Source: Myxococcota bacterium (lineage in GTDB: Bacteria; Myxococcota_A; UBA9160; SZUA-336). Taken from it: a DNA stretch of 64,000 nucleotides. The translations under genes were made by a program, and so were the position numbers. A model generated the notes under the pieces. It was not told the DNA's origin. It saw nothing but the letters and a program-made list of their open reading frames with translations, and did not search any database. The stretch lies in contig JBBDXF010000019.1 of NCBI GenBank assembly GCA_040902485.1, positions 6,076 to 70,075 on the forward strand. The letters run 5' to 3'. Positions 1 through 64,000 of the stretch are shown here, piece by piece. The stretch's first letter is position 1, and each line of letters opens with the position of its first letter.

Positions 1-261
1 GACTCCGCCTCGCGCGCGATCGGCGCGCCGCGCGAGCGCAAACCCTTCGAGCCGCACCTCACGCTCGCCCGCCTGCGCGATCCGCAGCGCGTCGAGCTCG
101 AGCGCGCAACGCCGCCGGATTCCGTCGCCTGGACGGTCTCCGAAGTCGTACTCTTCGAGAGTCGTTTGTCGCCGAGCGGCGCTCGGCACGTTCCCCTGGC
201 TCGCTTCCCGCTCGGCGCGGGAGGCGACGCAGAACACGCAGATTTCGCCCCAGAACCCTAG
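1..261 (+). CDS. thpR: RNA 2',3'-cyclic phosphodiesterase / 2H phosphoesterase (ThpR/LigT family). C-terminal fragment; the 5' end is outside the window.
   Basis: Frame 1 reads ...KPFEPHLTLARLRDPQRVELE...WTVSEVVLFESRLSPSGARH... and ends at TAG 259-261. HLTLAR matches the second HxT/S motif of 2H phosphoesterases. It sits directly upstream of recA, a common ligT-recA arrangement. Confidence 0.7.
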   Translation, partial: DSASRAIGAPRERKPFEPHLTLARLRDPQRVELERATPPDSVAWTVSEVVLFESRLSPSGARHVPLARFPLGAGGDAEHADFAPEP

Positions 262-270
262 GAGAGAAAG

Positions 271-1341
<1,071 letters not shown>

Positions 1342-1431
1342 CGCCCGGGCCGCTCTCAAGAACGGCGGCGGCTGAGACGATCCACCCGCAAGTACCCCTC
1401 GCAAACGTGCGAGCGGAGAGGCTTGGCGGGA

Positions 1432-2604
1432 ATGGAACTCAACGACATCTTGACCATCGCGATCAAGGGCCTCGCTTCGGACATCCATCTGAAGGCCGGC
1501 CTGCCGCCGCTCTTCCGCGTGGACGGCGCGCTCGTCCCGCTGAAGAACGGCGAGCGGCTCACCCCGGAGCAGCTGCACGGGATCGCGACGTCGATCATGA
1601 CGCCGGGTCAGAAGAACCACTTCGACAAGCATCACGAGGTGGATCTCGCCTACTCGATCGCGGGCCTGGGTCGTTTCCGCGTGAACGCGTTCATGCAGCG
1701 CGGCACGGTCGGGATCGTGTTCCGCGTGATTCCCTTCGGCGTGAAGACGATCGAGCAGCTGGTGCTGCCGAAGGTCGTCGAGCGCGTCGCCATGGAGGCA
1801 CGCGGCCTGGTGCTGGTCACCGGCACGACGGGCTCCGGCAAGTCGACCACGCTCGCGGCGATGATCGACTACATCAACACCAATCGCACCTGCCACATCA
1901 TCACGATCGAGGACCCGATCGAGTTCCTGATCCGCGACAAGCGCTCGATCGTGAACCAGCGCGAGATCGGCGTCGACACCAACAGCTTCGCGACGGCGCT
2001 GCGCGCCGCCCTGCGCCAGGACCCGGACGTCATCCTGGTCGGCGAAATGCGCGACTTCGAGACCATCGAGACGGCACTGATGGCGGCCGAGACCGGGCAC
2101 CTGGTCATGTCGACCCTGCACACGATCGACGCGGCCGAGACCATCACCCGCATCGTGTCGGTGTTCCCGCCACACCAGCAGCCGCAGATCCGGCTGCAGC
2201 TCGCGAGCATCATCAAGGGCGTGATCAGCCAGCGGCTCGTGCCCCGCGCCGACGGCAAGGGCCGCGTGCCCGCGGTCGAGATCCTGGTCGCCTCGGCGCG
2301 CGTGCGCGAGTGCATCGCCGACCCGGAGATGACCAAGGAGCTCAACGACGCCATCGCCAAGGGCTTCACCACCTACGGCATGCAGAGCTTCGACCAGTCG
2401 CTCATGCAGCACGTGAAGAGCAAGCTGATCACCTACGAGGAGGCGCTCCTGCACGTCTCCAACCCCGACGACTTCGCGCTGCGCTTCAAGGGCATCTCCG
2501 GCACCTCGGACAGCTCCTGGGACGACTTCGACAAGGAGCAGGCGGACAAGTCGATGGAGCTCAGCGAGCAGCAGGACGACGACCTGAAAATAGATCGCTT
2601 CTAG
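1432..2604 (+). CDS. pilT: PilT/PilU-family type IV pilus retraction-type hexameric ATPase with an acidic C-terminal extension
   Basis: Walker A GTTGSGKSTT, Walker B ILVGEMRD and His box GHLVMSTLHT. N-terminus MELNDILT...ASDIHL is typical of PilT. ATG 1432 is preferred over the TTG at 1423; GGAGAG lies about 11 nt upstream. The last ~45 aa (SDSSWDDFDKEQ...QQDDDLKIDRF) extend beyond the usual PilT length. Confidence 0.85.
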   Translation: MELNDILTIAIKGLASDIHLKAGLPPLFRVDGALVPLKNGERLTPEQLHGIATSIMTPGQKNHFDKHHEVDLAYSIAGLGRFRVNAFMQRGTVGIVFRVIPFGVKTIEQLVLPKVVERVAMEARGLVLVTGTTGSGKSTTLAAMIDYINTNRTCHIITIEDPIEFLIRDKRSIVNQREIGVDTNSFATALRAALRQDPDVILVGEMRDFETIETALMAAETGHLVMSTLHTIDAAETITRIVSVFPPHQQPQIRLQLASIIKGVISQRLVPRADGKGRVPAVEILVASARVRECIADPEMTKELNDAIAKGFTTYGMQSFDQSLMQHVKSKLITYEEALLHVSNPDDFALRFKGISGTSDSSWDDFDKEQADKSMELSEQQDDDLKIDRF

Positions 2605-2667
2605 GTTCGGCTTGCAGCGGTGGCTCGGCTCCTGTCGGACGATGGAGGCGCTGGTACCATCCGGGGG

Positions 2668-5301
2668 ATGACCGGAAACGAGATCCGCAGGGCCTTCCTC
2701 GACTACTTCGCGGAGCGGGGCCACACCGAAGTCGCGTCGGGATCGCTCGTTCCGCAGGGCGACGCGACGCTGATGTTCGCGAACGCGGGCATGGTGCCGT
2801 TCAAGCGCGTCTTTACCGGCGAGGAGCGGCGCGAATACGTGCGCGCGGTGAGCTCGCAGAAGTGCATGCGCGTGTCCGGCAAGCACAACGACCTCGAAGA
2901 GGTCGGGCGCTCGCCCAGCCACCAGACGCTGTTCGAGATGCTCGGCAACTTCTCGTTCGGCGACTACTTCAAGAAGGAAGCGATCGAATACGCCTGGGAC
3001 CTGCTGACGCGCGTGTTCGGGCTCGACCCCGACGACCTGGTGGTCTCGGTGCACAAGGACGACGACGAGACCTACGCGCTGTGGCGCGACGGCATCGGGC
3101 TCGAGCCGCGCCGCATCTTCCGGCTCGGCGACAGCGAGAACTTCTGGCAGATGGGCGACACCGGACCGTGTGGCCCGTGCTCGGAGATCCACAAGATCAC
3201 CGATCGCGCGATCTTCGAGCGCGGCGGGCCGCCGTCGGGACCGGGCTTCGTCGAGATCTGGAACCTGGTGTTCATGCAGTTCGAGCAGGCCGCGGACGGG
3301 ACGCGCGTGCCGCTGCCCAAGCCCTCGATCGACACCGGCATGGGCCTGGAGCGCATCACGCGCCTGCTGCAGGGCGTAACCAGCAACTACGACACGGATC
3401 TGTTTCGCCCGCTGATCCGCCACACCTCCGAGATCGCCGGCCGCGCCTACGACGCGAACCCGGAGAACGACGTCTCCATGCGCGTGGTCGCGGACCACGC
3501 GCGCGCCTGCACGTTCCTGATCGGCGACGGCGTGCTGCCGTCGAACGAGGGCCGCGGCTACGTGCTGCGCCGCGTGCTGCGGCGCGCGGCGCGCCACGGC
3601 GTGCTGCTCGGCATCGAGCGCCCGTTCCTGTGCGAGGTCGCGGGCACCGTGATCGACGAGATGGGCGGCGCGTACCCGGACCTGGTGAAGCGCCGCGCGT
3701 TCGTCGTCGACACCATCCGCCGCGAGGAGGAGCGCTTCGGCAAGACGCTCGGCCGCGGGCTGGCGCTGCTCGACGAGGCGATCGCCGACAGCCGGCGCGC
3801 GAAGGCCGCGCAGCTCTCGGGCGAGGTGGTGTTCCGCCTCTACGACACGTTCGGCTTCCCCACCGACCTGACCGAGGACATCCTGCGCAGCCACGGCCTG
3901 CAGTACGACCGCGCCGGCTTCGACGCGCTCATGCGCGAGCAGGCCGAGCGCGCGCGTGCGGCCTGGAAGGGCACCGGCGTGGCCGCGCCGGCCGAGGTCT
4001 ACAACGCGATCGCGGGCGAGCTGCGCACGAGCTTCACCGGCTACGCGTCCACGACGGGCCAGTCGCGCATCCACGCGCTCTTGCGCGAGGGCCAGCGCGT
4101 GGACGAGGTCTCGGAGGGCGAGCGCGTCGAGGTGATCGTCGAGGCGACGCCGTTCTACGCCGAGAGCGGCGGACAGGTCGGCGACACCGGCGCGATCGAG
4201 GGTGCCGAGGGCCGGATCGAGCTCGACGACGTGCAGAAGCCCGTCGACGGCCTGATCGTGCACCAGGGCCGCGTCGTGCTGGGCCGCGTGCGCGCGCACG
4301 AGACCGTGCAGCTTTCGGTCGACGCGGAGAAGCGCGCCGCCACCGTGCGCAACCACTCCGGCACGCACCTCTTGCACTGGGCGCTGCGCGACGTGCTCGG
4401 GCCGCAGGTCACGCAGGCCGGCTCGCTGGTCGGACCGGACCGGCTGCGCTTCGACTTCAGCCACGACTCGAGCTTGACCGACGAGCAGGTGCGCGCGATC
4501 GAAGACCGCGTGAACGCGCTGATCCTGCGCAACCTGCCCGGCAACGTCGCCGAGACCAGCTATCAGGAGGCGCTGCGCTCGGGCGCGATCGCGATCTTCG
4601 AGGAGAAGTACGGCGACCGCGTGCGCGTGGTGAGCTTCGGCCCCTCGACCGAGCTGTGCGGCGGCACGCACGCGCACGCCACCGGCGACCTCGGCTCGTT
4701 CCGCATCGTCGCGCAGTCGGCGATCGGCGCGGGCGTGCGCCGGATCGAGGCGCAGACGGGCACGGGCGTGCTCGAGCACGCGCGGCGTGAGTCGCGCACG
4801 CTGCGCGAGCTCGCGGATCTGCTGCGCGCGTCGCCAGCCGAGCTGCCCACGCGCGTCGCGAAGCTCGTCGAGCAGCTTCGCGAGCTCGAACGCGAGCTCG
4901 AGAAGACGCGCGCGCAGATGCGCCGCGGCGGCAGCAGTGATCCGTTGCAGCAGGCGCGCGAGGTCGGCGGCGTGAAGGTGGTCGCGGCCGAGATCGAGGG
5001 CGCGAACCCCAAAGAGCTGCGCCAGCTCGTGGACGAGCTGAAGCAGCGCATCGGCTCCGGCATCGTGCTGCTCGGCGTGCGCCACGAGGGCAAGGCCGCG
5101 CTCGCGCTCGGCGTCACCAAGGACCTCGCCGGCCGCTTCTCGGCCGGAGACCTGATCCGCGACCTGGCCAAGGAGGTCGGTGGAACTGGCGGGGGCCGGC
5201 CCGATTTCGCCCAGGCCGGCGGGCCCGAGGCGAACAACCTGGAAGCGGCGCTGGCGCGGCTCCCGGAGTTGCTCGCTTCCGAACCCGATAGTCGTGCCTA
5301 A
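2668..5301 (+). CDS. alaS: Alanine--tRNA ligase
   Basis: N-terminus MTGNEIRRAFLDYFAERGH, FANAGM, the editing-domain HSGTHLLH and C-terminal GGGRPDFAQAGG. Start set at ATG 2668 inside the longer 2620 ORF. Confidence 0.97.
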   Translation: MTGNEIRRAFLDYFAERGHTEVASGSLVPQGDATLMFANAGMVPFKRVFTGEERREYVRAVSSQKCMRVSGKHNDLEEVGRSPSHQTLFEMLGNFSFGDYFKKEAIEYAWDLLTRVFGLDPDDLVVSVHKDDDETYALWRDGIGLEPRRIFRLGDSENFWQMGDTGPCGPCSEIHKITDRAIFERGGPPSGPGFVEIWNLVFMQFEQAADGTRVPLPKPSIDTGMGLERITRLLQGVTSNYDTDLFRPLIRHTSEIAGRAYDANPENDVSMRVVADHARACTFLIGDGVLPSNEGRGYVLRRVLRRAARHGVLLGIERPFLCEVAGTVIDEMGGAYPDLVKRRAFVVDTIRREEERFGKTLGRGLALLDEAIADSRRAKAAQLSGEVVFRLYDTFGFPTDLTEDILRSHGLQYDRAGFDALMREQAERARAAWKGTGVAAPAEVYNAIAGELRTSFTGYASTTGQSRIHALLREGQRVDEVSEGERVEVIVEATPFYAESGGQVGDTGAIEGAEGRIELDDVQKPVDGLIVHQGRVVLGRVRAHETVQLSVDAEKRAATVRNHSGTHLLHWALRDVLGPQVTQAGSLVGPDRLRFDFSHDSSLTDEQVRAIEDRVNALILRNLPGNVAETSYQEALRSGAIAIFEEKYGDRVRVVSFGPSTELCGGTHAHATGDLGSFRIVAQSAIGAGVRRIEAQTGTGVLEHARRESRTLRELADLLRASPAELPTRVAKLVEQLRELERELEKTRAQMRRGGSSDPLQQAREVGGVKVVAAEIEGANPKELRQLVDELKQRIGSGIVLLGVRHEGKAALALGVTKDLAGRFSAGDLIRDLAKEVGGTGGGRPDFAQAGGPEANNLEAALARLPELLASEPDSRA

Positions 5302-5412
5302 CCCCCTGGAAGTGCGCTAGAACTGCCGCTGAGCCCTGCGCCACCGGATCGCCGGAAGCGCCACTTGGTGTAGAGTGCGGGTGCCTACGGATCCAGGGAG
5401 AGAGGGGCAGCG

Positions 5413-7317
5413 ATGAGCGCGCGCAGCATGGCTCGGGCGTTCCTGCTCCTGCTGGTCGGGGCGACGCCGCTTCCGTCCCACGCCAGCTTCGACCCGAGCG
5501 CACCCCCGGCAGGCGCGCACACCCAGACCGAGGGTCCCCGCTACTGGGTCAGCGCGGTCGAGATCCGCTACGCCGACGATCACCCGCTGCATCCCCCGGT
5601 CGCGCTGGTCAGCCAGGGCCAGTACGCGCTCGGGCAAGCCTCCGACGGCTTCGTGGGCGCGCGCCGCGGCGGCGAGAACTACTGGTTCGAGCTGCGCTCG
5701 CTGGGCGCCGAGGGCGCGGCGCCGGTCTACGCGACCGGCGTGCGCGATCTGTGCGAGCAGATCGTCGGCGAGCTCGGTCAGCGCGGGCTGATCGGCGTCT
5801 ACGTCGCGCCCGAAGCGGCGCAGATCGACCCGGATACCGGCGCCGACCTGCGCGGCGACGTCACCGAGCTGACGCTCGTGGTCCACACCGGCCGCGTTCG
5901 CTCGGTGCGCACCTTCACGGCGGGCCAGACGGGTGCACCCGGCGCGGCGCCGCCGGCCGACCGCGAAGCACAGGACTACGAGCAGATCGCGCAGCGCTCG
6001 CCGCTGCAACCGGTCGGCACGGGTGACCCGCTCGCGAAAGCGGAGCTCGATGCCTACGTCGCCGGCCTGAACCGGCTGCCGGGCCGCGTGGTCGACGTCG
6101 TGATCACGCCGACGCTCACGCCGGGGATCGTGAACCTCGACTACCTCGTCTCCGAGGACAAGCCGTGGTCGATCTCGAGCTCGATCTCCGACACGGGCAC
6201 CGACCAGACCGGCGATTGGCGACAGCGCTTCAGCTACGCGAACTACCAGCTCACCGGTCACGACGACGTGCTGCTGCTCGACTACCTGACCTCGAGCTTC
6301 GACGAGGTCAACGCCGTGGTCGGCTCCTACGAGACGAACCTGCCGCTCTCGCGCGACCTGCGCGCGCGCGCGACCAGCTCCTGGAGTCAGTACACCGCCG
6401 ACCAGTTCGGCTTCGATGACGCCTTCAAGGGCGAGCAGTACGAGTTCGGCGCCGCGCTGGTCTCGAGCCTGCTGCGGCGCCCGGGGCTGTTCCTCGACGC
6501 GACGCTGGGCACGCGCTGGATGCACATCGACGTCACGAACTTCAGCACCGACGCGAGCATGCCGTTCTTCGTGCCCGAGCTCGCGCTCTCGCTCGAGCGC
6601 GTGCGCCCGGCCTCGCGCATGTTCGCGCGCCTCGGCTTCGAGCAGAGCGTGCCTTTCATCGCGGGCACGGACTCGGACGACATCGACGAGTTCTCGCGCG
6701 CCGGGCGCAGCGACGTCGACAACGACTGGCGGATGATCTCGCTCGACGTGCGCGGCTCGTTCCTCCTGCGCCCGTGGCTGCGCGGCGTGCCGGTGCGGGC
6801 CGGCCGGACGCTGCGCCCGAGGGAGCTCGCCCACGAGCTGGCCTGGCGGCTCGGCGGTCAGTACTCGCTCGGCACCCGGCTGATTCCGCAGGTCGAGGGC
6901 GTGCTCGGCGGGCCGGGAACCGTGCGCGGCTATCCGCAATCGATCGCCGCCGGTGACTCGGTGTTCGGCGGCAGCGTCGAGCACCGCTTCCACGTGCCGC
7001 TCTCGATCGCGGCCGTCATGCCCTGGCAGCTGCCGCTGATCGGCGAGTTCCGGCCCGGGCCCGATGCCGATCAGCGCCTGCCCGACTGGGACTTCGTGGT
7101 CGCGACCTTCTTCGACTACGGCCAGACCTGGAACCAGAGCGCCGTCCCCGGCGAAGAGGATGCGACGCTCTCGTCGCTCGGCCTGGCCTTCGAGGTGGTC
7201 GTGCGGCGAAACTTCTCGATGCGCTTTGACTACGGCTTCGCGCTCAGCGACGTGGATTTCGCGGACGTCCAATCGGGCGACACCGAAGCGAACTTCGCGG
7301 CGACGGTGCGGTACTAG
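5413..7317 (+). CDS. Two-partner secretion outer-membrane translocator (TpsB; ShlB/FhaC/HecB family, Omp85 superfamily)
   Basis: Signal peptide MSARSMARAFLLLLVGATPLPSHA. POTRA-like region (LIGVYVAPE...LTLVVHTGRV). Conserved loop-6 motif GPGTVRGYP. C-terminal aromatic residue (...ATVRY). The stop lies 2 nt before the TpsA start. Confidence 0.85.
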   Translation: MSARSMARAFLLLLVGATPLPSHASFDPSAPPAGAHTQTEGPRYWVSAVEIRYADDHPLHPPVALVSQGQYALGQASDGFVGARRGGENYWFELRSLGAEGAAPVYATGVRDLCEQIVGELGQRGLIGVYVAPEAAQIDPDTGADLRGDVTELTLVVHTGRVRSVRTFTAGQTGAPGAAPPADREAQDYEQIAQRSPLQPVGTGDPLAKAELDAYVAGLNRLPGRVVDVVITPTLTPGIVNLDYLVSEDKPWSISSSISDTGTDQTGDWRQRFSYANYQLTGHDDVLLLDYLTSSFDEVNAVVGSYETNLPLSRDLRARATSSWSQYTADQFGFDDAFKGEQYEFGAALVSSLLRRPGLFLDATLGTRWMHIDVTNFSTDASMPFFVPELALSLERVRPASRMFARLGFEQSVPFIAGTDSDDIDEFSRAGRSDVDNDWRMISLDVRGSFLLRPWLRGVPVRAGRTLRPRELAHELAWRLGGQYSLGTRLIPQVEGVLGGPGTVRGYPQSIAAGDSVFGGSVEHRFHVPLSIAAVMPWQLPLIGEFRPGPDADQRLPDWDFVVATFFDYGQTWNQSAVPGEEDATLSSLGLAFEVVVRRNFSMRFDYGFALSDVDFADVQSGDTEANFAATVRY

Positions 7318-7319
7318 GG

Positions 7320-10300
7320 ATGATGCGCCCGCGAAATCTCGCCGCCTGGTTCGCGCGCGACGCGCTGGTCTCCGCGCTGGTCGCCTCGATCGCGTTCGGC
7401 CCCGCCTCGCTGCCCGCGCTGGCCGGGCCGGAGGGCTTCGACCCGCGGATCGGCGGCGCGACGATCAACCAGGTGGACGCGACCCACTGGGAGATCACCG
7501 CGCCCGACGGCAGCGTCATCCAGTACTCGAGCTTCGACATCGCCCTCAACGAGGGCGTGCATTTCCTGCAACCCGGCGCCGACGCGCGCGTGCTGAACCG
7601 GATCCTGGGCGCGTTGCCAACGCACATCGAAGGCTCGCTGACCGGCACCGGCCACATCTACATCGTGAACCCTGCCGGAGTGATCTTCGGCGAGGGCGCG
7701 ATCGTGGACGCGAACGGGATCCACGCGGCGGGCGGGCACCTGTCGGACACCGACTTCGCGAACCGCGACGAGGACCACTACACGGGAGTGATCGGCGACG
7801 TGACGAACGCTACCGACATCATCGCGCGCGCCGTGAGCCTGGTCGGCGCCCATGTCGTGAACTCCGGGAGCATCGACGCGAGCGACATCGTCCTCGGAGA
7901 CGGCTGGATCGTGATCGCCGCCGGCAACGACGTGATCATCGGTCGTGAAGACGCCGCCCAGAACGGACGCGGGCTGCTGCTGCGCGTCGAGGGCGCGGCC
8001 GGCGCCGTCTTCCAACCGGACGAGACGGGCGTGACGAACACCGGCGCGCTCGATGCGGGCGCGGACGGCACGGTCCGCATCGGCGCGGGCGACCTGTACG
8101 GCACGGCGATCTTCAGCGACTCCGCGATCCGCGCGCGCGAGATCGCGCTGGCCGCCGGCAATCGCGGCGACATCGCGCTGGCGGGCGAAGTCAGCGCGGA
8201 GAAGGCCGACATCTCCTTCCGCGGCGGCACGACGGTCGGCGAGCTGCGCAGCACGACCGCCGGCGCCGAAGTGACCGTGTACGCCGACGAGCTCGAGCTC
8301 TCCGCGGCGGATACCGGCGCCGCGATCCGAGTCAGCGGCGACGTCGCGTTTCGCAGCCAGGACGACCCGGCCGTGGGCCCGAGCAAGATCACGCTCGAGC
8401 AGAGCGCCACGCTCTCGAGCTCGAGCCTGGCCGCGCTCGACGTCGGCGCAGGCGCCGCGGGAGCCACGCGGGAGCTCGCGCTGCGCTCGACCGGCGGCAA
8501 CGTGGTCGTCGACGACAAGGCCGTCGTCGCGGGCAGCCACCTCGCGCTGGCCGGCACGCTCGCCGATCTCCAGGGCACCGACGCTCTCGAGGTGGCGTCA
8601 CTCGCGATCGAGAGCGCGACCAGCTCTGCCGGTGGCGACGCGAGGTCGGAGGGCGACATCGTCGCGAGCACGGGCGGCATCTCCGTGCAGGGCGATCTCC
8701 AGCTCGTCACCAAGCCGAGCGTCGCTGGAGACCCTCCGGTCGAGACACGGGTCTCGGCGCACCAGGGCACGCTCGCCGTCGACGGCGACGTGACCACGAG
8801 CGCGGGCGGCGGGCTGCGCATCGAGGCGCGCGACGTCGTCCTCGGCACGACGGACGCGGACGACGAGCCGACCGGCGGGTCGATCGTGTCGCGCGGCGAC
8901 CTGAAGATCGGCTTCGTGGACGCGGCTGGCCTCGAGCAGACCCGGACCGTGGTCGCGCGCGCGATCGACACGCGCGGCGCCGCTCAGCAGGCGGGCGGAA
9001 ACGTCGACGTGGCGGCGAGCGGCGACGTGTCGCTCGGAGTCATCACGACCCAGGGCGGCGCGGGCAGCTCCCCGTCGCAGCCCAACGCGGACGGCGGCTC
9101 GGTGAGCGTGCGCAGCACCGGCGCCGACGCGCGAGTCGCGGTCGGCGCCATTGCGACGGGCGGCGCCGGCAGCGCGGGTCGCGGCGCGATCGCGCTCGAA
9201 GCCGCGACCGTGTCGCTCTCCGGCTCGCTCAGCGCGTCGGGCGGCCTGGTCGCGAACGCGGACGGCGCGCGCGATCGCGCCGTGCAGGTCACGGCGGCAG
9301 AGATCCAGCTGGATGCGAACGCGCTCACGCTCGCGGGCAGCGACGTCGAGCTGGCCGGCGCGATTCGCGGCGCGGATGTCGTTTCCGACACGGATCCACC
9401 CACCACGACCGTCCGCCGCGTGGACCTCGGCATCAGCGCGAGCGGAGTCACGACCCTCGGCTCGACCGCCGACCTGCGCTCGCTCACGATCGCGACCCGC
9501 GGCGAGTCGGTCGTGCTCGGCGGCAACGTTACTGCCGACACGACGGTGAGGATCGGCTTCATCGGCGAGGAGACCGGCACGATCTCGAACGGCGGCGCGC
9601 CCGTCACCGTGAGCGCGAATCGGGTCGAGCTCGCCGCTTCCGACTCGAGCGGGGAGGACGGTCGTGTCGCGCAGGTCGCTCTCGGCTCCGGCATCGGCTT
9701 CGAGCTGTTCGCGATCCCGGCTTCCGAGGGCACGGCGGCCAAGGCCGCGACGCTCCAGCTCGACCAGGACGGCGCGATCGACAGTGCCGCCGCGTCGCTT
9801 CTCGCGACCGCGGGTCAGGGTACGCCTGATCTCACGCTCGAGCTGCGCACGAACGACGCCGTCACGCTCGACGCCGCCGCGCGCACCGCGCTGACCGGCA
9901 CGGACCTCGTGATCGACGCGCGGAGCTTCTCGGCCATCGGCGCGACGCAGACCGCGAGCGACTTCGAGCTCTCGTCGCTCGAGCTCGCGACCCTGGCTGC
10001 GCTCGACGTCGACTTCGGCGTCACCGCCGACAGCGTGCGGCTCGCGGGCGCGCTCGGCGGCTCGGGCGATCTCACGCTGCGCTCCGCGCTGCAGGCGGAC
10101 ACGATCGAGCTCGTCGCGGGCAACGGTCCGGCCGAGAGCGGCAGCAACGCGCGCGTGGTGATCGAGAGCGGCGCCAGCCTGCGCAGCCGCGACGACGCGA
10201 ACGATCGGCCCACGCGCGTCGACCTGATCCAGGACGCGGCGCTCGACAGCGCGGACCTTCCGGACCTCGCCGTGTTCGGCGGCAGCGTCGCCGGTCTCGC

Positions 10301-13300
10301 CTACGGCCTGCAGTCGACCGACAGCTCGGTCAGCCTCTCGCCCGGCGCCTCCGAGAAGTTCGCGGGCAGCGCGCTCGAGCTGCGCGGCCGGACGGGCGTC
10401 GATCTCGGGGACCAGGCGCTCTCGCTCGCCTCGCTCGAGGTCGAGACACCGGCGGCGCTGGTGGTGAGTCAGCAGATCAGCGCCACCGATCCCGCCGGCA
10501 CGATCCGCTTGCACGCGGGCTCGGACGGCGGCGGCGACCTCACGATCGACGCGCGCCTGGCCGCGAACACGATCGAGCTGGTGGCGGGCTCGCAAAACGG
10601 CACCGACGCCGGCGCGCGGATTCAGCTCCAGGGTGGGGCGCGCTTCTCGGCGGACACGGTGAGCGATGCCCGCCCCGACCATTTCAGCTTCGAGCAGGAC
10701 GCCGCGATCGGGTCGGTCGGCGGAAGCGCACCGAGCACCGCGATTCCCGATCTCGCGCTCTTCGGCAGCGACATCGCGGGCATGACCTATGCGCTGCGCT
10801 CGAACGGCGCGAGCCTGCGCATCGACGACACCTCGAAGGTGAACGGCACGACGCTCACGCTCGACGGCGATACGGGCATCGACATCAATGGCGACCTCGA
10901 CGTCGCCGGACTCGACCTGACCGGCGGCACGAATCTCGCCGGCAACGTGGTGAGCACGGGCAGCGTCACGGTGACGGGCCCGCTCGGGCTCGACGGCGCG
11001 GGACCCCAGAGCCTGTCGACCGGCGCCGGCGATCTCACCGTGCTGGGCGCGATCACGAAGTCAGGCGCCGGCTCGCTCTCGCTCAGCGGGCAGAACATCG
11101 ATCTTCTCACCGTCACGACCGGGCGCGCCGGGGACTCACTCACGATCAGCGGCGTGGACAGCGTCGAGACCGGAGCACTCGATGCCTCCGGCGCGGCCGG
11201 CGCCGACGGCGGCGACGTCAGCGTCAGCGCGGCGTCGGGACCCGTGGTGATCGCGAGCATCACGACCCGCGGCGGAAACGGTCCGGTGTCCGCGACCGAG
11301 CCGACGGACGGACGCGACGGCGGCGCCGTCCAGGTGACCGGCTCGGCGATCACGATCGGCAGCGTGAACAGCGCGGGCGGCAACGCGAGCGCGATCGCGG
11401 CCAGCGACGTCGCGCTCACCCGCGAGGGCGGCAACGCCGGTGCGGTCGTGCTCGACGCCGATCAGGTCACGTTGATCGGGAGCCTCGATGCGCGCGGCGG
11501 CAACGGCTCGGCGAACGATCCGAACGCCGTCGCCGGCCACAGCGGCGACGCGGCGGACGTCAGCGTGCTGGGCTCGGTTCTGCTCGGAGCGGCGGGCGGA
11601 AACACGATCCGTGGCAACAACGTCCTCGTCGAAGGCGGCGTGACTCGCGCGGCCACGCGCGAGCTCCGCCAGACGTCGCTCGTGGTCTTCGCGCAGGACA
11701 GCCTCCGCTTCGGCGGCGACCTGTCCGCGGGCCGCATCGAGCTCGAGCTCGCGAACGGCGACCTCGACCTCGCGGCCGGGGGCGTGAGCGAGATCTCGGC
11801 GAACACGATCCGCCTGGCCGCGACCGACGGAAACGGCGGCGACACCCAACGCCAGGTGGTGTTGGGCGGGCTCTCGCTCGCGAACGAGGTCGGCGACGCC
11901 GAGCCGCAGTCGCTCACCATCGAGCAGGACCGCTCGATCGGAGCCGGGGGCTCGCCGCTGCCGCCGATGGGCGGCGTCGAGCGCTCGGTCGCGCTGATCT
12001 CCCACGACGGCGGGATCGAGATCGACGGCCTCAACGACGTCGCGGCCGGAACGCGGTTGACCCTGGCCGCGAACGGCGCCGCGGGAGCGACCGAACCCGC
12101 GGTCCTCGTGCACGGGGGACTCGACGTCGTCGGCTTGACGGTCGGGACCGGCGGCGGGAGCGGCGTGCGCGTCGACGGCGACGCGCGGATCGACGGCGAT
12201 CTCGTGGTGGGAGCGGGCGGCATGTCGTCGCTCGCCGGCCTCGTCGATGTCACCGGCCAGGCCTCGATCGAGGGCAACGCGACCTTCTCCGGAACGTCCG
12301 GAACCGGCGATCAGGTGCTTCGCGTCGGCGCGGGCGAGACGCTGGCGCTGGGCGGCGCGACCATCGCCAAGAGTAGCGCGGGCAAGCTCTGGCTCGACGC
12401 GGATCAGATCCAGCTCACGCGAGCGGGCGCGCAGACCCTCGAGAGTGCGGGTCAGCTCGAGATCGGCTCGGTGGAGAACGGAAGCGGACTCGTGAAGGGC
12501 AACTTCGACGTGTCCGGCAATGCGGTGTCGGGCAGCAGCGCGGCGGGTCTCACGCTGCGCGGCTCGGCGGAGGCGGGCAGCGGCCCGGCGATCACGGTTC
12601 ACGGCACGCGGACCCAGGACTTCGACGGTGACCCGATCGCCGACGGCCGCGACTACGCGATCGCGATCGCCGACGGCGATCTGACCATCGACGCGCGCGC
12701 GCTGCCGACGACCGGCTCCACGACGCCGCTCGAACCGGCGACGTGGTCGGTGGACGGGGACGTCCTGGTTCACGGCGATGGCAGCTTGAACGGTCGCGCC
12801 GTGCTCGACGGAGGTCGGGACGACTACGTGATCAGCGCTCAGCGCGCGGAGCTGAGCTCGGCACCGCGCGGCGGTGAGCTGCGGATCGCGGGGATCGCGA
12901 GCGCCGACGGCGACGTCGTGCTGCGCGGTGAGGGCGACGTCTCGACCGAGGCGAACCCCAACCCGAGCGGGGTGTTCCTGCGCGGCGAGTTCGACGTGGC
13001 GCAAGACCTCACCCTGGCGAGCACCACGGAGATCGCGGGTGACACCGTCCTGCGTGCGGGCGGTGACCTGGTGGTCGAGTCGAACGTGCGAGGGCCGGGC
13101 AGGCTCACGACCGAAAGCGGCCGGGTTCTGTTCACGTCCCTCGAAGAGACCCAGACGATCGAGGCGGGCAGCCTCTCGTTCGGCTCGAACAGCAGCGCCC
13201 CGGCGCCGGCTCTGCCGACGGTGTTCCGGGACGGCGACCTCGAGCTCGGCGCGACGGGCGGCGACGTGCAGTTCGCGACCGGGCAGCAGCTGATCGTGGC

Positions 13301-14222
13301 CGGCGATCTCGACGTGTCAGCGAACGCCGCGATCGTGCTCGCGGACACCGCCGCGCTCACGATCGACCTGAACGCCCCCACCATTCGGGTTCGCGGCGGC
13401 TCGGACGTCGTGGCCAACTTCATCCGCCTCTCCGATCGCCCGAGCTCGCTCGGCGGCACCGCGACCTTCGCCACGCCGACGCGTGAGCAGATCTCCGGCG
13501 ACATCGCGGGCGTCGACGTGCTGCTGCGGCAGATCTCGACCGAGCCGGTCGAGCTCAGCCAGGCCGAGCTCGCGGCGGGGAACTTCCCCAGCGTGGATGG
13601 GCCCGCGTTCTTCGACTACGCGTCGCAGACGCCGCAGATCGGGCGACCCGCTGCGATCGCCCGGCCGCGCGCCGACGTCGCGCGCCTCGCCAAAGTTCGC
13701 GAAGGGCGGCCGCTGTGGGCCGACGAGCTGCTGTTCTACCTCGATGCGCGCTCGCGCCTCGCGCCGAGCGCCCGCGAGCAGGGGGCGCTGCCGCCCGTGA
13801 GCGCCGGACCGAACGCGACCACGCCCGACACCGCGCGCGAAGAGCTGGACCCCGCGGTCGCGCGGACGCTGGCGCCGTATCGCGCGCTGTTCCGCCCGAC
13901 GCTGGATGTCGATCCCGAGTCGGGCATCCTCCAGGACGAAGACCGCGCGCCGCTGATCCGTGCCGCCTTCGCGCAGGCTGTGCAGGTCGCGTCAGCGGGC
14001 CGCGGCGGCGCGACGCCGACGGCGAGCGAGGTCGCTGCCGCGATCGAGCGCGATCCGAGTCTGGCCGAGGCGCGCGCCTACCGCGCGGATCTGGCCGAGC
14101 TCGTGGTCGCCGCCAACCAGGCCCTCGACGTCGATCAGCGCGCCCGCTTCCGCGAGCTGCTGCTCGCGCGCGTCGCTCCGCAGGGCATCTCGCAGGCCGA
14201 GTTCGACGCGCTGATTCCCTGA
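7320..14222 (+). CDS. Two-partner secretion exoprotein (TpsA; filamentous-haemagglutinin-like beta-helical protein), 2300 aa
   Basis: Signal peptide ...ASLPALA/GPEG. N-terminal TPS (haemagglutination-activity) domain: VLNRILGALPTHIEGSLTGTGHIYIVNPAGVIFGEGAIVDANG (NPNG-type motif). Long G/A/D/V/T/S-rich repeats and no Cys on reading. High GC3. Confidence 0.85.
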   Translation: MMRPRNLAAWFARDALVSALVASIAFGPASLPALAGPEGFDPRIGGATINQVDATHWEITAPDGSVIQYSSFDIALNEGVHFLQPGADARVLNRILGALPTHIEGSLTGTGHIYIVNPAGVIFGEGAIVDANGIHAAGGHLSDTDFANRDEDHYTGVIGDVTNATDIIARAVSLVGAHVVNSGSIDASDIVLGDGWIVIAAGNDVIIGREDAAQNGRGLLLRVEGAAGAVFQPDETGVTNTGALDAGADGTVRIGAGDLYGTAIFSDSAIRAREIALAAGNRGDIALAGEVSAEKADISFRGGTTVGELRSTTAGAEVTVYADELELSAADTGAAIRVSGDVAFRSQDDPAVGPSKITLEQSATLSSSSLAALDVGAGAAGATRELALRSTGGNVVVDDKAVVAGSHLALAGTLADLQGTDALEVASLAIESATSSAGGDARSEGDIVASTGGISVQGDLQLVTKPSVAGDPPVETRVSAHQGTLAVDGDVTTSAGGGLRIEARDVVLGTTDADDEPTGGSIVSRGDLKIGFVDAAGLEQTRTVVARAIDTRGAAQQAGGNVDVAASGDVSLGVITTQGGAGSSPSQPNADGGSVSVRSTGADARVAVGAIATGGAGSAGRGAIALEAATVSLSGSLSASGGLVANADGARDRAVQVTAAEIQLDANALTLAGSDVELAGAIRGADVVSDTDPPTTTVRRVDLGISASGVTTLGSTADLRSLTIATRGESVVLGGNVTADTTVRIGFIGEETGTISNGGAPVTVSANRVELAASDSSGEDGRVAQVALGSGIGFELFAIPASEGTAAKAATLQLDQDGAIDSAAASLLATAGQGTPDLTLELRTNDAVTLDAAARTALTGTDLVIDARSFSAIGATQTASDFELSSLELATLAALDVDFGVTADSVRLAGALGGSGDLTLRSALQADTIELVAGNGPAESGSNARVVIESGASLRSRDDANDRPTRVDLIQDAALDSADLPDLAVFGGSVAGLAYGLQSTDSSVSLSPGASEKFAGSALELRGRTGVDLGDQALSLASLEVETPAALVVSQQISATDPAGTIRLHAGSDGGGDLTIDARLAANTIELVAGSQNGTDAGARIQLQGGARFSADTVSDARPDHFSFEQDAAIGSVGGSAPSTAIPDLALFGSDIAGMTYALRSNGASLRIDDTSKVNGTTLTLDGDTGIDINGDLDVAGLDLTGGTNLAGNVVSTGSVTVTGPLGLDGAGPQSLSTGAGDLTVLGAITKSGAGSLSLSGQNIDLLTVTTGRAGDSLTISGVDSVETGALDASGAAGADGGDVSVSAASGPVVIASITTRGGNGPVSATEPTDGRDGGAVQVTGSAITIGSVNSAGGNASAIAASDVALTREGGNAGAVVLDADQVTLIGSLDARGGNGSANDPNAVAGHSGDAADVSVLGSVLLGAAGGNTIRGNNVLVEGGVTRAATRELRQTSLVVFAQDSLRFGGDLSAGRIELELANGDLDLAAGGVSEISANTIRLAATDGNGGDTQRQVVLGGLSLANEVGDAEPQSLTIEQDRSIGAGGSPLPPMGGVERSVALISHDGGIEIDGLNDVAAGTRLTLAANGAAGATEPAVLVHGGLDVVGLTVGTGGGSGVRVDGDARIDGDLVVGAGGMSSLAGLVDVTGQASIEGNATFSGTSGTGDQVLRVGAGETLALGGATIAKSSAGKLWLDADQIQLTRAGAQTLESAGQLEIGSVENGSGLVKGNFDVSGNAVSGSSAAGLTLRGSAEAGSGPAITVHGTRTQDFDGDPIADGRDYAIAIADGDLTIDARALPTTGSTTPLEPATWSVDGDVLVHGDGSLNGRAVLDGGRDDYVISAQRAELSSAPRGGELRIAGIASADGDVVLRGEGDVSTEANPNPSGVFLRGEFDVAQDLTLASTTEIAGDTVLRAGGDLVVESNVRGPGRLTTESGRVLFTSLEETQTIEAGSLSFGSNSSAPAPALPTVFRDGDLELGATGGDVQFATGQQLIVAGDLDVSANAAIVLADTAALTIDLNAPTIRVRGGSDVVANFIRLSDRPSSLGGTATFATPTREQISGDIAGVDVLLRQISTEPVELSQAELAAGNFPSVDGPAFFDYASQTPQIGRPAAIARPRADVARLAKVREGRPLWADELLFYLDARSRLAPSAREQGALPPVSAGPNATTPDTAREELDPAVARTLAPYRALFRPTLDVDPESGILQDEDRAPLIRAAFAQAVQVASAGRGGATPTASEVAAAIERDPSLAEARAYRADLAELVVAANQALDVDQRARFRELLLARVAPQGISQAEFDALIP
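9039..9245 (+). repeat. GG(A/N)G-rich block A inside tpsA, paralogous to block B at 11256-11506
   Basis: VITTQGGAGSSPSQPNADGGSVSVRSTG...ATGGAGSAGRG...SLSASGG resembles block B. Confidence 0.45.
9615..11035 (+). repeat. Three tandem ~156-160 aa protein-level modules inside tpsA, with a diverged fourth copy starting at 11799
   Basis: In-frame anchors are A-N-R-V-E-L-A-A-S at 9615, A-D-T-I-E-L-V-A-G at 10095, A-N-T-I-E-L-V-A-G at 10563 and A-N-T-I-R-L-A-A-T at 11799. Each is followed ~50-60 aa later by a QD.A(I/L) ... PDL motif. Spacing is 480 and 468 nt. Confidence 0.55.
11256..11506 (+). repeat. GG(A/N)G-rich block B inside tpsA
   Basis: SITTRGGNGPVSATEPTDGRDGGAVQVTGS...SAGGNAS...REGGNAG...SLDARGGNG has the same ITT(Q/R)GG(A/N)G...DGG.V.V..(T/S)G pattern as block A. 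Confidence 0.45.
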
Positions 14223-14238
14223 GCCCGCGGGCGGCGAG

Positions 14239-15141
14239 CTACTGAACTTCCTTGGGACAAGACGGATTCGGATCCGTCACGCAGCTCTTGGGCAGCACGC
14301 GCGGGCCGTAGAGCGGCAGGTTGGCGAGCTGGTCGAGCTCGAGCTCTGCGCTGTCGCGGAGCTCCTCGTCGGGACCGAGCTCGAGCGCGCGCCGCAGCGC
14401 GCTCTCCGCTTCGCCGTAGCGATGCAGTCTGGCCAGCGAGACCCCCAGGTAGACCATGGTGCGCGCGCGGTCCTGGTGACTCGGAAACTGGCTCAGCGCG
14501 ACACGGTAGCGGCGCGCAGCGGCGTGCCAGTCGCGCTGTGAGAAGTAGAAGTCGCCGATCTCGATACCCTGCAGCGCGAGCCGGTTCTCGCACTCGGCCA
14601 GCCGAGCCTTCGCGTCCTCGGTCATGTCGGAAGCCGGAAAGCGCTCCAGCAGCGCGCGGAACTGCGCGGCCGCCTCGCGCGTCGCGGCCTGATCGCGATC
14701 CGCGGCGCGCATCTGGTTGTACGAGCACAGGCCGTTCCGATACAGCGCGTACGCGACCTTGGCGTGATTCGGGTGCAGCTCGACGAAGTCGTGGTAGTAG
14801 CTCGACGCCTCGTCGTACTCCTCGCGCTCGTAGTGGATGTCGGCGATCGCGAGCTCGGAGAGCAGCGAGTACTCGCTGTACGGGTAGTTGTCGATCACTT
14901 CCTGAAACGACTCGATCGCTTTGGGATAATCGACATCGTTGAAGAACAGGAACACGCGGCGGCCTTCGAGGAGCTTCACGCCGCGCTGGTAGTAGGACTC
15001 CGCGGACGGCAGCTCTTCCTCGGGCGGCGCAGTTGCGCACGCGCAAAGAAGGGCGATCGTCAGGACGGCGATTCCCCGCGCGGCCTGCCAAGGGATCTTT
15101 GGCAGGGCTTCGCGGGTGTATCTAAGTGCGCGGTTTTTCAA
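14239..15141 (-). CDS. bamD: Outer membrane protein assembly factor BamD (TPR lipoprotein)
   Basis: This is the 3' third of the 723-aa ORF. It reads ...AVLTIALLCAC (lipobox-like) ...SAESYYQRGVKLLE...AIESFQEVIDNYPYSEYS...IADIHYEREEYDEA...IGDFYFSQRDWHAAARRY..., the classic BamD/YfiO TPR pattern. No in-frame ATG is available. TTG at 15141 is proposed and the start is uncertain. Confidence 0.78.
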   Translation of the reverse strand: MKNRALRYTREALPKIPWQAARGIAVLTIALLCACATAPPEEELPSAESYYQRGVKLLEGRRVFLFFNDVDYPKAIESFQEVIDNYPYSEYSLLSELAIADIHYEREEYDEASSYYHDFVELHPNHAKVAYALYRNGLCSYNQMRAADRDQAATREAAAQFRALLERFPASDMTEDAKARLAECENRLALQGIEIGDFYFSQRDWHAAARRYRVALSQFPSHQDRARTMVYLGVSLARLHRYGEAESALRRALELGPDEELRDSAELELDQLANLPLYGPRVLPKSCVTDPNPSCPKEVQ

Positions 15142-15218
15142 GGATTTTGCACAGTAAAGGGCGAGCCGGGCGCTGTCAACGCAGCAACCCCGAAGCTCGC
15201 CCCGGATGAGGACGCCCG

Positions 15219-15491
15219 ATGGCCGACAAGAAGTCGATCCCCGATACCCGCATGGTCGAGCGCCAGAAGCGCCGCCAGGGCGTGACCAAGACAGCGATTC
15301 CCGATCTCGCGAGCTTCGTCGATCTGGCCCCCAACGTCGCCACGCCCACCGACGAGGAGCTCGACAAGCTGCGTGCCGATCTGGCCGCCGAAGGCGAAGT
15401 GCGCGACCGCCGGATCGAGCGCTTCGTGCGCGAGGGTCCGCTGAAGCCGATCCCGCGCGCGGTGGTTCCGGTCTCGGAGAACGACCTCTAG
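15219..15491 (+). CDS. Hypothetical protein (90 aa)
   Basis: ATG start, strong GC3 bias and no recognisable motif. It leads a same-strand array with the CDP-alcohol transferase, DUF1844 and ispE genes. Confidence 0.5.
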   Translation: MADKKSIPDTRMVERQKRRQGVTKTAIPDLASFVDLAPNVATPTDEELDKLRADLAAEGEVRDRRIERFVREGPLKPIPRAVVPVSENDL

Positions 15492-15507
15492 GGGCCGGAG
15501 ACGGCGC

Positions 15508-16137
15508 GTGATCAAGGAGCGCCTCGGCTCGGATCTGGACGCGGTGGTGTACCGCCTGTTTCCGTTCGTCCGCTCGCTGCCGTTCCACCCCGATACCCTG
15601 ACGCTGACCGGCGCGGCGGTCTCGCTGTTCGCGGGCTGCGCCTTCGCCTACGACCGGCCGTTCCTGGCGGGGCTCCTGCTGATGATCGCGGGCTTCTTCG
15701 ATCTGGTGGACGGCGTGGTCGCGCGCCAGCAGGGGGTGTCGTCGAGCGCGGGCGCGTTCTTCGACTCCTCGATCGACCGTCTCTCCGACTTGTTGATCTT
15801 CGCCGGCATCGCGGTCGGTCAGGCGCACGCCGGCGACGCGACCGACACGGCGCTCGTGATGTGGGCGCTCGGCGCGTCGGTGATGACGAGCTACACGCGC
15901 GCGTCGGCCGAGAAGCGCCTGCATTCGCTGAAGGTCGGCTTCGTCGAGCGCGGCGAGCGCTTCGGCGTGCTGATCCTGGGCGCGCTCACCGGTTTCGTGA
16001 TGACGGCGGTGGTGGCGATCGCGATCGGCGCCACGATCACGTCGGTGCAGCGCCTGCTGGCGGGACGGCGGCTGCTGAGCGAGCTCGATGCGACCGGCGT
16101 GGATCCCACGCGCGAGGAGGCGACCCGTGGCGGGTGA
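15508..16137 (+). CDS. CDP-alcohol phosphatidyltransferase family protein
   Basis: Signature D-x2-DG-x2-AR-x8-G-x3-D-x3-D is seen as FDLVDGVVARQQGVSSSAGAFFDSSIDRLSD. Multiple TM segments. GTG start. Confidence 0.85.
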   Translation: MIKERLGSDLDAVVYRLFPFVRSLPFHPDTLTLTGAAVSLFAGCAFAYDRPFLAGLLLMIAGFFDLVDGVVARQQGVSSSAGAFFDSSIDRLSDLLIFAGIAVGQAHAGDATDTALVMWALGASVMTSYTRASAEKRLHSLKVGFVERGERFGVLILGALTGFVMTAVVAIAIGATITSVQRLLAGRRLLSELDATGVDPTREEATRGG

Positions 16138-16438
16138 GCAGGGCGGACCACGCGGCTTCCAGATGCAGGACGCGGGCGACGCGCCGCTTGCCGAGATGAG
16201 CTTCGCGACGCTCGTGCTCTCGCTCACGAGCTCCGCGCTGGTCCATCTCGGCGCGGCGCCGGAGCCCGGCACGACCACGCCCGGGGCGCCGGACCTGCCG
16301 CTCGCGCGCCACACGATCGACATCCTCGAGATCCTGAAGGCCAAGACGCAGGGGAACCTCGACGCCGACGAGTCGGCGCTGCTCGAGCAGGTCCTGCACG
16401 ACCTGCACATGCGGTTCCTGGCGGCGAAGCGGGGCTGA
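16127..16438 (+). CDS. DUF1844 domain protein
   Basis: MSFATLVLSLTSSALVHLG...DLPLARHTIDILEILKAKTQGNLDADESALLEQVLHDLHMRF matches the DUF1844 pattern as I remember it. GTG 16127 overlaps the upstream stop by 11 nt and is preferred over the 16088 start. Confidence 0.68.
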   Translation: MAGEQGGPRGFQMQDAGDAPLAEMSFATLVLSLTSSALVHLGAAPEPGTTTPGAPDLPLARHTIDILEILKAKTQGNLDADESALLEQVLHDLHMRFLAAKRG

Positions 16439-16444
16439 GCCGCG

Positions 16445-17341
16445 GTGATCGAACGCCGCGCGCCGGCGAAGCTGAACCTCGGCCTCGAGATCCTGCGCCG
16501 TCGCGACGACGGCTATCACGAGATCGAGACGATCTTCCTGCCGCTGCGGCTGGCCGACCGGCTCGCGTTCCGGCGCGCGGCGACGGGCGTCGGGATCCGG
16601 ATCACGGTCGCCGGCGCGGAGCTGCCCGTCGATCGCGAGAACCTGGTGTACCGCGCCGCCGAGCGTGCCTGCGGCGAGCTGCGCGTGCCCGCGGATCTTT
16701 TGATCTCGCTCGAGAAGCAGGTGCCGATCGCGGCGGGACTCGGCGGCGGATCGTCGGACGCGGCCGCCACGCTGCTCGGGCTCGAGCTGCTCTTCGGCGA
16801 GCCGCTCGGGACCGCGGCGCGGCAGCGGATCGCGCTTCAGCTCGGCGCCGACGTCCCCTTCTTTCTCGCCCCCCGACCCGCGGTCGGCCGCGGCGTGGGC
16901 GAGCGGCTCGAGACGCTCGCGGGCGTGCCCGAGATGTTCTGGGTGCTGGTGGCGTTCCCGTTCCCGATCTCGACGGCGAAGGCGTACCAGGAGGCCGGGC
17001 TTGAATTGACGCTCCCGCGCAGCCCGACTAGTATCGGCGCGCTTCTGGGGCCCAGCGGCCTGCTCGTATCGCCTCGCAACGATCTCGAAGCGTCCGCGGT
17101 GCGGCGCCACCCCGAGATCCGAGCGGCGCGGCGAGCACTCGAGAGCTTCGGCGCGCTCGCGACCGGCATGACCGGAAGCGGACCGACGGTCTTCGGGCGT
17201 TTCGCGAACGAGCAAGCGGCGCGGCAGGCAGCCGAGCGAGTCGAGGTACCGGCGGGAGCGAGGACGATCGCAACGAGTTCGCCCGGCAGCGCCTCCGCCG
17301 AATCCAAAGAGGAATCGGGCTGGGGCGTAGCCAAGCGGTAA
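16445..17341 (+). CDS. ispE: 4-diphosphocytidyl-2-C-methyl-D-erythritol kinase
   Basis: APAKLNLGLEILRRRDDGYHEIETIF and the GHMP-kinase motif IPIAAGLGGGSSDAAATL. The ORF's last 21 nt, including the stop, lie inside the tRNA-Gln gene. Confidence 0.9.
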   Translation: MIERRAPAKLNLGLEILRRRDDGYHEIETIFLPLRLADRLAFRRAATGVGIRITVAGAELPVDRENLVYRAAERACGELRVPADLLISLEKQVPIAAGLGGGSSDAAATLLGLELLFGEPLGTAARQRIALQLGADVPFFLAPRPAVGRGVGERLETLAGVPEMFWVLVAFPFPISTAKAYQEAGLELTLPRSPTSIGALLGPSGLLVSPRNDLEASAVRRHPEIRAARRALESFGALATGMTGSGPTVFGRFANEQAARQAAERVEVPAGARTIATSSPGSASAESKEESGWGVAKR

Positions 17342-17395
17342 GGCAGCGGCCTTTGGAGCCGCGTATCGGAGGTTCGAATCCTCCCGCCCCAACCA
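17321..17395 (+). tRNA. tRNA-Gln (anticodon UUG), with encoded CCA
   Basis: Hand-folded cloverleaf. Acceptor TGGGGCG/CGCCCCA. D arm GCC-AAGCGGTAA-GGC. Anticodon stem GCGGC/GCCGC with loop CTTTGGA (anticodon TTG). T arm GGAGG-TTCGAAT-CCTCC. Discriminator A plus CCA. Confidence 0.9.
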
Positions 17396-17433
17396 AATGA
17401 ACGGCCACTTCGAGCACGGAGCGAGATCCGGCG

Positions 17434-18384
<951 letters not shown>

Positions 18385-18407
18385 AAGTCCGAGCGGAGGA
18401 AATCGAA

Positions 18408-19097
18408 ATGGCGATCGAAAGGCTCGAGCTGCAGGTGAGTCCGCGCGACGGGCGCGGCAAGAGCGTCACGCGCAAGCTGCGGGCGCTCGGTCAGGTTCCC
18501 GCGGTCGTCTACGGCAGCGGCATCTCGCCCACGCCGATCACGGTCGAGAGCCTGGCGCTGGCCAAGGTGCTGCGCGGCGGCGCGAACGCGCTGGTCGACC
18601 TCTTGGGCGAGAAGAGCGTCGAGGGCAAGCCCGTGCTGGTGAAGGAAATCCAGCGCGACCCGCTCTCGCGCAAGGTCGTGCACTGCGACCTGTACGCGGT
18701 GAACCTGACCGCGCGCATCGACCTGGAGATCCCGCTGCACTTCGTCGGCATCCCGCGCGGCGTCGCGCTCGACGGGGGTGTGCTCGAGCCGCTGCTGCGC
18801 ACGCTCGAGGTCTCGTGCATGCCGCTCGCGATTCCGGAGTCGATCGACGTCGACGTCTCGAACCTCGGCATCGGTGACGCGATCCACGTGCGCGATCTCG
18901 TGCTGCCCGCCGACGTGGTCTGCAAGACCGACCTGGAGATGACCGTCACGCACGTGGTGGCTCCGCGGCTCGAGGAGGTCACGACGCCGGTCGCGCCCGC
19001 CGAGGGCGAGGCGGTCGAGGGCGAGGCCGCGGCCGCGGGCGCTGCGCCCGCCGCGGGCGCGGCGAAGGCCGAGGGCGGCGGGAAGTCCAAGGAGTAG
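18408..19097 (+). CDS. rplY: 50S ribosomal protein L25 / general stress protein Ctc
   Basis: RDGRGKSVTRKLRALGQVPAVVYG, VLVKEIQRDPL..KVVHCDL and an A/E/G-rich C-terminal tail. prs-ctc-pth synteny. Confidence 0.92.
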   Translation: MAIERLELQVSPRDGRGKSVTRKLRALGQVPAVVYGSGISPTPITVESLALAKVLRGGANALVDLLGEKSVEGKPVLVKEIQRDPLSRKVVHCDLYAVNLTARIDLEIPLHFVGIPRGVALDGGVLEPLLRTLEVSCMPLAIPESIDVDVSNLGIGDAIHVRDLVLPADVVCKTDLEMTVTHVVAPRLEEVTTPVAPAEGEAVEGEAAAAGAAPAAGAAKAEGGGKSKE

Positions 19098-19115
19098 CTC
19101 GAGGGGCGGGCGCCG

Positions 19116-19700
19116 ATGCTGCTCTTCGTCGGGCTCGGAAACCCCGGGCCGCGCTATTCCGAGACGCCGCACAACGCGGGCTTCGTGGTCTGCGACCGGT
19201 TCGTCGAGCGGCACCGCTTCCCGGCGCCGGTCGAGAAGTACCAAGGCTTCTTCACGCGCGGGCGCGTCGGCGCCCACGACGTGGGTGTGCTCAAGCCGCA
19301 GACCTTCATGAACCTGTCGGGGCAGTCCGTGGCCGCGGCGCTGCGCTATCTGCCCGTCGAGCCGGCCGAGCTGGTCGTCGTGTTCGACGAGATGGACATC
19401 CCGAGCGGCAAGCTCCGGCTGCGGATCAAGGGCGGGCACGGCGGCCACAACGGCCTGCGCTCGATCGTGGAGCAGCTCGGAAGCGGAGACTTCCCGCGCA
19501 TTCGCGTGGGCATCGGCCGGCCGCCCGCGGGGCGCGAGCCGACCGGCCACCTGCTCTCGAAGGTCCGCGCCGAGGAGCGCGAGCGCTACGCGGCCACGAT
19601 CGAGCTCGCCGTGGACGCGCTCGACATGATCGTCGAGCAGGGCTTCGAGCTGGCGATGAACCGCTTCAACGGCCTGCCGCCGGCGGGTGCCGCTAGCTGA
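19116..19700 (+). CDS. pth: Peptidyl-tRNA hydrolase
   Basis: LLFVGLGNPGPRYSETPHNAGF, TFMNLSG and GGHGGHNGLRS. Confidence 0.95.
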   Translation: MLLFVGLGNPGPRYSETPHNAGFVVCDRFVERHRFPAPVEKYQGFFTRGRVGAHDVGVLKPQTFMNLSGQSVAAALRYLPVEPAELVVVFDEMDIPSGKLRLRIKGGHGGHNGLRSIVEQLGSGDFPRIRVGIGRPPAGREPTGHLLSKVRAEERERYAATIELAVDALDMIVEQGFELAMNRFNGLPPAGAAS

Positions 19701-20229
19701 TCGTGAAGGCCTCGCCGAAGCGCTTGCGCAGCTGCGCCTTCGGGACCCTCTCCTTGTGCGTCGCGATCATCCAGCGGTGCCCGAACGGGTCGCGGATGGT
19801 TCCGGTGCGATCGCCGTAGGGCATGTCCTCGACGGGACGCAGCAGCGTCGCGCCCGAGCTCACGGCCTCGGCGACGACCCCATCGACGTCGCGCACGTAC
19901 ACGTGGATCATCACGGGCGTCCCACCGACGGTGGTGGGGGAGAACACCCCTCCGTCGGCCCACTCGTCCGAGATCATGATCGGCATGCCCGAGATCAGGA
20001 TCTCGGCGTGACCGACCGAGCCGTCCGGCGCCGTCATGCGCAGCCGTTCCTTCGCGCCGAAGCCCGCCTTGTAGAAGTCGAGCGCGGCCGCGGCGCCCTT
20101 GCAGCACAGGTACGGAGTCACGGCGACCTGCGGGGCGAGCTTGGCCTTCGCCTTCGGCCGCGCCTTCGCCTTCGCGCTCTTGGCCTTCTTCCCCTTCTTC
20201 ACCGCCCGCTTCGCACGCTTGGTCGCCAT
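19693..20229 (-). CDS. VOC (glyoxalase/bleomycin-resistance, PhnB-like) protein with a Lys/Ala-rich N-terminal tail
   Basis: Residues 1-30 are MATKRAKRAVKKGKKAKSAKAKARPKAKAK. A PhnB-like core follows: VTPYLCCKGAAAALDFYKAGFGA...GHAEILI...YGDRTGTIRDPFGHRWMI. The 3' end overlaps pth convergently by 8 nt. Confidence 0.8.
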   Translation of the reverse strand: MATKRAKRAVKKGKKAKSAKAKARPKAKAKLAPQVAVTPYLCCKGAAAALDFYKAGFGAKERLRMTAPDGSVGHAEILISGMPIMISDEWADGGVFSPTTVGGTPVMIHVYVRDVDGVVAEAVSSGATLLRPVEDMPYGDRTGTIRDPFGHRWMIATHKERVPKAQLRKRFGEAFTIS

Positions 20230-20389
20230 GGTTCCTCCTCGCTTTGCGCTCGGGCGCGATCGTACCCTCCCGGCCGCATCGACGGGAAGCCCGCTGGCAA
20301 CCGCGCCCGCCTCGGTCTAGACTGCGCCCGCCGAACGGCACCTTCCTTGGTCCCGGTGTTTCCGGGGCCCGACGCCACGAGGAGAGGAC

Positions 20390-20869
20390 GTGCGAGAGTA
20401 CGAGTTCGTCTACGTGATCCAGCCCGACGCAACGCCCGAGCGCGAGGCCGAGATCCACCAGCGCATCGATCAGGTCGTGAACGATCAGAAGGGCCGCTTT
20501 CTGCTCCGCGACGACTGGGGCAAGCGCCGGCTCGCCTACGAGATCAAGAAGTTCCAGAAAGGCCACTACTTCCAGGTGAACTTCCTGGGCTGCGGCAAGG
20601 AGATCGGCGAGATCGAGCGCCTGATGCGGATCGACGCCGACATCCTCCGCTACCTGTCGGTGCTGGCCAACGAAGAGGTCGACGACGTCGAGACGCGCGT
20701 GGTCGAGGCGGCCAAACAGGCCGCGGAGCAGGCGCAGCGGCGCGCCGAGCGCGAGGCCGAGCGCGCGGCGCGCGAGGAGCGCGAGAAGGAGCGGGAGCGC
20801 GGCTTGCCCGTAGGCGAAGACGACGACGAGGAGCCCCGCTTCCGAGCCGACGACGAGGACGAGGAGTAG
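20390..20869 (+). CDS. rpsF: 30S ribosomal protein S6, with a long acidic C-terminal tail
   Basis: (M)REYEFVYVIQPD...WGKRRLAYEIKK...GHYF. GTG start with AGGAGAGG SD. The tail ends ...RADDEDEE. Confidence 0.93.
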   Translation: MREYEFVYVIQPDATPEREAEIHQRIDQVVNDQKGRFLLRDDWGKRRLAYEIKKFQKGHYFQVNFLGCGKEIGEIERLMRIDADILRYLSVLANEEVDDVETRVVEAAKQAAEQAQRRAEREAERAAREEREKERERGLPVGEDDDEEPRFRADDEDEE

Positions 20870-20875
20870 ACGGTC

Positions 20876-21151
20876 ATGGTCGACGTCATTGCCAAGAGGC
20901 CCGCGAAGAAGCGCCGCCGCGCCGGGCGCAAGATGTTCTCGCGTCACAAGGTGTGTCGGTTCTGCGCGGACAAAGAGATCGACATCGACTACAAGGACGC
21001 GAAGACGCTGCGCATCTTCCTGACCGAGCGCTGCAAGATCATCCCGCGCCGGATCAGCGGAAACTGCGCGCGTCACCAGCGCCGGCTGACCACGGCGATC
21101 AAGCGCGCGCGGCACCTCGCGCTCGTGCCGTACACGACGGCTCACGTCTAA
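20876..21151 (+). CDS. rpsR: 30S ribosomal protein S18
   Basis: [53 protein letters not shown]. Confidence 0.95.
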
Positions 21152-21177
21152 GACACGATCAGGGAGGCGAGGCGGCG

Positions 21178-21708
21178 ATGGCGACGATCGAGCTGATTCT
21201 CACCGAGGACATCCACCGGCTGGGCAACGCCGGCGACGTCGTGCGCGTGAAGGCCGGGTTCGGGCGCAACTACCTGCTGCCGCAAGGGAAGGCGATGCTC
21301 GCCACGGCCGGGCGCGTGAAGCAGGTCGAGCACCAGCGGCGCGTGATCGACGAGCTGCAGAAGAAGGCGATCGCGAGCTTCCAGGAGCTGGCGCGGCGCG
21401 TGGTCGCGGTCGAGATGACCTTCGAGATGCAGGCGAGCCCCGAGGGCAAGCTGTTCGGCTCGGTCACCAACGCCGACATCGCGGCGCGGCTCGAGGCCGC
21501 GGGCGTCGAGGTCGAGCGGCGCAAGATCGCGATCGCCGAGCCGATCAAGAGCACCGGCGAGCACACGATCACGGTCCGGCTCCACCGCGAGGTGCAGACG
21601 CCGATCGTGGTGAAGGTGGTCGCCAGCGGCGCGCCCGTCGAGGCGGCCGAGGCCGAGCCCGAGGGCATGGAGACCGAGGAGCGCCGCGATTTCAACGACG
21701 AGCGCTGA
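21178..21708 (+). CDS. rplI: 50S ribosomal protein L9
   Basis: An internal ATG at 21178 in the 19687..21708 frame gives MATIELILTEDIHRLGNAGDVVRVKAGFGRNYLLPQGKA. GGGAGG SD upstream. Confidence 0.93.
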   Translation: MATIELILTEDIHRLGNAGDVVRVKAGFGRNYLLPQGKAMLATAGRVKQVEHQRRVIDELQKKAIASFQELARRVVAVEMTFEMQASPEGKLFGSVTNADIAARLEAAGVEVERRKIAIAEPIKSTGEHTITVRLHREVQTPIVVKVVASGAPVEAAEAEPEGMETEERRDFNDER

Positions 21709-21759
21709 TCCGCTCGTGTAAGATCGAAGCCAACCGTTCGGCGAGGTAGGGGGGGCCAC

Positions 21760-23184
21760 TTGCCGAGAGCCGTAGATCCACTGCGCGCGATTCCGACCGA
21801 CCACGAGGCCGAGCGGGCGGTGCTCGGCGCGATCCTGCTCGACCCCGACGCGCTGTTCAAGGTCGCCGACCGGCTCGAGCCCGCGTCGTTCGACCTGCCT
21901 CGACACCGAATCGTGTACGAGTCGCTGCGCGAGCTGTCGGAGAAGCAGCAGGGACTCACGCTGATCACCCTGCGCGCGGCGCTCGAGGAGCGCGGGCTGC
22001 TGGAGCAGGCCGGCGGCGCGGGCTTCCTGTCACAGCTCGCCGACGCGGTGCCGACCGCGGCGCACATCGAGCACCACGCCGAGATCGTGCATCAGAAGGC
22101 GACCGCACGCGCGCTGATCCGCACCTGCGAGCGGATCGCCACGCGTGGCTACGACGCGCAGGAGAACGTCGCGCAGCTGCTCGAGGACGCCGAGCGCGAA
22201 GTGCTCTCGATCGCGGTGCACGGCGCGCACGCGGGCTTCACCTCCATGAAGGAGGAGATGCAGAGCACCTTCGAGTACATCGAGCGCGTGCAGTCGGGCC
22301 AGATCGTCGGCGTGCGCACGGGCTTCGAGGACTTCGACGCGCTCACCGGGGGCCTGAACGGCGGCGACCTCGCCGTCCTCGCCGCGCGGCCCAGCGTGGG
22401 CAAGACGGCGCTGGCGCTGAACTTCGCGCGCAACCACGCGGTCGACTACAACGGCTGCGTCGCGTTCTTCTCGCTGGAGATGACCAAGCGCGAGCTCGTG
22501 CTGCGGCTCCTGCTCGGCGAGGCGCAGATCGACAACAGCCGTTTCCGCAACGGCGTGCTCTCCGACAAGGACTGGCGCCGCCTCACGCAGGCCGCGAGCG
22601 TGCTCGAGAACGCGCGCATCCTGTTCGACGACAGCATGGCGGTCACGGTCGGTGACCTGGCCGCGAAGGCGCGCCGGCTCGACCGCGAGCAGAAGCTCTC
22701 GCTGCTCGTGATCGACTACATCCAGCTCGTCTCCGGCCGCGGCGACGGCGAGCGGCGCGAGCAGCAGGTGGCCGACATCAGCCGCTCGCTGAAGCTGCTC
22801 GCCAAGGATCTCGACATCCCGATCATCGCGCTCTCGCAGCTGAACCGCGGCCCGGAGAACCGGCCCGACAAGCGGCCGCAGCTCGCGGATCTGCGCGAGT
22901 CGGGCGCGATCGAGCAGGACGCCGACCTCGTCATGTTCGTGTACCGCGACGAGGTCTACGACCCCGAGAGCCCCGATGTCGGCAAGGCCGAGCTGATCAT
23001 CTCGAAGCAGCGCAACGGGCCCACCGGCGCGGTGAAGTTCTTCTTCGACAAGGAGCACGGCCGCTTCCGCAGCCTGTCGCACCGCAGCGACGCGCCGCCG
23101 CCGGAAGCCGGCTTCGACTCGGGCCCGCGCGATGGTTGGGGACCGCCGGCGGGCGGCGGTGGGGATGTGGAGCCGCCGTTCTGA
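21760..23184 (+). CDS. dnaB: Replicative DNA helicase DnaB
   Basis: HEAERAVLGAILLD, Walker A ARPSVGKTALAL, VIDYIQL and the SQLNRGPENRPDKRPQLADLRESGAIEQDAD blocks. TTG start preceded by GGTAGGGGGGG. No intein. Confidence 0.96.
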   Translation: MPRAVDPLRAIPTDHEAERAVLGAILLDPDALFKVADRLEPASFDLPRHRIVYESLRELSEKQQGLTLITLRAALEERGLLEQAGGAGFLSQLADAVPTAAHIEHHAEIVHQKATARALIRTCERIATRGYDAQENVAQLLEDAEREVLSIAVHGAHAGFTSMKEEMQSTFEYIERVQSGQIVGVRTGFEDFDALTGGLNGGDLAVLAARPSVGKTALALNFARNHAVDYNGCVAFFSLEMTKRELVLRLLLGEAQIDNSRFRNGVLSDKDWRRLTQAASVLENARILFDDSMAVTVGDLAAKARRLDREQKLSLLVIDYIQLVSGRGDGERREQQVADISRSLKLLAKDLDIPIIALSQLNRGPENRPDKRPQLADLRESGAIEQDADLVMFVYRDEVYDPESPDVGKAELIISKQRNGPTGAVKFFFDKEHGRFRSLSHRSDAPPPEAGFDSGPRDGWGPPAGGGGDVEPPF

Positions 23185-24122
23185 CGCGTCGGCGCGCGGC
23201 ACCCAAGCTGCGCAAGCCCCGGGCGTTGCGTCCCGGCGATGCGATCGGTATCTGCGCGCCGTCGGGGCCGGTGACGCCGGAGGTGCTCGACGCGGGCCTG
23301 GACTGGCTGGCCGCGCAGGGCCACCCGCTGGTGCTGGCCAAGAACCTGCGCGCGCGCGCGGGCTACCTGGCGGGCGGCGACGACGAGCGACTCGGCGATT
23401 TCCTCTCGCTGGTGCGCGATCCGAGCGTCGCGGTAATCCTGTGCGCGCGCGGGGGCTACGGAGTGGGCCGCATCCTGCGCGACGTCTCGGCGACGGAGCT
23501 GCGCGCTGCGCGCAAGCTCGTGGTCGGCTACAGCGACGCGACGCTGCTGCTCTCGTTCCTGTACACCTGCGCGGGTCTCTCGTCGCTGCACGGTCCCATG
23601 CTCGAGCGCGAGGACGTGACCCCCGAAGCGCGCGCGCGCGAGCTCGCGCTGATGCGCGGCGAGCCGGCGGGTCTGGCGTCGCTTTCGGGCCGGCCGGTTC
23701 GCGACGGCGTCGTCGAAGCGCCGCTGGTCGGCGGAAACCTGAAGCTCGTGGAGGCCAGCATCGGCACGCCTTGGCAGGTCGATGCGCGCGGCGCGATCCT
23801 GTTCCTCGAAGAGGTCTCCGAGGCACCCTACGCGCTCGATCGCGCGCTCGTGCACCTGCGCGAAGCGGGTCTGCTCGAAGGCGTGCGCGGCGTCGCGCTC
23901 GGTCAGCTCGTGCGTTGCGAGTCCGAGCGTTACCCTGGCGCGTCGGCAGGTGAGGCCGTTCGTGAAGTGCTGGGAAACGCCGTCGACGGTCCGATCGTCG
24001 AGGATCTTCCCTTCGGTCACGTCGCGGACAATCACGCGCTCGGCGTGGGTGTGCGCGCGCGACTCGATGGAGCGCGAGGTGAGCTGATGCTTCTGGAACC
24101 GGTGGTGGAGGTCGATTCGTGA
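23136..24122 (+). CDS. ldcA: LD-carboxypeptidase (peptidase S66, muramoyltetrapeptide carboxypeptidase-like)
   Basis: LRPGDAIGICAPSG..., GYLAGGDDERLGDF and ILCARGGYG. The start is uncertain: ATG 23136 overlaps dnaB by 49 nt, and TTG 23226 would give the short LdcA-like N-terminus. Confidence 0.8.
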   Translation: MGTAGGRRWGCGAAVLTRRRAAPKLRKPRALRPGDAIGICAPSGPVTPEVLDAGLDWLAAQGHPLVLAKNLRARAGYLAGGDDERLGDFLSLVRDPSVAVILCARGGYGVGRILRDVSATELRAARKLVVGYSDATLLLSFLYTCAGLSSLHGPMLEREDVTPEARARELALMRGEPAGLASLSGRPVRDGVVEAPLVGGNLKLVEASIGTPWQVDARGAILFLEEVSEAPYALDRALVHLREAGLLEGVRGVALGQLVRCESERYPGASAGEAVREVLGNAVDGPIVEDLPFGHVADNHALGVGVRARLDGARGELMLLEPVVEVDS

Positions 24123-25276
24123 AGCTCGCCGAGGTGAATCGACGGCTCGGCAAGGTCGAGCGCGCGATCGAGAAGGCGATCGAGGCCGGCGAGCTGCCGG
24201 GCGCGGTCGTGATGGCGCGCATGGGCGAGCAGCTCGCCTGCACCCGCGTGTGTGGCGCCGCGACGCTCGTGCCCGAGCGCATCGAGGCGCGCGAGAACAC
24301 GATCTACGACCTGGCCTCGATCACCAAGGTGATGGCGACCACCGCCTCCGTGATGCTGCTCGTGGCCGACGGCCGCATCGAGCTCGACGCGCCCGTCGCC
24401 ACCTACCTGCCCGCCTTCGCCGAGCGCGGCAAGGGAAAGATCAGCGTGCGCCACCTGCTCACGCACAGCTCGGGTCTTCGACCCTGGCGCGCGTACCACG
24501 CCGATCTGGCCGAGCGCGATCGGCGCCGCGGCGAGAGCGTGGTCGGCAGCGCGGCCGGCAAGGCCGAGGTCACGAGCCGCGTGCTGCGCAGCGCGCCGGT
24601 GCACGAGCCGGGCGAGGCGTCGGTGTACGGCGATCTCGACTTCATCGCGCTCGGCGCGCTGGTGGAGGCGGTCGCCGGCGAAGCGCTCGACGTGTTCTGC
24701 GCGCGGCGCATCTTCCAGCCGCTGGGTCTGGTCGACACGCGCTTCAACCATCTGCCGTACCGCGGCGAGCGCGCCCGCTACGCCGCCACCGAACAGTGTA
24801 GCTGGCGCGAGCGCGTGCTCTGGGGAGAGGTGCACGACCCGAACGCTTGGGCGATGGGCGGGGTCGCGGGCCACGCGGGCCTGTTCTCGACCGCGGGCGA
24901 GGTGCTGCGCTTCGGCCAGGAGATGCTCGCCGCCGATCGCGGCGAGAGCGCGATCTTCCCGGCCGAGGTCGCGCGCGAGTTCTTCCGCCGCCAGGAGATC
25001 GCGCCCTCGGGCCATCCGCCCGGGGGTCCGATGGCGGGCGACTGGGCGCTGGGCTGGGACACGCCCACGCCAGGGCAGTCGACCTCGGGCGAGCACTTCT
25101 CGAAGCGCTCGATCGGCCACACCGGCTTCACCGGCACGAGCCTGTGGATCGATCTCGAGCGCGGCATGATCGTGGTGTTCCTGTCCAATCGCATCCACCT
25201 GGTCGCGAAGCGCAGCCGTTTCGAGCTGCGCCCGCTCGTGCACGACCTGATCTGGGAGGCTTTCCTTGCCGGTTGA
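24119..25276 (+). CDS. Serine hydrolase, beta-lactamase/PBP-like (class C fold)
   Basis: SxxK motif in LASITKVM, then LLTHSSGL and HTGFTGTSLWID. GTGA start/stop overlap with ldcA. Confidence 0.8.
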   Translation: MKLAEVNRRLGKVERAIEKAIEAGELPGAVVMARMGEQLACTRVCGAATLVPERIEARENTIYDLASITKVMATTASVMLLVADGRIELDAPVATYLPAFAERGKGKISVRHLLTHSSGLRPWRAYHADLAERDRRRGESVVGSAAGKAEVTSRVLRSAPVHEPGEASVYGDLDFIALGALVEAVAGEALDVFCARRIFQPLGLVDTRFNHLPYRGERARYAATEQCSWRERVLWGEVHDPNAWAMGGVAGHAGLFSTAGEVLRFGQEMLAADRGESAIFPAEVAREFFRRQEIAPSGHPPGGPMAGDWALGWDTPTPGQSTSGEHFSKRSIGHTGFTGTSLWIDLERGMIVVFLSNRIHLVAKRSRFELRPLVHDLIWEAFLAG

Positions 25277-25363
25277 CTTCGCTCGGCTGCGCCTCGCTGC
25301 GCGCGGCTCTTCGAGCCGCTTGCGGGGCGGCCGCGGACGGCGCCCGTCTCGGGAACGGCTGCA

Positions 25364-26803
25364 GTGCCGATCATGAAGCCGGAAATCCCGCCGATCGAGA
25401 GCATTCGGCACGTGCATCTGGTGGCGATCTGCGGCACGGCGATGGGGTCGCTGGCCTGCATGCTGGTCGATCGCGGCTTTCACGTGACGGGCAGCGACAG
25501 CGACGCGTACCCGCCGATGAGCGACCAGCTCGCGGCCGCGGGCATCGAGGTGCAGAAGGGCTTTGCCGCCGAGCACGTGCTCGCGCCCCGGCCGGATCTG
25601 GTCGTGATCGGGAACGCGGTGCGGCGCGAGAACCCGGAGGCGCGCGCGGCGATCGACGGCGGTCTGCCGTACGTCTCGTTCTGCGACGCGATCCACCACT
25701 TCTTCCTGCGCGGCAAGCACAGCGTGGTGATCACCGGCACGCACGGCAAGACCACGACCACCAGCATCGTCGCCTGGATGCTCACCCACGCGGGGCGCGA
25801 TCCGTCGGCGCTGATCGGCGGCGTGTTCGCGAACTTCTCGGGCAGTTTCCGGCTCGGCGAGGGGCCGCACTTCGTGATCGAGGGCGACGAGTACGACACC
25901 GCGTTCTTCGACAAGACGCCGAAGTTCCTGCACTACGACGCGCGCACGCTGCTGGTCACGTCCGTCGAGTTCGATCACGCCGACATCTACAGCTCGCTCG
26001 AGCAGATCCAGGACGCGTTCCGCAAGGTCGTCGCCCAGGTTCCCGCGGACGGCGTGATCATCGCCGCGAGCGACGCCGACACCGTGCGCGAGGTGCTCGG
26101 GTCGGCGGTGGCGCGCGTCGAGAGCTACGGCTTCCGCGACGGCTCGGTCTGGCGTGTGTCCGACGTCGCGTTCGATCCCGCGGGCACGCAGTTCACGGTC
26201 TGGCGCCGCGACGAGCGCGTCGCGCGCGTGCGCATGCCGATGCACGGCCGGCACAACGTCGAGAACGTGCTCGGTGCGATCGCGGTCTGCGCGAGTCTGG
26301 GCCTGGAGCCCGAGGCCGCCGCCCGCGCGATGGCCGACTTCCACGGCGTGAAGCGGCGCCAGGAGCTGCGCGGCGAGGCGGGCGGCATGGCGGTGATCGA
26401 CGACTTCGCGCATCACCCGACGGCGGTGCGCGAGACGATCGCGGCGATCCGCTCGCGCTATCCCGACCGCAAGCTGTGGGCGATCCTCGAGCCACGCACG
26501 AACACCAGCCGCCGGCGCTTCTTCGAGAACTCCTTCGCCGACGCGCTCGCGACCGCCGACGAGGTGATCCTCGCCGGTGTCTTTCGCTCGGACGCGCTCG
26601 CCGAAGACGAGCGCATGCGGCCCGACAAGGTGGTCGAGCGCATCCGCGCCGCGGGCAAGAGGGCGAGCTACCTGGCCGAGGTCGACGAGATCATCGAGCA
26701 CCTCGCGCGCAACCGCACCGGCCGCGACGTGGCGCTGGTGATGTCGAACGGCGGCTTCGGCGGGATCTGGGACCGGCTGCTCGCGCGGCTCGGCCAGGCC
26801 TGA
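25364..26803 (+). CDS. mpl: UDP-N-acetylmuramate:L-alanyl-gamma-D-glutamyl-meso-diaminopimelate ligase (murein peptide ligase)
   Basis: HLVAICGTAMGSLACMLVDRGFHVTGSD, ITGTHGKTTT and EGDEYDTAFFDK, all typical of Mpl. The start is GTG 25364 or ATG 25373. Confidence 0.87.
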   Translation: MPIMKPEIPPIESIRHVHLVAICGTAMGSLACMLVDRGFHVTGSDSDAYPPMSDQLAAAGIEVQKGFAAEHVLAPRPDLVVIGNAVRRENPEARAAIDGGLPYVSFCDAIHHFFLRGKHSVVITGTHGKTTTTSIVAWMLTHAGRDPSALIGGVFANFSGSFRLGEGPHFVIEGDEYDTAFFDKTPKFLHYDARTLLVTSVEFDHADIYSSLEQIQDAFRKVVAQVPADGVIIAASDADTVREVLGSAVARVESYGFRDGSVWRVSDVAFDPAGTQFTVWRRDERVARVRMPMHGRHNVENVLGAIAVCASLGLEPEAAARAMADFHGVKRRQELRGEAGGMAVIDDFAHHPTAVRETIAAIRSRYPDRKLWAILEPRTNTSRRRFFENSFADALATADEVILAGVFRSDALAEDERMRPDKVVERIRAAGKRASYLAEVDEIIEHLARNRTGRDVALVMSNGGFGGIWDRLLARLGQA

Positions 26804-26807
26804 CGAG

Positions 26808-27239
26808 CTACTCCGGGAGCGTGTCGCCCGAGCCGCCGAAGTCTTTCGGAAAGTCCTTGAACTTCGGCAGACCGTCGCGCACTTGGAGCACCTTCTCGCC
26901 GTAGTGCACGTGCAGCGACGGCTTGTAGGCCAGACCCGAGATGGTTCCGGCGGGCACGTCGGTCATGCCGATCGCCGGGTGCTGGACCAGCACCGGGCTT
27001 CCGCACACGGTGCAGAACTGACGGTGGCTCGCCTCGGTCTTCTTGATCATGCCGAGCTTGTCGGCGCCCTTGGTCACCTTCACGCTCGCCGCCGGCCACA
27101 GAGTCGCCGCGTGGATCGGCGCGCCCAGCCAGCCGCGACACGAGCCGCAATGGCAGTACGCCTGGACCGCCGGCTCACCGCTGAGCTCGACCGCGACCGC
27201 GCCACAAAAGCATCCGCTGGACCGTTTCTGATCCGCCAT
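26808..27239 (-). CDS. GFA (glutathione-dependent formaldehyde-activating / CENP-V) family protein
   Basis: An internal ATG at 27239 gives MADQKRSSGCFCGAV...AYCHCGSCRGW...FCTVCGS (Zn-Cys clusters). The upstream part of the 217-aa ORF is not supported. Confidence 0.8.
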   Translation of the reverse strand: MADQKRSSGCFCGAVAVELSGEPAVQAYCHCGSCRGWLGAPIHAATLWPAASVKVTKGADKLGMIKKTEASHRQFCTVCGSPVLVQHPAIGMTDVPAGTISGLAYKPSLHVHYGEKVLQVRDGLPKFKDFPKDFGGSGDTLPE

Positions 27240-27306
27240 CGAATTTCCTCCGTTTCGGCATTTTGACAGATTCGACCCAACGCGTCGCTCGGCTACCATC
27301 CGCCGC

Positions 27307-27864
27307 ATGCAAGCGAACGAGCTCCGACGCGGAATGAACTTGCTGATCGACGGGCGTCCGTTCCGCGTTCTCGAATCCGAGATCCGCTCGCCCGGCAAGG
27401 GGCGCGCGTTCATCCAGGTGAAGCTGCGCAGCATCCTGGACGGCACGCAGCGCGAGATCAAGTTCTCGACCGCCGATCAGGTCGAGGAGGCGGCGATCGA
27501 GAGCCGCGACATGGACTACCTGTACTCCGAGCCGGACGGCGCGATCTTCATGGACACCGAGAGCTACGAGCAGATGACGATCGCCGACGACGTGCTCGGC
27601 GACGCCAAGCCGTGGCTCGCCGAGGGCATGAAGGCCAGCGTCGAGACGCTCGACGGCGTGCCGATCGGACTGACGCTGCCAAAGTCCGTCGAGGTCACGG
27701 TGCGCCAGGCCGAGGCGACCGTGAAGGGCCAGACCGCGGCCAAGTCGAGCAAGCCCGCGGTGCTCGAGAACGGCGTCGCGATCCAGGTGCCCGCCTTCAT
27801 CGAGTCCGGTCAGCGCATCCGCGTCGATCCGACCGAGAAGCGCTACATCGAGCGCGTGAAGTAG
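27307..27864 (+). CDS. efp: Elongation factor P
   Basis: ANELRRGMNLLIDGRPFRVLESEIRSPGKGRAFIQVKLR, with Lys at the tip of the PGKG loop. Confidence 0.96.
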   Translation: MQANELRRGMNLLIDGRPFRVLESEIRSPGKGRAFIQVKLRSILDGTQREIKFSTADQVEEAAIESRDMDYLYSEPDGAIFMDTESYEQMTIADDVLGDAKPWLAEGMKASVETLDGVPIGLTLPKSVEVTVRQAEATVKGQTAAKSSKPAVLENGVAIQVPAFIESGQRIRVDPTEKRYIERVK

Positions 27865-27868
27865 CTCC

Positions 27869-28543
27869 GTGCGCGCGGCGCTCGTCTGTCTGCTCTGCAC
27901 CGCGGCCTGCGCGAGTCCCGTAGGCTGGCTCTCGAACTACGGGCTGCCGTACTCGGAGCCGACCCACTGGCCGTACTGCGTGACCGAGGTCGCGAAGCAC
28001 TGGATCTCGTACCCGGCGCAGCGCAAGCGCCGCGTCGATCTGGTGTGCGGGCCGAAGGCGTCGTCGCTCGAGCGCGGCCTCGAGCTGCTCGGCGCGTACT
28101 CGTTCGACCGCATCAACGACCGGAAGGGCGGGCGCGTGCGCATCGTGCTGAGCGCGCAGTCGCTCGCGCCCGCGGTCGGCGCCGCGCCGGAACGCGCGGA
28201 CCTGGCCGCGTTCGAGGCTGTGCGCCTCGCGGATCTGCTGCGCAATCCCGCGCTGACCGCGACCTACGTGCCCTGGCAGAAGAGCCGCGCGGTCGAGGTC
28301 GCGAGCCGCTCCGAGCCGGTCGTCGTGCGCGAGCGGCCCTGGCAACACGTGATCGTGTCGACGCACGAGGAGCCCGACAACATCTGGGTCGAGGACTACA
28401 TCACGAAGCTCGACGACTCGGCGGTGCTCGTGCTGCGCGCGCGCTACGCGCTCGACGTTCCGCAGGTGCCCGAGAAGCTCGAGAAGCGGCGGGCGCTGAC
28501 GCGCTCGATCCTGGAGGGGATCGACGTGGTCGCGCTGCCGTGA
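27869..28543 (+). CDS. Hypothetical lipoprotein
   Basis: GTG start 4 nt after the efp stop. The N-terminus MRAALVCLLCTAAC resembles a lipobox. No recognisable domain. Confidence 0.55.
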   Translation: MRAALVCLLCTAACASPVGWLSNYGLPYSEPTHWPYCVTEVAKHWISYPAQRKRRVDLVCGPKASSLERGLELLGAYSFDRINDRKGGRVRIVLSAQSLAPAVGAAPERADLAAFEAVRLADLLRNPALTATYVPWQKSRAVEVASRSEPVVVRERPWQHVIVSTHEEPDNIWVEDYITKLDDSAVLVLRARYALDVPQVPEKLEKRRALTRSILEGIDVVALP

Positions 28544-28547
28544 CGCG

Positions 28548-29336
28548 CTAGTCGAGCGCTGCACGCAGGCGCAGGATACGCGCGCCCTTCCCGTACGGCT
28601 GCGCATCCGTGATCGCGCGCGCGACCCAGGCCTTCGCGCCGCGCACGGCGTCGAGTAGCTTCGTCCCGCGCGCGAGCCGCGCGGCGATCGCCGCCGACAG
28701 CGCGCAGCCCGTGCCGTGCACCGGCAAGCCCGCGATCCGACCGCCGCGAAGCCACGCGACACCGTCCGGCGTCAGGAGCAAGTCGTCGGCCGGACCGTCG
28801 GCGTGACCGCCCTTCACCAGCACCGCGCGCGCCCCCGCCTCGAGCAGGACCGCAGCCGCGCGCTCGGGATCGCGCTCGCCCGTGAGCGCCTCGGCCTCGG
28901 GCAGGTTCGGCGTGACGAGCGCGGCGCCTGCGATCAGCCGCTCGACCAGGCCTCCCCACGCACGTCGCTCGAGCAGGTACGCGCCGTCGCTCGCGCGCAG
29001 CACCGGATCGACCACGCGCGGGATGTCGGCGTAGCCGCCGAGCGTGTTCGCCACGCGCAGCAGTACGTCGTCGGACGCGAGCATGCCGAGCTTGATCACG
29101 CCCGGCCGGATGTCCGCGAGCAACATCGCGAGCTGCTCGCCCACGACGTTCGGGAACACCGGCAGCGTGCGGTGCACGCCGGTCGTGGTCTGCACCGTGA
29201 GCGCCGTGGGCACCGCCATCCCGTGCACGCCGTGGTGCGCGAACACGGACAGGTCCATCTGCAGGCCGGCGCCGCCGGTCGGGTCGGAGCCGGCGATCGT
29301 GAGCGCGATCGGCTGCGCGGCGGATTCCGTCACCAC
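28548..29336 (-). CDS. thiD: Hydroxymethylpyrimidine/phosphomethylpyrimidine kinase
   Basis: ALTIAGSDPTGGAGLQMDL, IKLGML, VVDPV, VTPNLPEAEAL and VHGTGCALSAAIAA. The GTG start overlaps the upstream stop (GTGGTGA). Confidence 0.9.
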   Translation of the reverse strand: MVTESAAQPIALTIAGSDPTGGAGLQMDLSVFAHHGVHGMAVPTALTVQTTTGVHRTLPVFPNVVGEQLAMLLADIRPGVIKLGMLASDDVLLRVANTLGGYADIPRVVDPVLRASDGAYLLERRAWGGLVERLIAGAALVTPNLPEAEALTGERDPERAAAVLLEAGARAVLVKGGHADGPADDLLLTPDGVAWLRGGRIAGLPVHGTGCALSAAIAARLARGTKLLDAVRGAKAWVARAITDAQPYGKGARILRLRAALD

Positions 29337-30496
29337 TCCTTCGCGCCGGTCGGGAACACGGGCACGCCCGCGGGTGCCGACAGCTCGAACGAATCGATCT
29401 CGTTGCCCGAGAGGTCGTAGGCTCGCCACGCGAGCAGCCCCGGCGAAACGTCGAGGATCGCGAAGTGGTGGATCGATTCCGCGACCTCGATGAACGGCCA
29501 GCCCGGCAGGATCTGCACGGTGTCGAGCGCGCCGCCCGCGCCGCCCACGATCGTGTAGGTGACGCCGTTCTGCGCGCCGCGCTCGTAGCAGTGCGCGTGG
29601 CCGCTGATCACCAGGTCCACGCCATGCTGCTCGAGCAGCGGCACCCAGACGTTGCGCTGGTGCGGCTCGCCGTCGTAGCCGAGCTGGTCCCACAGATTGG
29701 TGTAGGGCGGGTGGTGGAACACGGCGACCCGGAACTCCGCGCTCTGCGAGGCCGGCGACGCGAGCTCGGTGGCGAGCCAGGCGTCCTGCGCGGCAGAGAT
29801 CCCGAACGAGGCGAGGAACAGGAAGCGCACGTTGCCGATCGTCTCGGCGTACCAGAGGCCGTTGTCGGGCAGCCAGTGGTAGGCCAGCGCCGGCGGGAAG
29901 TTCGCGTCGTGATTCCCGCGCGCGACCAGCACCGGCGTGCGCTGGCCCAGATTCTGGGCGCCGGCGAACGGATCGAAGTACTGCGTCTGCCATTCCGCGA
30001 GCACGCCGCCGTTCTGCACCGTGTCGCCAGCGTGGCCGATCACGTCCGGGGCGAACGGCACGATCTCCTCGAGCACGCCCTGGAAGCTCGTGCCCGCGCC
30101 ATTCTGATTGTCCGCGATCAGCGCCATGCGAAAACCCCCGCCGGCGGGCGGGGCGGTGCGCACCGGAAAGGTCGCGCTGGTCGTCGCGTTGCTGCGCACC
30201 CGGTACACGTACGCGGTGTCGGCGGCCAGCCCGGTCGCCAGCGCGCGGTGCACGAAGCGATCGGCGGCGAGCGCGATCGTCTGCGACGCGAGCACCGAGC
30301 TCTCGCTGGGGCTCGAGAGCCCGTAGTCGAGCGCGTGCACGGCTCCCACGGGATTCGCGTCGGTCTCCCACTGCACGCGCAACTCGTTCGTGCGAAAGCT
30401 CTGCAGCATGGGGAGTTTGGTGAGGTTCTGCGCCTGCGCTGCGCGCGCGAGCGGCAGGGCAATGAGCAGTAGCAGCAGCACAGCGAGCCGGGACAC
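29330..30496 (-). CDS. Secreted metallophosphoesterase (purple-acid-phosphatase-like)
   Basis: Signal peptide MSRLAVLLLLLIALPLARAAQA. Motifs HAGDTV, ARGNHD, FHHPPY and SGHAHCYER. N-terminal PAP-like beta domain. Confidence 0.8.
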   Translation of the reverse strand: MSRLAVLLLLLIALPLARAAQAQNLTKLPMLQSFRTNELRVQWETDANPVGAVHALDYGLSSPSESSVLASQTIALAADRFVHRALATGLAADTAYVYRVRSNATTSATFPVRTAPPAGGGFRMALIADNQNGAGTSFQGVLEEIVPFAPDVIGHAGDTVQNGGVLAEWQTQYFDPFAGAQNLGQRTPVLVARGNHDANFPPALAYHWLPDNGLWYAETIGNVRFLFLASFGISAAQDAWLATELASPASQSAEFRVAVFHHPPYTNLWDQLGYDGEPHQRNVWVPLLEQHGVDLVISGHAHCYERGAQNGVTYTIVGGAGGALDTVQILPGWPFIEVAESIHHFAILDVSPGLLAWRAYDLSGNEIDSFELSAPAGVPVFPTGAKEW

Positions 30497-30505
30497 GGCC
30501 CTATG

Positions 30506-30838
30506 CTACGCGTTCTTGCTCGGCGGCGGGGCCATCAGCACGAGCACCACGGCGCGCTCGCCCGAGTCGTTCACGAGCCCGTGCACTTCACCCGACGGCG
30601 CGAGCACCGCCTCGCCCGATTCGAGCGTGCGTTCCTCGTCGCCGACGCGCACGCGCGCGCGGCCCTGCGCCACCAGGTAGACCTTGTCGCAGCCGGTGTG
30701 CGCGTGCGGGGTCTGCGCCTGACCGGGCTCGAGGCAGTACAGATCGAGGAAGAAGCGCTCGGTCTGGAACAGTCCGACCTTCGAGAGCTTCTCCGGCGAG
30801 AACGAGAACGCCGACGCGTCCCAGCGCACGACCTTCAT
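30506..30838 (-). CDS. Cupin domain protein
   Basis: Cupin motifs PGQAQTPHAHTGCDKVYLVAQG and GEAVLAPSGEVHGLVN. Start ATG 30838 forms an ATGA overlap with the apbC stop. Confidence 0.75.
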   Translation of the reverse strand: MKVVRWDASAFSFSPEKLSKVGLFQTERFFLDLYCLEPGQAQTPHAHTGCDKVYLVAQGRARVRVGDEERTLESGEAVLAPSGEVHGLVNDSGERAVVLVLMAPPPSKNA

Positions 30839-31935
30839 CAGGGCGTGTTGACCCACTCGATGTTGCCGCCCAGAACCGGCGGCGCCTCGGCGGCGAGCAG
30901 CGAGAGCTTGCGCGCGACCAGGCCCGCGATCTCGCGGAACTCGCGCGCGGCCGGCGAGTCGGGTGACGACAGCACGGTCGGCTTGCCGGAGTCACCGGCT
31001 TCGACGATGTCGGGCTGCAGCGGCAGCCGGCCGATCACTTCGGTGTCGAGCTCCTTGGCGGCGCGCTCCGCTCCGCCCGAGCCGAACAGCGCGTGGCGCT
31101 TCGAGCAGCCGTCGCACACGAAGTAGCTCATGTTCTCGACGATCCCGAGCACCGGCACGTTCACGCGCCGGAACATCTGCAGGCCCTTGCGCGCGTCGAT
31201 CAGCGACATCTCCTGCGGCGTGGTCACGATCACCGCGCCCGCGAGCGGAGCGGTCTGGCAGATCGTGAGCGCCGCGTCGCCGGTGCCGGGCGGCAGGTCG
31301 AGCACGAGATAGTCGAGCTCGCCCCACTTCACGTCGGAGAGGAACTGCCGGATCACGCCGTGCACCATCGGCCCGCGCCAGATCACCGGCGCGTTCTCGC
31401 CGGCGAGGAAGCCGATCGACATCAAGCGCAGACCGTGACTTTGGAGCGGGACGATCTTCTTGTCCGTCGTCACCTGCGGGCGGCCACTGATGCCGAGCAT
31501 GAGCGGGATCGAGGGACCGTAGATGTCGCAATCGAGCAGGCCCACCTTCGCGCCCGACTCCGACAGCGCGACCGCCAGGTTCACGGCCACGGTCGACTTG
31601 CCGACGCCGCCCTTGCCGCTCGCGACCGCGATCACGTTCTTCACGCTCTCGAGACCCTCGGGCCGCGCGGTGTTGGTGGAGCCGCGCGTCTGCGAGGTCA
31701 TCGTCACGAGGACCTCGGTCACGCCCGGGAGCCGCAGGACCGCCGCACGGGCGTCGTCCTGGAACTTCTCCTTCACGGGGCAGGCGGGCGTGGTGAGCTC
31801 GATCGCGAACGACACGCGTCCGCCGTCGACGCGCACGTTCTTCACGAAGCCGAGATCGACGATCGAGCGCTTGAAGTCGGGGTCCTGGATCGGACGCAGC
31901 GCGTCGAGGATCTCGGATTCGGCTGGGGGTGCCAT
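30838..31935 (-). CDS. apbC: Fe-S cluster carrier ATPase, Mrp/ApbC/NBP35 family
   Basis: An internal ATG 31935 gives MAPPAESEILDALRPIQDPDFKRSIVDLGFV (a DUF59-like N-terminus). Deviant Walker A ASGKGGVGKST. CDGCSKRH metal-cluster motif. Confidence 0.92.
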   Translation of the reverse strand: MAPPAESEILDALRPIQDPDFKRSIVDLGFVKNVRVDGGRVSFAIELTTPACPVKEKFQDDARAAVLRLPGVTEVLVTMTSQTRGSTNTARPEGLESVKNVIAVASGKGGVGKSTVAVNLAVALSESGAKVGLLDCDIYGPSIPLMLGISGRPQVTTDKKIVPLQSHGLRLMSIGFLAGENAPVIWRGPMVHGVIRQFLSDVKWGELDYLVLDLPPGTGDAALTICQTAPLAGAVIVTTPQEMSLIDARKGLQMFRRVNVPVLGIVENMSYFVCDGCSKRHALFGSGGAERAAKELDTEVIGRLPLQPDIVEAGDSGKPTVLSSPDSPAAREFREIAGLVARKLSLLAAEAPPVLGGNIEWVNTP

Positions 31936-32036
31936 GTCGTACTCCCTGGCGGGCTGCACAGGTACCAAAGCATACTTGCACGTCAAGATTCCCTTCCTCC
32001 CGGCCGTATCGCTAGACTGGCGCGCGGGGGAAATGG

Positions 32037-32387
32037 ATGAGCACGAGCTCGTACGAGCGCATCTGGTCGGTCGTGCGCCGTATTCCACGCGGGCGCGTAG
32101 CGACCTACGGCCAGATCGCGCGCATCGCGGGCTTGCCTCGCCAGGCGCGCATGGTCGGCTACGCGCTGCACGCGCTCCCGGACGAGATTGCTGCGTCGGT
32201 GCCCTGGCAGCGCGTGATCAACGCGCAGGGTCGCATCTCGCTGCGCGCGTTCGCGGGCAGCGAGGCCGTGCAGCGCAAGCGGCTCGAGCGCGAGGGCGTG
32301 AAGTTCGACGCGAGGGCGCGCGTCGACCTCGAGCGCTTCGGCTGGCAGGCGAGCGGCGGGAAGCGCACCCGCTCGGGCAGCCGCTGA
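32037..32387 (+). CDS. Alkyltransferase-like (ATL) protein: an MGMT DNA-binding domain lacking the acceptor Cys
   Basis: RGRVATYGQIARIAGLPRQARMVGYAL...VPWQRVINAQGRISL. The canonical PCHRV active site is PWQRV here, as in YbaZ/Atl-type proteins. Confidence 0.8.
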   Translation: MSTSSYERIWSVVRRIPRGRVATYGQIARIAGLPRQARMVGYALHALPDEIAASVPWQRVINAQGRISLRAFAGSEAVQRKRLEREGVKFDARARVDLERFGWQASGGKRTRSGSR

Positions 32388-32388
32388 A

Positions 32389-32811
32389 GTGGCCGAACTC
32401 GTCGAACTCCAGGACCGGATGCTCGGACGACTGGCGCGCAGCCAGAAGCCGCTCGCGATCGTGGGAACGCTCCTGGCGCTGCTCGGCGCGACCTACGTCA
32501 CGTGGGGTGTGCTGCGTTTCGATCCGCGCGCGGATCCGCGCGTCGAGCCGGGCTTCGATTGGCCGGTCGCGCGACTCGCGTTCCTCTTCGACCGCGGTCA
32601 GGCGCGTCTCGAGCAGGCCGAGCCCGGTTCACCCGTCGAACAGTCGCTGCGCCGGGTGCTGTCGCGCAACATGCATTTCTCGACCGGCGTGATGGTGATG
32701 CTGCTGCGCATCTTTCTCGGTACGCTCGTGCTGGTTCTGGGCTTCGCGATCCTGACGGTCGTCGTCGAGCGCGCGCGTCTGATCGCGATGATCCGACACT
32801 TGCGAGAGTAG
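32389..32811 (+). CDS. Hypothetical membrane protein (2 predicted TM segments)
   Basis: GTG start 1 nt after the ATL stop. Hydrophobic segments are LAIVGTLLALLGATYVTWGVL and VMVMLLRIFLGTLVLVLGFAILTVVV. GC3-rich. Confidence 0.5.
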   Translation: MAELVELQDRMLGRLARSQKPLAIVGTLLALLGATYVTWGVLRFDPRADPRVEPGFDWPVARLAFLFDRGQARLEQAEPGSPVEQSLRRVLSRNMHFSTGVMVMLLRIFLGTLVLVLGFAILTVVVERARLIAMIRHLRE

Positions 32812-32824
32812 GGAGGCAGACGAG

Positions 32825-33841
32825 ATGGCGCGACGGCTCCGCTTCGGACTCTGGTACGACTTCCGCAATCCCCCGCAGTGGCGCCAGGATCCGGCGCGGC
32901 TCTACGCCGGAATCGTCGAGCAGTGCGTGCGCGCGGAGGCGCTCGGCTGGGACGACGTGTGGCTCTCCGAGCACCACTTCATCGACGATGGCTACACGCC
33001 GTCGATGCTGCCGCTCGCCTGCGCGATCGCCGCGCGCACGCGCACGATCCAGATCGGCACGAGCGTCCTGCTCCTGCCGCTGCACGATCCGCTGCGCGTG
33101 GCCGAGGACGCGGCCACCGTCGATGTGATGAGCGCGGGGCGCTTCCAGCTCGGCGTCGCGGGCGGCTATCGCAAGGGCGAGTTCACCGGCTTCGGCATCC
33201 CGGCGAGCGAGCGCGCCGCGCGCATGAACGAGGCGCTGCCGATCCTTCGTCGGCTGTTCGCCGGCGAACGCGTCAGCACCGCCGACGCGAAGTTCTACCG
33301 CTACACCGACGTGGATCTGCGCCCGCTGCCGGTGCAGAAGTCGATGAAGCTCTGGGTCGGCGGCTTCTCCGAGCCGGCGGTGCGCCGCGCGGCGCGGCTC
33401 GGCGACGCGTACATCTCGACGGGTCCGATCGCTCCGCTCGCCACGCTCTACCGCGACGAGCTGCGCCGGGCGGGCAAGGACCCGGACGCCCACGAGATCG
33501 CGGCCGGCATCACCTGGCTGCTGGTCTCGCGCGATCCCGAGAAGCGCTGGCGCGAGGCCGAGGCGCACTTCCTGTACCAGATCAATCTCTACGCGCAGTG
33601 GTTCGGCGAGGCCGGCATGCAGGTCGCGGCGGTCGCGAAGAGCCGCGCCGACCTCGCGACCCGCGGCGCGATGATCGTGTCGCCCGAGCAGGCCGTCGAC
33701 GCGATCCGCCGCTACGCCGCCGAGCAGCCGATCACGCGTTTCTACGGCTGGACGCTGCCGCCAGGGCTCCCGCCCGAATGGGCCGACGAGCACCTCGAGC
33801 TGTTCGCGCGCGAGGTCTTTCCGCACTGCCGCGTCGTGTAG
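32825..33841 (+). CDS. LLM-class (luciferase-like) flavin- or F420-dependent oxidoreductase
   Basis: RFGLWYDF..., GWDDVWLSEHHF and the QLGVAGGYRKGEF pattern of bacterial luciferase-like monooxygenases. Confidence 0.85.
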   Translation: MARRLRFGLWYDFRNPPQWRQDPARLYAGIVEQCVRAEALGWDDVWLSEHHFIDDGYTPSMLPLACAIAARTRTIQIGTSVLLLPLHDPLRVAEDAATVDVMSAGRFQLGVAGGYRKGEFTGFGIPASERAARMNEALPILRRLFAGERVSTADAKFYRYTDVDLRPLPVQKSMKLWVGGFSEPAVRRAARLGDAYISTGPIAPLATLYRDELRRAGKDPDAHEIAAGITWLLVSRDPEKRWREAEAHFLYQINLYAQWFGEAGMQVAAVAKSRADLATRGAMIVSPEQAVDAIRRYAAEQPITRFYGWTLPPGLPPEWADEHLELFAREVFPHCRVV

Positions 33842-33850
33842 CCTTCGCGC

Positions 33851-34357
33851 GTGGACGTCGACGCTCGGAATCGCGGAGCGCGCTTGCGCCTCTCCCGCCG
33901 GTTCGGTCTGCACGGACGCGCGCACGTCGACCGCACCGAGCTCGCGTTCCACTACGCGTCGCTCGTGGGGCTGCTCGGCTTCGAGCAGAGCTATCCGCAC
34001 GAGCTCTCGGGCGGCATGGTGAAGCGCGTCGAGCTCGCGCGCGCGCTGGTCGTGAAGCCCGAGATCCTGTTCATGGACGAGCCGTTCTCCGGTCTCGACG
34101 CGCTGATGAGCCTGCGCATGCGCAACGAGGTGATCCGAATCCTGGGCGAGGAGCGCCACACGATCGTCTCCATCACGCACGACGTCGAGGAGGCGATCCA
34201 CATGGCCGATCGCATCATCGTGCTCTCCCCGCGCCCGACGAAGGTGCAGGCGACCTTCGACGTCGCGATCCCGCACCCGCGAAGGCTCACCAGCCCGCAG
34301 GTGCAGGAGCTGCGCGTGCGGATCCTGCGCGAGCTCGGCGTCGATCGCTCGGAATAG
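33851..34357 (+). pseudogene. 5'-truncated ABC-transporter ATP-binding subunit (nitrate/sulfonate/taurine type) lacking Walker A and the Q-loop
   Basis: The ORF carries only the C-terminal two-thirds of an NBD: signature LSGGM, Walker B ILFMDEPFSGLD and H-loop ITHDVEEA. No GxxGxGKS/T occurs anywhere in-frame, and the first ~35 aa are Arg-rich non-homologous sequence. Confidence 0.6.
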
Positions 34358-34399
34358 CGGGCGCCGAACGATCCGCTTGAACTCCGATTGTTCACCTGA

Positions 34400-34409
34400 T
34401 AGTTAACTA
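34400..34409. promoter_or_regulatory. Perfect 10-bp AT-rich palindrome TAGTTAACTA upstream of the VOC...O-methyltransferase operon; candidate operator or promoter element
   Basis: Read directly from the sequence. It is the lowest-GC patch of the 34358-34444 intergenic region, and an ArsR-family regulator is encoded within the downstream operon. Confidence 0.3.
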
Positions 34410-34421
34410 CCTCGAGGGCCG

Positions 34422-34436
34422 CTCCAGGCCCTGGAG
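34422..34436 (+). promoter_or_regulatory. Inverted repeat CTCCAGG-C-CCTGGAG overlapping the Shine-Dalgarno sequence of the 34445 gene
   Basis: 7-bp perfect arms. The right arm contains GGAG of the SD (GGAGG, 34433-34437), 8 nt before ATG 34445. Confidence 0.25.
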
Positions 34437-34444
34437 GTACGACC

Positions 34445-34909
34445 ATGAAGCTCCCCCCGCCCGGCTGGCCGCGGCTGTCCGTCGCGGTGTTCTACGACGA
34501 TCCGCGCGCCGCGCTCGACTGGCTCGCGAAGGCCTTTGGCTTCGAAACACGGGTCTGCGTCACCCGTCCCGACGGATCGGTCGTGCACTCGGAGATGGAG
34601 GTGGGCGAAGGCGTGATCATGGTCGGCGGGCCCTCGGGCGATTCCGGCGGCACGAGCCCGCGCTCGCTCGGCGGCGCCAACACCCAGAGCACGATGATCT
34701 TCGTCGACGGCATCGACGCGCACTACGCGCGCGCGCGCGCCGCGGGCGCGACGATCGCGATGGAGCTCGCGGACAAGGCGTACGGGGATCGCGGCTACGG
34801 CGCGCGCGACCCGGAAGGCCACCTGTGGTGGTTCACGGAGCGGATCGATCAAGCGGCGTGGGACGCCTCGATCGCCGAGCACCGCGTGCCGAAGGCCGGC
34901 GCTGCGTGA
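34445..34909 (+). CDS. VOC family protein (glyoxalase/bleomycin-resistance/PhnB-like)
   Basis: FYDDPRAALDWLAKAFGFE...VVHSEMEVGEGVIMVG...YGDRGYGARDPEGHLWWF. Confidence 0.8.
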   Translation: MKLPPPGWPRLSVAVFYDDPRAALDWLAKAFGFETRVCVTRPDGSVVHSEMEVGEGVIMVGGPSGDSGGTSPRSLGGANTQSTMIFVDGIDAHYARARAAGATIAMELADKAYGDRGYGARDPEGHLWWFTERIDQAAWDASIAEHRVPKAGAA

Positions 34910-35289
34910 TCGTGCCGATGCTCGCCTACGCCGACGCGCCGGCGGCGCTCGAGTTCCTGTGCCGCGCGTTCGGCTTCGAGCCGCGCTTCCGCATGGACAT
35001 GCCCGACGGCACGATCGGCCACGCGGAGATCGCGCTGGGCAACGACCGCGTGATGCTCGCGAGCGTGTGGCGGGCGGGCGGACTCGCGAGCGCGTGTGAG
35101 CTGCCGGCGCTGCACTGCCAGATCTACTGCGAGGTCGACGACGTCGACGCGCACTTCGCGCAAGCGCGCGCCGAGGGGGCGACGATCGCGACGCCGCCCG
35201 CCGACGAGCACGACGGACGCCACTACCGGGCGCTCGACCCCGAGGGCCAGCGCTGGATCTTCGCCTCGCGCCGGACGCCGTCCGCATGA
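34906..35289 (+). CDS. VOC family protein (second paralogue)
   Basis: (V)IVPMLAYADAPAALEFLCRAFGFE...IGHAEIALGNDRVMLAS...RHYRALDPEGQRWIF. GTGA overlap with the upstream stop; the alternative is ATG 34918. Confidence 0.75.
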   Translation: MIVPMLAYADAPAALEFLCRAFGFEPRFRMDMPDGTIGHAEIALGNDRVMLASVWRAGGLASACELPALHCQIYCEVDDVDAHFAQARAEGATIATPPADEHDGRHYRALDPEGQRWIFASRRTPSA

Positions 35290-35666
35290 AGTGGGAGACG
35301 GTCGTGAAGCTCGGCCGCGAGCTGCCCGAGGTCGAGGAGGGCTTCTCGTACGGAACGCCCGCCCTCGAGGTTCGCGGCACGAAGCTGATCGCGCGCTTGA
35401 AGGAGGACGGCGAGACGCTGGTCTTCAGGCTCGAGGACGTCGACCTGCAGGAGATCCTGATCGAGACGCAGCCCGAGCTCTACTTCATCACCGACCACTA
35501 CCGCGGCTGGCCGGCGGTGCTGGCGCGGCTCACGCGGCTTCGCGCTCCCGAGTGTCGCGAACGGCTCGAGGCGGCCTGGCGCGAGCAGGCGCCCAGGACG
35601 CTCGTCCGGCGCTACGACGAGGCGCGCGCGGCGCCCAAGGGGAGGGCACGTGCCGGCCAGCGTTGA
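35286..35666 (+). CDS. MmcQ/YjbR-family (putative DNA-binding) protein
   Basis: ELPEVEEGFSYGTPALEVRGTKLIARL pattern. ATGA overlap with the upstream VOC gene. Confidence 0.62.
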   Translation: MKWETVVKLGRELPEVEEGFSYGTPALEVRGTKLIARLKEDGETLVFRLEDVDLQEILIETQPELYFITDHYRGWPAVLARLTRLRAPECRERLEAAWREQAPRTLVRRYDEARAAPKGRARAGQR

Positions 35667-35991
35667 CCGAACCCTGGCCGCGCTCGCCGATCCGACGCGC
35701 AGGCGCGTGGTCGACATGCTGCGCGGCGGTCCGCGCCGCGCCGGCGAGCTGTCCGAGGCCTTCCACATCAGTCCGCCGGCGCTCTCGCGACACCTGCGCG
35801 TGTTGCGCAGCACGGGGCTGGTGAGCGAGCAGCGGATCGAAGGCGACGCGCGCGTGCGCGTGTACCAGCTGCGCCGCGAGCGCTTCGGCGAGCTCTCGCG
35901 CTGGCTGGCCGAGGTCGAGTCGTTCTGGACCGATCAGCTGTCGAGCTTCCGCGCTCACGCAGAGCGCACGCGAGGGAGCAAGCGCTCGTGA
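35650..35991 (+). CDS. ArsR/SmtB-family transcriptional regulator
   Basis: LAALADPTRRRVVDMLRGGPRRAGELSEAFHISPPALSRHLRVLRSTGLV (winged HTH). Overlaps the upstream gene by 17 nt. Confidence 0.88.
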   Translation: MPASVDRTLAALADPTRRRVVDMLRGGPRRAGELSEAFHISPPALSRHLRVLRSTGLVSEQRIEGDARVRVYQLRRERFGELSRWLAEVESFWTDQLSSFRAHAERTRGSKRS

Positions 35992-36497
35992 TCTCCGACG
36001 ACAACGTCACCGTCTCCACGCGCCTCTCGGTCGACCCGTTGACCGCGTTCCAGGTGTTCACCGACGAGGTCGACGCCTGGTGGCGGGTGGGCCCGCGCTT
36101 CCGCACCGGCCACGACCGCAAGAGCGTGATGCGCTTCGAGCCGGGGGTCGGCGGCCGGTTGCTCGAGATCTTCGACGAGGCGCGCGACGACGCGTTCGAG
36201 CTCGGGCGCGTGCGGGTCTGGGAGCCCGGCGCGCGGCTGGTGTTCGACTTCCGCGCGCGCAACTTCGTGCCCGGTCAAATCACAGAAGTCGAGATCCGCT
36301 TCGAACCCGATGCCGGTGGCACGCGCGTCACCCTCGAGCACCGCGGCTGGGATCGCATCCCGCCCGAGCACCCGGCGCGCCACGGACTCAGCGGAGGCGC
36401 GTTCACGTCGATGATCGGTTTGTTCTGGGCCGATCTGCTCGTCTCGGCGCGCGCCCACGCGTCGAAGTCACACCCCCCACGCAAGGAGCCGTCATGA
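35988..36497 (+). CDS. SRPBCC (Aha1/START-like) domain protein
   Basis: STRLSVDPLTAFQVFTDEVDAWW...RVTLEHRGW. This is the usual partner of ArsR regulators. GTGA overlap with arsR. Confidence 0.78.
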   Translation: MISDDNVTVSTRLSVDPLTAFQVFTDEVDAWWRVGPRFRTGHDRKSVMRFEPGVGGRLLEIFDEARDDAFELGRVRVWEPGARLVFDFRARNFVPGQITEVEIRFEPDAGGTRVTLEHRGWDRIPPEHPARHGLSGGAFTSMIGLFWADLLVSARAHASKSHPPRKEPS

Positions 36498-37537
36498 GCA
36501 CCGCCAGAGAATCTTCGTCGCTGCCGCCCGGATTCCAGCTCTACCAGATGGCGATCGGTCACTACGTCTCGCGCGCGCTGTTCGTCGCGGCGAAGCTCGG
36601 CGTCGCGGATCGGCTCGCCTCGGGCCCGCGCGACGCAGGCGCGCTCGCGAAGGAAACCGATGCCGACGAAGCCGCGCTCGCGCGCATGCTGCGCCTGCTG
36701 GCGAGCGTCGGCGTGTTCGAAGCGCAGGACGACGGGCGCTTCGCGAACACGCCCCTCGGCGAGGCGCTGCGCGAGGACGTTCCGGGCTCCTCGCGTGCGT
36801 CGGTGATGCTGATCTCGGGCGTCGGCATCCAGGACAGCTGGAAGGAGCTCGAGTACTGCGTGCGCACGGGCCAGCCGGCGTTCCGCAAGACCTCGCCCGA
36901 CGCCGATCCGTTCACGCAGATGGCGGCGGATCCCGAGGCCGCAGCGCTGTTCGACAAGGCGATGGCGACCTTCGCGCCGCAGACCGCCGCGGCCGTCGCG
37001 GCGGCGTACGACTTCTCGCGCTTCAAGACACTGGTCGACGTGGGCGGCGGCAACGGGTCGCTCCTGCTGGGAATCTTGAAGGCGAACCCGGGCCTGCGCG
37101 GGATCGTGTTCGACCAGCCGCACGTGGCCGAGCGCGCGAAGGCGAAGATCCGCGAGGCGGGCGTGAGCGACCGCTGCGAAGCGGTCGGCGGCAGCTTCTT
37201 CGAGAGCGTCGCGCCCGGTGCCGACGCGTACCTGCTGAAGCACGTGATCCACGACTGGGACGACGAGCGCGCCGCCGCGATCCTGCGCAGCTGCCGGTCG
37301 GCGATGCCGTCGCACGGCCTGCTGCTGATCGTCGAAGGCGTGTACCCGGCGCGCATCGAGCGTTCGCTCGAGTGCCGCGGCGCGGCCGCGAACGACCTCA
37401 ACATGCTGGTGTGTACGGGCGGGCGGCAGCGCTCCGAGGCCGAGTTCCGCGACCTGTACCGCGCGGCCGGCTTCCGACTCACGCGAATCGTTCCCACCGC
37501 CACCGGCATCTGCGTGATGGAAGGGGAGCGCGCGTAG
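36494..37537 (+). CDS. Class I SAM-dependent O-methyltransferase (COMT/plant-type O-MT family with N-terminal dimerisation domain)
   Basis: LVDVGGGNGSLL (motif I), IVFDQPHV, GGSFFESVP-like GGSFFESVA and YLLKHVIHDWDDE. The ATG forms an ATGA overlap with the upstream stop. Confidence 0.88.
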   Translation: MSTARESSSLPPGFQLYQMAIGHYVSRALFVAAKLGVADRLASGPRDAGALAKETDADEAALARMLRLLASVGVFEAQDDGRFANTPLGEALREDVPGSSRASVMLISGVGIQDSWKELEYCVRTGQPAFRKTSPDADPFTQMAADPEAAALFDKAMATFAPQTAAAVAAAYDFSRFKTLVDVGGGNGSLLLGILKANPGLRGIVFDQPHVAERAKAKIREAGVSDRCEAVGGSFFESVAPGADAYLLKHVIHDWDDERAAAILRSCRSAMPSHGLLLIVEGVYPARIERSLECRGAAANDLNMLVCTGGRQRSEAEFRDLYRAAGFRLTRIVPTATGICVMEGERA

Positions 37538-37658
37538 GCGCGGCGGGCGTGCTGATGCTCGGAAGCCAGCTCGCGGTGTGGCTCGCTACGCGCGGTCCCG
37601 TCCCGCCCCCGGCGTCTGATAGCCTGCGCGTCGAGCCACTCCAGGAGGCGCCCGCGCG

Positions 37659-38096
37659 GTGAACGGATTCAGCCTGGTCTTTCCGATGTTCGCCATGTTC
37701 GCGCTCTCCGCCGTGGTGCTGGTGCTGCTGTTCCGGAGTCGGGTTCGCGCGATCCGCGAGCAGGACGTCTCGCAGAGCTACTTCAAGATCTATCAGGGCG
37801 GGGCCGAGCCCGAGTACGCCGCGAAGCGCTCGCGGCACTTCACGAACCTGTTCGAGGCGCCCACGCTGTTCTACGCCGTGTGTCTGGCCGCGATGGTCAC
37901 GCAGCAGGCCGACCGCGTGCTCGAGGTCCTGGCCTGGCTGTACGTCGCAGTGCGCTGCGTACACAGCTTCATTCACCTCGGCCGCAACGACGTGGTGCAG
38001 AGGCTCTCCGCGTACTTCACCTCGTGGGGCGTGCTGGCCGCGATGTGGATCTATCTGGTGGCGCGCGTCGCGACGGCCGGTCCGTCGGCCGGCTGA
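37659..38096 (+). CDS. MAPEG-family membrane protein
   Basis: Four hydrophobic segments. HFTNLFEAPTLFY (N..E..P.F motif) and RCVHSFIH. GTG start. Confidence 0.68.
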   Translation: MNGFSLVFPMFAMFALSAVVLVLLFRSRVRAIREQDVSQSYFKIYQGGAEPEYAAKRSRHFTNLFEAPTLFYAVCLAAMVTQQADRVLEVLAWLYVAVRCVHSFIHLGRNDVVQRLSAYFTSWGVLAAMWIYLVARVATAGPSAG

Positions 38097-38098
38097 GC

Positions 38099-38122
38099 GC
38101 GCCGACCGGGAGAGGTCGGGGC
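38099..38122. terminator. Candidate bidirectional stem-loop between the convergent MAPEG and NIPSNAP genes
   Basis: CCGACC-GGGAGA-GGTCGG (6 bp perfect, extendable by 2 bp across one mismatch). No U-tract. Confidence 0.3.
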
Positions 38123-38124
38123 AG

Positions 38125-38436
38125 TCACGCGGTGTCCACGCGCTCGAGGAAGGTCCGCTCCTCGCGCAGGATGATGCGCCGTGCCTGCGCGAAGGCGAAG
38201 TTCGCGCGACCGGCGGGGTCCGCCCGAATCCGCGCGCGGTACGCCGCGTACTCAGCGAGGCTCGGGAACGAGATCAGCCCCCATGCGACGTCGTTCGTGC
38301 CTTCGTCGGGCAGGAAGTAGCCGACGAGATCGCCGCCGCAGCGCGGAATGATCTCGCACCACTTCTCGGCGTAGGCGCGGAACGCGTCGCGCTGGAACGG
38401 ATCGATCTGGTAGCGGATGAAGCAGGTGATCGTCAT
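38125..38436 (-). CDS. NIPSNAP family protein
   Basis: 103 aa. [41 protein letters not shown] is typical of bacterial NIPSNAP (dimeric alpha/beta barrel) proteins. Confidence 0.75.
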
Positions 38437-38469
38437 GGGGCGCAGATTAGCGCTTGCCGGTACGCGAAT

Positions 38470-38489
38470 GGTTCGACTATCATCGAACC
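38470..38489. promoter_or_regulatory. Perfect inverted repeat GGTTCGA-N6-TCGAACC abutting the ATG of the ArsR-like regulator; candidate autoregulatory operator
   Basis: Read from the sequence, in the divergent NIPSNAP/regulator intergenic region. It ends 1 nt before ATG 38490. Confidence 0.35.
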
Positions 38490-39179
38490 ATGGAAAACGG
38501 CCGTGGCATCGCCCGGGTCGCCTCGCTGTTCGGCGATCCCTCGCGCGCCGAGATCCTCCTCGCGTTGCTCGGCGGTCAGGCGCTCACCGCCAGCGAGCTC
38601 GCGCAGATCGCGAGCGTGACGAAGCAGACCGTGAGCGCCCACGTGGCGAAGCTGCTCGAAGCGGGGCTCGTCGCGCGCGAGATCCAGGGGCGCCATCGCT
38701 ACTTCCGGCTCGCCGGCCGCGACGTCTCGCGCCTGCTCGAGAGCCTGATGGGCGTGGCCGATCGCAGCGGCGCCGTCCGCGCGCGGGTCGGGCCGCGCGA
38801 TCCCGCCCTGCGCAAAGCTCGAGTCTGCTACGACCACCTGGCCGGCGAGCTCGGCGTGCTCGTGTTCGAGAGTCTCGATGCTCGCGCCTGCCTGCGCAGC
38901 GCTTGCGGAGGCCTCGATCTGACGCCCGCAGGACGGCGCTGCTTCGCGGCGCTCGGCATCGACGTCGCCTCGCTCGCGAGCGCGCGCCGGCCGCTGTGCC
39001 GAGCGTGCCTGGACTGGAGCGCGCGCCGGCCGCACCTCGCCGGTTCGCTGGGCGCGGCCCTGCTCGAGCGCATTTTCGCGCTCGGCTGGGCGCGTCGCGC
39101 GCGGCGCTCGCGCGTGGTGCACTTCTCGGCCCTCGGCGAGGGCGCGCTCCGCCGCGCGTTCCCGGCGCCCGAGAGATGA
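38490..39179 (+). CDS. ArsR-like winged-helix transcriptional regulator with a Cys-containing C-terminal domain
   Basis: [48 protein letters not shown], then ...[12 protein letters not shown]...[11 protein letters not shown] 38490 is preferred to TTG 38454. Confidence 0.75.
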
Positions 39180-39197
39180 GCCAGGACTTCGCGACAG

Positions 39198-39971
39198 CTA
39201 GACCGCGAGCCAGCCGCGCGAAGCGCAGCGTTCGTCGTACGGGAACACGATCCTTTCGTCGGGCGAGGCTTCGTGCTCATCCTTCTCCGGGCAGTCGACT
39301 CGCGAGAGGACGTGGCGGATGACGTTCAAGCGCGCAGCGCGCTTGTCGTCGGCACGCACGATGAACCAAGGCGTGACGGCGTTGTGAGTGCGTGCGAGCA
39401 TTTCGTCGCGCGCCCGGCTGTACGCGTTCCAACGTCTCAGCGCGACCTGATCGACGGGGCTCGACTTCCACTGCTTCAGCGGGTCGGTACGTCGCTCCTC
39501 CAGTCGGCGCCGCTGCTCGGCCTTCGAGATGTCGAGGTAGTACTTGAGCATCTGGATGCCGGCGTCGACCAGCATCTGTTCGAACGGAATCACGGCCTTG
39601 AAGAACCGCGCGACGTCGGGCTCGGTGCAGAATCCCATCACGCGCTCGACGCCGGCCCGGCTGTACCAGCTGCGATTGAAGAGCACCAGCTCCTGCGCGG
39701 AGGGGAGGTGCGGAATGAAGCGTTGGAAGTACCATGAGCGCTCGTCGCGATCGGACGGCTTGCCGAGCGCGACCACCCGCGTTTCGCGCGGGCTCAGGTG
39801 CTCCACGACGCGCTTGATGATGCCGTCCTTGCCGGCGGCGTCGCGACCCTCGACGATGACGAGCAGTTTGTGCCCGTGCTCGATGACGTGCCGCTGCAGC
39901 TTGACGAGCTCGATCTGAAGCCGACGTAGCCGCCTCTCGTAGCCGTCGTCGCGCGACCTTTTCTTCGCCAT
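39198..39971 (-). CDS. ppk2: Polyphosphate kinase 2 (single-domain)
   Basis: An internal ATG 39971 gives MAKKRSRDDGYERRLRRLQIELVKLQ. Walker A VEGRDAAGKDG, plus YFQRF, LFNRSWY and the WKSSP..D lid motif. Confidence 0.9.
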   Translation of the reverse strand: MAKKRSRDDGYERRLRRLQIELVKLQRHVIEHGHKLLVIVEGRDAAGKDGIIKRVVEHLSPRETRVVALGKPSDRDERSWYFQRFIPHLPSAQELVLFNRSWYSRAGVERVMGFCTEPDVARFFKAVIPFEQMLVDAGIQMLKYYLDISKAEQRRRLEERRTDPLKQWKSSPVDQVALRRWNAYSRARDEMLARTHNAVTPWFIVRADDKRAARLNVIRHVLSRVDCPEKDEHEASPDERIVFPYDERCASRGWLAV

Positions 39972-40020
39972 TTCCGATCCCCCCGCGCTCGCTGGAGCAG
40001 CGACGGTGTAGTCTCTGCTC

Positions 40021-40587
40021 ATGTCGATCGTCGCGCGAATCGTGCTCGTCGTGGGATTGCTGGCCGCCGTCGTCGTCTCCACGGTCTTCTCCGGCCTGGT
40101 GGACGTCGCCGCGACCTCTCCTCATTGGCGCGTCACCGACTGGATTCTCTCCAGCGCGATGGTGAGCTCCGTGCGACGGCGAGCGCGCACTGTCCAAGTC
40201 CCCGACGACCTCGACGACGCTTCGCGACTCCGGCGCGCGGCATCCGGATACGAAAAGATGTGCGCCGCGTGTCACGCGAGGCCCGGAGAAAAGCCTGGCG
40301 TGCTTGCGCAGGGGCTTCTGCCCGAGCCACCGGCGCTCGCGGAGGAAGCCGAGGCGTGGAGCGCGGCCGAGCAGTTCTGGATCGTGAAGAACGGCGTCCG
40401 CATGACCGGCATGCCGGCGTTTGGCCCGACGCACACGGACGAGCAGCTCTGGGATCTCGTCGCGTTGCTGCGCGGATTGCCCTCGCTGTCGCCCGACGAC
40501 TACCGCTCGCTCGTCGCGACTTCTGCGGAGCACGGCTCGCACGATCACACTCACGGAGAGCGTCGCGAGACGCACGAGCCGGATTGA
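40021..40587 (+). CDS. Membrane-anchored c-type cytochrome with a His-rich C-terminal tail
   Basis: N-terminal TM IVARIVLVVGLLAAVVVSTVF. Haem motif CAACH with candidate Met ligand in GVRMTGMPAF. The tail is AEHGSHDHTHGERRETHEPD. Confidence 0.75.
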   Translation: MSIVARIVLVVGLLAAVVVSTVFSGLVDVAATSPHWRVTDWILSSAMVSSVRRRARTVQVPDDLDDASRLRRAASGYEKMCAACHARPGEKPGVLAQGLLPEPPALAEEAEAWSAAEQFWIVKNGVRMTGMPAFGPTHTDEQLWDLVALLRGLPSLSPDDYRSLVATSAEHGSHDHTHGERRETHEPD

Positions 40588-40599
40588 CGGCCGCTCGAA

Positions 40600-41295
40600 T
40601 CATGGTGACCGGATCGCTGCACTCAGACGGGTCCCGAGCGCGACTCCCCCATACGCCCCGATCGCGGTGCCAGCCATCCAGCCCGTGAGCACGCCCACGG
40701 ACGTGCCTACGGATTGGAGCGCAACGCCCGGCAACAATAGCAGCGCGAGCATCGCCGCTGGCAGCAAGGGGCGAATCCGTACGCTCTCCGACGCGCCGAT
40801 CGCGAGAAACGCCGAAATCGTTCCGAACGCGAGCGTCGTCACGAGCCCGAAGCAGAGCGCGCTCAGCGCGAGCCCGGAGCTTCTCGTGAGCTCCGCGCCG
40901 AACGGCGTGCTCGACCACCAGACGAGGAAGTGCGGATCCGGGCAGGCGAGGCCGCAGACGCCCGCGATACCCAAGCCGATCAGCCCGATCGAGGCGGAGC
41001 GTGCGAGCGGCAGCGTCGGTGTGCGAACCTGAAGCAGCGCGATCGCGAGCGTCACGACCAGGAGCTCGGCCCACACCGTACTGAACGCTGCCACGTGCCA
41101 GGGCTCATGGTGCTCGAACGGATGCTCCGTCACCAGCAGGGTCGCGCCGAGCGCGCCCGCGACGCCGATCGTGCCGGCCAGAATCAGCAGCCGCGCCGTG
41201 CGCCAGCCGCGCTGCTCTACGTCGCGCTGGAGCACGCCGAGAATGCCGGAGCGAACCCCTTCGCGCAGCTCCTCGGGCGATTGCGGATCGTCCAT
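40600..41295 (-). CDS. Multi-pass membrane protein, putative anti-sigma factor (NrsF/DUF1109-like by context)
   Basis: It lies 45 nt downstream of the ECF sigma gene on the same strand. About 6 hydrophobic segments. His cluster EHPFEHHEPWH and Cys pair GVCGLACPDPH. The family assignment is from memory of gene context and is not verified. Confidence 0.45.
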   Translation of the reverse strand: MDDPQSPEELREGVRSGILGVLQRDVEQRGWRTARLLILAGTIGVAGALGATLLVTEHPFEHHEPWHVAAFSTVWAELLVVTLAIALLQVRTPTLPLARSASIGLIGLGIAGVCGLACPDPHFLVWWSSTPFGAELTRSSGLALSALCFGLVTTLAFGTISAFLAIGASESVRIRPLLPAAMLALLLLPGVALQSVGTSVGVLTGWMAGTAIGAYGGVALGTRLSAAIRSP

Positions 41296-41340
41296 GGTCG
41301 TTTCTACTCTCCGCCTTCTCGAGCGCGCCGAGGGCTCGTC

Positions 41341-41919
41341 TCAGAGATGAACGGGTCGAGCGAAACTCGTCCGGGGAACCCCCCGCAGCCGCCGCATTGC
41401 CCGCGAAGCCAGCTGCTTGACGGCGTCGACGGATTTGCCGAGCTGCTCCGCAAGCTCCGCATAGCCGAGGCCGTGGACCTTCGCGGAGACCAGCACGTAA
41501 CGCTCCTCCACGGTGAGCGCACCGAGCACGCGTCGAAGCTCGTCTCGCTCCGAGAGCGCGTTCTCGCCGTGGGACGCGCGGCTGTGGAGATTCGACGACT
41601 CGAGAGGAACTTCGCGGTGGCGGTAGGCGCGCCGTACGTCGTCCACCAGGAGACGATGGGCGATCTGGAACAGCCACGGTGCGAACGGGCGTTGGCAATC
41701 GTAGTCGTGCCGGGCGCGGTGAACGCGCAAGAACAGATCCTGATACAGATCCTGTGCGCGCTCGACCGAGCCGGTCCGCTTGAAGAAGAAGGCGTATGCG
41801 CGCCGCTCGTAGCGCTCGAACAGCGCTTCGAATGCTCGGCTATCCCCATCCGAGTACCACCCCATGAGCGTCTCATCCGAAACCTCGGAATCTCCAAGAG
41901 CGCGACTCGATCGAGGCAT
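41341..41919 (-). CDS. ECF-type RNA polymerase sigma-70 family factor
   Basis: Region 2: DLYQDLFLRVHRARHDYD...FAPWLFQIAHRLLVD. Region 4: ERYVLVSAKVHGLGYAELAEQLGKSVDAVKQLASRA. Confidence 0.88.
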   Translation of the reverse strand: MPRSSRALGDSEVSDETLMGWYSDGDSRAFEALFERYERRAYAFFFKRTGSVERAQDLYQDLFLRVHRARHDYDCQRPFAPWLFQIAHRLLVDDVRRAYRHREVPLESSNLHSRASHGENALSERDELRRVLGALTVEERYVLVSAKVHGLGYAELAEQLGKSVDAVKQLASRAMRRLRGVPRTSFARPVHL

Positions 41920-42170
41920 ACGTGCGAGCCCCAGAATTGTGACGATCGATTCTCACTGCAGTCGACGTGCCGTTGCAAGGGGGACGAACGAGCCCATTCG
42001 GCCTCCGGCGCAGAGATGGCCCGTCTCATGGCAGCATCCCGTCTGTGGCGCGATGTCTCCATTCGCGGACGGATGGTACTCGCTTCGCCAACTCGAGCAG
42101 CGCCGCCGGGACGAGAGCCGCGAGCACCCGCAGGGCGCAGTCGGTCCAGGGCAGCTCATGGCCGGGCGAG

Positions 42171-45100
42171 CTACACGCCGGGCGAGGCGCTCGCGCGGGC
42201 CGAGGCGCGGAGCTGTCTCGCACGCCACGCGACGTAGAGCGCCGGAATCGCGAACAGGGTCATGACGAGGAGCGAGAACAGGCCGCCCTGCATCGGCGAT
42301 GCAATGCGCTTGGCCACGTCGGCGCCCGTGCCCTCGGCCAGCATGATCGGAACGAGACCCAGGATGTTCATGCCGACGGCCATCACGATCGCGCGGATCC
42401 GGGGCACCGCGGCCTCGAGCGCGAGCGCGACGAGATCGTCCGCGCTGCGCAGCCGGCCCTCGGCGAGCCAGCGCGCGTGGGTCTCGTCGAGGTAGACGAC
42501 CATCACGGAAGCGGTCTCTGCCGCGACGCCGACCAGCGCGATCATGCCGACGTAGGCGGCGATGGAGGTGTTGTACTCGAGCGCCGCCATCAGCCAGATC
42601 GAACCGACCAGCGAGAGCGGCACGGCGGTCATCACCAGCAGCGCCTGCACCGCGCCGCCGAAGTTCAGGGTGAGGATCGCGAAGACGATCGCGAGCGTGA
42701 GCGGAACGACGAGAAGCAGGCGGCTGCGAATGCGCTCCAGGAACTCGTACTGGCCCGTCCAGCCGAGGCGGTAGCCGGGCGGGAGCTCGAGTGACTCGGC
42801 GACCGCGGCCTTCGCGTCGCGCACGTAGCCGCCGATGTCTCGCCCCGCGATGTCGACGTAGACCCAGCCAACGAGCGACCCCGCCTCCGACTTGATCATC
42901 GGCGGCCCCAGGGTCGCCTCGAGCTTGCCGAGCTGCGCGAGCGGAATCTGCGCGCCGTCCATCGTGGGCACGAGCACGCGGCGCAGGCTGTCGATGTCGT
43001 CGCGGAGCTCGCGCGGGTAGCGCACGTTGATCGTGTAGCGCTCGCGACCCTCGATCGTGCGATCGATGTCCATGCCGCCGATGGCCGTCTCGACGACCTC
43101 GAGCACGTCCATCACGCGCAGGCCGTAGCGCGCGATCTCGTCGCGGTCGGGAGTGAAGTCGAGATAGAAGCCGCCGAGCTCGCGCTCGGCGTAGACGCTG
43201 CGCGTTCCGGGCACGCCGCGCAGCGTCGCCTCGAGCTGCTCGCCGATCCGCGCGATCCGAGCCAGGTCCGGGCCGAACACCTTGATTCCGATCGGCGTGC
43301 GGATCCCGGTCGTCAGCATGTCGACGCGCGCCTTCACGGGCATGGTCCAGGCCGACTGCATGCCCGGTGTCTCCACGGCCGCCGCGAGCTCCTCGACGAG
43401 CCGCTCTGGCGTCATCCCGCTGCGCCACTCCGCGCGCGGGCGCAGCGCGATCACCGTCTCGATCATCGAGAGCGGCGCCGGGTCGGTCGGCGTCTCGGCC
43501 CTGCCGGCCTTGCCGAAGACCGAGCGCACCTCGGGGAAGCTCTTCAGCACGCGGTCCTGGATCGACACGACGCGCTTCGCTTCTTCGATCGAGAGCCCGG
43601 GCACGCTCACCGGCATGAACAGCAGGCTGCCCTCGTCGAGGGGCGGCATGAACTCCGATCCGACCCGCGCGAAGATCGGAACGGTCGCCAGAACCGCGGC
43701 CGCCGAGGCGGCCAGGAACACGCGTCGGTGTCGCAGCACGACGCCGAGCGCCGGGCGGTAGAGCGCCATCAGCGCTCGGTTCACGGGGTTCGCTTCCTCG
43801 GGCGGGATGCGCCCGCGCACGAACAGGATCATCAGCACGGGTACGAGCGTGATCGAAAGCACCGAGGCGAAGGCCATCGAGAACGTCTTCGTGTACGCGA
43901 GCGGCTTGAACAGCCGCCCCTCCTGCGCCTCGAGCACGAGGATCGGAAGGAACGACACGGTGAGCACGAGCAGCGATCCGAACATCGGAGCGCCGAGGCG
44001 CTTCGCGGAGTCGAGGATCACGCGCGCGCGGTCGGCCCCCGGCCCCGCCTCTGCGAGGCGGCGGTGGGCGTCCTCGATCATCAGGACGGCGGCGTCGACG
44101 ATGTCGCCGATCGCGATGATCACGCCGGCGAGCGACATGATGTTCGTCGTGAGGCCGAGCAGGTACATCGGCACGAACGAGAGCAGCACGGCCACGGGGA
44201 GCATCAGCAGCGCCACGAGCGACGAGCGCAGGTGCAGGAGGAAGACGGCGATCACCAGCGCGACGATCGCGATCTCCTCGAGCAGCGCGTCGCGCAGCGT
44301 CGCGACCGAGTCGCGGATCAAGGGCGCGCGGTCGTAGGTCACGACCAGCTCCACGCCCGGCGGAAAGCTCGGGCGCAGCTCCTCGATGCGAGCCTTCACC
44401 CGCTCGACCACGCGCAGCGCGTTCTCGCCGAAGCGCATCACGACGATGCCGCCCGCGACCTCGCCCTCGCCATCGAGCTCCGCGAAGCCCCGACGGATGT
44501 TGCCGCCGATCCGAATGCTCGCGACGTCCGACAGGCGCACGGGCGTACCCGAACCGTCGGACCCGACGACGACGCGTTCGAGATCCGCGACGCCGGTGAT
44601 GTAGCCCCGGCCGCGCACCGCGTACTCGTGCTCCGAGAGCTCGATCACGCGGCCGCCCACGTCGAGGTTCGACATGCGGATGGCGTCGATCAGCTGGCGA
44701 AGCGGCAGCCGATAGGCGAGGAGCCGCATGGGATCGATCGTGACCTGGTACTGCTTCTCGTAGCCGCCCAGGGACGCGACCTCGGCGACTCCCGGCACGG
44801 CGGCGAGCGCGTAGCGCAGCGTCCAGTCCTGGTACGAGCGGAGCTCGGAGAGATCGCTCTGCCCGGTCCGGTCCACGAGCGCGTACTCGAAGACCCAGCC
44901 GACGCCCGTCGCGTCCGGACCGATCTGAGGCGTGACGCCGGGCGGAAGGCTACCCTGGAGCTTCGACAGGTATTCGAGCGCGCGGCTGCGCGCCCAGTAG
45001 ATGTCGGTCCCGTCTTCGAAGATCACGTAGACGAACGACATCCCGAACATCGTGAAGCCGCGCACCGCCTTCACCTTCGGCGCGCCCAGGAACACGGTCG

Positions 45101-45308
45101 TGATCGGGTAGGTGATCTGGTCCTCGACCAGCGTGGGACTCCGGCCCATCCACTCCGTGAACACGATCACCTGCGTGTCGGAGAGATCGGGCAGCGCGTC
45201 GAGCGGCGTGCGCTCGAGCGCCCACGCACCCGCGACCGCGCCGAGCAGCGACGCGGCGAGCACGAGCGAACGATTGCGCCCGCACCAGTCGATCAGGCGC
45301 GCGATCAC
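42171..45308 (-). CDS. cusA: CusA/CzcA-family heavy-metal efflux RND permease (CusA-like)
   Basis: The GTG at 45308 gives (V)IARLIDW...ALPDLSDTQVIVFTEWMGRSP...VYVIFEDGTDIYWARSRALEYL...GPDATGVGWVFEYALVD, closely recalling E. coli CusA. GTGA overlap with cusB. Confidence 0.92.
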   Translation of the reverse strand: MIARLIDWCGRNRSLVLAASLLGAVAGAWALERTPLDALPDLSDTQVIVFTEWMGRSPTLVEDQITYPITTVFLGAPKVKAVRGFTMFGMSFVYVIFEDGTDIYWARSRALEYLSKLQGSLPPGVTPQIGPDATGVGWVFEYALVDRTGQSDLSELRSYQDWTLRYALAAVPGVAEVASLGGYEKQYQVTIDPMRLLAYRLPLRQLIDAIRMSNLDVGGRVIELSEHEYAVRGRGYITGVADLERVVVGSDGSGTPVRLSDVASIRIGGNIRRGFAELDGEGEVAGGIVVMRFGENALRVVERVKARIEELRPSFPPGVELVVTYDRAPLIRDSVATLRDALLEEIAIVALVIAVFLLHLRSSLVALLMLPVAVLLSFVPMYLLGLTTNIMSLAGVIIAIGDIVDAAVLMIEDAHRRLAEAGPGADRARVILDSAKRLGAPMFGSLLVLTVSFLPILVLEAQEGRLFKPLAYTKTFSMAFASVLSITLVPVLMILFVRGRIPPEEANPVNRALMALYRPALGVVLRHRRVFLAASAAAVLATVPIFARVGSEFMPPLDEGSLLFMPVSVPGLSIEEAKRVVSIQDRVLKSFPEVRSVFGKAGRAETPTDPAPLSMIETVIALRPRAEWRSGMTPERLVEELAAAVETPGMQSAWTMPVKARVDMLTTGIRTPIGIKVFGPDLARIARIGEQLEATLRGVPGTRSVYAERELGGFYLDFTPDRDEIARYGLRVMDVLEVVETAIGGMDIDRTIEGRERYTINVRYPRELRDDIDSLRRVLVPTMDGAQIPLAQLGKLEATLGPPMIKSEAGSLVGWVYVDIAGRDIGGYVRDAKAAVAESLELPPGYRLGWTGQYEFLERIRSRLLLVVPLTLAIVFAILTLNFGGAVQALLVMTAVPLSLVGSIWLMAALEYNTSIAAYVGMIALVGVAAETASVMVVYLDETHARWLAEGRLRSADDLVALALEAAVPRIRAIVMAVGMNILGLVPIMLAEGTGADVAKRIASPMQGGLFSLLVMTLFAIPALYVAWRARQLRASARASASPGV

Positions 45309-46465
45309 GGGTGCGCCCCGTGCTCGCGTTCGCCCCCCGCGGCCGCACCGCGCAGGCGACTCTCGGAGTCGAGCAGGAACTGCGCGCGAGTCACGACCAG
45401 GTCGCCCTCGCGGAGTCCCTCGAGCACCTGGACGCGGCCACGCGCGCGCGCGCCGAGCCGCACCGCGCGCGCCTCGAAGCGGCCCTCGCCGACGCGAACG
45501 AAGACGAGCTGCCGCGCGCCGGTGTCCAGCACGGCGTCCGCTGGCACGGTCAGCTCGGGCTCGAGCGGAATCTCGAGCTTCACGGTCCCGTAGGCGCCGG
45601 GGCGCAGACGCCGCTCCTCGTTGGGCAGCTCGAGCCGGACCTTCACCGTGCGCGTGTCCGGGTCGACGGTCGGATCGATGAACGCGACGCTGGCCGCGAA
45701 CTCGAGCGGCGAGCCTTCCGCTCCCACCGGGCTGAAGCGCGCCGTCTGACCGACTTGCACGTACGGCACCTCGTACTCGTAGAGATCCGCGAGCACCCAG
45801 ACGCGCGACAGATCCGCGATGGTGTAGAGGTCCATCGGCGGCTCCACGTACATCCCCGGCAGCACCATCTTCTCGATCACCGTGCCGGAGCGCGGCGCGC
45901 GCACGCTGAGCGTGCGCAGCACGCGGCCATCCTTCTCGATCCGCGCGATCGCGTCGTCGGCGATGTCGTAGAAGCGCAGCTTCGTGCGCGCCGTCTCGAG
46001 CAACGCCTCGGCGGACGCGCGCTCGCCCGCGCGCCCCGAGCCCGAGGCCGCGGTCGCGCGCGTATGCGCCACGATCAGCTCTTGCTGTGACGTGACCAGA
46101 TCGGGGCTGTAGACGGAGAACAGCGGATCCCCGCGCTTCACCTCCTGGCCGACGTACGAGACGAAGAACTCCTGGATCCAGCCCTCCCACTTCACGTGCA
46201 CGTGCGACTCGCGTGTCTCGTCCGTTCGCACCACGCCGACCGTCCGCACGTCGCGTGTGAGCGGCTCGCGCCGCGCGGGCTCGATTCGGACGCCGAAGAG
46301 CTGCACGCGTTCGGCGTCGAGCTCGACGGGTGCGTAGCCCTCGGGCGAGTCACCGGTCTGCACGTGCTCGCGCGCCGCAGGCTGCGCAGTCGTCTCGCGA
46401 TCGCGACAGGACGCGAGCGTGAGCGCTGCGAGCGCGACGACGAGCGCGGCACGCGTCGCCTTCAC
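45305..46465 (-). CDS. cusB: Efflux RND periplasmic adaptor (membrane fusion protein)
   Basis: The GTG at 46465 gives (V)KATRAALVVALAALTLASC (lipobox). Beta-barrel and lipoyl-like MFP pattern: LFSVYSPDL...VRAPRSGTVIEK. GTGA overlaps on both sides. Confidence 0.85.
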   Translation of the reverse strand: MKATRAALVVALAALTLASCRDRETTAQPAAREHVQTGDSPEGYAPVELDAERVQLFGVRIEPARREPLTRDVRTVGVVRTDETRESHVHVKWEGWIQEFFVSYVGQEVKRGDPLFSVYSPDLVTSQQELIVAHTRATAASGSGRAGERASAEALLETARTKLRFYDIADDAIARIEKDGRVLRTLSVRAPRSGTVIEKMVLPGMYVEPPMDLYTIADLSRVWVLADLYEYEVPYVQVGQTARFSPVGAEGSPLEFAASVAFIDPTVDPDTRTVKVRLELPNEERRLRPGAYGTVKLEIPLEPELTVPADAVLDTGARQLVFVRVGEGRFEARAVRLGARARGRVQVLEGLREGDLVVTRAQFLLDSESRLRGAAAGGEREHGAHP

Positions 46466-47775
46466 GGAGTCCCTCCTGCCAGCGATTCGAAGTCGAGCGC
46501 GCAGACCGCCTCGAGCGACGCCACCGCCGTCGCTCGCGTTGCTCGGAGCTCGGCGGCCGCGAGTTCCAGCTCGAGCAGGCTTCGCTGGGCGTCCAGGAGC
46601 TCGAGGAAGGCGGCACCGCCTGTCGCGTACGTCATCTCCGTTGTGGTCACGACGTCGCGCGCGCGCGGCAGCAGCACGTCGCGGAACAGCGCGAGCTGCC
46701 GGTCGCTGTCGCGCGCGAGGAACAGCTCGAGCGCGATGCGAGCGCCGAGCTCGTCCTTGCGCGCGCGCAAGGCTGCTTCCGCGGAGCGCTGCGCCGCGCG
46801 AGACTCGGCGATCCCCGCGCGAATCCGCGCGAACTGCAGCGGCACGTTGATCATCCCCATCAGCGATCGATCCATCGAGCCGGGCACGTCGAGACCGATC
46901 GACAGATCGGGCACGTAGGCGAGCCGCGCGAGCTCCACCGCGTTCTTGCGGCCGCGCGCCTCGGCGGCCAGCGCAGCGAGCTCCGGATTGCGCTCCGCCG
47001 CCAGCGCGAGGATGGTCGCGTCGTCGGGCAGATGCGGCTCGCGCGCCGCAGGCGCCGGGCGCAGCGGCGCGTCGGCCGGCCGGGAGAGCAGCGCGTTCTG
47101 CGCCGCCAACGCGGAGCCGCGTCGCGCCCGCAAGGTCTCTAGCTCGTTCTCCGCGCTCGCCACCTCGAGCTCGGCCTTGCTCGCATCGGACTGCGGCGCA
47201 CGGCCGACCGCGACGAGCTCGAGAGTCACCGACGCGAACTGCTGCAAGAGCGCGAGATTCTCTTCGCCGATCTCGGTGCCGCGATCGACGACCCACAGCT
47301 CGTACCAGGCGGCCACCACCTCGGCTTGGAGCGAGAACTTCCGATCCTCGAGGCGGTGCCGGGCGGCGACCGCGTCCGCCAGCGCCACCTCGCCGGCGCG
47401 CGTCAGCTTTGCCGGGTAGGGAATCATCTGCGACCCGCCGAGCGTGGTCCGGTCCCAGCGGCCCATGCGCTCGGACGCGAAGAGATACTCGAACGAAAGT
47501 GACGGATCGGGAAGCGAGCTCTCCTGGGGAACGCGCTCGAGCGCGGCGGCCCATTCGAAGTAGCTCATCTCGAGCTCCGCGTTGGAGCGGAAGGCGTACG
47601 CCAGCACGTCGTCGAGCGGCGCACCCTCCGGGAGCGCCGGTAGCTCCCGTGTTTCGTGCCGGGTCGAGAACACCTCGCCCGCGCGCTCGACGCGCGCGCG
47701 CTCGTCCTTCGTCTCGGCGGGCGCGAATACCGCGCACCCGCAGAGGGCGGTGAGAAGGACCAGCTCTCGCCTCAC
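46462..47775 (-). CDS. cusC: TolC-family outer-membrane efflux factor (lipoprotein)
   Basis: MRRELVLLTALCGC lipobox and duplicated OEP helical repeats. It is the first gene of the cusCBA-ordered operon. Confidence 0.85.
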   Translation of the reverse strand: MRRELVLLTALCGCAVFAPAETKDERARVERAGEVFSTRHETRELPALPEGAPLDDVLAYAFRSNAELEMSYFEWAAALERVPQESSLPDPSLSFEYLFASERMGRWDRTTLGGSQMIPYPAKLTRAGEVALADAVAARHRLEDRKFSLQAEVVAAWYELWVVDRGTEIGEENLALLQQFASVTLELVAVGRAPQSDASKAELEVASAENELETLRARRGSALAAQNALLSRPADAPLRPAPAAREPHLPDDATILALAAERNPELAALAAEARGRKNAVELARLAYVPDLSIGLDVPGSMDRSLMGMINVPLQFARIRAGIAESRAAQRSAEAALRARKDELGARIALELFLARDSDRQLALFRDVLLPRARDVVTTTEMTYATGGAAFLELLDAQRSLLELELAAAELRATRATAVASLEAVCALDFESLAGGTP

Positions 47776-47805
47776 GTCAGGGGACTACGGGCGTTCCCGG
47801 ACGAA

Positions 47806-47826
47806 GTGACGAAGGTTCTTCGTCAC
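47806..47826. promoter_or_regulatory. Perfect 9-bp-arm inverted repeat GTGACGAAG-GTT-CTTCGTCAC in the cusC / small-protein divergent intergenic region
   Basis: Read from the sequence. It is preceded by a partial direct copy (GACGAAG at 47800-47806) and lies 31-51 nt upstream of the cusC start on the minus strand. Confidence 0.35.
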
Positions 47827-47916
47827 CTCCTTGCGAGGAACCCCGTAGTACTCGGCGAGTTCGTGCGCGGCGCGCAGTGCGCCGGCGCGGTCGGCCATGC
47901 CAACAAGGAGATCCCG

Positions 47917-48255
47917 ATGATGAAGCGCACCGCCACGGCCCTGCTCGCTTGCGCCCTGTTCGTTCAACCCGGCCTCGCAGCTGCGGCCGAGTCCCACTCG
48001 CTCGAACAGCTCGTGATCGAGATGGCCGACACGCCCGCGGACCACGCCGCGCTCGCCAAGCACTTCCAGGCCAAGGCCGCCGACGCGCGAGCCGCGGCGG
48101 CCGAGCACGAGGCCATGGCGAAGTCCTATGCCGCGGGCAAGCTCGCCGAGCGCGTCCAGATGCAGGACCACTGCAAGAAGCTCTCGGTGCAGTACAACGC
48201 GCTGGCCGCCCAGTACGACGATCTCGCGAAGCTCGAGGAGGCCGCGTCGAAGTAG
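47917..48255 (+). CDS. Small secreted all-helical hypothetical protein (112 aa)
   Basis: An internal ATG at 47917 has a strong SD (AAGGAG, 47905-47910). Signal peptide MMKRTATALLACALFVQPGLAAAA. The mature part is A/E/K/H/M-rich and helix-prone. Divergent from cusC. Confidence 0.6.
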   Translation: MMKRTATALLACALFVQPGLAAAAESHSLEQLVIEMADTPADHAALAKHFQAKAADARAAAAEHEAMAKSYAAGKLAERVQMQDHCKKLSVQYNALAAQYDDLAKLEEAASK

Positions 48256-48269
48256 CCGCAGCGTCCGGC

Positions 48270-49568
48270 TCAGGGCACCTGGGACTTGAAGAAGCCGGAG
48301 AGATCCTGACCGGACACCTGCTGCGCGAGTTCCTGGACGCGCGCGGTGGTCACGGTTCCGCCCTCGCGCACCAAGAGCCGCGTGATGTCGTCGATGCCGC
48401 GCGTCTGGTCGGTGGCGTCGCGGATGCGCTGGTCGAGCGCGCGCAGCACCGTGACCGCGCGTGCGGTGCCCGCGCCCGAGACGGACTTGCTGCGCAGGTG
48501 CGCGGCGTCCGCGCCGCGCTTGGCGAGCATCTCGTAGGCGTGCTGGAGCCGTTCGGGTGACATCGTTCCGGAGCGGCCCAGGATCTCGAGCGAGTAGTAC
48601 TCGGCCAGGCCCTCGATCGCCCAGTCGCCGTCGGAGCCGGGCGAGAGCCGCAGCGCGGTGTGCACGACCTCGTGCAGGATGGGGCTCGTGCCGTCCTCGG
48701 TGATCAGCGGCCGGTGCGCGTGCAGGAACAGCGAGCCCGGACCCGAGAGCCCGCCGCGCCACATCGGGTCGCCGGCCGAGACGACCAGCAGCCGATCGGG
48801 CAGCGACTGGAACGCCTCGCGCAGCGACGGCAGCGTCCAGCGCAAGAGCGCGAGCACGTCCTGACGGTGCACGCCCGCGCCGCGCGGACCGACGATCGCG
48901 ACGCGCACGCCGGCGACCTCTTCGCGAATCGCGCCGAGCACGCCCGCGATCATCCAGCCCGTGGGCCGATCGAAGCGGCGCCGCGGGTGCTCGACGCGGT
49001 ACAGCCCGCCGCGCAGCTTCGCGTACGGCGTCGCCATGCTCCAGCCCTCGGGCAGACGCATGCGCAGGCGCGTGCGGGAACGCGCGCCGTCCTCGCTCAG
49101 CACGCGCGCCTGCGGCACCAGATCCTCGCCGCGGTAGATCGCCCAGGTCTTCGCGCAGCGCGCGTCGTAGCGGCGCGCGTCGCGCAGGTGGTCGATCCGG
49201 AACACGTAGTGGAGCTGGCCGCCCGTGCGCGGCGGGATCCAGGTCACGTGCGCGCCCTCGACGACCACGCTGCCGTCGCCGCGGAAGAGCAGGTGGCGCT
49301 GCGGATCGATGCGGAAGCGCAGCCGCTTCACGTTCTGCGCGCCGCGCCCGAGCTCGAGCGTGACGTGCGCCGCGCGCTCGGTCGGCACGATCCGCGCGGT
49401 GACGGTGAAGTCGTAGATCCGCGGCTTGTGCACGGCCGGCGGGGTCTCGGCGGGGCTCTGCAGCGGGGGCTGCGCGGGCGGCTTCGCCGGCGCCTGCGCC
49501 CGGGCGGTCGCGACACCGACGAGCGACGCGGCGCAGACCAGCACCAGTGCGGGCGCGAGCCGCCTCAC
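48270..49568 (-). CDS. Secreted putative zinc metallopeptidase (HExxH...E, MA-clan-like)
   Basis: The GTG at 49568 forms a GTGA overlap with the ATP-grasp stop. Signal-like N-terminus (V)RRLAPALVLVCAASLVGVATARAQA. Motif ILHEVVHTALRLSPGSDGDWAIEGLAEYY. Confidence 0.62.
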   Translation of the reverse strand: MRRLAPALVLVCAASLVGVATARAQAPAKPPAQPPLQSPAETPPAVHKPRIYDFTVTARIVPTERAAHVTLELGRGAQNVKRLRFRIDPQRHLLFRGDGSVVVEGAHVTWIPPRTGGQLHYVFRIDHLRDARRYDARCAKTWAIYRGEDLVPQARVLSEDGARSRTRLRMRLPEGWSMATPYAKLRGGLYRVEHPRRRFDRPTGWMIAGVLGAIREEVAGVRVAIVGPRGAGVHRQDVLALLRWTLPSLREAFQSLPDRLLVVSAGDPMWRGGLSGPGSLFLHAHRPLITEDGTSPILHEVVHTALRLSPGSDGDWAIEGLAEYYSLEILGRSGTMSPERLQHAYEMLAKRGADAAHLRSKSVSGAGTARAVTVLRALDQRIRDATDQTRGIDDITRLLVREGGTVTTARVQELAQQVSGQDLSGFFKSQVP

Positions 49569-50527
49569 GCGAGCGCTCCCTCGCGCGCGAGCCGCGCGAT
49601 CTCGCCGCCGAGCGCGATCCGCTCGGGCCATTCCAGCCCCGGCCGCACGCGTTCGTCCACCGCCTGGAGCCGCGGCACCAGCCCCGCGCGGTTCGCGACC
49701 TGGATCGCCAGACCCGGCCGCGCGTTCAGCTCCAGGACCAGCGGGCCGTGGTGCGCGTCGATCACGACGTCCGCGCCGACGTAGCCGAGCTCGGTCTGAT
49801 CGGTGGCGCGCACCGCGATCTCGAGCGCGCGCGCGAACTCGGGGATCGGCCGGCCCACCACCGCTTCCTGCGTATCCGGGTGCACGGGCACCGGCTTGCC
49901 GTCGAGCACGGCGTGGTTGGTGCAGCCGGTATCCAGCTCGATGCCCGCGCCCACCGCGCCCTGGTGCAGGTTCGCGCGCCCGCGCGAGCGCCGCGTGGGC
50001 AGGCGCGTCATCGACATCACCGGCACCCCGCGGTAGACGATCACGCGCACGTCGGGCACGCCCTCGGTCGTGATCGCGGCCAGCTCGGGATGGACCTCGA
50101 GGCGCTCCTCGGCGAACGCGACGTCGGGCTGTCCGCCCAGCGCGTACGCGCCCGAGATGATGCTTGCCGAGTGGTAGAACAGCGCGCGCCGGTCGATCCA
50201 GCGCCCGCCCGGCCGCCGGAACCAGTCGCCGTCGCGCTCGAACACGACCAGGATCCCGTTGCCCATCGCGCCGTGCGCGGGCTTGATCACGAACGACGAG
50301 TACGAGTCGAGCTCCTGCAGCATGCGGCGCACCTCGGAATGCACGCGCGCGACCGCCAGCACCGGCGCGGTCGGGATGCCCGCTTCGCGCAGCAGGCGCT
50401 TGGTCTCGAGCTTGTCGTCCACGCGCGGATAGAGACGGCGCGGGTTCCAGTACAGTGTGTACACCGCATTGCGTCGATTCATGCCGAGCACCCCGGCTGC
50501 GCGCAGTCGGCCGACGAACGACGTCAC
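49565..50527 (-). CDS. ATP-grasp amidoligase, alpha-L-glutamate-ligase-like (RimK-related)
   Basis: The GTG at 50527 forms a GTGA overlap with the upstream stop. GVLGMNRRNAVYTLYWNPRRLYPRVDDKLETKRLL...FVIKPAHGAMGNGI...VRVIVYRGVPVMSMTRLPT..SRGRANLHQGAVG...GADVVID...GPLVLELNARPGL. Confidence 0.85.
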   Translation of the reverse strand: MTSFVGRLRAAGVLGMNRRNAVYTLYWNPRRLYPRVDDKLETKRLLREAGIPTAPVLAVARVHSEVRRMLQELDSYSSFVIKPAHGAMGNGILVVFERDGDWFRRPGGRWIDRRALFYHSASIISGAYALGGQPDVAFAEERLEVHPELAAITTEGVPDVRVIVYRGVPVMSMTRLPTRRSRGRANLHQGAVGAGIELDTGCTNHAVLDGKPVPVHPDTQEAVVGRPIPEFARALEIAVRATDQTELGYVGADVVIDAHHGPLVLELNARPGLAIQVANRAGLVPRLQAVDERVRPGLEWPERIALGGEIARLAREGALA

Positions 50528-52104
50528 AGGCCGGCCTCGTCCTGCGGCCGCGTGAACGAGCGGAAGCGCCACAGCTCCGCGAGCCGGTAGCCAGTGTAGC
50601 CGCCGATCGCGACCAACAGGCCCATGGTCGAGATCACGAGCTCGGGGAAGCCGAACATCAGGTGGTCGAGCGCTTCGAGGCGGAACGCGGGGTAGATGCA
50701 CATCGCGATCAGCGTCGACGAGGCGAGCCTTCGCACCGCCGCGCCCAGACCCTCTTCGGCAGAGGTGATCGAGAAGCGCTCGATCAGCATGGTCAGGATC
50801 ACGACCGGGAACAGCACGCTCGCGAACAGGTCCTTCACCTCGTAGGTGCGGCCGAACAGCGACTGCGCGGTGATCGCGAGCACGACCACGCACAGCAGCA
50901 CGCCGAGCCGCGGCACCAACAAGAGCTGCAGCCGGTCGAGGAAGAGCCGCGACACGATGCCGAGCGCGATCACCGAGCCGACCAGCGAGAGCCCGAGCGA
51001 GAGCGAGAGCTCGCGCAGCGCGAGCGCGATCAAGAGCGGCATGAACGTGCCGAACGTGCGCAGGCCCACCAGGTTCCGGAAGATCGAGATGATCAGCGCG
51101 CCGACCGGCAGGATCAGCAAGATGCGCAGCGCGGCCTGCGAGCCGACCGGCAGCCGGTACAGCGACACGGCGGCGAGCAGCGGATTCGAAGGCACCATGA
51201 ACGACGCGACTTCGCGCGCGTCGAGTGACTCGCGCAGCACGCGGTAGCGCGACGAGATCGCGTCGAGCCCGGTCTCCTCGATCAGCGTGGCGCCGCCGTA
51301 CTTGAGCAGCAGCAGATCGGGAGGCCGCGCGCCGAAGAAGCCGAGCGTGGGCGAGAGCGGCAGCCAGCCGCCGCCGACCCAGCCCTCGACCCAGACGGTC
51401 TCTCGCGCCTCCTTCTCGGCCCGCAGCCGCAAGCCCGCCGCGAGCCGCGCGGGAAATCCCGCCGCGCGCAGCAGCGCCACCAGCAGACGCGATTTGCCGA
51501 GCGGGCTGCCCTCGCCGGACGAGAACGTGAGCAGCGCGTCGTCGCTGCCGGTCGCGATCGTCAGGACCTCGTCGGTCGCGTAGCCGAGCAGCGTGCGCAT
51601 CTGCCCGAGCGGATCGTTGGGCGCGGGCGGCGCGATGCTCGAGACCAGCTCGCGGATCTCCGGGGCCTCCGACGGGAAGCGCGACGTCGACCGGCTGTAG
51701 GTCTCGACGATGTCTTTCGGCGGCTTCTGTCCGAGCTCGCTCGGCAGCTCGGGAGGCGTGTCGACGAGCTGCACGCGGAAGCCGTGCGAGATGCTGTGCA
51801 CGCCGTCGAAGCGCCCGCTCCATACGCCCGTGCGCTGGCCGCGCCCGGTGCGGATCGTGAAGACCAGCCGGTCCGACGTCTGCCGCTCGTCGAAGACCTC
51901 CTGGCCCGCGTCTGCGCTCGGCAGCGCGGCGCGCACGCTGCCGCGCTGGCCCGAGCCGCGCGCCTCGACCTCGAGCTCCACGCGCCACAGATTCTCGACG
52001 TCGGACGGCAGCACCGGAAGCTGCAGCACGAGTGTCTTCCAGGCGAAGATCGACAGACCCAGCGCCACGAGCACGCTGCCCGTAACGGCGGCCGCGCGGT
52101 TCAA
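50524..52104 (-). CDS. Transglutaminase-like (predicted inactive) periplasmic domain fused to a 7-TM module
   Basis: N-terminal TM anchor, then a ~300-aa domain with a TGase-core-like segment (GEGSPLGKSRLLVALLRAAGFPARL...WVEGWVGGGWLPLSP) that contains no Cys at all. About 7 hydrophobic helices follow (ILLILPVGALIISIF ... LLVAIGGYTGY). Confidence 0.8.
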   Translation of the reverse strand: MNRAAAVTGSVLVALGLSIFAWKTLVLQLPVLPSDVENLWRVELEVEARGSGQRGSVRAALPSADAGQEVFDERQTSDRLVFTIRTGRGQRTGVWSGRFDGVHSISHGFRVQLVDTPPELPSELGQKPPKDIVETYSRSTSRFPSEAPEIRELVSSIAPPAPNDPLGQMRTLLGYATDEVLTIATGSDDALLTFSSGEGSPLGKSRLLVALLRAAGFPARLAAGLRLRAEKEARETVWVEGWVGGGWLPLSPTLGFFGARPPDLLLLKYGGATLIEETGLDAISSRYRVLRESLDAREVASFMVPSNPLLAAVSLYRLPVGSQAALRILLILPVGALIISIFRNLVGLRTFGTFMPLLIALALRELSLSLGLSLVGSVIALGIVSRLFLDRLQLLLVPRLGVLLCVVVLAITAQSLFGRTYEVKDLFASVLFPVVILTMLIERFSITSAEEGLGAAVRRLASSTLIAMCIYPAFRLEALDHLMFGFPELVISTMGLLVAIGGYTGYRLAELWRFRSFTRPQDEAGL

Positions 52105-52119
52105 GCGGAGACTCCCGTG

Positions 52120-53235
52120 CTAATCGGGCCGCTCCTCGAGCTCGGACCGCCCGGGCTCGGCGCCCTCGTCGACGCTCGGCAGTGCGGCGGCGGGCACCAC
52201 CGCGCCGTCCTCCATCGGCTCGTCGGTGGCGATGTGGAAGGCCGCGAAGCCGGGCATCACCAGCTGATCGAGCGCGACACCGATCACGCGACCCTCGTGC
52301 GTGGCGCGGATGGTCGACTTCTCGTTCGAGATCGGGTCGAAGATCGTGCCGAGCACCTGGTTGGCCTTGACCGTGTCGCCGAGCTTCGCGCGCGCCTTCA
52401 GGATTCCGCCGTCGTCCGCGCGGATCCAACGCGCGCGGTAGTAGAGCTGGGGCTCGGGTGCGCCGCTGGTCTTCACGAGCCGCATGCCGAGCTGGGCGAG
52501 CATGTGCTCGACGCCGAGCACGCCGCGCTCGATCTCGTCGGACTGGAAGCGCATCGGCTCGCCGGCCTCGTAGGTGATCGCGGGAATGCCGGCCTCGCTC
52601 GCGGCTCGCCGCAGCGTGCCCGCGCGGCCCTCGTTGTGGATCGCGATCTCGCTGCCGAACGCGCGCGCGAGCCGCAGCACTTCGGGGCGGCGCAGGTCGC
52701 CGCGTACCTGCGGGAGATTCGTGCGGTGAAACGAGCCCGAGTGCACGTCGACCAGCGCGTCGCACTGGCGCACCACCTTCTCGAACACCGAGTAGGCGAG
52801 CCGCGACGCGCTGCTGCCGCGCGGCCGTCCCGGAAAGAAGCGGTTCAGGTCGCGGCGATCCGGCATGTAGCGCGAGCTGCGCCGGAACGCGGCCAGGTTC
52901 ACGATCGGAATGCCGACCAGCGTCCCCGCAAGCGTGTCGGGCTTGGCGCGGTCGAGCGACCGCCGCACCACCTCGATGCCGTTCAGCTCGTCGCCGTGGA
53001 TGCCGGCCGTGAGGCACAGCACCGGTCCGACCTGCGCGCCCGCGACCACGATCACCGGGGTCGACGCGTCCTCGCCGACGAAGGTCTCCGAGACGGGCAA
53101 CGCCAGGCGCCGCTGGTCGCCCGGCGCGATCGGCTGGCCGAGCAGCTCGAGCGCCTGCGCGCGCGCCTGCGCGGCGCCGAGCGCCAGGCTCCCGAGCGCG
53201 AGAGCAGCGAAGCGTCGGACGGTGTTGGGCCCCAT
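52120..53235 (-). CDS. Succinylglutamate desuccinylase/aspartoacylase (AstE/AspA, M14-like Zn hydrolase) family protein with a predicted signal peptide
   Basis: An internal ATG 53235 gives MGPNTVRRFAALALGSLALGAAQARAQA. Zn and catalytic motifs AGIHGDELNG, DLNRFFPG and VDVHSG. C-terminal hybrid-barrel-like GGILKARAKLGDTVKANQVLG. Confidence 0.85.
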   Translation of the reverse strand: MGPNTVRRFAALALGSLALGAAQARAQALELLGQPIAPGDQRRLALPVSETFVGEDASTPVIVVAGAQVGPVLCLTAGIHGDELNGIEVVRRSLDRAKPDTLAGTLVGIPIVNLAAFRRSSRYMPDRRDLNRFFPGRPRGSSASRLAYSVFEKVVRQCDALVDVHSGSFHRTNLPQVRGDLRRPEVLRLARAFGSEIAIHNEGRAGTLRRAASEAGIPAITYEAGEPMRFQSDEIERGVLGVEHMLAQLGMRLVKTSGAPEPQLYYRARWIRADDGGILKARAKLGDTVKANQVLGTIFDPISNEKSTIRATHEGRVIGVALDQLVMPGFAAFHIATDEPMEDGAVVPAAALPSVDEGAEPGRSELEERPD

Positions 53236-53293
53236 TTCGCGAGGCGGATTCCAGCCCACTTTCGCGGCCGCCGCCAGATCCGTGCGCGTCCCC

Positions 53294-53905
53294 TCAGGGC
53301 TTGAGCAGGCCGATGATTCCCGAGCGCAGCGCGGCGCTACCCACCTGGACACCCGTGTCCTCGAGTGACTTCGCGCCGATGCCGAGCGAGAGCAGCAGCA
53401 CCGCCATCTGGCGCGGGTCGAGGTCGCGCCGGACCTTGCCGGCTTCCTGCGCCCGCTTGACCAGGTTCCCCACGCGCGTGGCGGCGTCGTCGAAGATCTC
53501 CGTGAAGCGGTGCTTCAGCTTCTCGGAGCGCGCGATCGACTCGAAGACCCGGTGGGTCGCGATCGCGAACGTGCCCACGATCGGCCAGTCCTTCTTCGCG
53601 AGCACGGCGGTGAAGCGGCCGACGGCGGCGTCGAGATCCGTGTCGTCATCGGTGCCCGCGATCACGTCGACGAGGGACGAGAGCGTCCAGTCGGTGACCG
53701 CGACCAGGAAGTCGTCGCGGTCCTTGAAGTGCACGTAGAACGCGCCGCGTGTGAAGCCGGCCCGCGCGCAGATCGCATCGAGGCTCGGCGTGTCGAGCCC
53801 GTGCTCGATCAGCTCCAGCAGCCCCGCCTTGAGCAGCGCCTGGCGCGTGAACTCCTTCGACTCGGCACGGCTGCGACGCTGCTCGGTCGTCGATCCCTGA
53901 TCCAT
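53294..53905 (-). CDS. TetR/AcrR-family transcriptional regulator
   Basis: FTRQALLKAGLELIEHGLDTPSLDAICARAGFTRGAFYVHFKDRDDF. It lies 58 nt upstream of, and co-directional with, the AstE-like gene. Confidence 0.88.
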   Translation of the reverse strand: MDQGSTTEQRRSRAESKEFTRQALLKAGLLELIEHGLDTPSLDAICARAGFTRGAFYVHFKDRDDFLVAVTDWTLSSLVDVIAGTDDDTDLDAAVGRFTAVLAKKDWPIVGTFAIATHRVFESIARSEKLKHRFTEIFDDAATRVGNLVKRAQEAGKVRRDLDPRQMAVLLLSLGIGAKSLEDTGVQVGSAALRSGIIGLLKP

Positions 53906-53933
53906 GACTCGCGCTCCACTTCTGCCGGATACG

Positions 53934-53956
53934 GAATCGATCTTTTAACACGATTC
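53934..53956. promoter_or_regulatory. Inverted repeat GAATCG-N11-CGATTC spanning an AT-rich patch upstream of the TetR gene; candidate TetR operator or promoter
   Basis: Read from the sequence, 29-51 nt upstream of the TetR start codon (minus strand). The spacer ATCTTTTAACA is the lowest-GC patch locally. Confidence 0.3.
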
Positions 53957-53998
53957 AAAGCTGCGGGAAAGTCGATCTTCCACAGGTTTCCGCGTCGT

Positions 53999-56479
53999 TC
54001 ATCCTCCATCCGCGCGAAGCGGAAACGGCAGCTCCGACGTGCCGGGGGCGAGCTTCAGGTTCATGTCGCGCTGCGGGTACGGGATCTCGATGCCGGCCTC
54101 GCGCAGCGCGGCGTTCACGGCGATGCCGAGCTCGCTCCGCACGCGTACGCCGATCTCGAAGCGGGTCCAGACACGCAGCGAGAAATTGAGCGCGCTGTCG
54201 CCGAAGCCGGTGAAGAACGCGACCGGCTCGGGGATCGCCAGCACCTCGGCGTGCGCGCGGCCGACCCCGACCAGCAGCGCGATCGCCTTCGCCGGATCCG
54301 TGTCGTATCCCAGGCCCACGTCCATGTCGATGCGGCGCTGGCGGTCGGAGAAGGTCCAGTTCACCACCCGGTCCGAGATCAAGCTCGCGTTGGGCACGAT
54401 CACGTCCGCACCCTCGAACGTGCGAATCGTGCTCGAGCGGATGCCGATGCGCTGCACCTCGCCGGAGAGCGGCCCGACCTCGATCGTGTCGCCGGTCTGC
54501 ACCGGCCGCTCGAAAAGCAGGATCAGGCCCGACACGAAGTTGTTCACCACGTTCTGCAGGCCGAAGCCGATGCCGACGCCGAACGCGCCCGCGAGCAGCG
54601 AGAAGCGCGACATGTCGATGCCGGCGGCGCCGATCGCGAGCGTGAAGCCGATCAGCAGGATCGCGTAGTGAATGCCCGTGGAGATCGCAGCCGGCACGCC
54701 GCGCGGCAGCGACACGCGCGGCACCACGTCCTCTTCGAGCACGAAGCGCAGGAAGCGCGAGAGCGTGAACGCGATCCAGATCGTGAGGAAGAAGGCGAGC
54801 ACCTCGCCGAGCGACACCGAGAGCGTGCCGAGCTCGAGCTTCGCGGTGACGACCGTGCGGAGCGCCGAGAACACCTCGTCGTCGATGCGGAAGAAGCGCA
54901 GGCTCGCGACGATCCAGCTGGCGGCGGCGGTCCAGCCCAGGAACGTCGCGATCCTGCGCCGCAAGAGCGCGCTGTGATCGCGCACCAGACGAAGCTGCCG
55001 CATCCGGGAGCTGCGCAAGAGCGCGGTCAGCGCGCCGCCGGCGATGCGCGTGAGCGCGTACGCCGCCACCGCGCTGTACGCGGAAGAGAGCGTGCCGCGC
55101 ACCAGCAGCCGCGAGACCGAGAGCATGCCGATCACGTTCGCGAGCGCCGCGACCGCGAGCAGGCCGAGCGCGACGCGCGCGATCGGGAGCACCGCGCCGC
55201 CGAAGCGACCGACCTCGACGAAGTGCACCGCGTTCTTGGGCCGGAGCATGTACGCGAGCAGGGCCACTCCGCCGAGCGCCTCGATCAGCAGCCGATAGCG
55301 CTCGACGATCGAGACGCCGCCGACCAGCGAGCGCAACGTGCCGAACACGAACAGCAGCGCGAGCCCGAGGATCCCCACGCGCAAGCCGCCGTACAGCTCG
55401 ATCGGCAGCAGGCGCAACATCGGCACGAGCAGGATCACCGCTTCGAGATCCGTGGCCACGGTCGTCGCGCGCGAGGATGCGAACTGCGTGGAGAGCATCG
55501 AGACGACGATCGCCGACGACACAGGGCGGGTGAAGATGCGGGCCGTCGCCGCGAGCGTCGGGTCTTCGAGCGCCCATTGCGAGACCCGCGCGCGCGCGAT
55601 CAGCAGCCCGAGCAGCACGAACAGGAACACGACCCCCTGCCACACGAACCGGTTCACGTCCAGGCGGATGAACTCGCCGAGCTCGCCGATGGCGTCGGAG
55701 AGGTGCGTGAGCACCTGTTCGCGGAGCGGCGTCGGGTCGGCGGTTCGCGTGTACGCGTCGGGACTCCAGAGCGGCGGCTCGTCGCGAGCGAAGAGCCGCG
55801 ACTGGAGCTCCCTGCGCAGGGTCGAGACGCGTTCCAGCACGCCCGTCACCACCAGCTCCTGCTGCGCGACGTCGTTCTGCAGGGCGAGGATGTGCGTGCG
55901 GCGCCGCTTGACCTGCTTCTGCGCCTCGTTCAGCGCGGCCAGCGTCTCGCTCACGCGCTCGCGTGTCGACTGCGGTAGCCCGGCGGCCGCCGCCGACTCG
56001 CGCGTCGCCTCCCACTCGTTTTCGAAGCGCTGCAGGCCGTCGATCTCGGCCTCGATCGCGACCGCGCGGCGGGTGAGCGCCAGCCGCCAGGCGGCGAGCG
56101 CCTCGGAGCGCGAGCGCCACTCACTCGAGAGATCCGAGAGCGCCTCGATCGAGACCGCGCCTTCGAGCAGCTCGTTGGCCCGGGTCGAGCGCTCCGTCAG
56201 CTTGCTCGCGAGCTCGGGCAGCTTGGCCTCGATCTCGAGCTCGGTCGCGTCCGGAGCCGAGCGCGACTCGATGTGCTTCAGCTCGGCCTTGAGCTCCTCC
56301 GAACGCCCGACGATCTCCGGTGCGGGCACCGGGACCGGCGCCTCGGGCGCGGCGGGTGCGACCGGCGCGGGGGGCGCGGCCGCCGGAGCCGGTGCGGGCG
56401 CCTCCTGGGCGACGACCTGCACGGCCGCGAGCGAGAGCGCGACCGCGAACAGGCACTCGGGAAGGCGCATGCGGCGCAT
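53999..56479 (-). CDS. Large mechanosensitive channel, MscS family (MscK/MscM-like)
   Basis: Signal peptide, P/A-rich linker, long coiled periplasmic domain and about 11 TM segments. MscS core GFGLQNVVNNFVSGLILLFERPVQTGDTIEV...GEVQRIGIRSSTIRTFEGADVIVPN. Confidence 0.9.
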   Translation of the reverse strand: MRRMRLPECLFAVALSLAAVQVVAQEAPAPAPAAAPPAPVAPAAPEAPVPVPAPEIVGRSEELKAELKHIESRSAPDATELEIEAKLPELASKLTERSTRANELLEGAVSIEALSDLSSEWRSRSEALAAWRLALTRRAVAIEAEIDGLQRFENEWEATRESAAAAGLPQSTRERVSETLAALNEAQKQVKRRRTHILALQNDVAQQELVVTGVLERVSTLRRELQSRLFARDEPPLWSPDAYTRTADPTPLREQVLTHLSDAIGELGEFIRLDVNRFVWQGVVFLFVLLGLLIARARVSQWALEDPTLAATARIFTRPVSSAIVVSMLSTQFASSRATTVATDLEAVILLVPMLRLLPIELYGGLRVGILGLALLFVFGTLRSLVGGVSIVERYRLLIEALGGVALLAYMLRPKNAVHFVEVGRFGGAVLPIARVALGLLAVAALANVIGMLSVSRLLVRGTLSSAYSAVAAYALTRIAGGALTALLRSSRMRQLRLVRDHSALLRRRIATFLGWTAAASWIVASLRFFRIDDEVFSALRTVVTAKLELGTLSVSLGEVLAFFLTIWIAFTLSRFLRFVLEEDVVPRVSLPRGVPAAISTGIHYAILLIGFTLAIGAAGIDMSRFSLLAGAFGVGIGFGLQNVVNNFVSGLILLFERPVQTGDTIEVGPLSGEVQRIGIRSSTIRTFEGADVIVPNASLISDRVVNWTFSDRQRRIDMDVGLGYDTDPAKAIALLVGVGRAHAEVLAIPEPVAFFTGFGDSALNFSLRVWTRFEIGVRVRSELGIAVNAALREAGIEIPYPQRDMNLKLAPGTSELPFPLRADGG

Positions 56480-56489
56480 CAGCCGCAGT

Positions 56490-57770
56490 CTAGCGCGCGA
56501 GGCCGCGCGGCTCGCGCATGCGCAGGACCACCAGCGCGGCCGCCGCCAGCTTGAAAGCGATCGCGCAGAAGAACACGGACGGGTAGTCGACGAAGGTTGC
56601 GAGCGCGCCGCCGGCGAGCGGCGCGACCACGCCCATCGCTTCGGTCGCGGCGTTCACGACGCCGATGCGCAGCGGCAGGTCCTCGCGCGCGCCGAACTCG
56701 AGCACCAGGATCTGCTGCCCCATCATGAAGCCGCCCGAGCCGGCGCCGAGCGCCACGAACACGCCGACCAGCGCCGCGAAGCTCGCGGCGCCGAGCAGCA
56801 TGAACGTGCCGGCGATCCAGACCGCGAGCGAGGCGAGGAAAACCACGCGAAAGCCGGTGCGATCCGCGAGCAGGCCCCAACCCAGGTTCAGCGTGGTCGC
56901 GGCGAGCAGGAACGCGGCCGTCAGCACGCCGAGCTCGCTGCCGCCGATCGCGAGCGTCTGCTGCGCGTACAGCACGTAGTAGGGCATGGCGATCCGGCCC
57001 AGCGCCCCGAGCACGCAGGCCGCCAGAAACACCGCGAAGTTCGCGTCCGCGCGCAGCAGCGCCGGCAGGTCCGCGAGCCGCGCGGCCACGCCGGTGCGCA
57101 CGCGCACGGCGGGCGAATCCGGCTCGCGAATGAACAGCAGCATCAAGAGCCCGAGCTCGGTCAGCACGAACGCGAGCAGGAAGGTGGCCGCGTAGCCGTT
57201 GCCCAGCGCGTTGCTCTCCACCAGCCAGCCGCCGCCGAGGTAGGCGACACCGGCCGCTGTCACCCCCGCGAGCGCGTTGCGCAGACCCGAGAGCCGCCCG
57301 CGCAGCTCGATCGGGATCACCTTCGCGAGCAGCACGTTGAAGATCACGCCCTGCATGCCCATGAAGAAGCCGAACAGCCCGAGGAACACGCAGACCAGCG
57401 ACAGGTTCCACTCGACGGGCAGGAAGAAGCCGGCGAGCGCGATGCCGAGCACCTGCAAGCGCAAGAGCGTCCCGGTGCGCATGCCCATCGGCAGCACCTT
57501 GCGGCGGTGCTCGATCTGCGTCGCCGAGAACAGCGGCGACAGGCACTGGCCGAGCGCCTGCACCGAGCGCGCGACGCCGACCACCAGCTCGGAGCCCGAC
57601 AGCGAGTAGATGTAGGCCGGCACGAAGGTCGGGGCCTGGATCAGACGAAAGCCCGTCTGCCCGAAGATGCCGTGGCCGAGGTGCGCGAGGTAGTTGCGGC
57701 GCAGGCTGCCGCGCACGAGCTCGTCGAACTCGGCTTCGCCGCGCGCGTCGATCTCCTCCGCGGCCGCCAC
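56490..57770 (-). CDS. MFS transporter
   Basis: About 12 hydrophobic segments in a 6+6 layout. The GTG start directly abuts the upstream kinase stop, and the stop lies 10 nt before the MscS gene. Confidence 0.85.
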   Translation of the reverse strand: MAAAEEIDARGEAEFDELVRGSLRRNYLAHLGHGIFGQTGFRLIQAPTFVPAYIYSLSGSELVVGVARSVQALGQCLSPLFSATQIEHRRKVLPMGMRTGTLLRLQVLGIALAGFFLPVEWNLSLVCVFLGLFGFFMGMQGVIFNVLLAKVIPIELRGRLSGLRNALAGVTAAGVAYLGGGWLVESNALGNGYAATFLLAFVLTELGLLMLLFIREPDSPAVRVRTGVAARLADLPALLRADANFAVFLAACVLGALGRIAMPYYVLYAQQTLAIGGSELGVLTAAFLLAATTLNLGWGLLADRTGFRVVFLASLAVWIAGTFMLLGAASFAALVGVFVALGAGSGGFMMGQQILVLEFGAREDLPLRIGVVNAATEAMGVVAPLAGGALATFVDYPSVFFCAIAFKLAAAALVVLRMREPRGLAR

Positions 57771-58778
57771 CTACGACGCCAGCAGCGCGGCGCCGAGCTC
57801 GAGCGCGCGCTCGGCGCGCGCGGTGGTGCCCAGCAGCGAGAGACGCGCGGCGCCGATCGAACGGCGCAGGATCTCGACGCCGGCGTAGGCGCGCGCGCGG
57901 GCCTCGAGCTCGGGATCCCGGCCGGCCGTCTGCGAATAGCCGGCGAAGAGCGCGCGCTCGCAGGCCGCGAGCGGGTCCGCGTCGCGCGCCTGGACTCGCT
58001 GCACGTGCACGTGCGCGAACGCCTGGCCGAGGTCGAAGGCCGGATCGCCCACGTGCGCGATCTCCGCGTCGAGAAGCCGCGGCCGCACGCCCTGCACGAG
58101 CACGTTGCCGGGCTGCACGTCGCCGTGCACGAGCGCCTCGCGCGCCGCGTAGTAGCGCGCGCGCAGCTCGGCGATGCGCGGGCGCAGCCCCGGCCGCGCG
58201 AGCAGCTCGTCGGCGAGCGCGCGCAGCCGCGGCTCGATCGGGAAGTCGTTCGGCTGGTAGGGCAGGCTGAAGATGTGCTCGCCGTGAAGCGCGCGCATCT
58301 CGTCGTTCGCAAACCGCGGGGCGAGCGACTCCGCGTCGGCCCGCGTCGCGCGATGCACGTCGCCGAGGAACGCGCCGAGCGCCTCCAGCGTCGCGGGCTC
58401 CGCGCGGCCGTCCGCGAGCAGCGTGTCGAGCCGCGCGGCGTCGCCCAGGTCCTCCATCACCAGCACGCGGCCGGGCTCGTCGAACCAGAGCACCTGCGGA
58501 GCGACACCGGCCCGTGCCGGAACGCGCGCGCGCACCTGCTCGAAGTAGCGCGCCTCGAACACCATGCGCGCGCTGTCGACCTTGTACTCGGGGAAGCGCT
58601 CGAGCGCGGCACGCGCCTGCTTCACGACCAGCGAGCGGCCGTTCGCCGCGCGCACCCGCCGCACCCAGTTGATGTTGCCGTCCCCGGCCGGCTCGACGAC
58701 CGCGCCGCGCGCGTCCGCGAGCAGCCCCGCGCGGACCAGGTACGGGGGGTGGGTGGGGTCGTCGAGCGCCCCGCTCAC
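57771..58778 (-). CDS. Protein-kinase-fold phosphotransferase (APH / methylthioribose-kinase-like)
   Basis: The GTG at 58778 forms a GTGA overlap with the SDR stop. GDGNINWVRRV (nucleotide loop), VMEDL, catalytic HGDVQPGNVLV and LLDAEIAHVGDPAFDLG. Confidence 0.8.
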   Translation of the reverse strand: MSGALDDPTHPPYLVRAGLLADARGAVVEPAGDGNINWVRRVRAANGRSLVVKQARAALERFPEYKVDSARMVFEARYFEQVRARVPARAGVAPQVLWFDEPGRVLVMEDLGDAARLDTLLADGRAEPATLEALGAFLGDVHRATRADAESLAPRFANDEMRALHGEHIFSLPYQPNDFPIEPRLRALADELLARPGLRPRIAELRARYYAAREALVHGDVQPGNVLVQGVRPRLLDAEIAHVGDPAFDLGQAFAHVHVQRVQARDADPLAACERALFAGYSQTAGRDPELEARARAYAGVEILRRSIGAARLSLLGTTARAERALELGAALLAS

Positions 58779-59551
58779 AGGCAGGTGGACGAGCCGCCGT
58801 CGACGGGTACGATCGTCCCCGTCACGTACGCGGACGCGCGCGACGACAGGTAGATGGCGGTGCCCGCGACGTCCTCCGGCTCGCCGATCCGGCCGCGCGG
58901 ATTCTGCTTGCGGATCATCTCGCCGAAGCGCTCCAGCGTCGCCTTCATCATCTGGCTCTCGAACGGTCCCGGCGCGATCGCGTTCACGTTCACGTTCTCC
59001 GACGCGAGCCTGCGCGCGAGCACGCGCGTCAGGTGGTGCAGCCCCGCCTTCGCCGCCGAGTACGCGTAGGTGTCGAGGATCGGCACGTGCAGCCCGTCGA
59101 TCGAGCCGATGTTGATCACGCGCGCGGGGTCCGCCGCGGTCGCCCCCTTGCGCAAGAGCGGCAGCAGGTCGCGCGTCAGGAAGAAGACCGACTTCAGGTT
59201 CAGGTCCATGACCTTGTCCCAGCCCGCCTCCGGGAACTCGTCGAGCGGCGCGCCCCAGTTGGCGCCGGCGTTGTTCACCAGGATGTGTAGCGCGCCCTCG
59301 CGCGCTTCGAGGTCGGAGACGAGCTTCGCGACTCCGCTCAGCTCGCCGAGGTCCGCCGGGATCGCGACGCAGGTTCCGAGCTTCGAGAGCTCCGCCTCGG
59401 CCTTCGCGCAGGCGTCCGGCTTGCGCGAGCAGATGTACGTGCGCACGCCGTTCTCGACGAAGCCGCGCGCGATCATCCCGCCGATCCCGCGCGTCCCGCC
59501 CGTGACCAGCGCGACCTTCCCCTCGACCGAGAACAGCTCGGGCAACCTCAT
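58775..59551 (-). CDS. SDR-family oxidoreductase (classical)
   Basis: An internal ATG 59551 gives MRLPELFSVEGKVALVTGGTRGIG. NNAG, the YSAAK catalytic tetrad and IAPGPF. Confidence 0.9.
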   Translation of the reverse strand: MRLPELFSVEGKVALVTGGTRGIGGMIARGFVENGVRTYICSRKPDACAKAEAELSKLGTCVAIPADLGELSGVAKLVSDLEAREGALHILVNNAGANWGAPLDEFPEAGWDKVMDLNLKSVFFLTRDLLPLLRKGATAADPARVINIGSIDGLHVPILDTYAYSAAKAGLHHLTRVLARRLASENVNVNAIAPGPFESQMMKATLERFGEMIRKQNPRGRIGEPEDVAGTAIYLSSRASAYVTGTIVPVDGGSSTCL

Positions 59552-59644
59552 GGCGGCGCATCGTATCCGATCGCCGCCGTCGGGGCGACGAGCGACCTCG
59601 GAGCGACCGGCAACTTCGCAGCGACGGGCGCCAAGGGCCGCATT

Positions 59645-59676
59645 CCCATTCCCGCCGGCCTCGGATGTAGAATGGG
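59645..59676. promoter_or_regulatory. Inverted repeat CCCATTC-N18-GAATGGG overlapping a TAGAAT -10-like hexamer in the divergent SDR/crotonase intergenic region
   Basis: Read from the sequence. TAGAAT at 59668-59673 lies 23 nt before ATG 59697 (SD GGAGGGG). A TetR gene lies in the downstream operon. Confidence 0.3.
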
Positions 59677-59696
59677 CCCCAAAGTCGGAGGGGTGC

Positions 59697-60476
59697 ATGG
59701 CCGAGTTCTGCAAGGTCGAGCGCGAGGGGCGGCTGTGGATCGTCACGATCAACCGCCCGGAAGTGATGAACTCGCTGCACCCCGCCGCGAACCGCGAGCT
59801 CGCGAAGGTCTGGGACGACTTCGAGGCGGACCCCGAGGCATGGGTCGGCATCATCACCGGCGCGGGCGACCGCGCGTTCTCGGCCGGCAACGACCTGAAG
59901 TACCAGGCCAGCGGCGGCGACATGCGCGGCCAGCCGGAGAGCGGCTTCGGCGGGCTGACCCAGCGCTTCGGCCTGACCAAGCCGGTGATCGCGGCCGTGA
60001 ACGGCGTGGCGATGGGCGGCGGGTTCGAGATCGCGCTCGCCTGCGACCTGATCATCGCCTCGGAGCAGGCGGTCTTCGCGCTGCCCGAGCCGCGCGTCGG
60101 GCTGGCGGCGCTCGCGGGTGGGCTGCAGCGCCTGCCGCGCATGATTCCGCTCAAGCAGGCGATGGGCATGATCCTCACGGGTCGCCGCGTCCCCGCGCAA
60201 GAGGGCAAAGAGCTCGGCTTCGTCACCGACGTCTCGAAGCACGACGCCCTGCTCAAGACCGCGCGCGCGTGGGCGGACCAGATCCTCGAGTGCTCGCCGC
60301 TCTCGATCCGCGCCAGCAAGCAGACGGCGCTCGCGAGCCTCTCCGTGGCCGACCTCGCCGAGTCGATGCAGAACGGCCGCTACCCGGCGATCGGCGCGAT
60401 GGTGCGCAGCGAAGACTTCGTCGAAGGGCCCAAGGCCTTTGCCGAGAAGCGGAAGCCGCAGTGGAAGGGGCGCTAG
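59697..60476 (+). CDS. Enoyl-CoA hydratase/isomerase (crotonase) family protein
   Basis: WIVTINRPEVMNSL, ITGAGDRAFSAGNDL, AAVNGVAMGGGFEIALACD and EGPKAFAEKRKPQWKG. Confidence 0.9.
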   Translation: MAEFCKVEREGRLWIVTINRPEVMNSLHPAANRELAKVWDDFEADPEAWVGIITGAGDRAFSAGNDLKYQASGGDMRGQPESGFGGLTQRFGLTKPVIAAVNGVAMGGGFEIALACDLIIASEQAVFALPEPRVGLAALAGGLQRLPRMIPLKQAMGMILTGRRVPAQEGKELGFVTDVSKHDALLKTARAWADQILECSPLSIRASKQTALASLSVADLAESMQNGRYPAIGAMVRSEDFVEGPKAFAEKRKPQWKGR

Positions 60477-61090
60477 ACCCGCGCCGCGCGACGACGGCCG
60501 TCGCGCGCAACGATCAGCGGCGTGCGCGCATCGTGCAGGCGCTGCGCGAGTGCATGCTCGCGCGCGGCTACGCGGGCACCAGCCTGTCCGACATCGCGCG
60601 CGCGGCCGGCATGACGCCGAGCCACCTGCTCTACTACTTCAAGGGCAAGGACGCGATCGTGAACGCCTACTGGCAGACGCTCGCGGAGGACTTGCTGACG
60701 CGCCTGCGCGCGATCGAGCACGAGCCGCTGGAGCGGCGCATCGATCTGCTCACCGAAGTGATGCTCTCGGACGAGACCGCGTCGTGGCCCGACCTCGGGC
60801 TCTTCCTCGAGCTGTGCGGCCTGGCCGTGCACCAGAAGGACCTGTACCAGACCAAGGCGCGCTTCGATCACGAGTTCAAGAGCTGGCTCGCGCAGCAGCT
60901 CGACGAGGCGCCGCGCAAGCTCGGTCCGTACACGGCCATGGCGGCCGAGAGCACCTACGCGCTCTTGATGGGCCTGTGCACGTCGGCGTATTTCGACGAG
61001 CGGCTCGGCTACGAGCGCGCGCGCGCGATCCTGCGCCTGACGCTGCGCCAGCTGGCCGGCTACGAGCCGCTGCTGGGGACCGTCGCATGA
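60461..61090 (+). CDS. TetR/AcrR-family transcriptional regulator
   Basis: RIVQALRECMLARGYAGTSLSDIARAAGMTPSHLLYYFKGKDAI. No ATG is available. GTG 60461 (16-nt overlap with the crotonase gene) is preferred over GTG 60533, and the start is uncertain. Confidence 0.78.
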   Translation: MEGALDPRRATTAVARNDQRRARIVQALRECMLARGYAGTSLSDIARAAGMTPSHLLYYFKGKDAIVNAYWQTLAEDLLTRLRAIEHEPLERRIDLLTEVMLSDETASWPDLGLFLELCGLAVHQKDLYQTKARFDHEFKSWLAQQLDEAPRKLGPYTAMAAESTYALLMGLCTSAYFDERLGYERARAILRLTLRQLAGYEPLLGTVA

Positions 61091-62328
61091 AGCTCTCCTG
61101 GTTCCACCTGATGCCGTACACGGATCTGCCCGACGACTTCAAGGAGCGACACCCGTCGGTGTGGGTGGACATCGATTCGCGCCTGTTCGATCCGGCCAAG
61201 GCGCACCACATGTACAACGACTTCATGGACGAGCTCGAGTTCGCGGCCGAGCTCGGCTTCGACGGCATCTGCGTCAACGAGCACCACTCCAACGGCTACG
61301 GAATGATGCCCTCGCCGAACCTGATCGCCGCGTCGCTCGCGCGCCGCACGCGCGATGCGGCGCTGGTCGTGATGGGCAACTCGCTCGCGCTCTACAACCC
61401 GCCGGTCCGCGTCGCGGAGGAGTTCGCGATGCTCGACTGCATCTCGGGTGGGCGGCTGGTCGCGGGCTTCCCCGTCGGCACGCCCATGGACACCTGCTAC
61501 GCCTACGGTCAGAACCCGAGTCAGCTGCGCGAGCGCTATCACGAGGCGCACGACCTGGTGCTGCGCTGCTGGACCGAGCCCGACACATTCGTGTGGAACG
61601 GGCGCTTCAACAAGCTGCGCTACGTGAACCCCTGGCCGCGCCCGCTGCAGAAGCCCCACCCGCCGATCTGGATCCCCGGCGGCGGCTCGATCGAGACCTG
61701 GCAGTGGTGCGCGCAGATGGACTACGTGTACGCGTACCTGTCGTACTTCGGCTACAAGGCCGGCCAGGCCACGATGGACGGCTTCTGGCACGAGATGGAG
61801 CGGCTGGGCAAGGACCGCAATCCGTTCCGCGCCGGCTTCCTGCAGTTCGTCGGCGTGGCCGAGACGCGCGCCGAGGCTCTGGACCTGTACCGCGAGTCCG
61901 CGGAGTACTTCTTCAACCGCTGTCTGCACGTCGACGCGCGCTGGGCCGGCCCGCCCGGCTACGCGAGCGAGGCCACGCTGCGCGCGCGTGTGAGCTCGCA
62001 GGTCGCGCAGGCCGCGGGCCGCGCCAGCGCGGGCGCCGCCTTCGGCGCGCCGAGCTTCGAGGAGATCGTCGACCAGGGTTACGTCGTGATCGGCTCGCCC
62101 GACGAGGTCGCCGAGAAGCTGCGCGAGGTCGCCGTCAGCCTGAACGTCGGCCAGCTGATGCTCTTGCTCCAGTACGGCAACATGAAGAAGGAGCTCTGCT
62201 TCTACAACACGGAGCTGTTCGCGAAGCGCGTCATGCCGCAGCTGCGCGGCCTGTTCGAGGGCGAGTGGGAAAACCGCTGGTGGCCGAAGCCCCTGCCGCG
62301 CGACGAGCGCGCGCTGGTGCGCGGATGA
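61087..62328 (+). CDS. LLM-class flavin- or F420-dependent oxidoreductase
   Basis: MKLSWFHLMPY..., GFDGICVNEHHSNGYGMMPSP and GGRLVAGFPVG. ATGA overlap with the TetR stop. Confidence 0.85.
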   Translation: MKLSWFHLMPYTDLPDDFKERHPSVWVDIDSRLFDPAKAHHMYNDFMDELEFAAELGFDGICVNEHHSNGYGMMPSPNLIAASLARRTRDAALVVMGNSLALYNPPVRVAEEFAMLDCISGGRLVAGFPVGTPMDTCYAYGQNPSQLRERYHEAHDLVLRCWTEPDTFVWNGRFNKLRYVNPWPRPLQKPHPPIWIPGGGSIETWQWCAQMDYVYAYLSYFGYKAGQATMDGFWHEMERLGKDRNPFRAGFLQFVGVAETRAEALDLYRESAEYFFNRCLHVDARWAGPPGYASEATLRARVSSQVAQAAGRASAGAAFGAPSFEEIVDQGYVVIGSPDEVAEKLREVAVSLNVGQLMLLLQYGNMKKELCFYNTELFAKRVMPQLRGLFEGEWENRWWPKPLPRDERALVRG

Positions 62329-63122
62329 GCGGCCCGAGCGAGCGCAGCGTGCGCGTGAATTCCGAGCCGTGCCGCGTGTGGGAGAAGGGCACGGGCGAGC
62401 CGCTCGGTTTCCTGGCCGGACTCGGGGGCCTGGTCGAGTGGACGCCATTCCTGGATTCGCTCGCACAGACGCGCCGCGTGATCGTGCCGTCGCTGCCCGG
62501 CTTCCCCGGCTCCGGCCCCAGTCACCGCCTGATCGACACGCTGCCCGACTGGATCGCGGCGACGCTCGACTTGTTGGAAGCTTCGGGACTCGACGGCTGC
62601 GAGCTAGTCGGCCACTCGGTCGGCGGCATGCTCGCCGCCGAAGTCGCCGCGTTCTCGCGCTCGACCGTGAAGCGGCTCGTGCTGATCGCGCCGTTCGGCC
62701 TGTTCGACGGGGCCGAGCCGGTCGCCGACGTGTGGGCGCGCCGCGTGACCGAGATCCCCGAGCTCTACTCGACCCAGCCCGCCGAGTTCGCCGCCGCGCG
62801 GCTCACACCCCCGAAGGACCTGTCACCCGAAGCCGTGGTCGAGTGGCAGATCGTGCAGACGCGCGCGTCGGAAGCGGCCGCACGCCTGCTCTGGCCGATG
62901 GGCGAGCTCGGGCTGGCGAAGCGCCTGCACCGGATCACCTGTCCAACCCTGCTCGTCTGGGGCGCCGAAGACCGGATCGTGCCCGCGAGCTACGCGAAGC
63001 GGTTCGCTTCGCTGATCGGCGGGGCGGCGGAGATCCGCACCGTCGCGGGCGCGGGGCACGCGCTGGACTTCGACGCGCCGGAGGCACTCTCGAAGTGCGT
63101 TCACGGCGCTCAGGGACGCTGA
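62325..63122 (+). CDS. Alpha/beta-fold hydrolase
   Basis: Nucleophile elbow VGHSVGG, VWGAEDRIVP and a GAGHAL C-terminal His motif. ATGA overlap with the LLM stop. Confidence 0.85.
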   Translation: MSGPSERSVRVNSEPCRVWEKGTGEPLGFLAGLGGLVEWTPFLDSLAQTRRVIVPSLPGFPGSGPSHRLIDTLPDWIAATLDLLEASGLDGCELVGHSVGGMLAAEVAAFSRSTVKRLVLIAPFGLFDGAEPVADVWARRVTEIPELYSTQPAEFAAARLTPPKDLSPEAVVEWQIVQTRASEAAARLLWPMGELGLAKRLHRITCPTLLVWGAEDRIVPASYAKRFASLIGGAAEIRTVAGAGHALDFDAPEALSKCVHGAQGR

Positions 63123-63244
63123 GCTACGGCAGGCACGCGTCGCCGTGCAAGCGAACCTCCCGCGACGCACGAAATTTCCCAAGATAGTCCCAAGTTACGC
63201 GGAACCAGCGAGTGCCACGATCGCGCGAGCGATGGAGGGTCGGC

Positions 63245-64000
63245 GTGGCGCTGCTGTCATATCGCCAGCCCGGGTTGGTGCTGGGCGTCGGACTCACTCG
63301 GGCCACGGAGCTCCAGGTCACCGATCTGCAGCGTGACTTGCGTGCGCTCGGCTATCTGCGCAAGGGCATCGACGGGCGCTTCGGCGACGCGACTCGGCTC
63401 GCCGTCGCGGCGCTGCAGCATGACCTGCTCGCGAACTTCGGCGAGAGCCGCGGCGGCGACGGACAGGCCCCGCTGCGGATCGCCGGCTTCAACCGCGGCC
63501 GGGTGGCGAGCCCCACCGGCGAGGTCGACGAGGCGCTAACCGCCTGCATCTCCGAGCTGCTCGACGAGCCTCGGTTTCCGAAGCTGCCCTCGTCCGCGAA
63601 CCCCGCGGCGGCGAATCGAGCGGCGCTCGCGGGCCTCCGCCTGCTGCCCTCCGATCGGGCGCCGATGACGTTCATTCTCGCGATCCTCGGTCAGGAGAGC
63701 GGCTGGAAGCACTTCAACGAGCCCGTCCGCGGAGATCAGGACGCGTTTCTCGTCGTCGGGCTCGACACCAATGCGGGCGAGCCTTTCATCGTGACCTCGC
63801 GCGGCTACGGCATGGGCCAGTACACGCTCTTCCATCACCCGCCGAGACCCGAGGAAGTCGAGGGCGTGATGCTCGATCCCGCGAAGAACGTGCAGCGGGC
63901 GATCGACGAGCTGTGCGAGAAGCTCGAGGACTTCCTGATCGGTCCGACGCCGGGAACCCGGGCCGACGACCGGATTGCGGAGATCGGCGCCGGGCCGCTG
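63245..64000 (+). CDS. Peptidoglycan-binding (PG_binding_1-like) plus lytic-transglycosylase-like (SLT-type) protein; 3' end outside the window
   Basis: This is an open frame with no stop to the window edge, so it is absent from the ORF track. VTDLQRDLRALGYLRKGIDGRFGDATRLAVAALQHD is a PG-binding repeat. ILAILGQESGWKHF and SRGYGMGQYT resemble the catalytic-Glu and GLMQ-type SLT motifs. The start is uncertain (GTG 63245 or 63212), and TAG at 63185 bounds the frame. Confidence 0.62.
   Translation, partial: MALLSYRQPGLVLGVGLTRATELQVTDLQRDLRALGYLRKGIDGRFGDATRLAVAALQHDLLANFGESRGGDGQAPLRIAGFNRGRVASPTGEVDEALTACISELLDEPRFPKLPSSANPAAANRAALAGLRLLPSDRAPMTFILAILGQESGWKHFNEPVRGDQDAFLVVGLDTNAGEPFIVTSRGYGMGQYTLFHHPPRPEEVEGVMLDPAKNVQRAIDELCEKLEDFLIGPTPGTRADDRIAEIGAGPL

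Follow-up and report, generated by a model that had tools for sequence, protein, structure and literature searches.

The rloABC genes of Pseudomonas aeruginosa were genetically characterised by Lormand et al. (mBio 2025) and are involved in hypo-osmotic tolerance, antibiotic resistance, biofilm, and cell shape (PMC12239564). RloA is a secreted retropepsin that cuts polyglutamate in vitro, and the hypo-osmotic lethality of a triple rloA mutant is relieved when rloB or rloC is deleted (PMC12239564). P. aeruginosa has three rloA genes, some of which lie outside the rlo operon. The same rloABC arrangement is present on a plasmid of Legionella adelaidensis and in Aeromonas caviae, where the annotated rloB and rloC genes follow a retropepsin gene.

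An operon in the window, the whole 64-kb stretch of DNA analysed here, is a variant of the Rlo system without the secreted aspartic protease and with two putatively secreted zinc hydrolases. The original prediction for this operon held that neither a product nor a phenotype had been determined for such gene sets. The part on phenotype is superseded by the published rloABC phenotypes and epistasis (PMC12239564), while the part on the product still stands.

Gene order and conservation of the operon

Coordinates and junctions were taken straight from the sequence. Five co-directional genes on the minus strand (53905..48270) encode, in order, a TetR protein, an AstE/AspA-type hydrolase, an inactive-transglutaminase/7TM protein, a TIGR02291 ATP-grasp protein, and an HExxH protein. 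The features of the region are as follows.

53999..56479, minus strand: MscK/MscM-like mechanosensitive channel, 826 aa, directly 5' of the TetR gene; context, possibly functionally linked
53932..53973, minus strand: AT-rich block, candidate promoter/operator, within the 93-nt gap 5' of the TetR gene
53294..53905, minus strand: TetR-family regulator, 203 aa (ATG 53905, stop 53294)
52120..53235, minus strand: AstE/AspA-type zinc amidohydrolase, 371 aa, signal-peptide-like N-terminus (ATG 53235, stop 52120)
50524..52104, minus strand: RloB-like membrane protein (7TM gene), 526 aa (TTG 52104, stop 50524)
50524..50527, minus strand: GTGA start/stop overlap of RloB and RloC, read from the sequence
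49565..50527, minus strand: RloC-like ATP-grasp ligase (GTG 50527, stop 49565)
49565..49568, minus strand: GTGA start/stop overlap of RloC and the M61-like gene, read from the sequence
48270..49568, minus strand: M61/M1-like gluzincin (HExxH gene), 432 aa (GTG 49568, stop 48270)

The TetR gene is separated by 58 nt from the AstE-like gene, which is followed after a 15-nt gap (52119-52105) by the 7TM gene with GGGAG upstream of its TTG. The GTG start of the ATP-grasp gene agrees with its homologues, as the TIGR02291 alignment begins at residue 4. The starts of the HExxH and 7TM proteins give N-termini that match those of homologues, and GGGAG is found 8 nt upstream of the GTG of the HExxH gene. 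The five co-directional genes, the GTGA overlaps, and the 15-nt gap are all as originally described. The co-directional run extends upstream into the MscK-like channel gene and an MFS gene.

The order RloB-RloC-HExxH is found in 56 loci with 43-93% identity, mostly from Myxococcota MAGs. Of the 51 loci whose genes are complete, about 90% allow an overlap of 4 or 1 nt at each junction (46 loci for RloB/RloC and 45 for RloC/HExxH). Look-ups in the reverse direction, starting from RloB or from the AstE-like gene, returned the same cluster every time. The gene arrangement is far beyond chance, and these gene-neighbourhood look-ups bear out the expectation that all four genes are co-conserved in relatives. 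No other gene accompanies RloB-RloC in this lineage as constantly as the HExxH gene, which is present in 56 of 56 coupled loci and is not the lineage-specific addition that it had been suggested to be. The AstE/M14-like gene is an optional member of the cluster. It is present in 33 related loci (about two thirds) and absent from 15, and in 32 loci it immediately precedes RloB.

These data bear on the idea that the genes are mere neighbours without a common function, or that they form an anti-phage or mobile-element module. The sole point for it is that the hydrolase families occur elsewhere too, as with the M61-like homologues that stand alone at 19 loci with the labels Gammaproteobacteria, Planctomycetota or Nitrospirales. 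However, 56 loci, with identities as low as 43%, keep the order and the overlapping junctions, by which chance neighbours are effectively refuted. Furthermore, the PADLOC anti-phage models matched none of the five operon proteins, and no mobile-element genes were found in the flanks examined. We consider this idea scarcely credible.

The TetR gene and the upstream MscK-like channel gene are restricted to the closest relatives. The TetR gene occurs in four of the 56 related clusters and is confined to the window and four close relatives, as predicted for a dedicated, lineage-specific regulator. The TetR protein matches Pfam TetR_N (PF00440; 1.9e-9, 37.6 bits, cutoff 24) and TetR_C_13 (8e-7), and reaches no NCBIfam equivalog cutoff. 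The MscK-like protein matches MS_channel_2nd (7.8e-23) and MS_channel_3rd (2.8e-12) and scores 226 bits against NCBIfam MscK, under the cutoff of 991. Its gene is also found upstream of TetR in loci L001, L005, L006, and L009, and MscS-family matches lie within 8 kb in five further loci. The AT-rich block upstream of TetR contains a GAATCG-N11-CGATTC inverted repeat, identified by eye. The block is kept in the three closest relatives (the window, L005, and L009) and is not found in L001 or L006. A consensus promoter scan found nothing.

Families and topology of the encoded proteins

Pfam and NCBIfam searches confirm the family of four of the five proteins, and the fifth carries an HExxH motif. 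All families that had been named for the operon were found by profile searches, namely TetR_N, AstE_AspA_cat, Transglut_i_TM with 7TM_transglut, and ATPgrasp_ST/TIGR02291. The gene anatomy, families, and folds, together with the loss of the transglutaminase triad, the intact metal sites of the hydrolases, and the co-conservation with coupling, are direct results of this analysis.

The ATP-grasp protein scores 329.4 bits against TIGR02291, above the cutoff of 314.2, with residues 4-294 aligned, and matches PF14397 (ATPgrasp_ST) at 2.9e-70. It is 45% identical to Legionella RloC and 43% identical to Aeromonas RloC. Its matches to solved RimK structures are weak, and it scores below the RimK-family models (TIGR00768, 49.9 against a cutoff of 143.4; PRK10446, 22.9 against 331). 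In Pfam, no Rimk_N pre-ATP-grasp domain was matched. A short ORF ending in acidic residues had been proposed as a candidate ligase substrate. None was found in or around the operon, and likewise no cytoplasmic acceptor gene was found in the window.

The RloB-like protein matches PF14402 (9.8e-63), PF14400 (3.6e-9), and PF01841 (2.6e-10). It is 28-29% identical to Legionella and Aeromonas RloB over the full length and scores 227 bits against the species-level NCBIfam model of RloB (NF052267), under its cutoff of 900. From the N-terminus, the protein has an anchor helix, an inactive transglutaminase-like domain in the periplasm, and the helix bundle of 7TM_transglut at its C-terminal end, and the topology of an AF2 model (pLDDT 80) agrees with this layout. 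In a structure search of the model, the periplasmic part resembled the transglutaminase-like 3isr (TM 0.74), and its transglutaminase-fold matches included pseudomurein endoisopeptidase. The membrane part had no PDB match and no likeness to any known transporter in this search, so that a role in export is a guess.

The only Cys residues of the RloB-like protein are at 405 and 469, both in the membrane part, and the periplasmic part is Cys-less in 33 of 34 homologue sequences. The positions that we take to be equivalent to the triad, mapped from the Transglut_core motif, are 205 (A/T/S/V), 237 (V/A/T), and 251 (S). The Cys-His-Asp triad of an active thiol transglutaminase or a transglutaminase-like cysteine protease is absent, and the view of the extracytoplasmic domain as Cys-less and not a thiol transglutaminase is upheld. 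The scaffold residues G203, R213, R220, W238, E240, and W247 are conserved despite the triad loss.

The HExxH protein has no Pfam or NCBIfam match at E<=0.01. It scores 16.3 bits against Pfam Peptidase_M61, below the gathering cutoff of 22, and sub-threshold matches to the same family are seen in 32 of 38 homologues (best E-value 2e-4). The protein consists of a putative signal peptide, a Pro/Ala-rich linker, a beta-sandwich domain, and an HExxH catalytic domain. In the homologue alignment, the HExxH...WxxEGxAxxY motif is invariant (H299, E300, H303, W316, E319, G320, and Y325). The top Foldseek matches of its AF2 model (pLDDT 89) are the M61 structures 7xyo (1.1e-18), 4fgm (3.4e-18, TMq 0.66), and 8j9c (5e-16), followed by M1 enzymes. 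The modelled fold thus indicates an MA-clan-type gluzincin with the M61/M1 two-domain fold and an HExxH...E zinc site, as the original prediction had anticipated. Many M61 proteins carry a C-terminal PDZ domain. No PDZ domain was found by Pfam in this protein, which ends about 130 residues past HExxH in a helical region. In M1 enzymes, the Glu of the GxMEN motif binds the amino terminus of the substrate. At the position presumably equivalent, which was placed by sequence spacing, the protein reads G-G-L-S-G without the Glu, and therefore a classical aminopeptidase role may not apply. For the mature protein, the pI was computed at about 10.5, and many Arg residues are invariant. A basic protein would suit an acidic substrate, but this is weak evidence in a genome of 70% GC.

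The AstE-like protein matches Pfam AstE_AspA_cat (PF24827) at 2.2e-43, and its 148.5 bits exceed the cutoff of 25. This AstE/AspA-type protein is related to M14 at the clan level only. Among solved structures, it is closest to 3cdx and to 6twm and 6twl of DoeB. DoeB, aspartoacylase, and AstE are its best-scoring named NCBIfam models, and the equivalog level is not reached for any of them (TIGR03242, 24.8 against 305.65; NF002601, 28.6 against 180; TIGR02994, 70.2 against 402.7). H80, E83, R132, H165, and E223 are invariant across 32 orthologues; we take H80, E83, and H165 to be the zinc ligands and E223 to be the catalytic Glu. Enzymes of the AstE/AspA family cleave N-acyl-Glu/Asp/DABA amide bonds.

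The putative signal peptides of the two hydrolases, MGPNTVRRFAALALGSLALGAAQARA/QA and MRRLAPALVLVCAASLVGVATARA/QA, were recognised by eye from a basic n-region, followed by a hydrophobic core and an AxA site. Similar N-termini are seen in the HExxH homologues and in many AstE-like orthologues, in line with the signal-peptide-like starts noted earlier. The topology proposed for the system, with a cytoplasmic ligase, a membrane pseudo-transglutaminase, and exported hydrolases, is compatible with both the sequences and the structure model.

Neighbouring genes and the possible function of the cluster

A RimB-RimK pair directly adjoins the cluster in five relatives (L017, L027, L046, L068, and L091), and a glutamate dehydrogenase gene does so in three (L027, L032, and L045). 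In L020, the gene for the CdaA diadenylate cyclase extends into the start of RloB, and seven other loci have it close by. Genes for CorA, TerC, and MscS-type channels also recur near the clusters of relatives. The neighbours RimB-RimK, glutamate dehydrogenase, CdaA, and CorA point to glutamate and to osmotic or ion homeostasis; these associations are drawn from related MAGs that are phylogenetically dependent on each other.

The best reading, to which we give an even chance, is a Myxococcota-type Rlo envelope system in which a glutamate-rich product is made by the RloC-like ligase, handled by RloB, and degraded by the exported zinc hydrolases. This product would be made or extended in the cytoplasm by the ligase, which is related to the poly-alpha-L-glutamate ligase RimK. 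The RloB-like protein, translationally coupled to the ligase, would export it or present it at the inner membrane, with its catalytically dead transglutaminase-like domain as a periplasm-facing binding module. The exported M61/M1-like and AstE/AspA-type hydrolases would act on the product in the periplasm, degrading or trimming it, and thereby set its level. Together they would fill the role of the secreted retropepsin RloA in Pseudomonas. In this sub-lineage, the TetR protein would control the operon genes, beside the MscK-like channel as an osmotic release valve. What the product is, which way it is transported, and what the hydrolases act on are all inferred.

Both putatively exported hydrolases keep intact metal and catalytic residues, and the retropepsin is absent from the window. 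In P. aeruginosa, polyglutamate cleavage by RloA and the suppression by rloB or rloC deletion fit a product of RloB/RloC that needs degradation outside the cytoplasm. The earlier idea that the ligase would make, the 7TM protein export, and the hydrolases trim the product is consistent with the way in which rloB or rloC loss suppresses protease loss in Pseudomonas. In L039 and L041, a retropepsin gene adjoins RloB without room for a signal peptide. At these loci, the retropepsin is RimB-like and cytoplasmic, so that the zinc hydrolases are no simple slot-for-slot replacement of RloA.

These cytoplasmic RimB-like retropepsins would also suit a different role of RloB, in which no transport occurs. 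The periplasmic pseudo-transglutaminase would sense an envelope ligand, such as a peptide or a peptidoglycan fragment, and the membrane domain would switch the coupled ligase, which would modify a cytoplasmic target as RimK does on S6. The exported hydrolases would make or destroy the signal. The loss of the triad with the scaffold residues kept is as in a binding pseudo-enzyme, and the lack of likeness of the membrane domain to known transporters and the match to pseudomurein endoisopeptidase also argue for sensing. In addition, RimK activity is controlled by partner proteins (PMC12239564), and S6 of this genome ends in DDEDEE. However, RloA is secreted and cuts polyglutamate, and RloC loss suppresses RloA loss, which is easier to understand with a ligase product that gets into the periplasm. 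The missing acceptor gene and acidic-tailed ORF also speak against sensing. Moreover, the S6-modifying role is already filled in several relatives, where dedicated RimB-RimK pairs accompany the cluster. We consider sensing unlikely.

An envelope decoration is more doubtful still. Here, the ligase would attach an amino acid, which may be glutamate, to a precursor linked to lipid or sugar, for example one related to polysaccharide or peptidoglycan. RloB would flip or anchor the precursor, and the AstE-like (N-acyl amino acid amidohydrolase) and M61-like enzymes would remodel the decoration. The Pfam title of PF14397 is 'sugar-transfer associated ATP-grasp', and the substrates of AstE/AspA enzymes are small N-acylated amino acids, not proteins. 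The cell-shape and beta-lactam phenotypes of Pseudomonas mutants (PMC12239564) and the over-production of membrane vesicles by RloB mutants of Shewanella (PMC12096838) would also agree with it. However, no conserved glycosyltransferase or polysaccharide gene lies beside the cluster in the mapped loci. The glycosyltransferase genes of L002, L087, and L088 are upstream on the opposite strand, outside the coupled block. Instead, the recurrent neighbours are RimBK, glutamate dehydrogenase, CdaA, CorA, and MscS-type genes.

Comparison with known systems

Like RloABC, the operon encodes a protein of RloB architecture (inactive transglutaminase plus 7TM), a TIGR02291 RloC, and a putatively exported hydrolase. 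Its rloB and rloC genes overlap at stop and start, as they also do in the canonical Legionella pair. A link to osmotic stress may be shared as well, indicated for the window only indirectly by gene neighbours (MscK-like; CdaA and CorA in relatives). However, no predicted gene in the 64-kb window has the D[TS]GA..[ST] motif of the retropepsin RloA (PF05618), and tblastn of the window with three retropepsin queries (Myxococcota and Legionella) gave no match. A retropepsin gene could sit elsewhere in the genome, outside the window. Instead, an M61/M1-like zinc peptidase gene is coupled to rloC downstream, an AstE/AspA-type amidohydrolase gene lies upstream, and TetR and MscK-like genes are attached. 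Moreover, the RloB is far under the NCBIfam RloB cutoff at its low identity, and the operon belongs to an uncultured organism of Myxococcota type rather than to a gammaproteobacterium. A retropepsin-less Rlo variant with two zinc hydrolases narrows what the product of the system might be.

In the RimK-RimB(-RimA) system of S6 poly-glutamylation, an ATP-grasp relative of alpha-L-glutamate ligases likewise has as its counterpart a hydrolase that undoes the additions of RimK. However, the Rim system is wholly cytoplasmic without a membrane partner, whereas the hydrolases of the window are putatively exported, and RimB is an aspartic peptidase whereas they are zinc enzymes.

The M61/M1-like protein shares the beta-sandwich and thermolysin-like domains and the HExxH...E site followed by an EGxAxxY-type motif with M61 glycyl aminopeptidases (7xyo, 4fgm, and 8j9c) and M1 enzymes. 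It differs from them in its score below the Pfam M61 threshold, its lack of PDZ, its GGLSG, and the coupling of its gene to that of an ATP-grasp ligase. The AstE-like protein has the AstE_AspA domain, HxxE...H zinc ligands, catalytic Glu, and DLNR motif of AstE, aspartoacylase, and DoeB. These are cytoplasmic catabolic enzymes, whereas the protein of the window has a signal-peptide-like N-terminus and belongs to an Rlo cluster rather than to arginine or ectoine catabolism.

In eukaryotes, tubulin glutamylation by TTLL ATP-grasp glutamylases is opposed by CCP (M14) deglutamylases. By analogy, a glutamate-adding ATP-grasp ligase would be set against a zinc hydrolase from the carboxypeptidase-like superfamily in the operon as well, although kingdoms, compartments, and substrates differ.

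The operon and its protein families

The original prediction of five co-directional genes on the minus strand, with short overlaps at the last junctions, was confirmed by reading this strand from 54100 to 48200. The genes are as follows.

53905 to 53294, minus strand: TetR gene, ATG start, 93-nt gap to the preceding MscK-like gene
53235 to 52120, minus strand: AstE-like gene, ATG start, 58-nt gap from TetR
52104 to 50524, minus strand: 7TM (RloB-like) gene, TTG start, 15-nt gap, GGGAG upstream
50527 to 49565, minus strand: ATP-grasp (RloC-like) gene, GTG start, GTGA overlap 50527-50524
49568 to 48270, minus strand: HExxH gene, GTG start, GTGA overlap 49568-49565, GGGAG 8 nt upstream

The G+C content is about 70% all along the window. 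As expected for G+C-rich DNA, longer ORFs are given for three of the five genes in a mechanical ORF list. The shorter starts are preferred because the TIGR02291 alignment begins at residue 4 of the RloC-like ligase when read from its GTG, and because the N-termini of homologues agree with the starts chosen for the HExxH and 7TM proteins. Three further genes, for an MscK-like channel (56479..53999), an MFS protein, and a kinase-like protein, precede TetR in the same direction. A consensus scan of 48000-54200 for promoters and terminators gave no match, and the sole find of an inverted-repeat search upstream of TetR was an intragenic palindrome. A candidate repeat upstream of TetR, GAATCG-N11-CGATTC, was spotted by eye and is short and partly conserved. 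Just downstream of the operon, three genes form an RND efflux set (42171-47775, minus strand), with an outer-membrane factor (OEP), an adaptor of CusB/HlyD type, and a pump of AcrB/CusA type. A small gene of the LIC_10421 family (47920-48255, plus strand), convergent and with a score below the family cutoff, separates this set from the operon.

The AstE_AspA, Transglut_i_TM, 7TM_transglut, and ATPgrasp_ST families, for which profile searches had been proposed, were all matched by Pfam. The TetR protein contains TetR_N and a TetR C-terminal domain and attains no equivalog cutoff. The AstE-like protein matches AstE_AspA_cat (2.2e-43) and falls well under all equivalog cutoffs. Its nearest solved structures are AstE/AspA proteins from structural genomics and DoeB, the deacetylase of the ectoine pathway. 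Members of the AstE/AspA family cleave N-acyl-Glu/Asp bonds. Across 32 AstE-like orthologues there is no variation in the HxxE...H metal ligands, the DLNR motif, or the catalytic Glu, and the window protein starts with a signal-peptide-like segment (basic, hydrophobic, AxA).

The 7TM protein matches 7TM_transglut (1e-62), together with Transglut_i_TM and Transglut_core. In NCBIfam it hits only "osmotic stress tolerance membrane protein RloB" (227 bits; cutoff 900), and it is 28-29% identical, end to end, to the RloB proteins of Legionella and Aeromonas. In the AlphaFold model (pLDDT 80), an N-terminal helix (residues 3-26) is followed at about residues 39-292 by a beta-sandwich and a transglutaminase-like domain that matches 3isr with a TM of 0.74. 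The helical bundle of the model has no PDB match and no likeness to known transporters. In 34 homologues, A/T/S/V, V/A/T, and S stand where we place the Cys-His-Asp triad. The absence of Cys from the periplasmic domain also held: the Cys residues of the window protein are 405 and 469 only, and the periplasmic part is Cys-free in 33 of the 34 homologues.

The ATP-grasp protein matches ATPgrasp_ST (2.9e-70). It was rejected as RimK proper (49.9 versus 143.4), and RimK structures, its nearest solved relatives, are matched weakly. The ligase is 45% identical to RloC from a Legionella adelaidensis plasmid and 43% identical to Aeromonas RloC. A short ORF with an acidic tail had been suggested as the ligase substrate, but neither strand of 48150-54100 holds an ORF of 12-90 aa whose C-terminus is acidic. 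With intergenic gaps of 93, 58, 15, and 14 nt, there is hardly space for a precursor ORF. The Pseudomonas authors likewise hold that no poly-Glu protein encoded in the genome serves as the substrate (PMC12239564). In a rival model of envelope decoration, to which we assign a low probability, the ligase would modify a lipid- or sugar-linked precursor.

An exported M61-like peptidase family

The HExxH protein has no match in Pfam or NCBIfam at E<=0.01, and the profile of its family finds only noise (E>0.3) among PDB chain sequences, so that a fold search was needed. Its AlphaFold model (pLDDT 89) is best matched by the M61 peptidases 7xyo, 4fgm, and 8j9c (E ~1e-18 to 5e-16), with many M1 aminopeptidases ranking next. 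Weak, sub-threshold matches to Peptidase_M61 are seen in 32 of the 38 homologues when these are scanned singly. Invariant over the alignment of the 38 are HExxH (299-303) and W316-x-x-E319-G-x-A-x-x-Y325, the gluzincin third-ligand motif, and a signal peptide is predicted in every one. No PDZ domain was detected in the protein. Taken together, the fold matches, the weak M61 matches, and the gluzincin motif identify, at the level of a structural model, an exported two-domain M61/M1-like metallopeptidase of a family that no Pfam model captures. Its expected membership of the MA clan is thus supported by both fold and HExxH...E motif.

In the strand that we equate with the M1 GxMEN motif, the sequence is GGLSG and the amine-binding Glu is lacking; judged from these residues, the enzyme may be something other than a classical aminopeptidase. 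The mature protein has a computed pI of 10.5 and many invariant Arg residues, Arg richness being common at 70% G+C. The substrate channel of RloA is likewise reported to be positively charged (PMC12239564). The large family now defined lies below the Pfam threshold and comprises more than 2,300 database proteins, nearly all without names. In a set with one genome per species, the profile picked out at least 577 stretches that encode a relative.

The conserved core and its neighbours

The six proteins of the window were mapped onto 84 fetched loci, of which 83 were tallied after one duplicate was dropped. The HExxH gene directly follows RloC in 56 of the 83, nearly all of them MAGs labelled Myxococcota or Deltaproteobacteria, and a few with other labels. 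Solitary homologues occur in 19 loci (L049, L052, L055-L057, L063, L065, L069-L071, L074-L079, L081, L082, and L084) labelled Gammaproteobacteria (Steroidobacter, Microbulbifer, Lysobacterales, and others), Planctomycetota, and Nitrospirales, including the cultured Steroidobacter agaridevorans and Microbulbifer yueqingensis. These homologues are 40-48% identical, and the 19 loci share no conserved neighbours. The flanks are too short to decide in the remaining 8 loci. Among the 51 loci with complete genes, an overlap of 4 or 1 nt is possible at the RloB/RloC junction in 46 and at the RloC/HExxH junction in 45. The AstE-like gene is present in 33 of the 56 coupled loci (32 directly upstream of RloB, one downstream of the cluster), missing from 15, and not scorable in 8. 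TetR is found in only 4 loci, all among the closest relatives, each with an MscK-like gene upstream. The same cluster was recovered starting from two AstE-like and three RloB homologues, in agreement with the earlier HExxH look-ups.

On this tally and the reciprocal look-ups, the conserved core of the lineage is RloB-RloC-M61-like, the AstE-like gene is a frequent accessory, and TetR and MscK are recent additions. The co-conservation foreseen in the original prediction is thus real for the core. Of the two genes that it regarded as lineage-specific additions, TetR fits this description and the HExxH gene does not. Chance adjacency or a defence system is excluded, because gene order is conserved in the loci and a PADLOC scan of the operon proteins gave no match. 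One MAG, MFD05684.bin.2.192 (contigs L010 and L073), carries two RloB-RloC-HExxH clusters, one with and one without an AstE-like gene.

Where the AstE-like gene is missing, other genes adjoin the core. In L020, a CdaA-type diadenylate cyclase gene (DAC + CdaA_N; 4055-5224) apparently overlaps the RloB start at ~5221, and seven more loci (L010, L026, L028, L034, L047, L051, and L054) have CdaA genes no more than a few kb from the cluster. The Rlo-type system may thus be connected with cyclic di-AMP signalling. TerC is directly upstream of RloB in L040, L047, and L054, and CorA is near the cluster in six loci. Glutamate dehydrogenase is directly upstream in L027 (711-2021), directly downstream in L032 (7967-9214), and nearby in L045 (8433-9692). 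RimB-RimK pairs are immediately beside the core in L017 (3763-9161), L027 (5927-7529), L046, L068, and L091; the L027 RimK carries a C-terminal TrkA_C domain, and in L091 (3613-8886) the five genes RimB-RimK-RloB-RloC-HExxH run as a single tight array in one direction. Osmotic and ion homeostasis is known to involve cyclic di-AMP, MscS-type channels, CorA, and TrkA domains. The recurring themes, glutamate and osmotic or ion homeostasis, match the Pseudomonas phenotype; the associations are drawn from related genomes and are not independent events.

In L039 and L041, a retropepsin is directly upstream of RloB. Neither has room for a signal peptide, and both therefore look like cytoplasmic RimB rather than RloA. 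This weakens the idea that the AstE-like gene occupies an "RloA slot".

The rest of the window was covered by Pfam for a targeted subset of proteins. Ribosomal protein S6 (20390-20869, plus strand; Ribosomal_S6) has a long acidic C-terminal extension ending in ...RADDEDEE. Such acidic tails are the type that RimK extends in other bacteria; no rimK was found in the window. A ShlB/FhaC-like outer-membrane protein (5428-7317, plus strand; weak match, 1e-6) and a 2299-aa protein whose N-terminal domain is of the TPS secretion type (7323-14222, plus strand) are likely a two-partner secretion pair. A 514-aa composition-based call (58775-60319, minus strand) is probably overlong; its C-terminal ~240 aa, the part scanned, match short-chain dehydrogenases.

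Relation to the Rlo system and a proposed mechanism

In P. aeruginosa, rloA-rloB-rloC encode a secreted retropepsin-like peptidase, an inactive-transglutaminase/7TM protein, and a cytoplasmic ATP-grasp protein (PMC12239564, Lormand et al., mBio 2025). RloA cleaves polyglutamate in vitro, and Rlo affects beta-lactam tolerance, osmotic survival, biofilm formation, and cell shape. A triple rloA mutant cannot grow under hypo-osmotic conditions and shows defects in cell shape, biofilm, and antibiotic phenotypes; deletion of rloB or rloC suppresses the osmotic defect fully and the others partly. By the authors' account, neither what RloB and RloC do nor which substrate is used in the cell is known (PMC12239564). 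In a Shewanella transposon study, disruption of an RloB homologue led to hyper-vesiculation (PMC12096838). We found no later paper on the Rlo ligase product, none linking RimK with succinylglutamate desuccinylase, and none on the M61 structures. A canonical annotated rloABC is present on a Legionella adelaidensis plasmid, and a plasmid database search with RloB returned canonical examples only. Directly after rloABC on that plasmid are two convergent C1-family (papain-like) peptidase genes (L086:7217-9513), which may be a further lineage-specific hydrolase partner.

Unlike rloABC, the window operon has no retropepsin and has two exported zinc hydrolases. A six-frame search of the window for the retropepsin motif gave a single match, in a frame without a predicted gene, and tblastn of the window with two Myxococcota queries and with Legionella RloA gave none. 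A retropepsin gene may lie elsewhere in the genome. The RloB-RloC pair and its ties to an exported hydrolase and osmotic stress are already known. In the literature reached, we found no prior description of an M61-like peptidase that is always present and translationally coupled, of an exported AstE-like amidohydrolase that often accompanies it, of a cluster without a secreted retropepsin, or of the attached TetR and MscK genes; mention of any of these in the 2009 amidoligase survey is possible. The variant keeps RloB and RloC, has no secreted aspartic protease in its operon, and brings two exported zinc hydrolases, which suggests that the Rlo system needs a hydrolase outside the cytoplasm.

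The analysis shows directly the anatomy of the operon, the protein families and folds, which active sites are intact or lost, the coupling, and the conservation, whereas the product, its transport, the substrates of the hydrolases, and regulation are inferred; the best overall explanation has about an even chance of being correct. The cytoplasmic RloC-like ligase would make a glutamate-rich product. RloB, kept in fixed ratio through translational coupling, would export or present it, with the dead transglutaminase domain as a periplasmic binding module. Alternatively, RloB may act as a sensor that regulates the ligase, the hydrolases processing a periplasmic signal, which we consider unlikely. 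In the preferred explanation, export is followed by degradation: the M61-like peptidase, plus the AstE-like amidohydrolase if present, would break down the product, set its level, and recycle glutamate, and TetR would govern expression in the sub-lineage of the window. The variant further implies a product attackable by aminopeptidase- and N-acyl-Glu-amidohydrolase-type enzymes, which narrows the candidates towards a small glutamate-containing peptide or adduct. These findings overturn nothing; they offer a concrete handle on what RloC makes and why its product must be degraded outside the cell.

A bolder and rather improbable proposal is that RloB/RloC export free alpha-linked oligo- or poly-glutamate as a periplasmic fixed polyanion or osmotic buffer, like osmoregulated periplasmic glucans, at a level set by the exported hydrolase of each lineage. 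This would be an endo-acting retropepsin in Gammaproteobacteria and an exo-acting zinc pair in Myxococcota, the M61-like enzyme acting from the N-end and the AstE-like enzyme releasing C-terminal Glu. If true, the non-orthologous hydrolase swap and the MscK, CdaA, GDH, and RimK links would be the signature of a new class of envelope osmoprotectant.

The preferred explanation, synthesis by the ligase and degradation by exported hydrolases, has a eukaryotic parallel. On tubulin, ATP-grasp glutamylases are paired with zinc deglutamylases of the carboxypeptidase superfamily. Like the tubulin cycle, the operon pairs an ATP-grasp ligase with zinc hydrolases.
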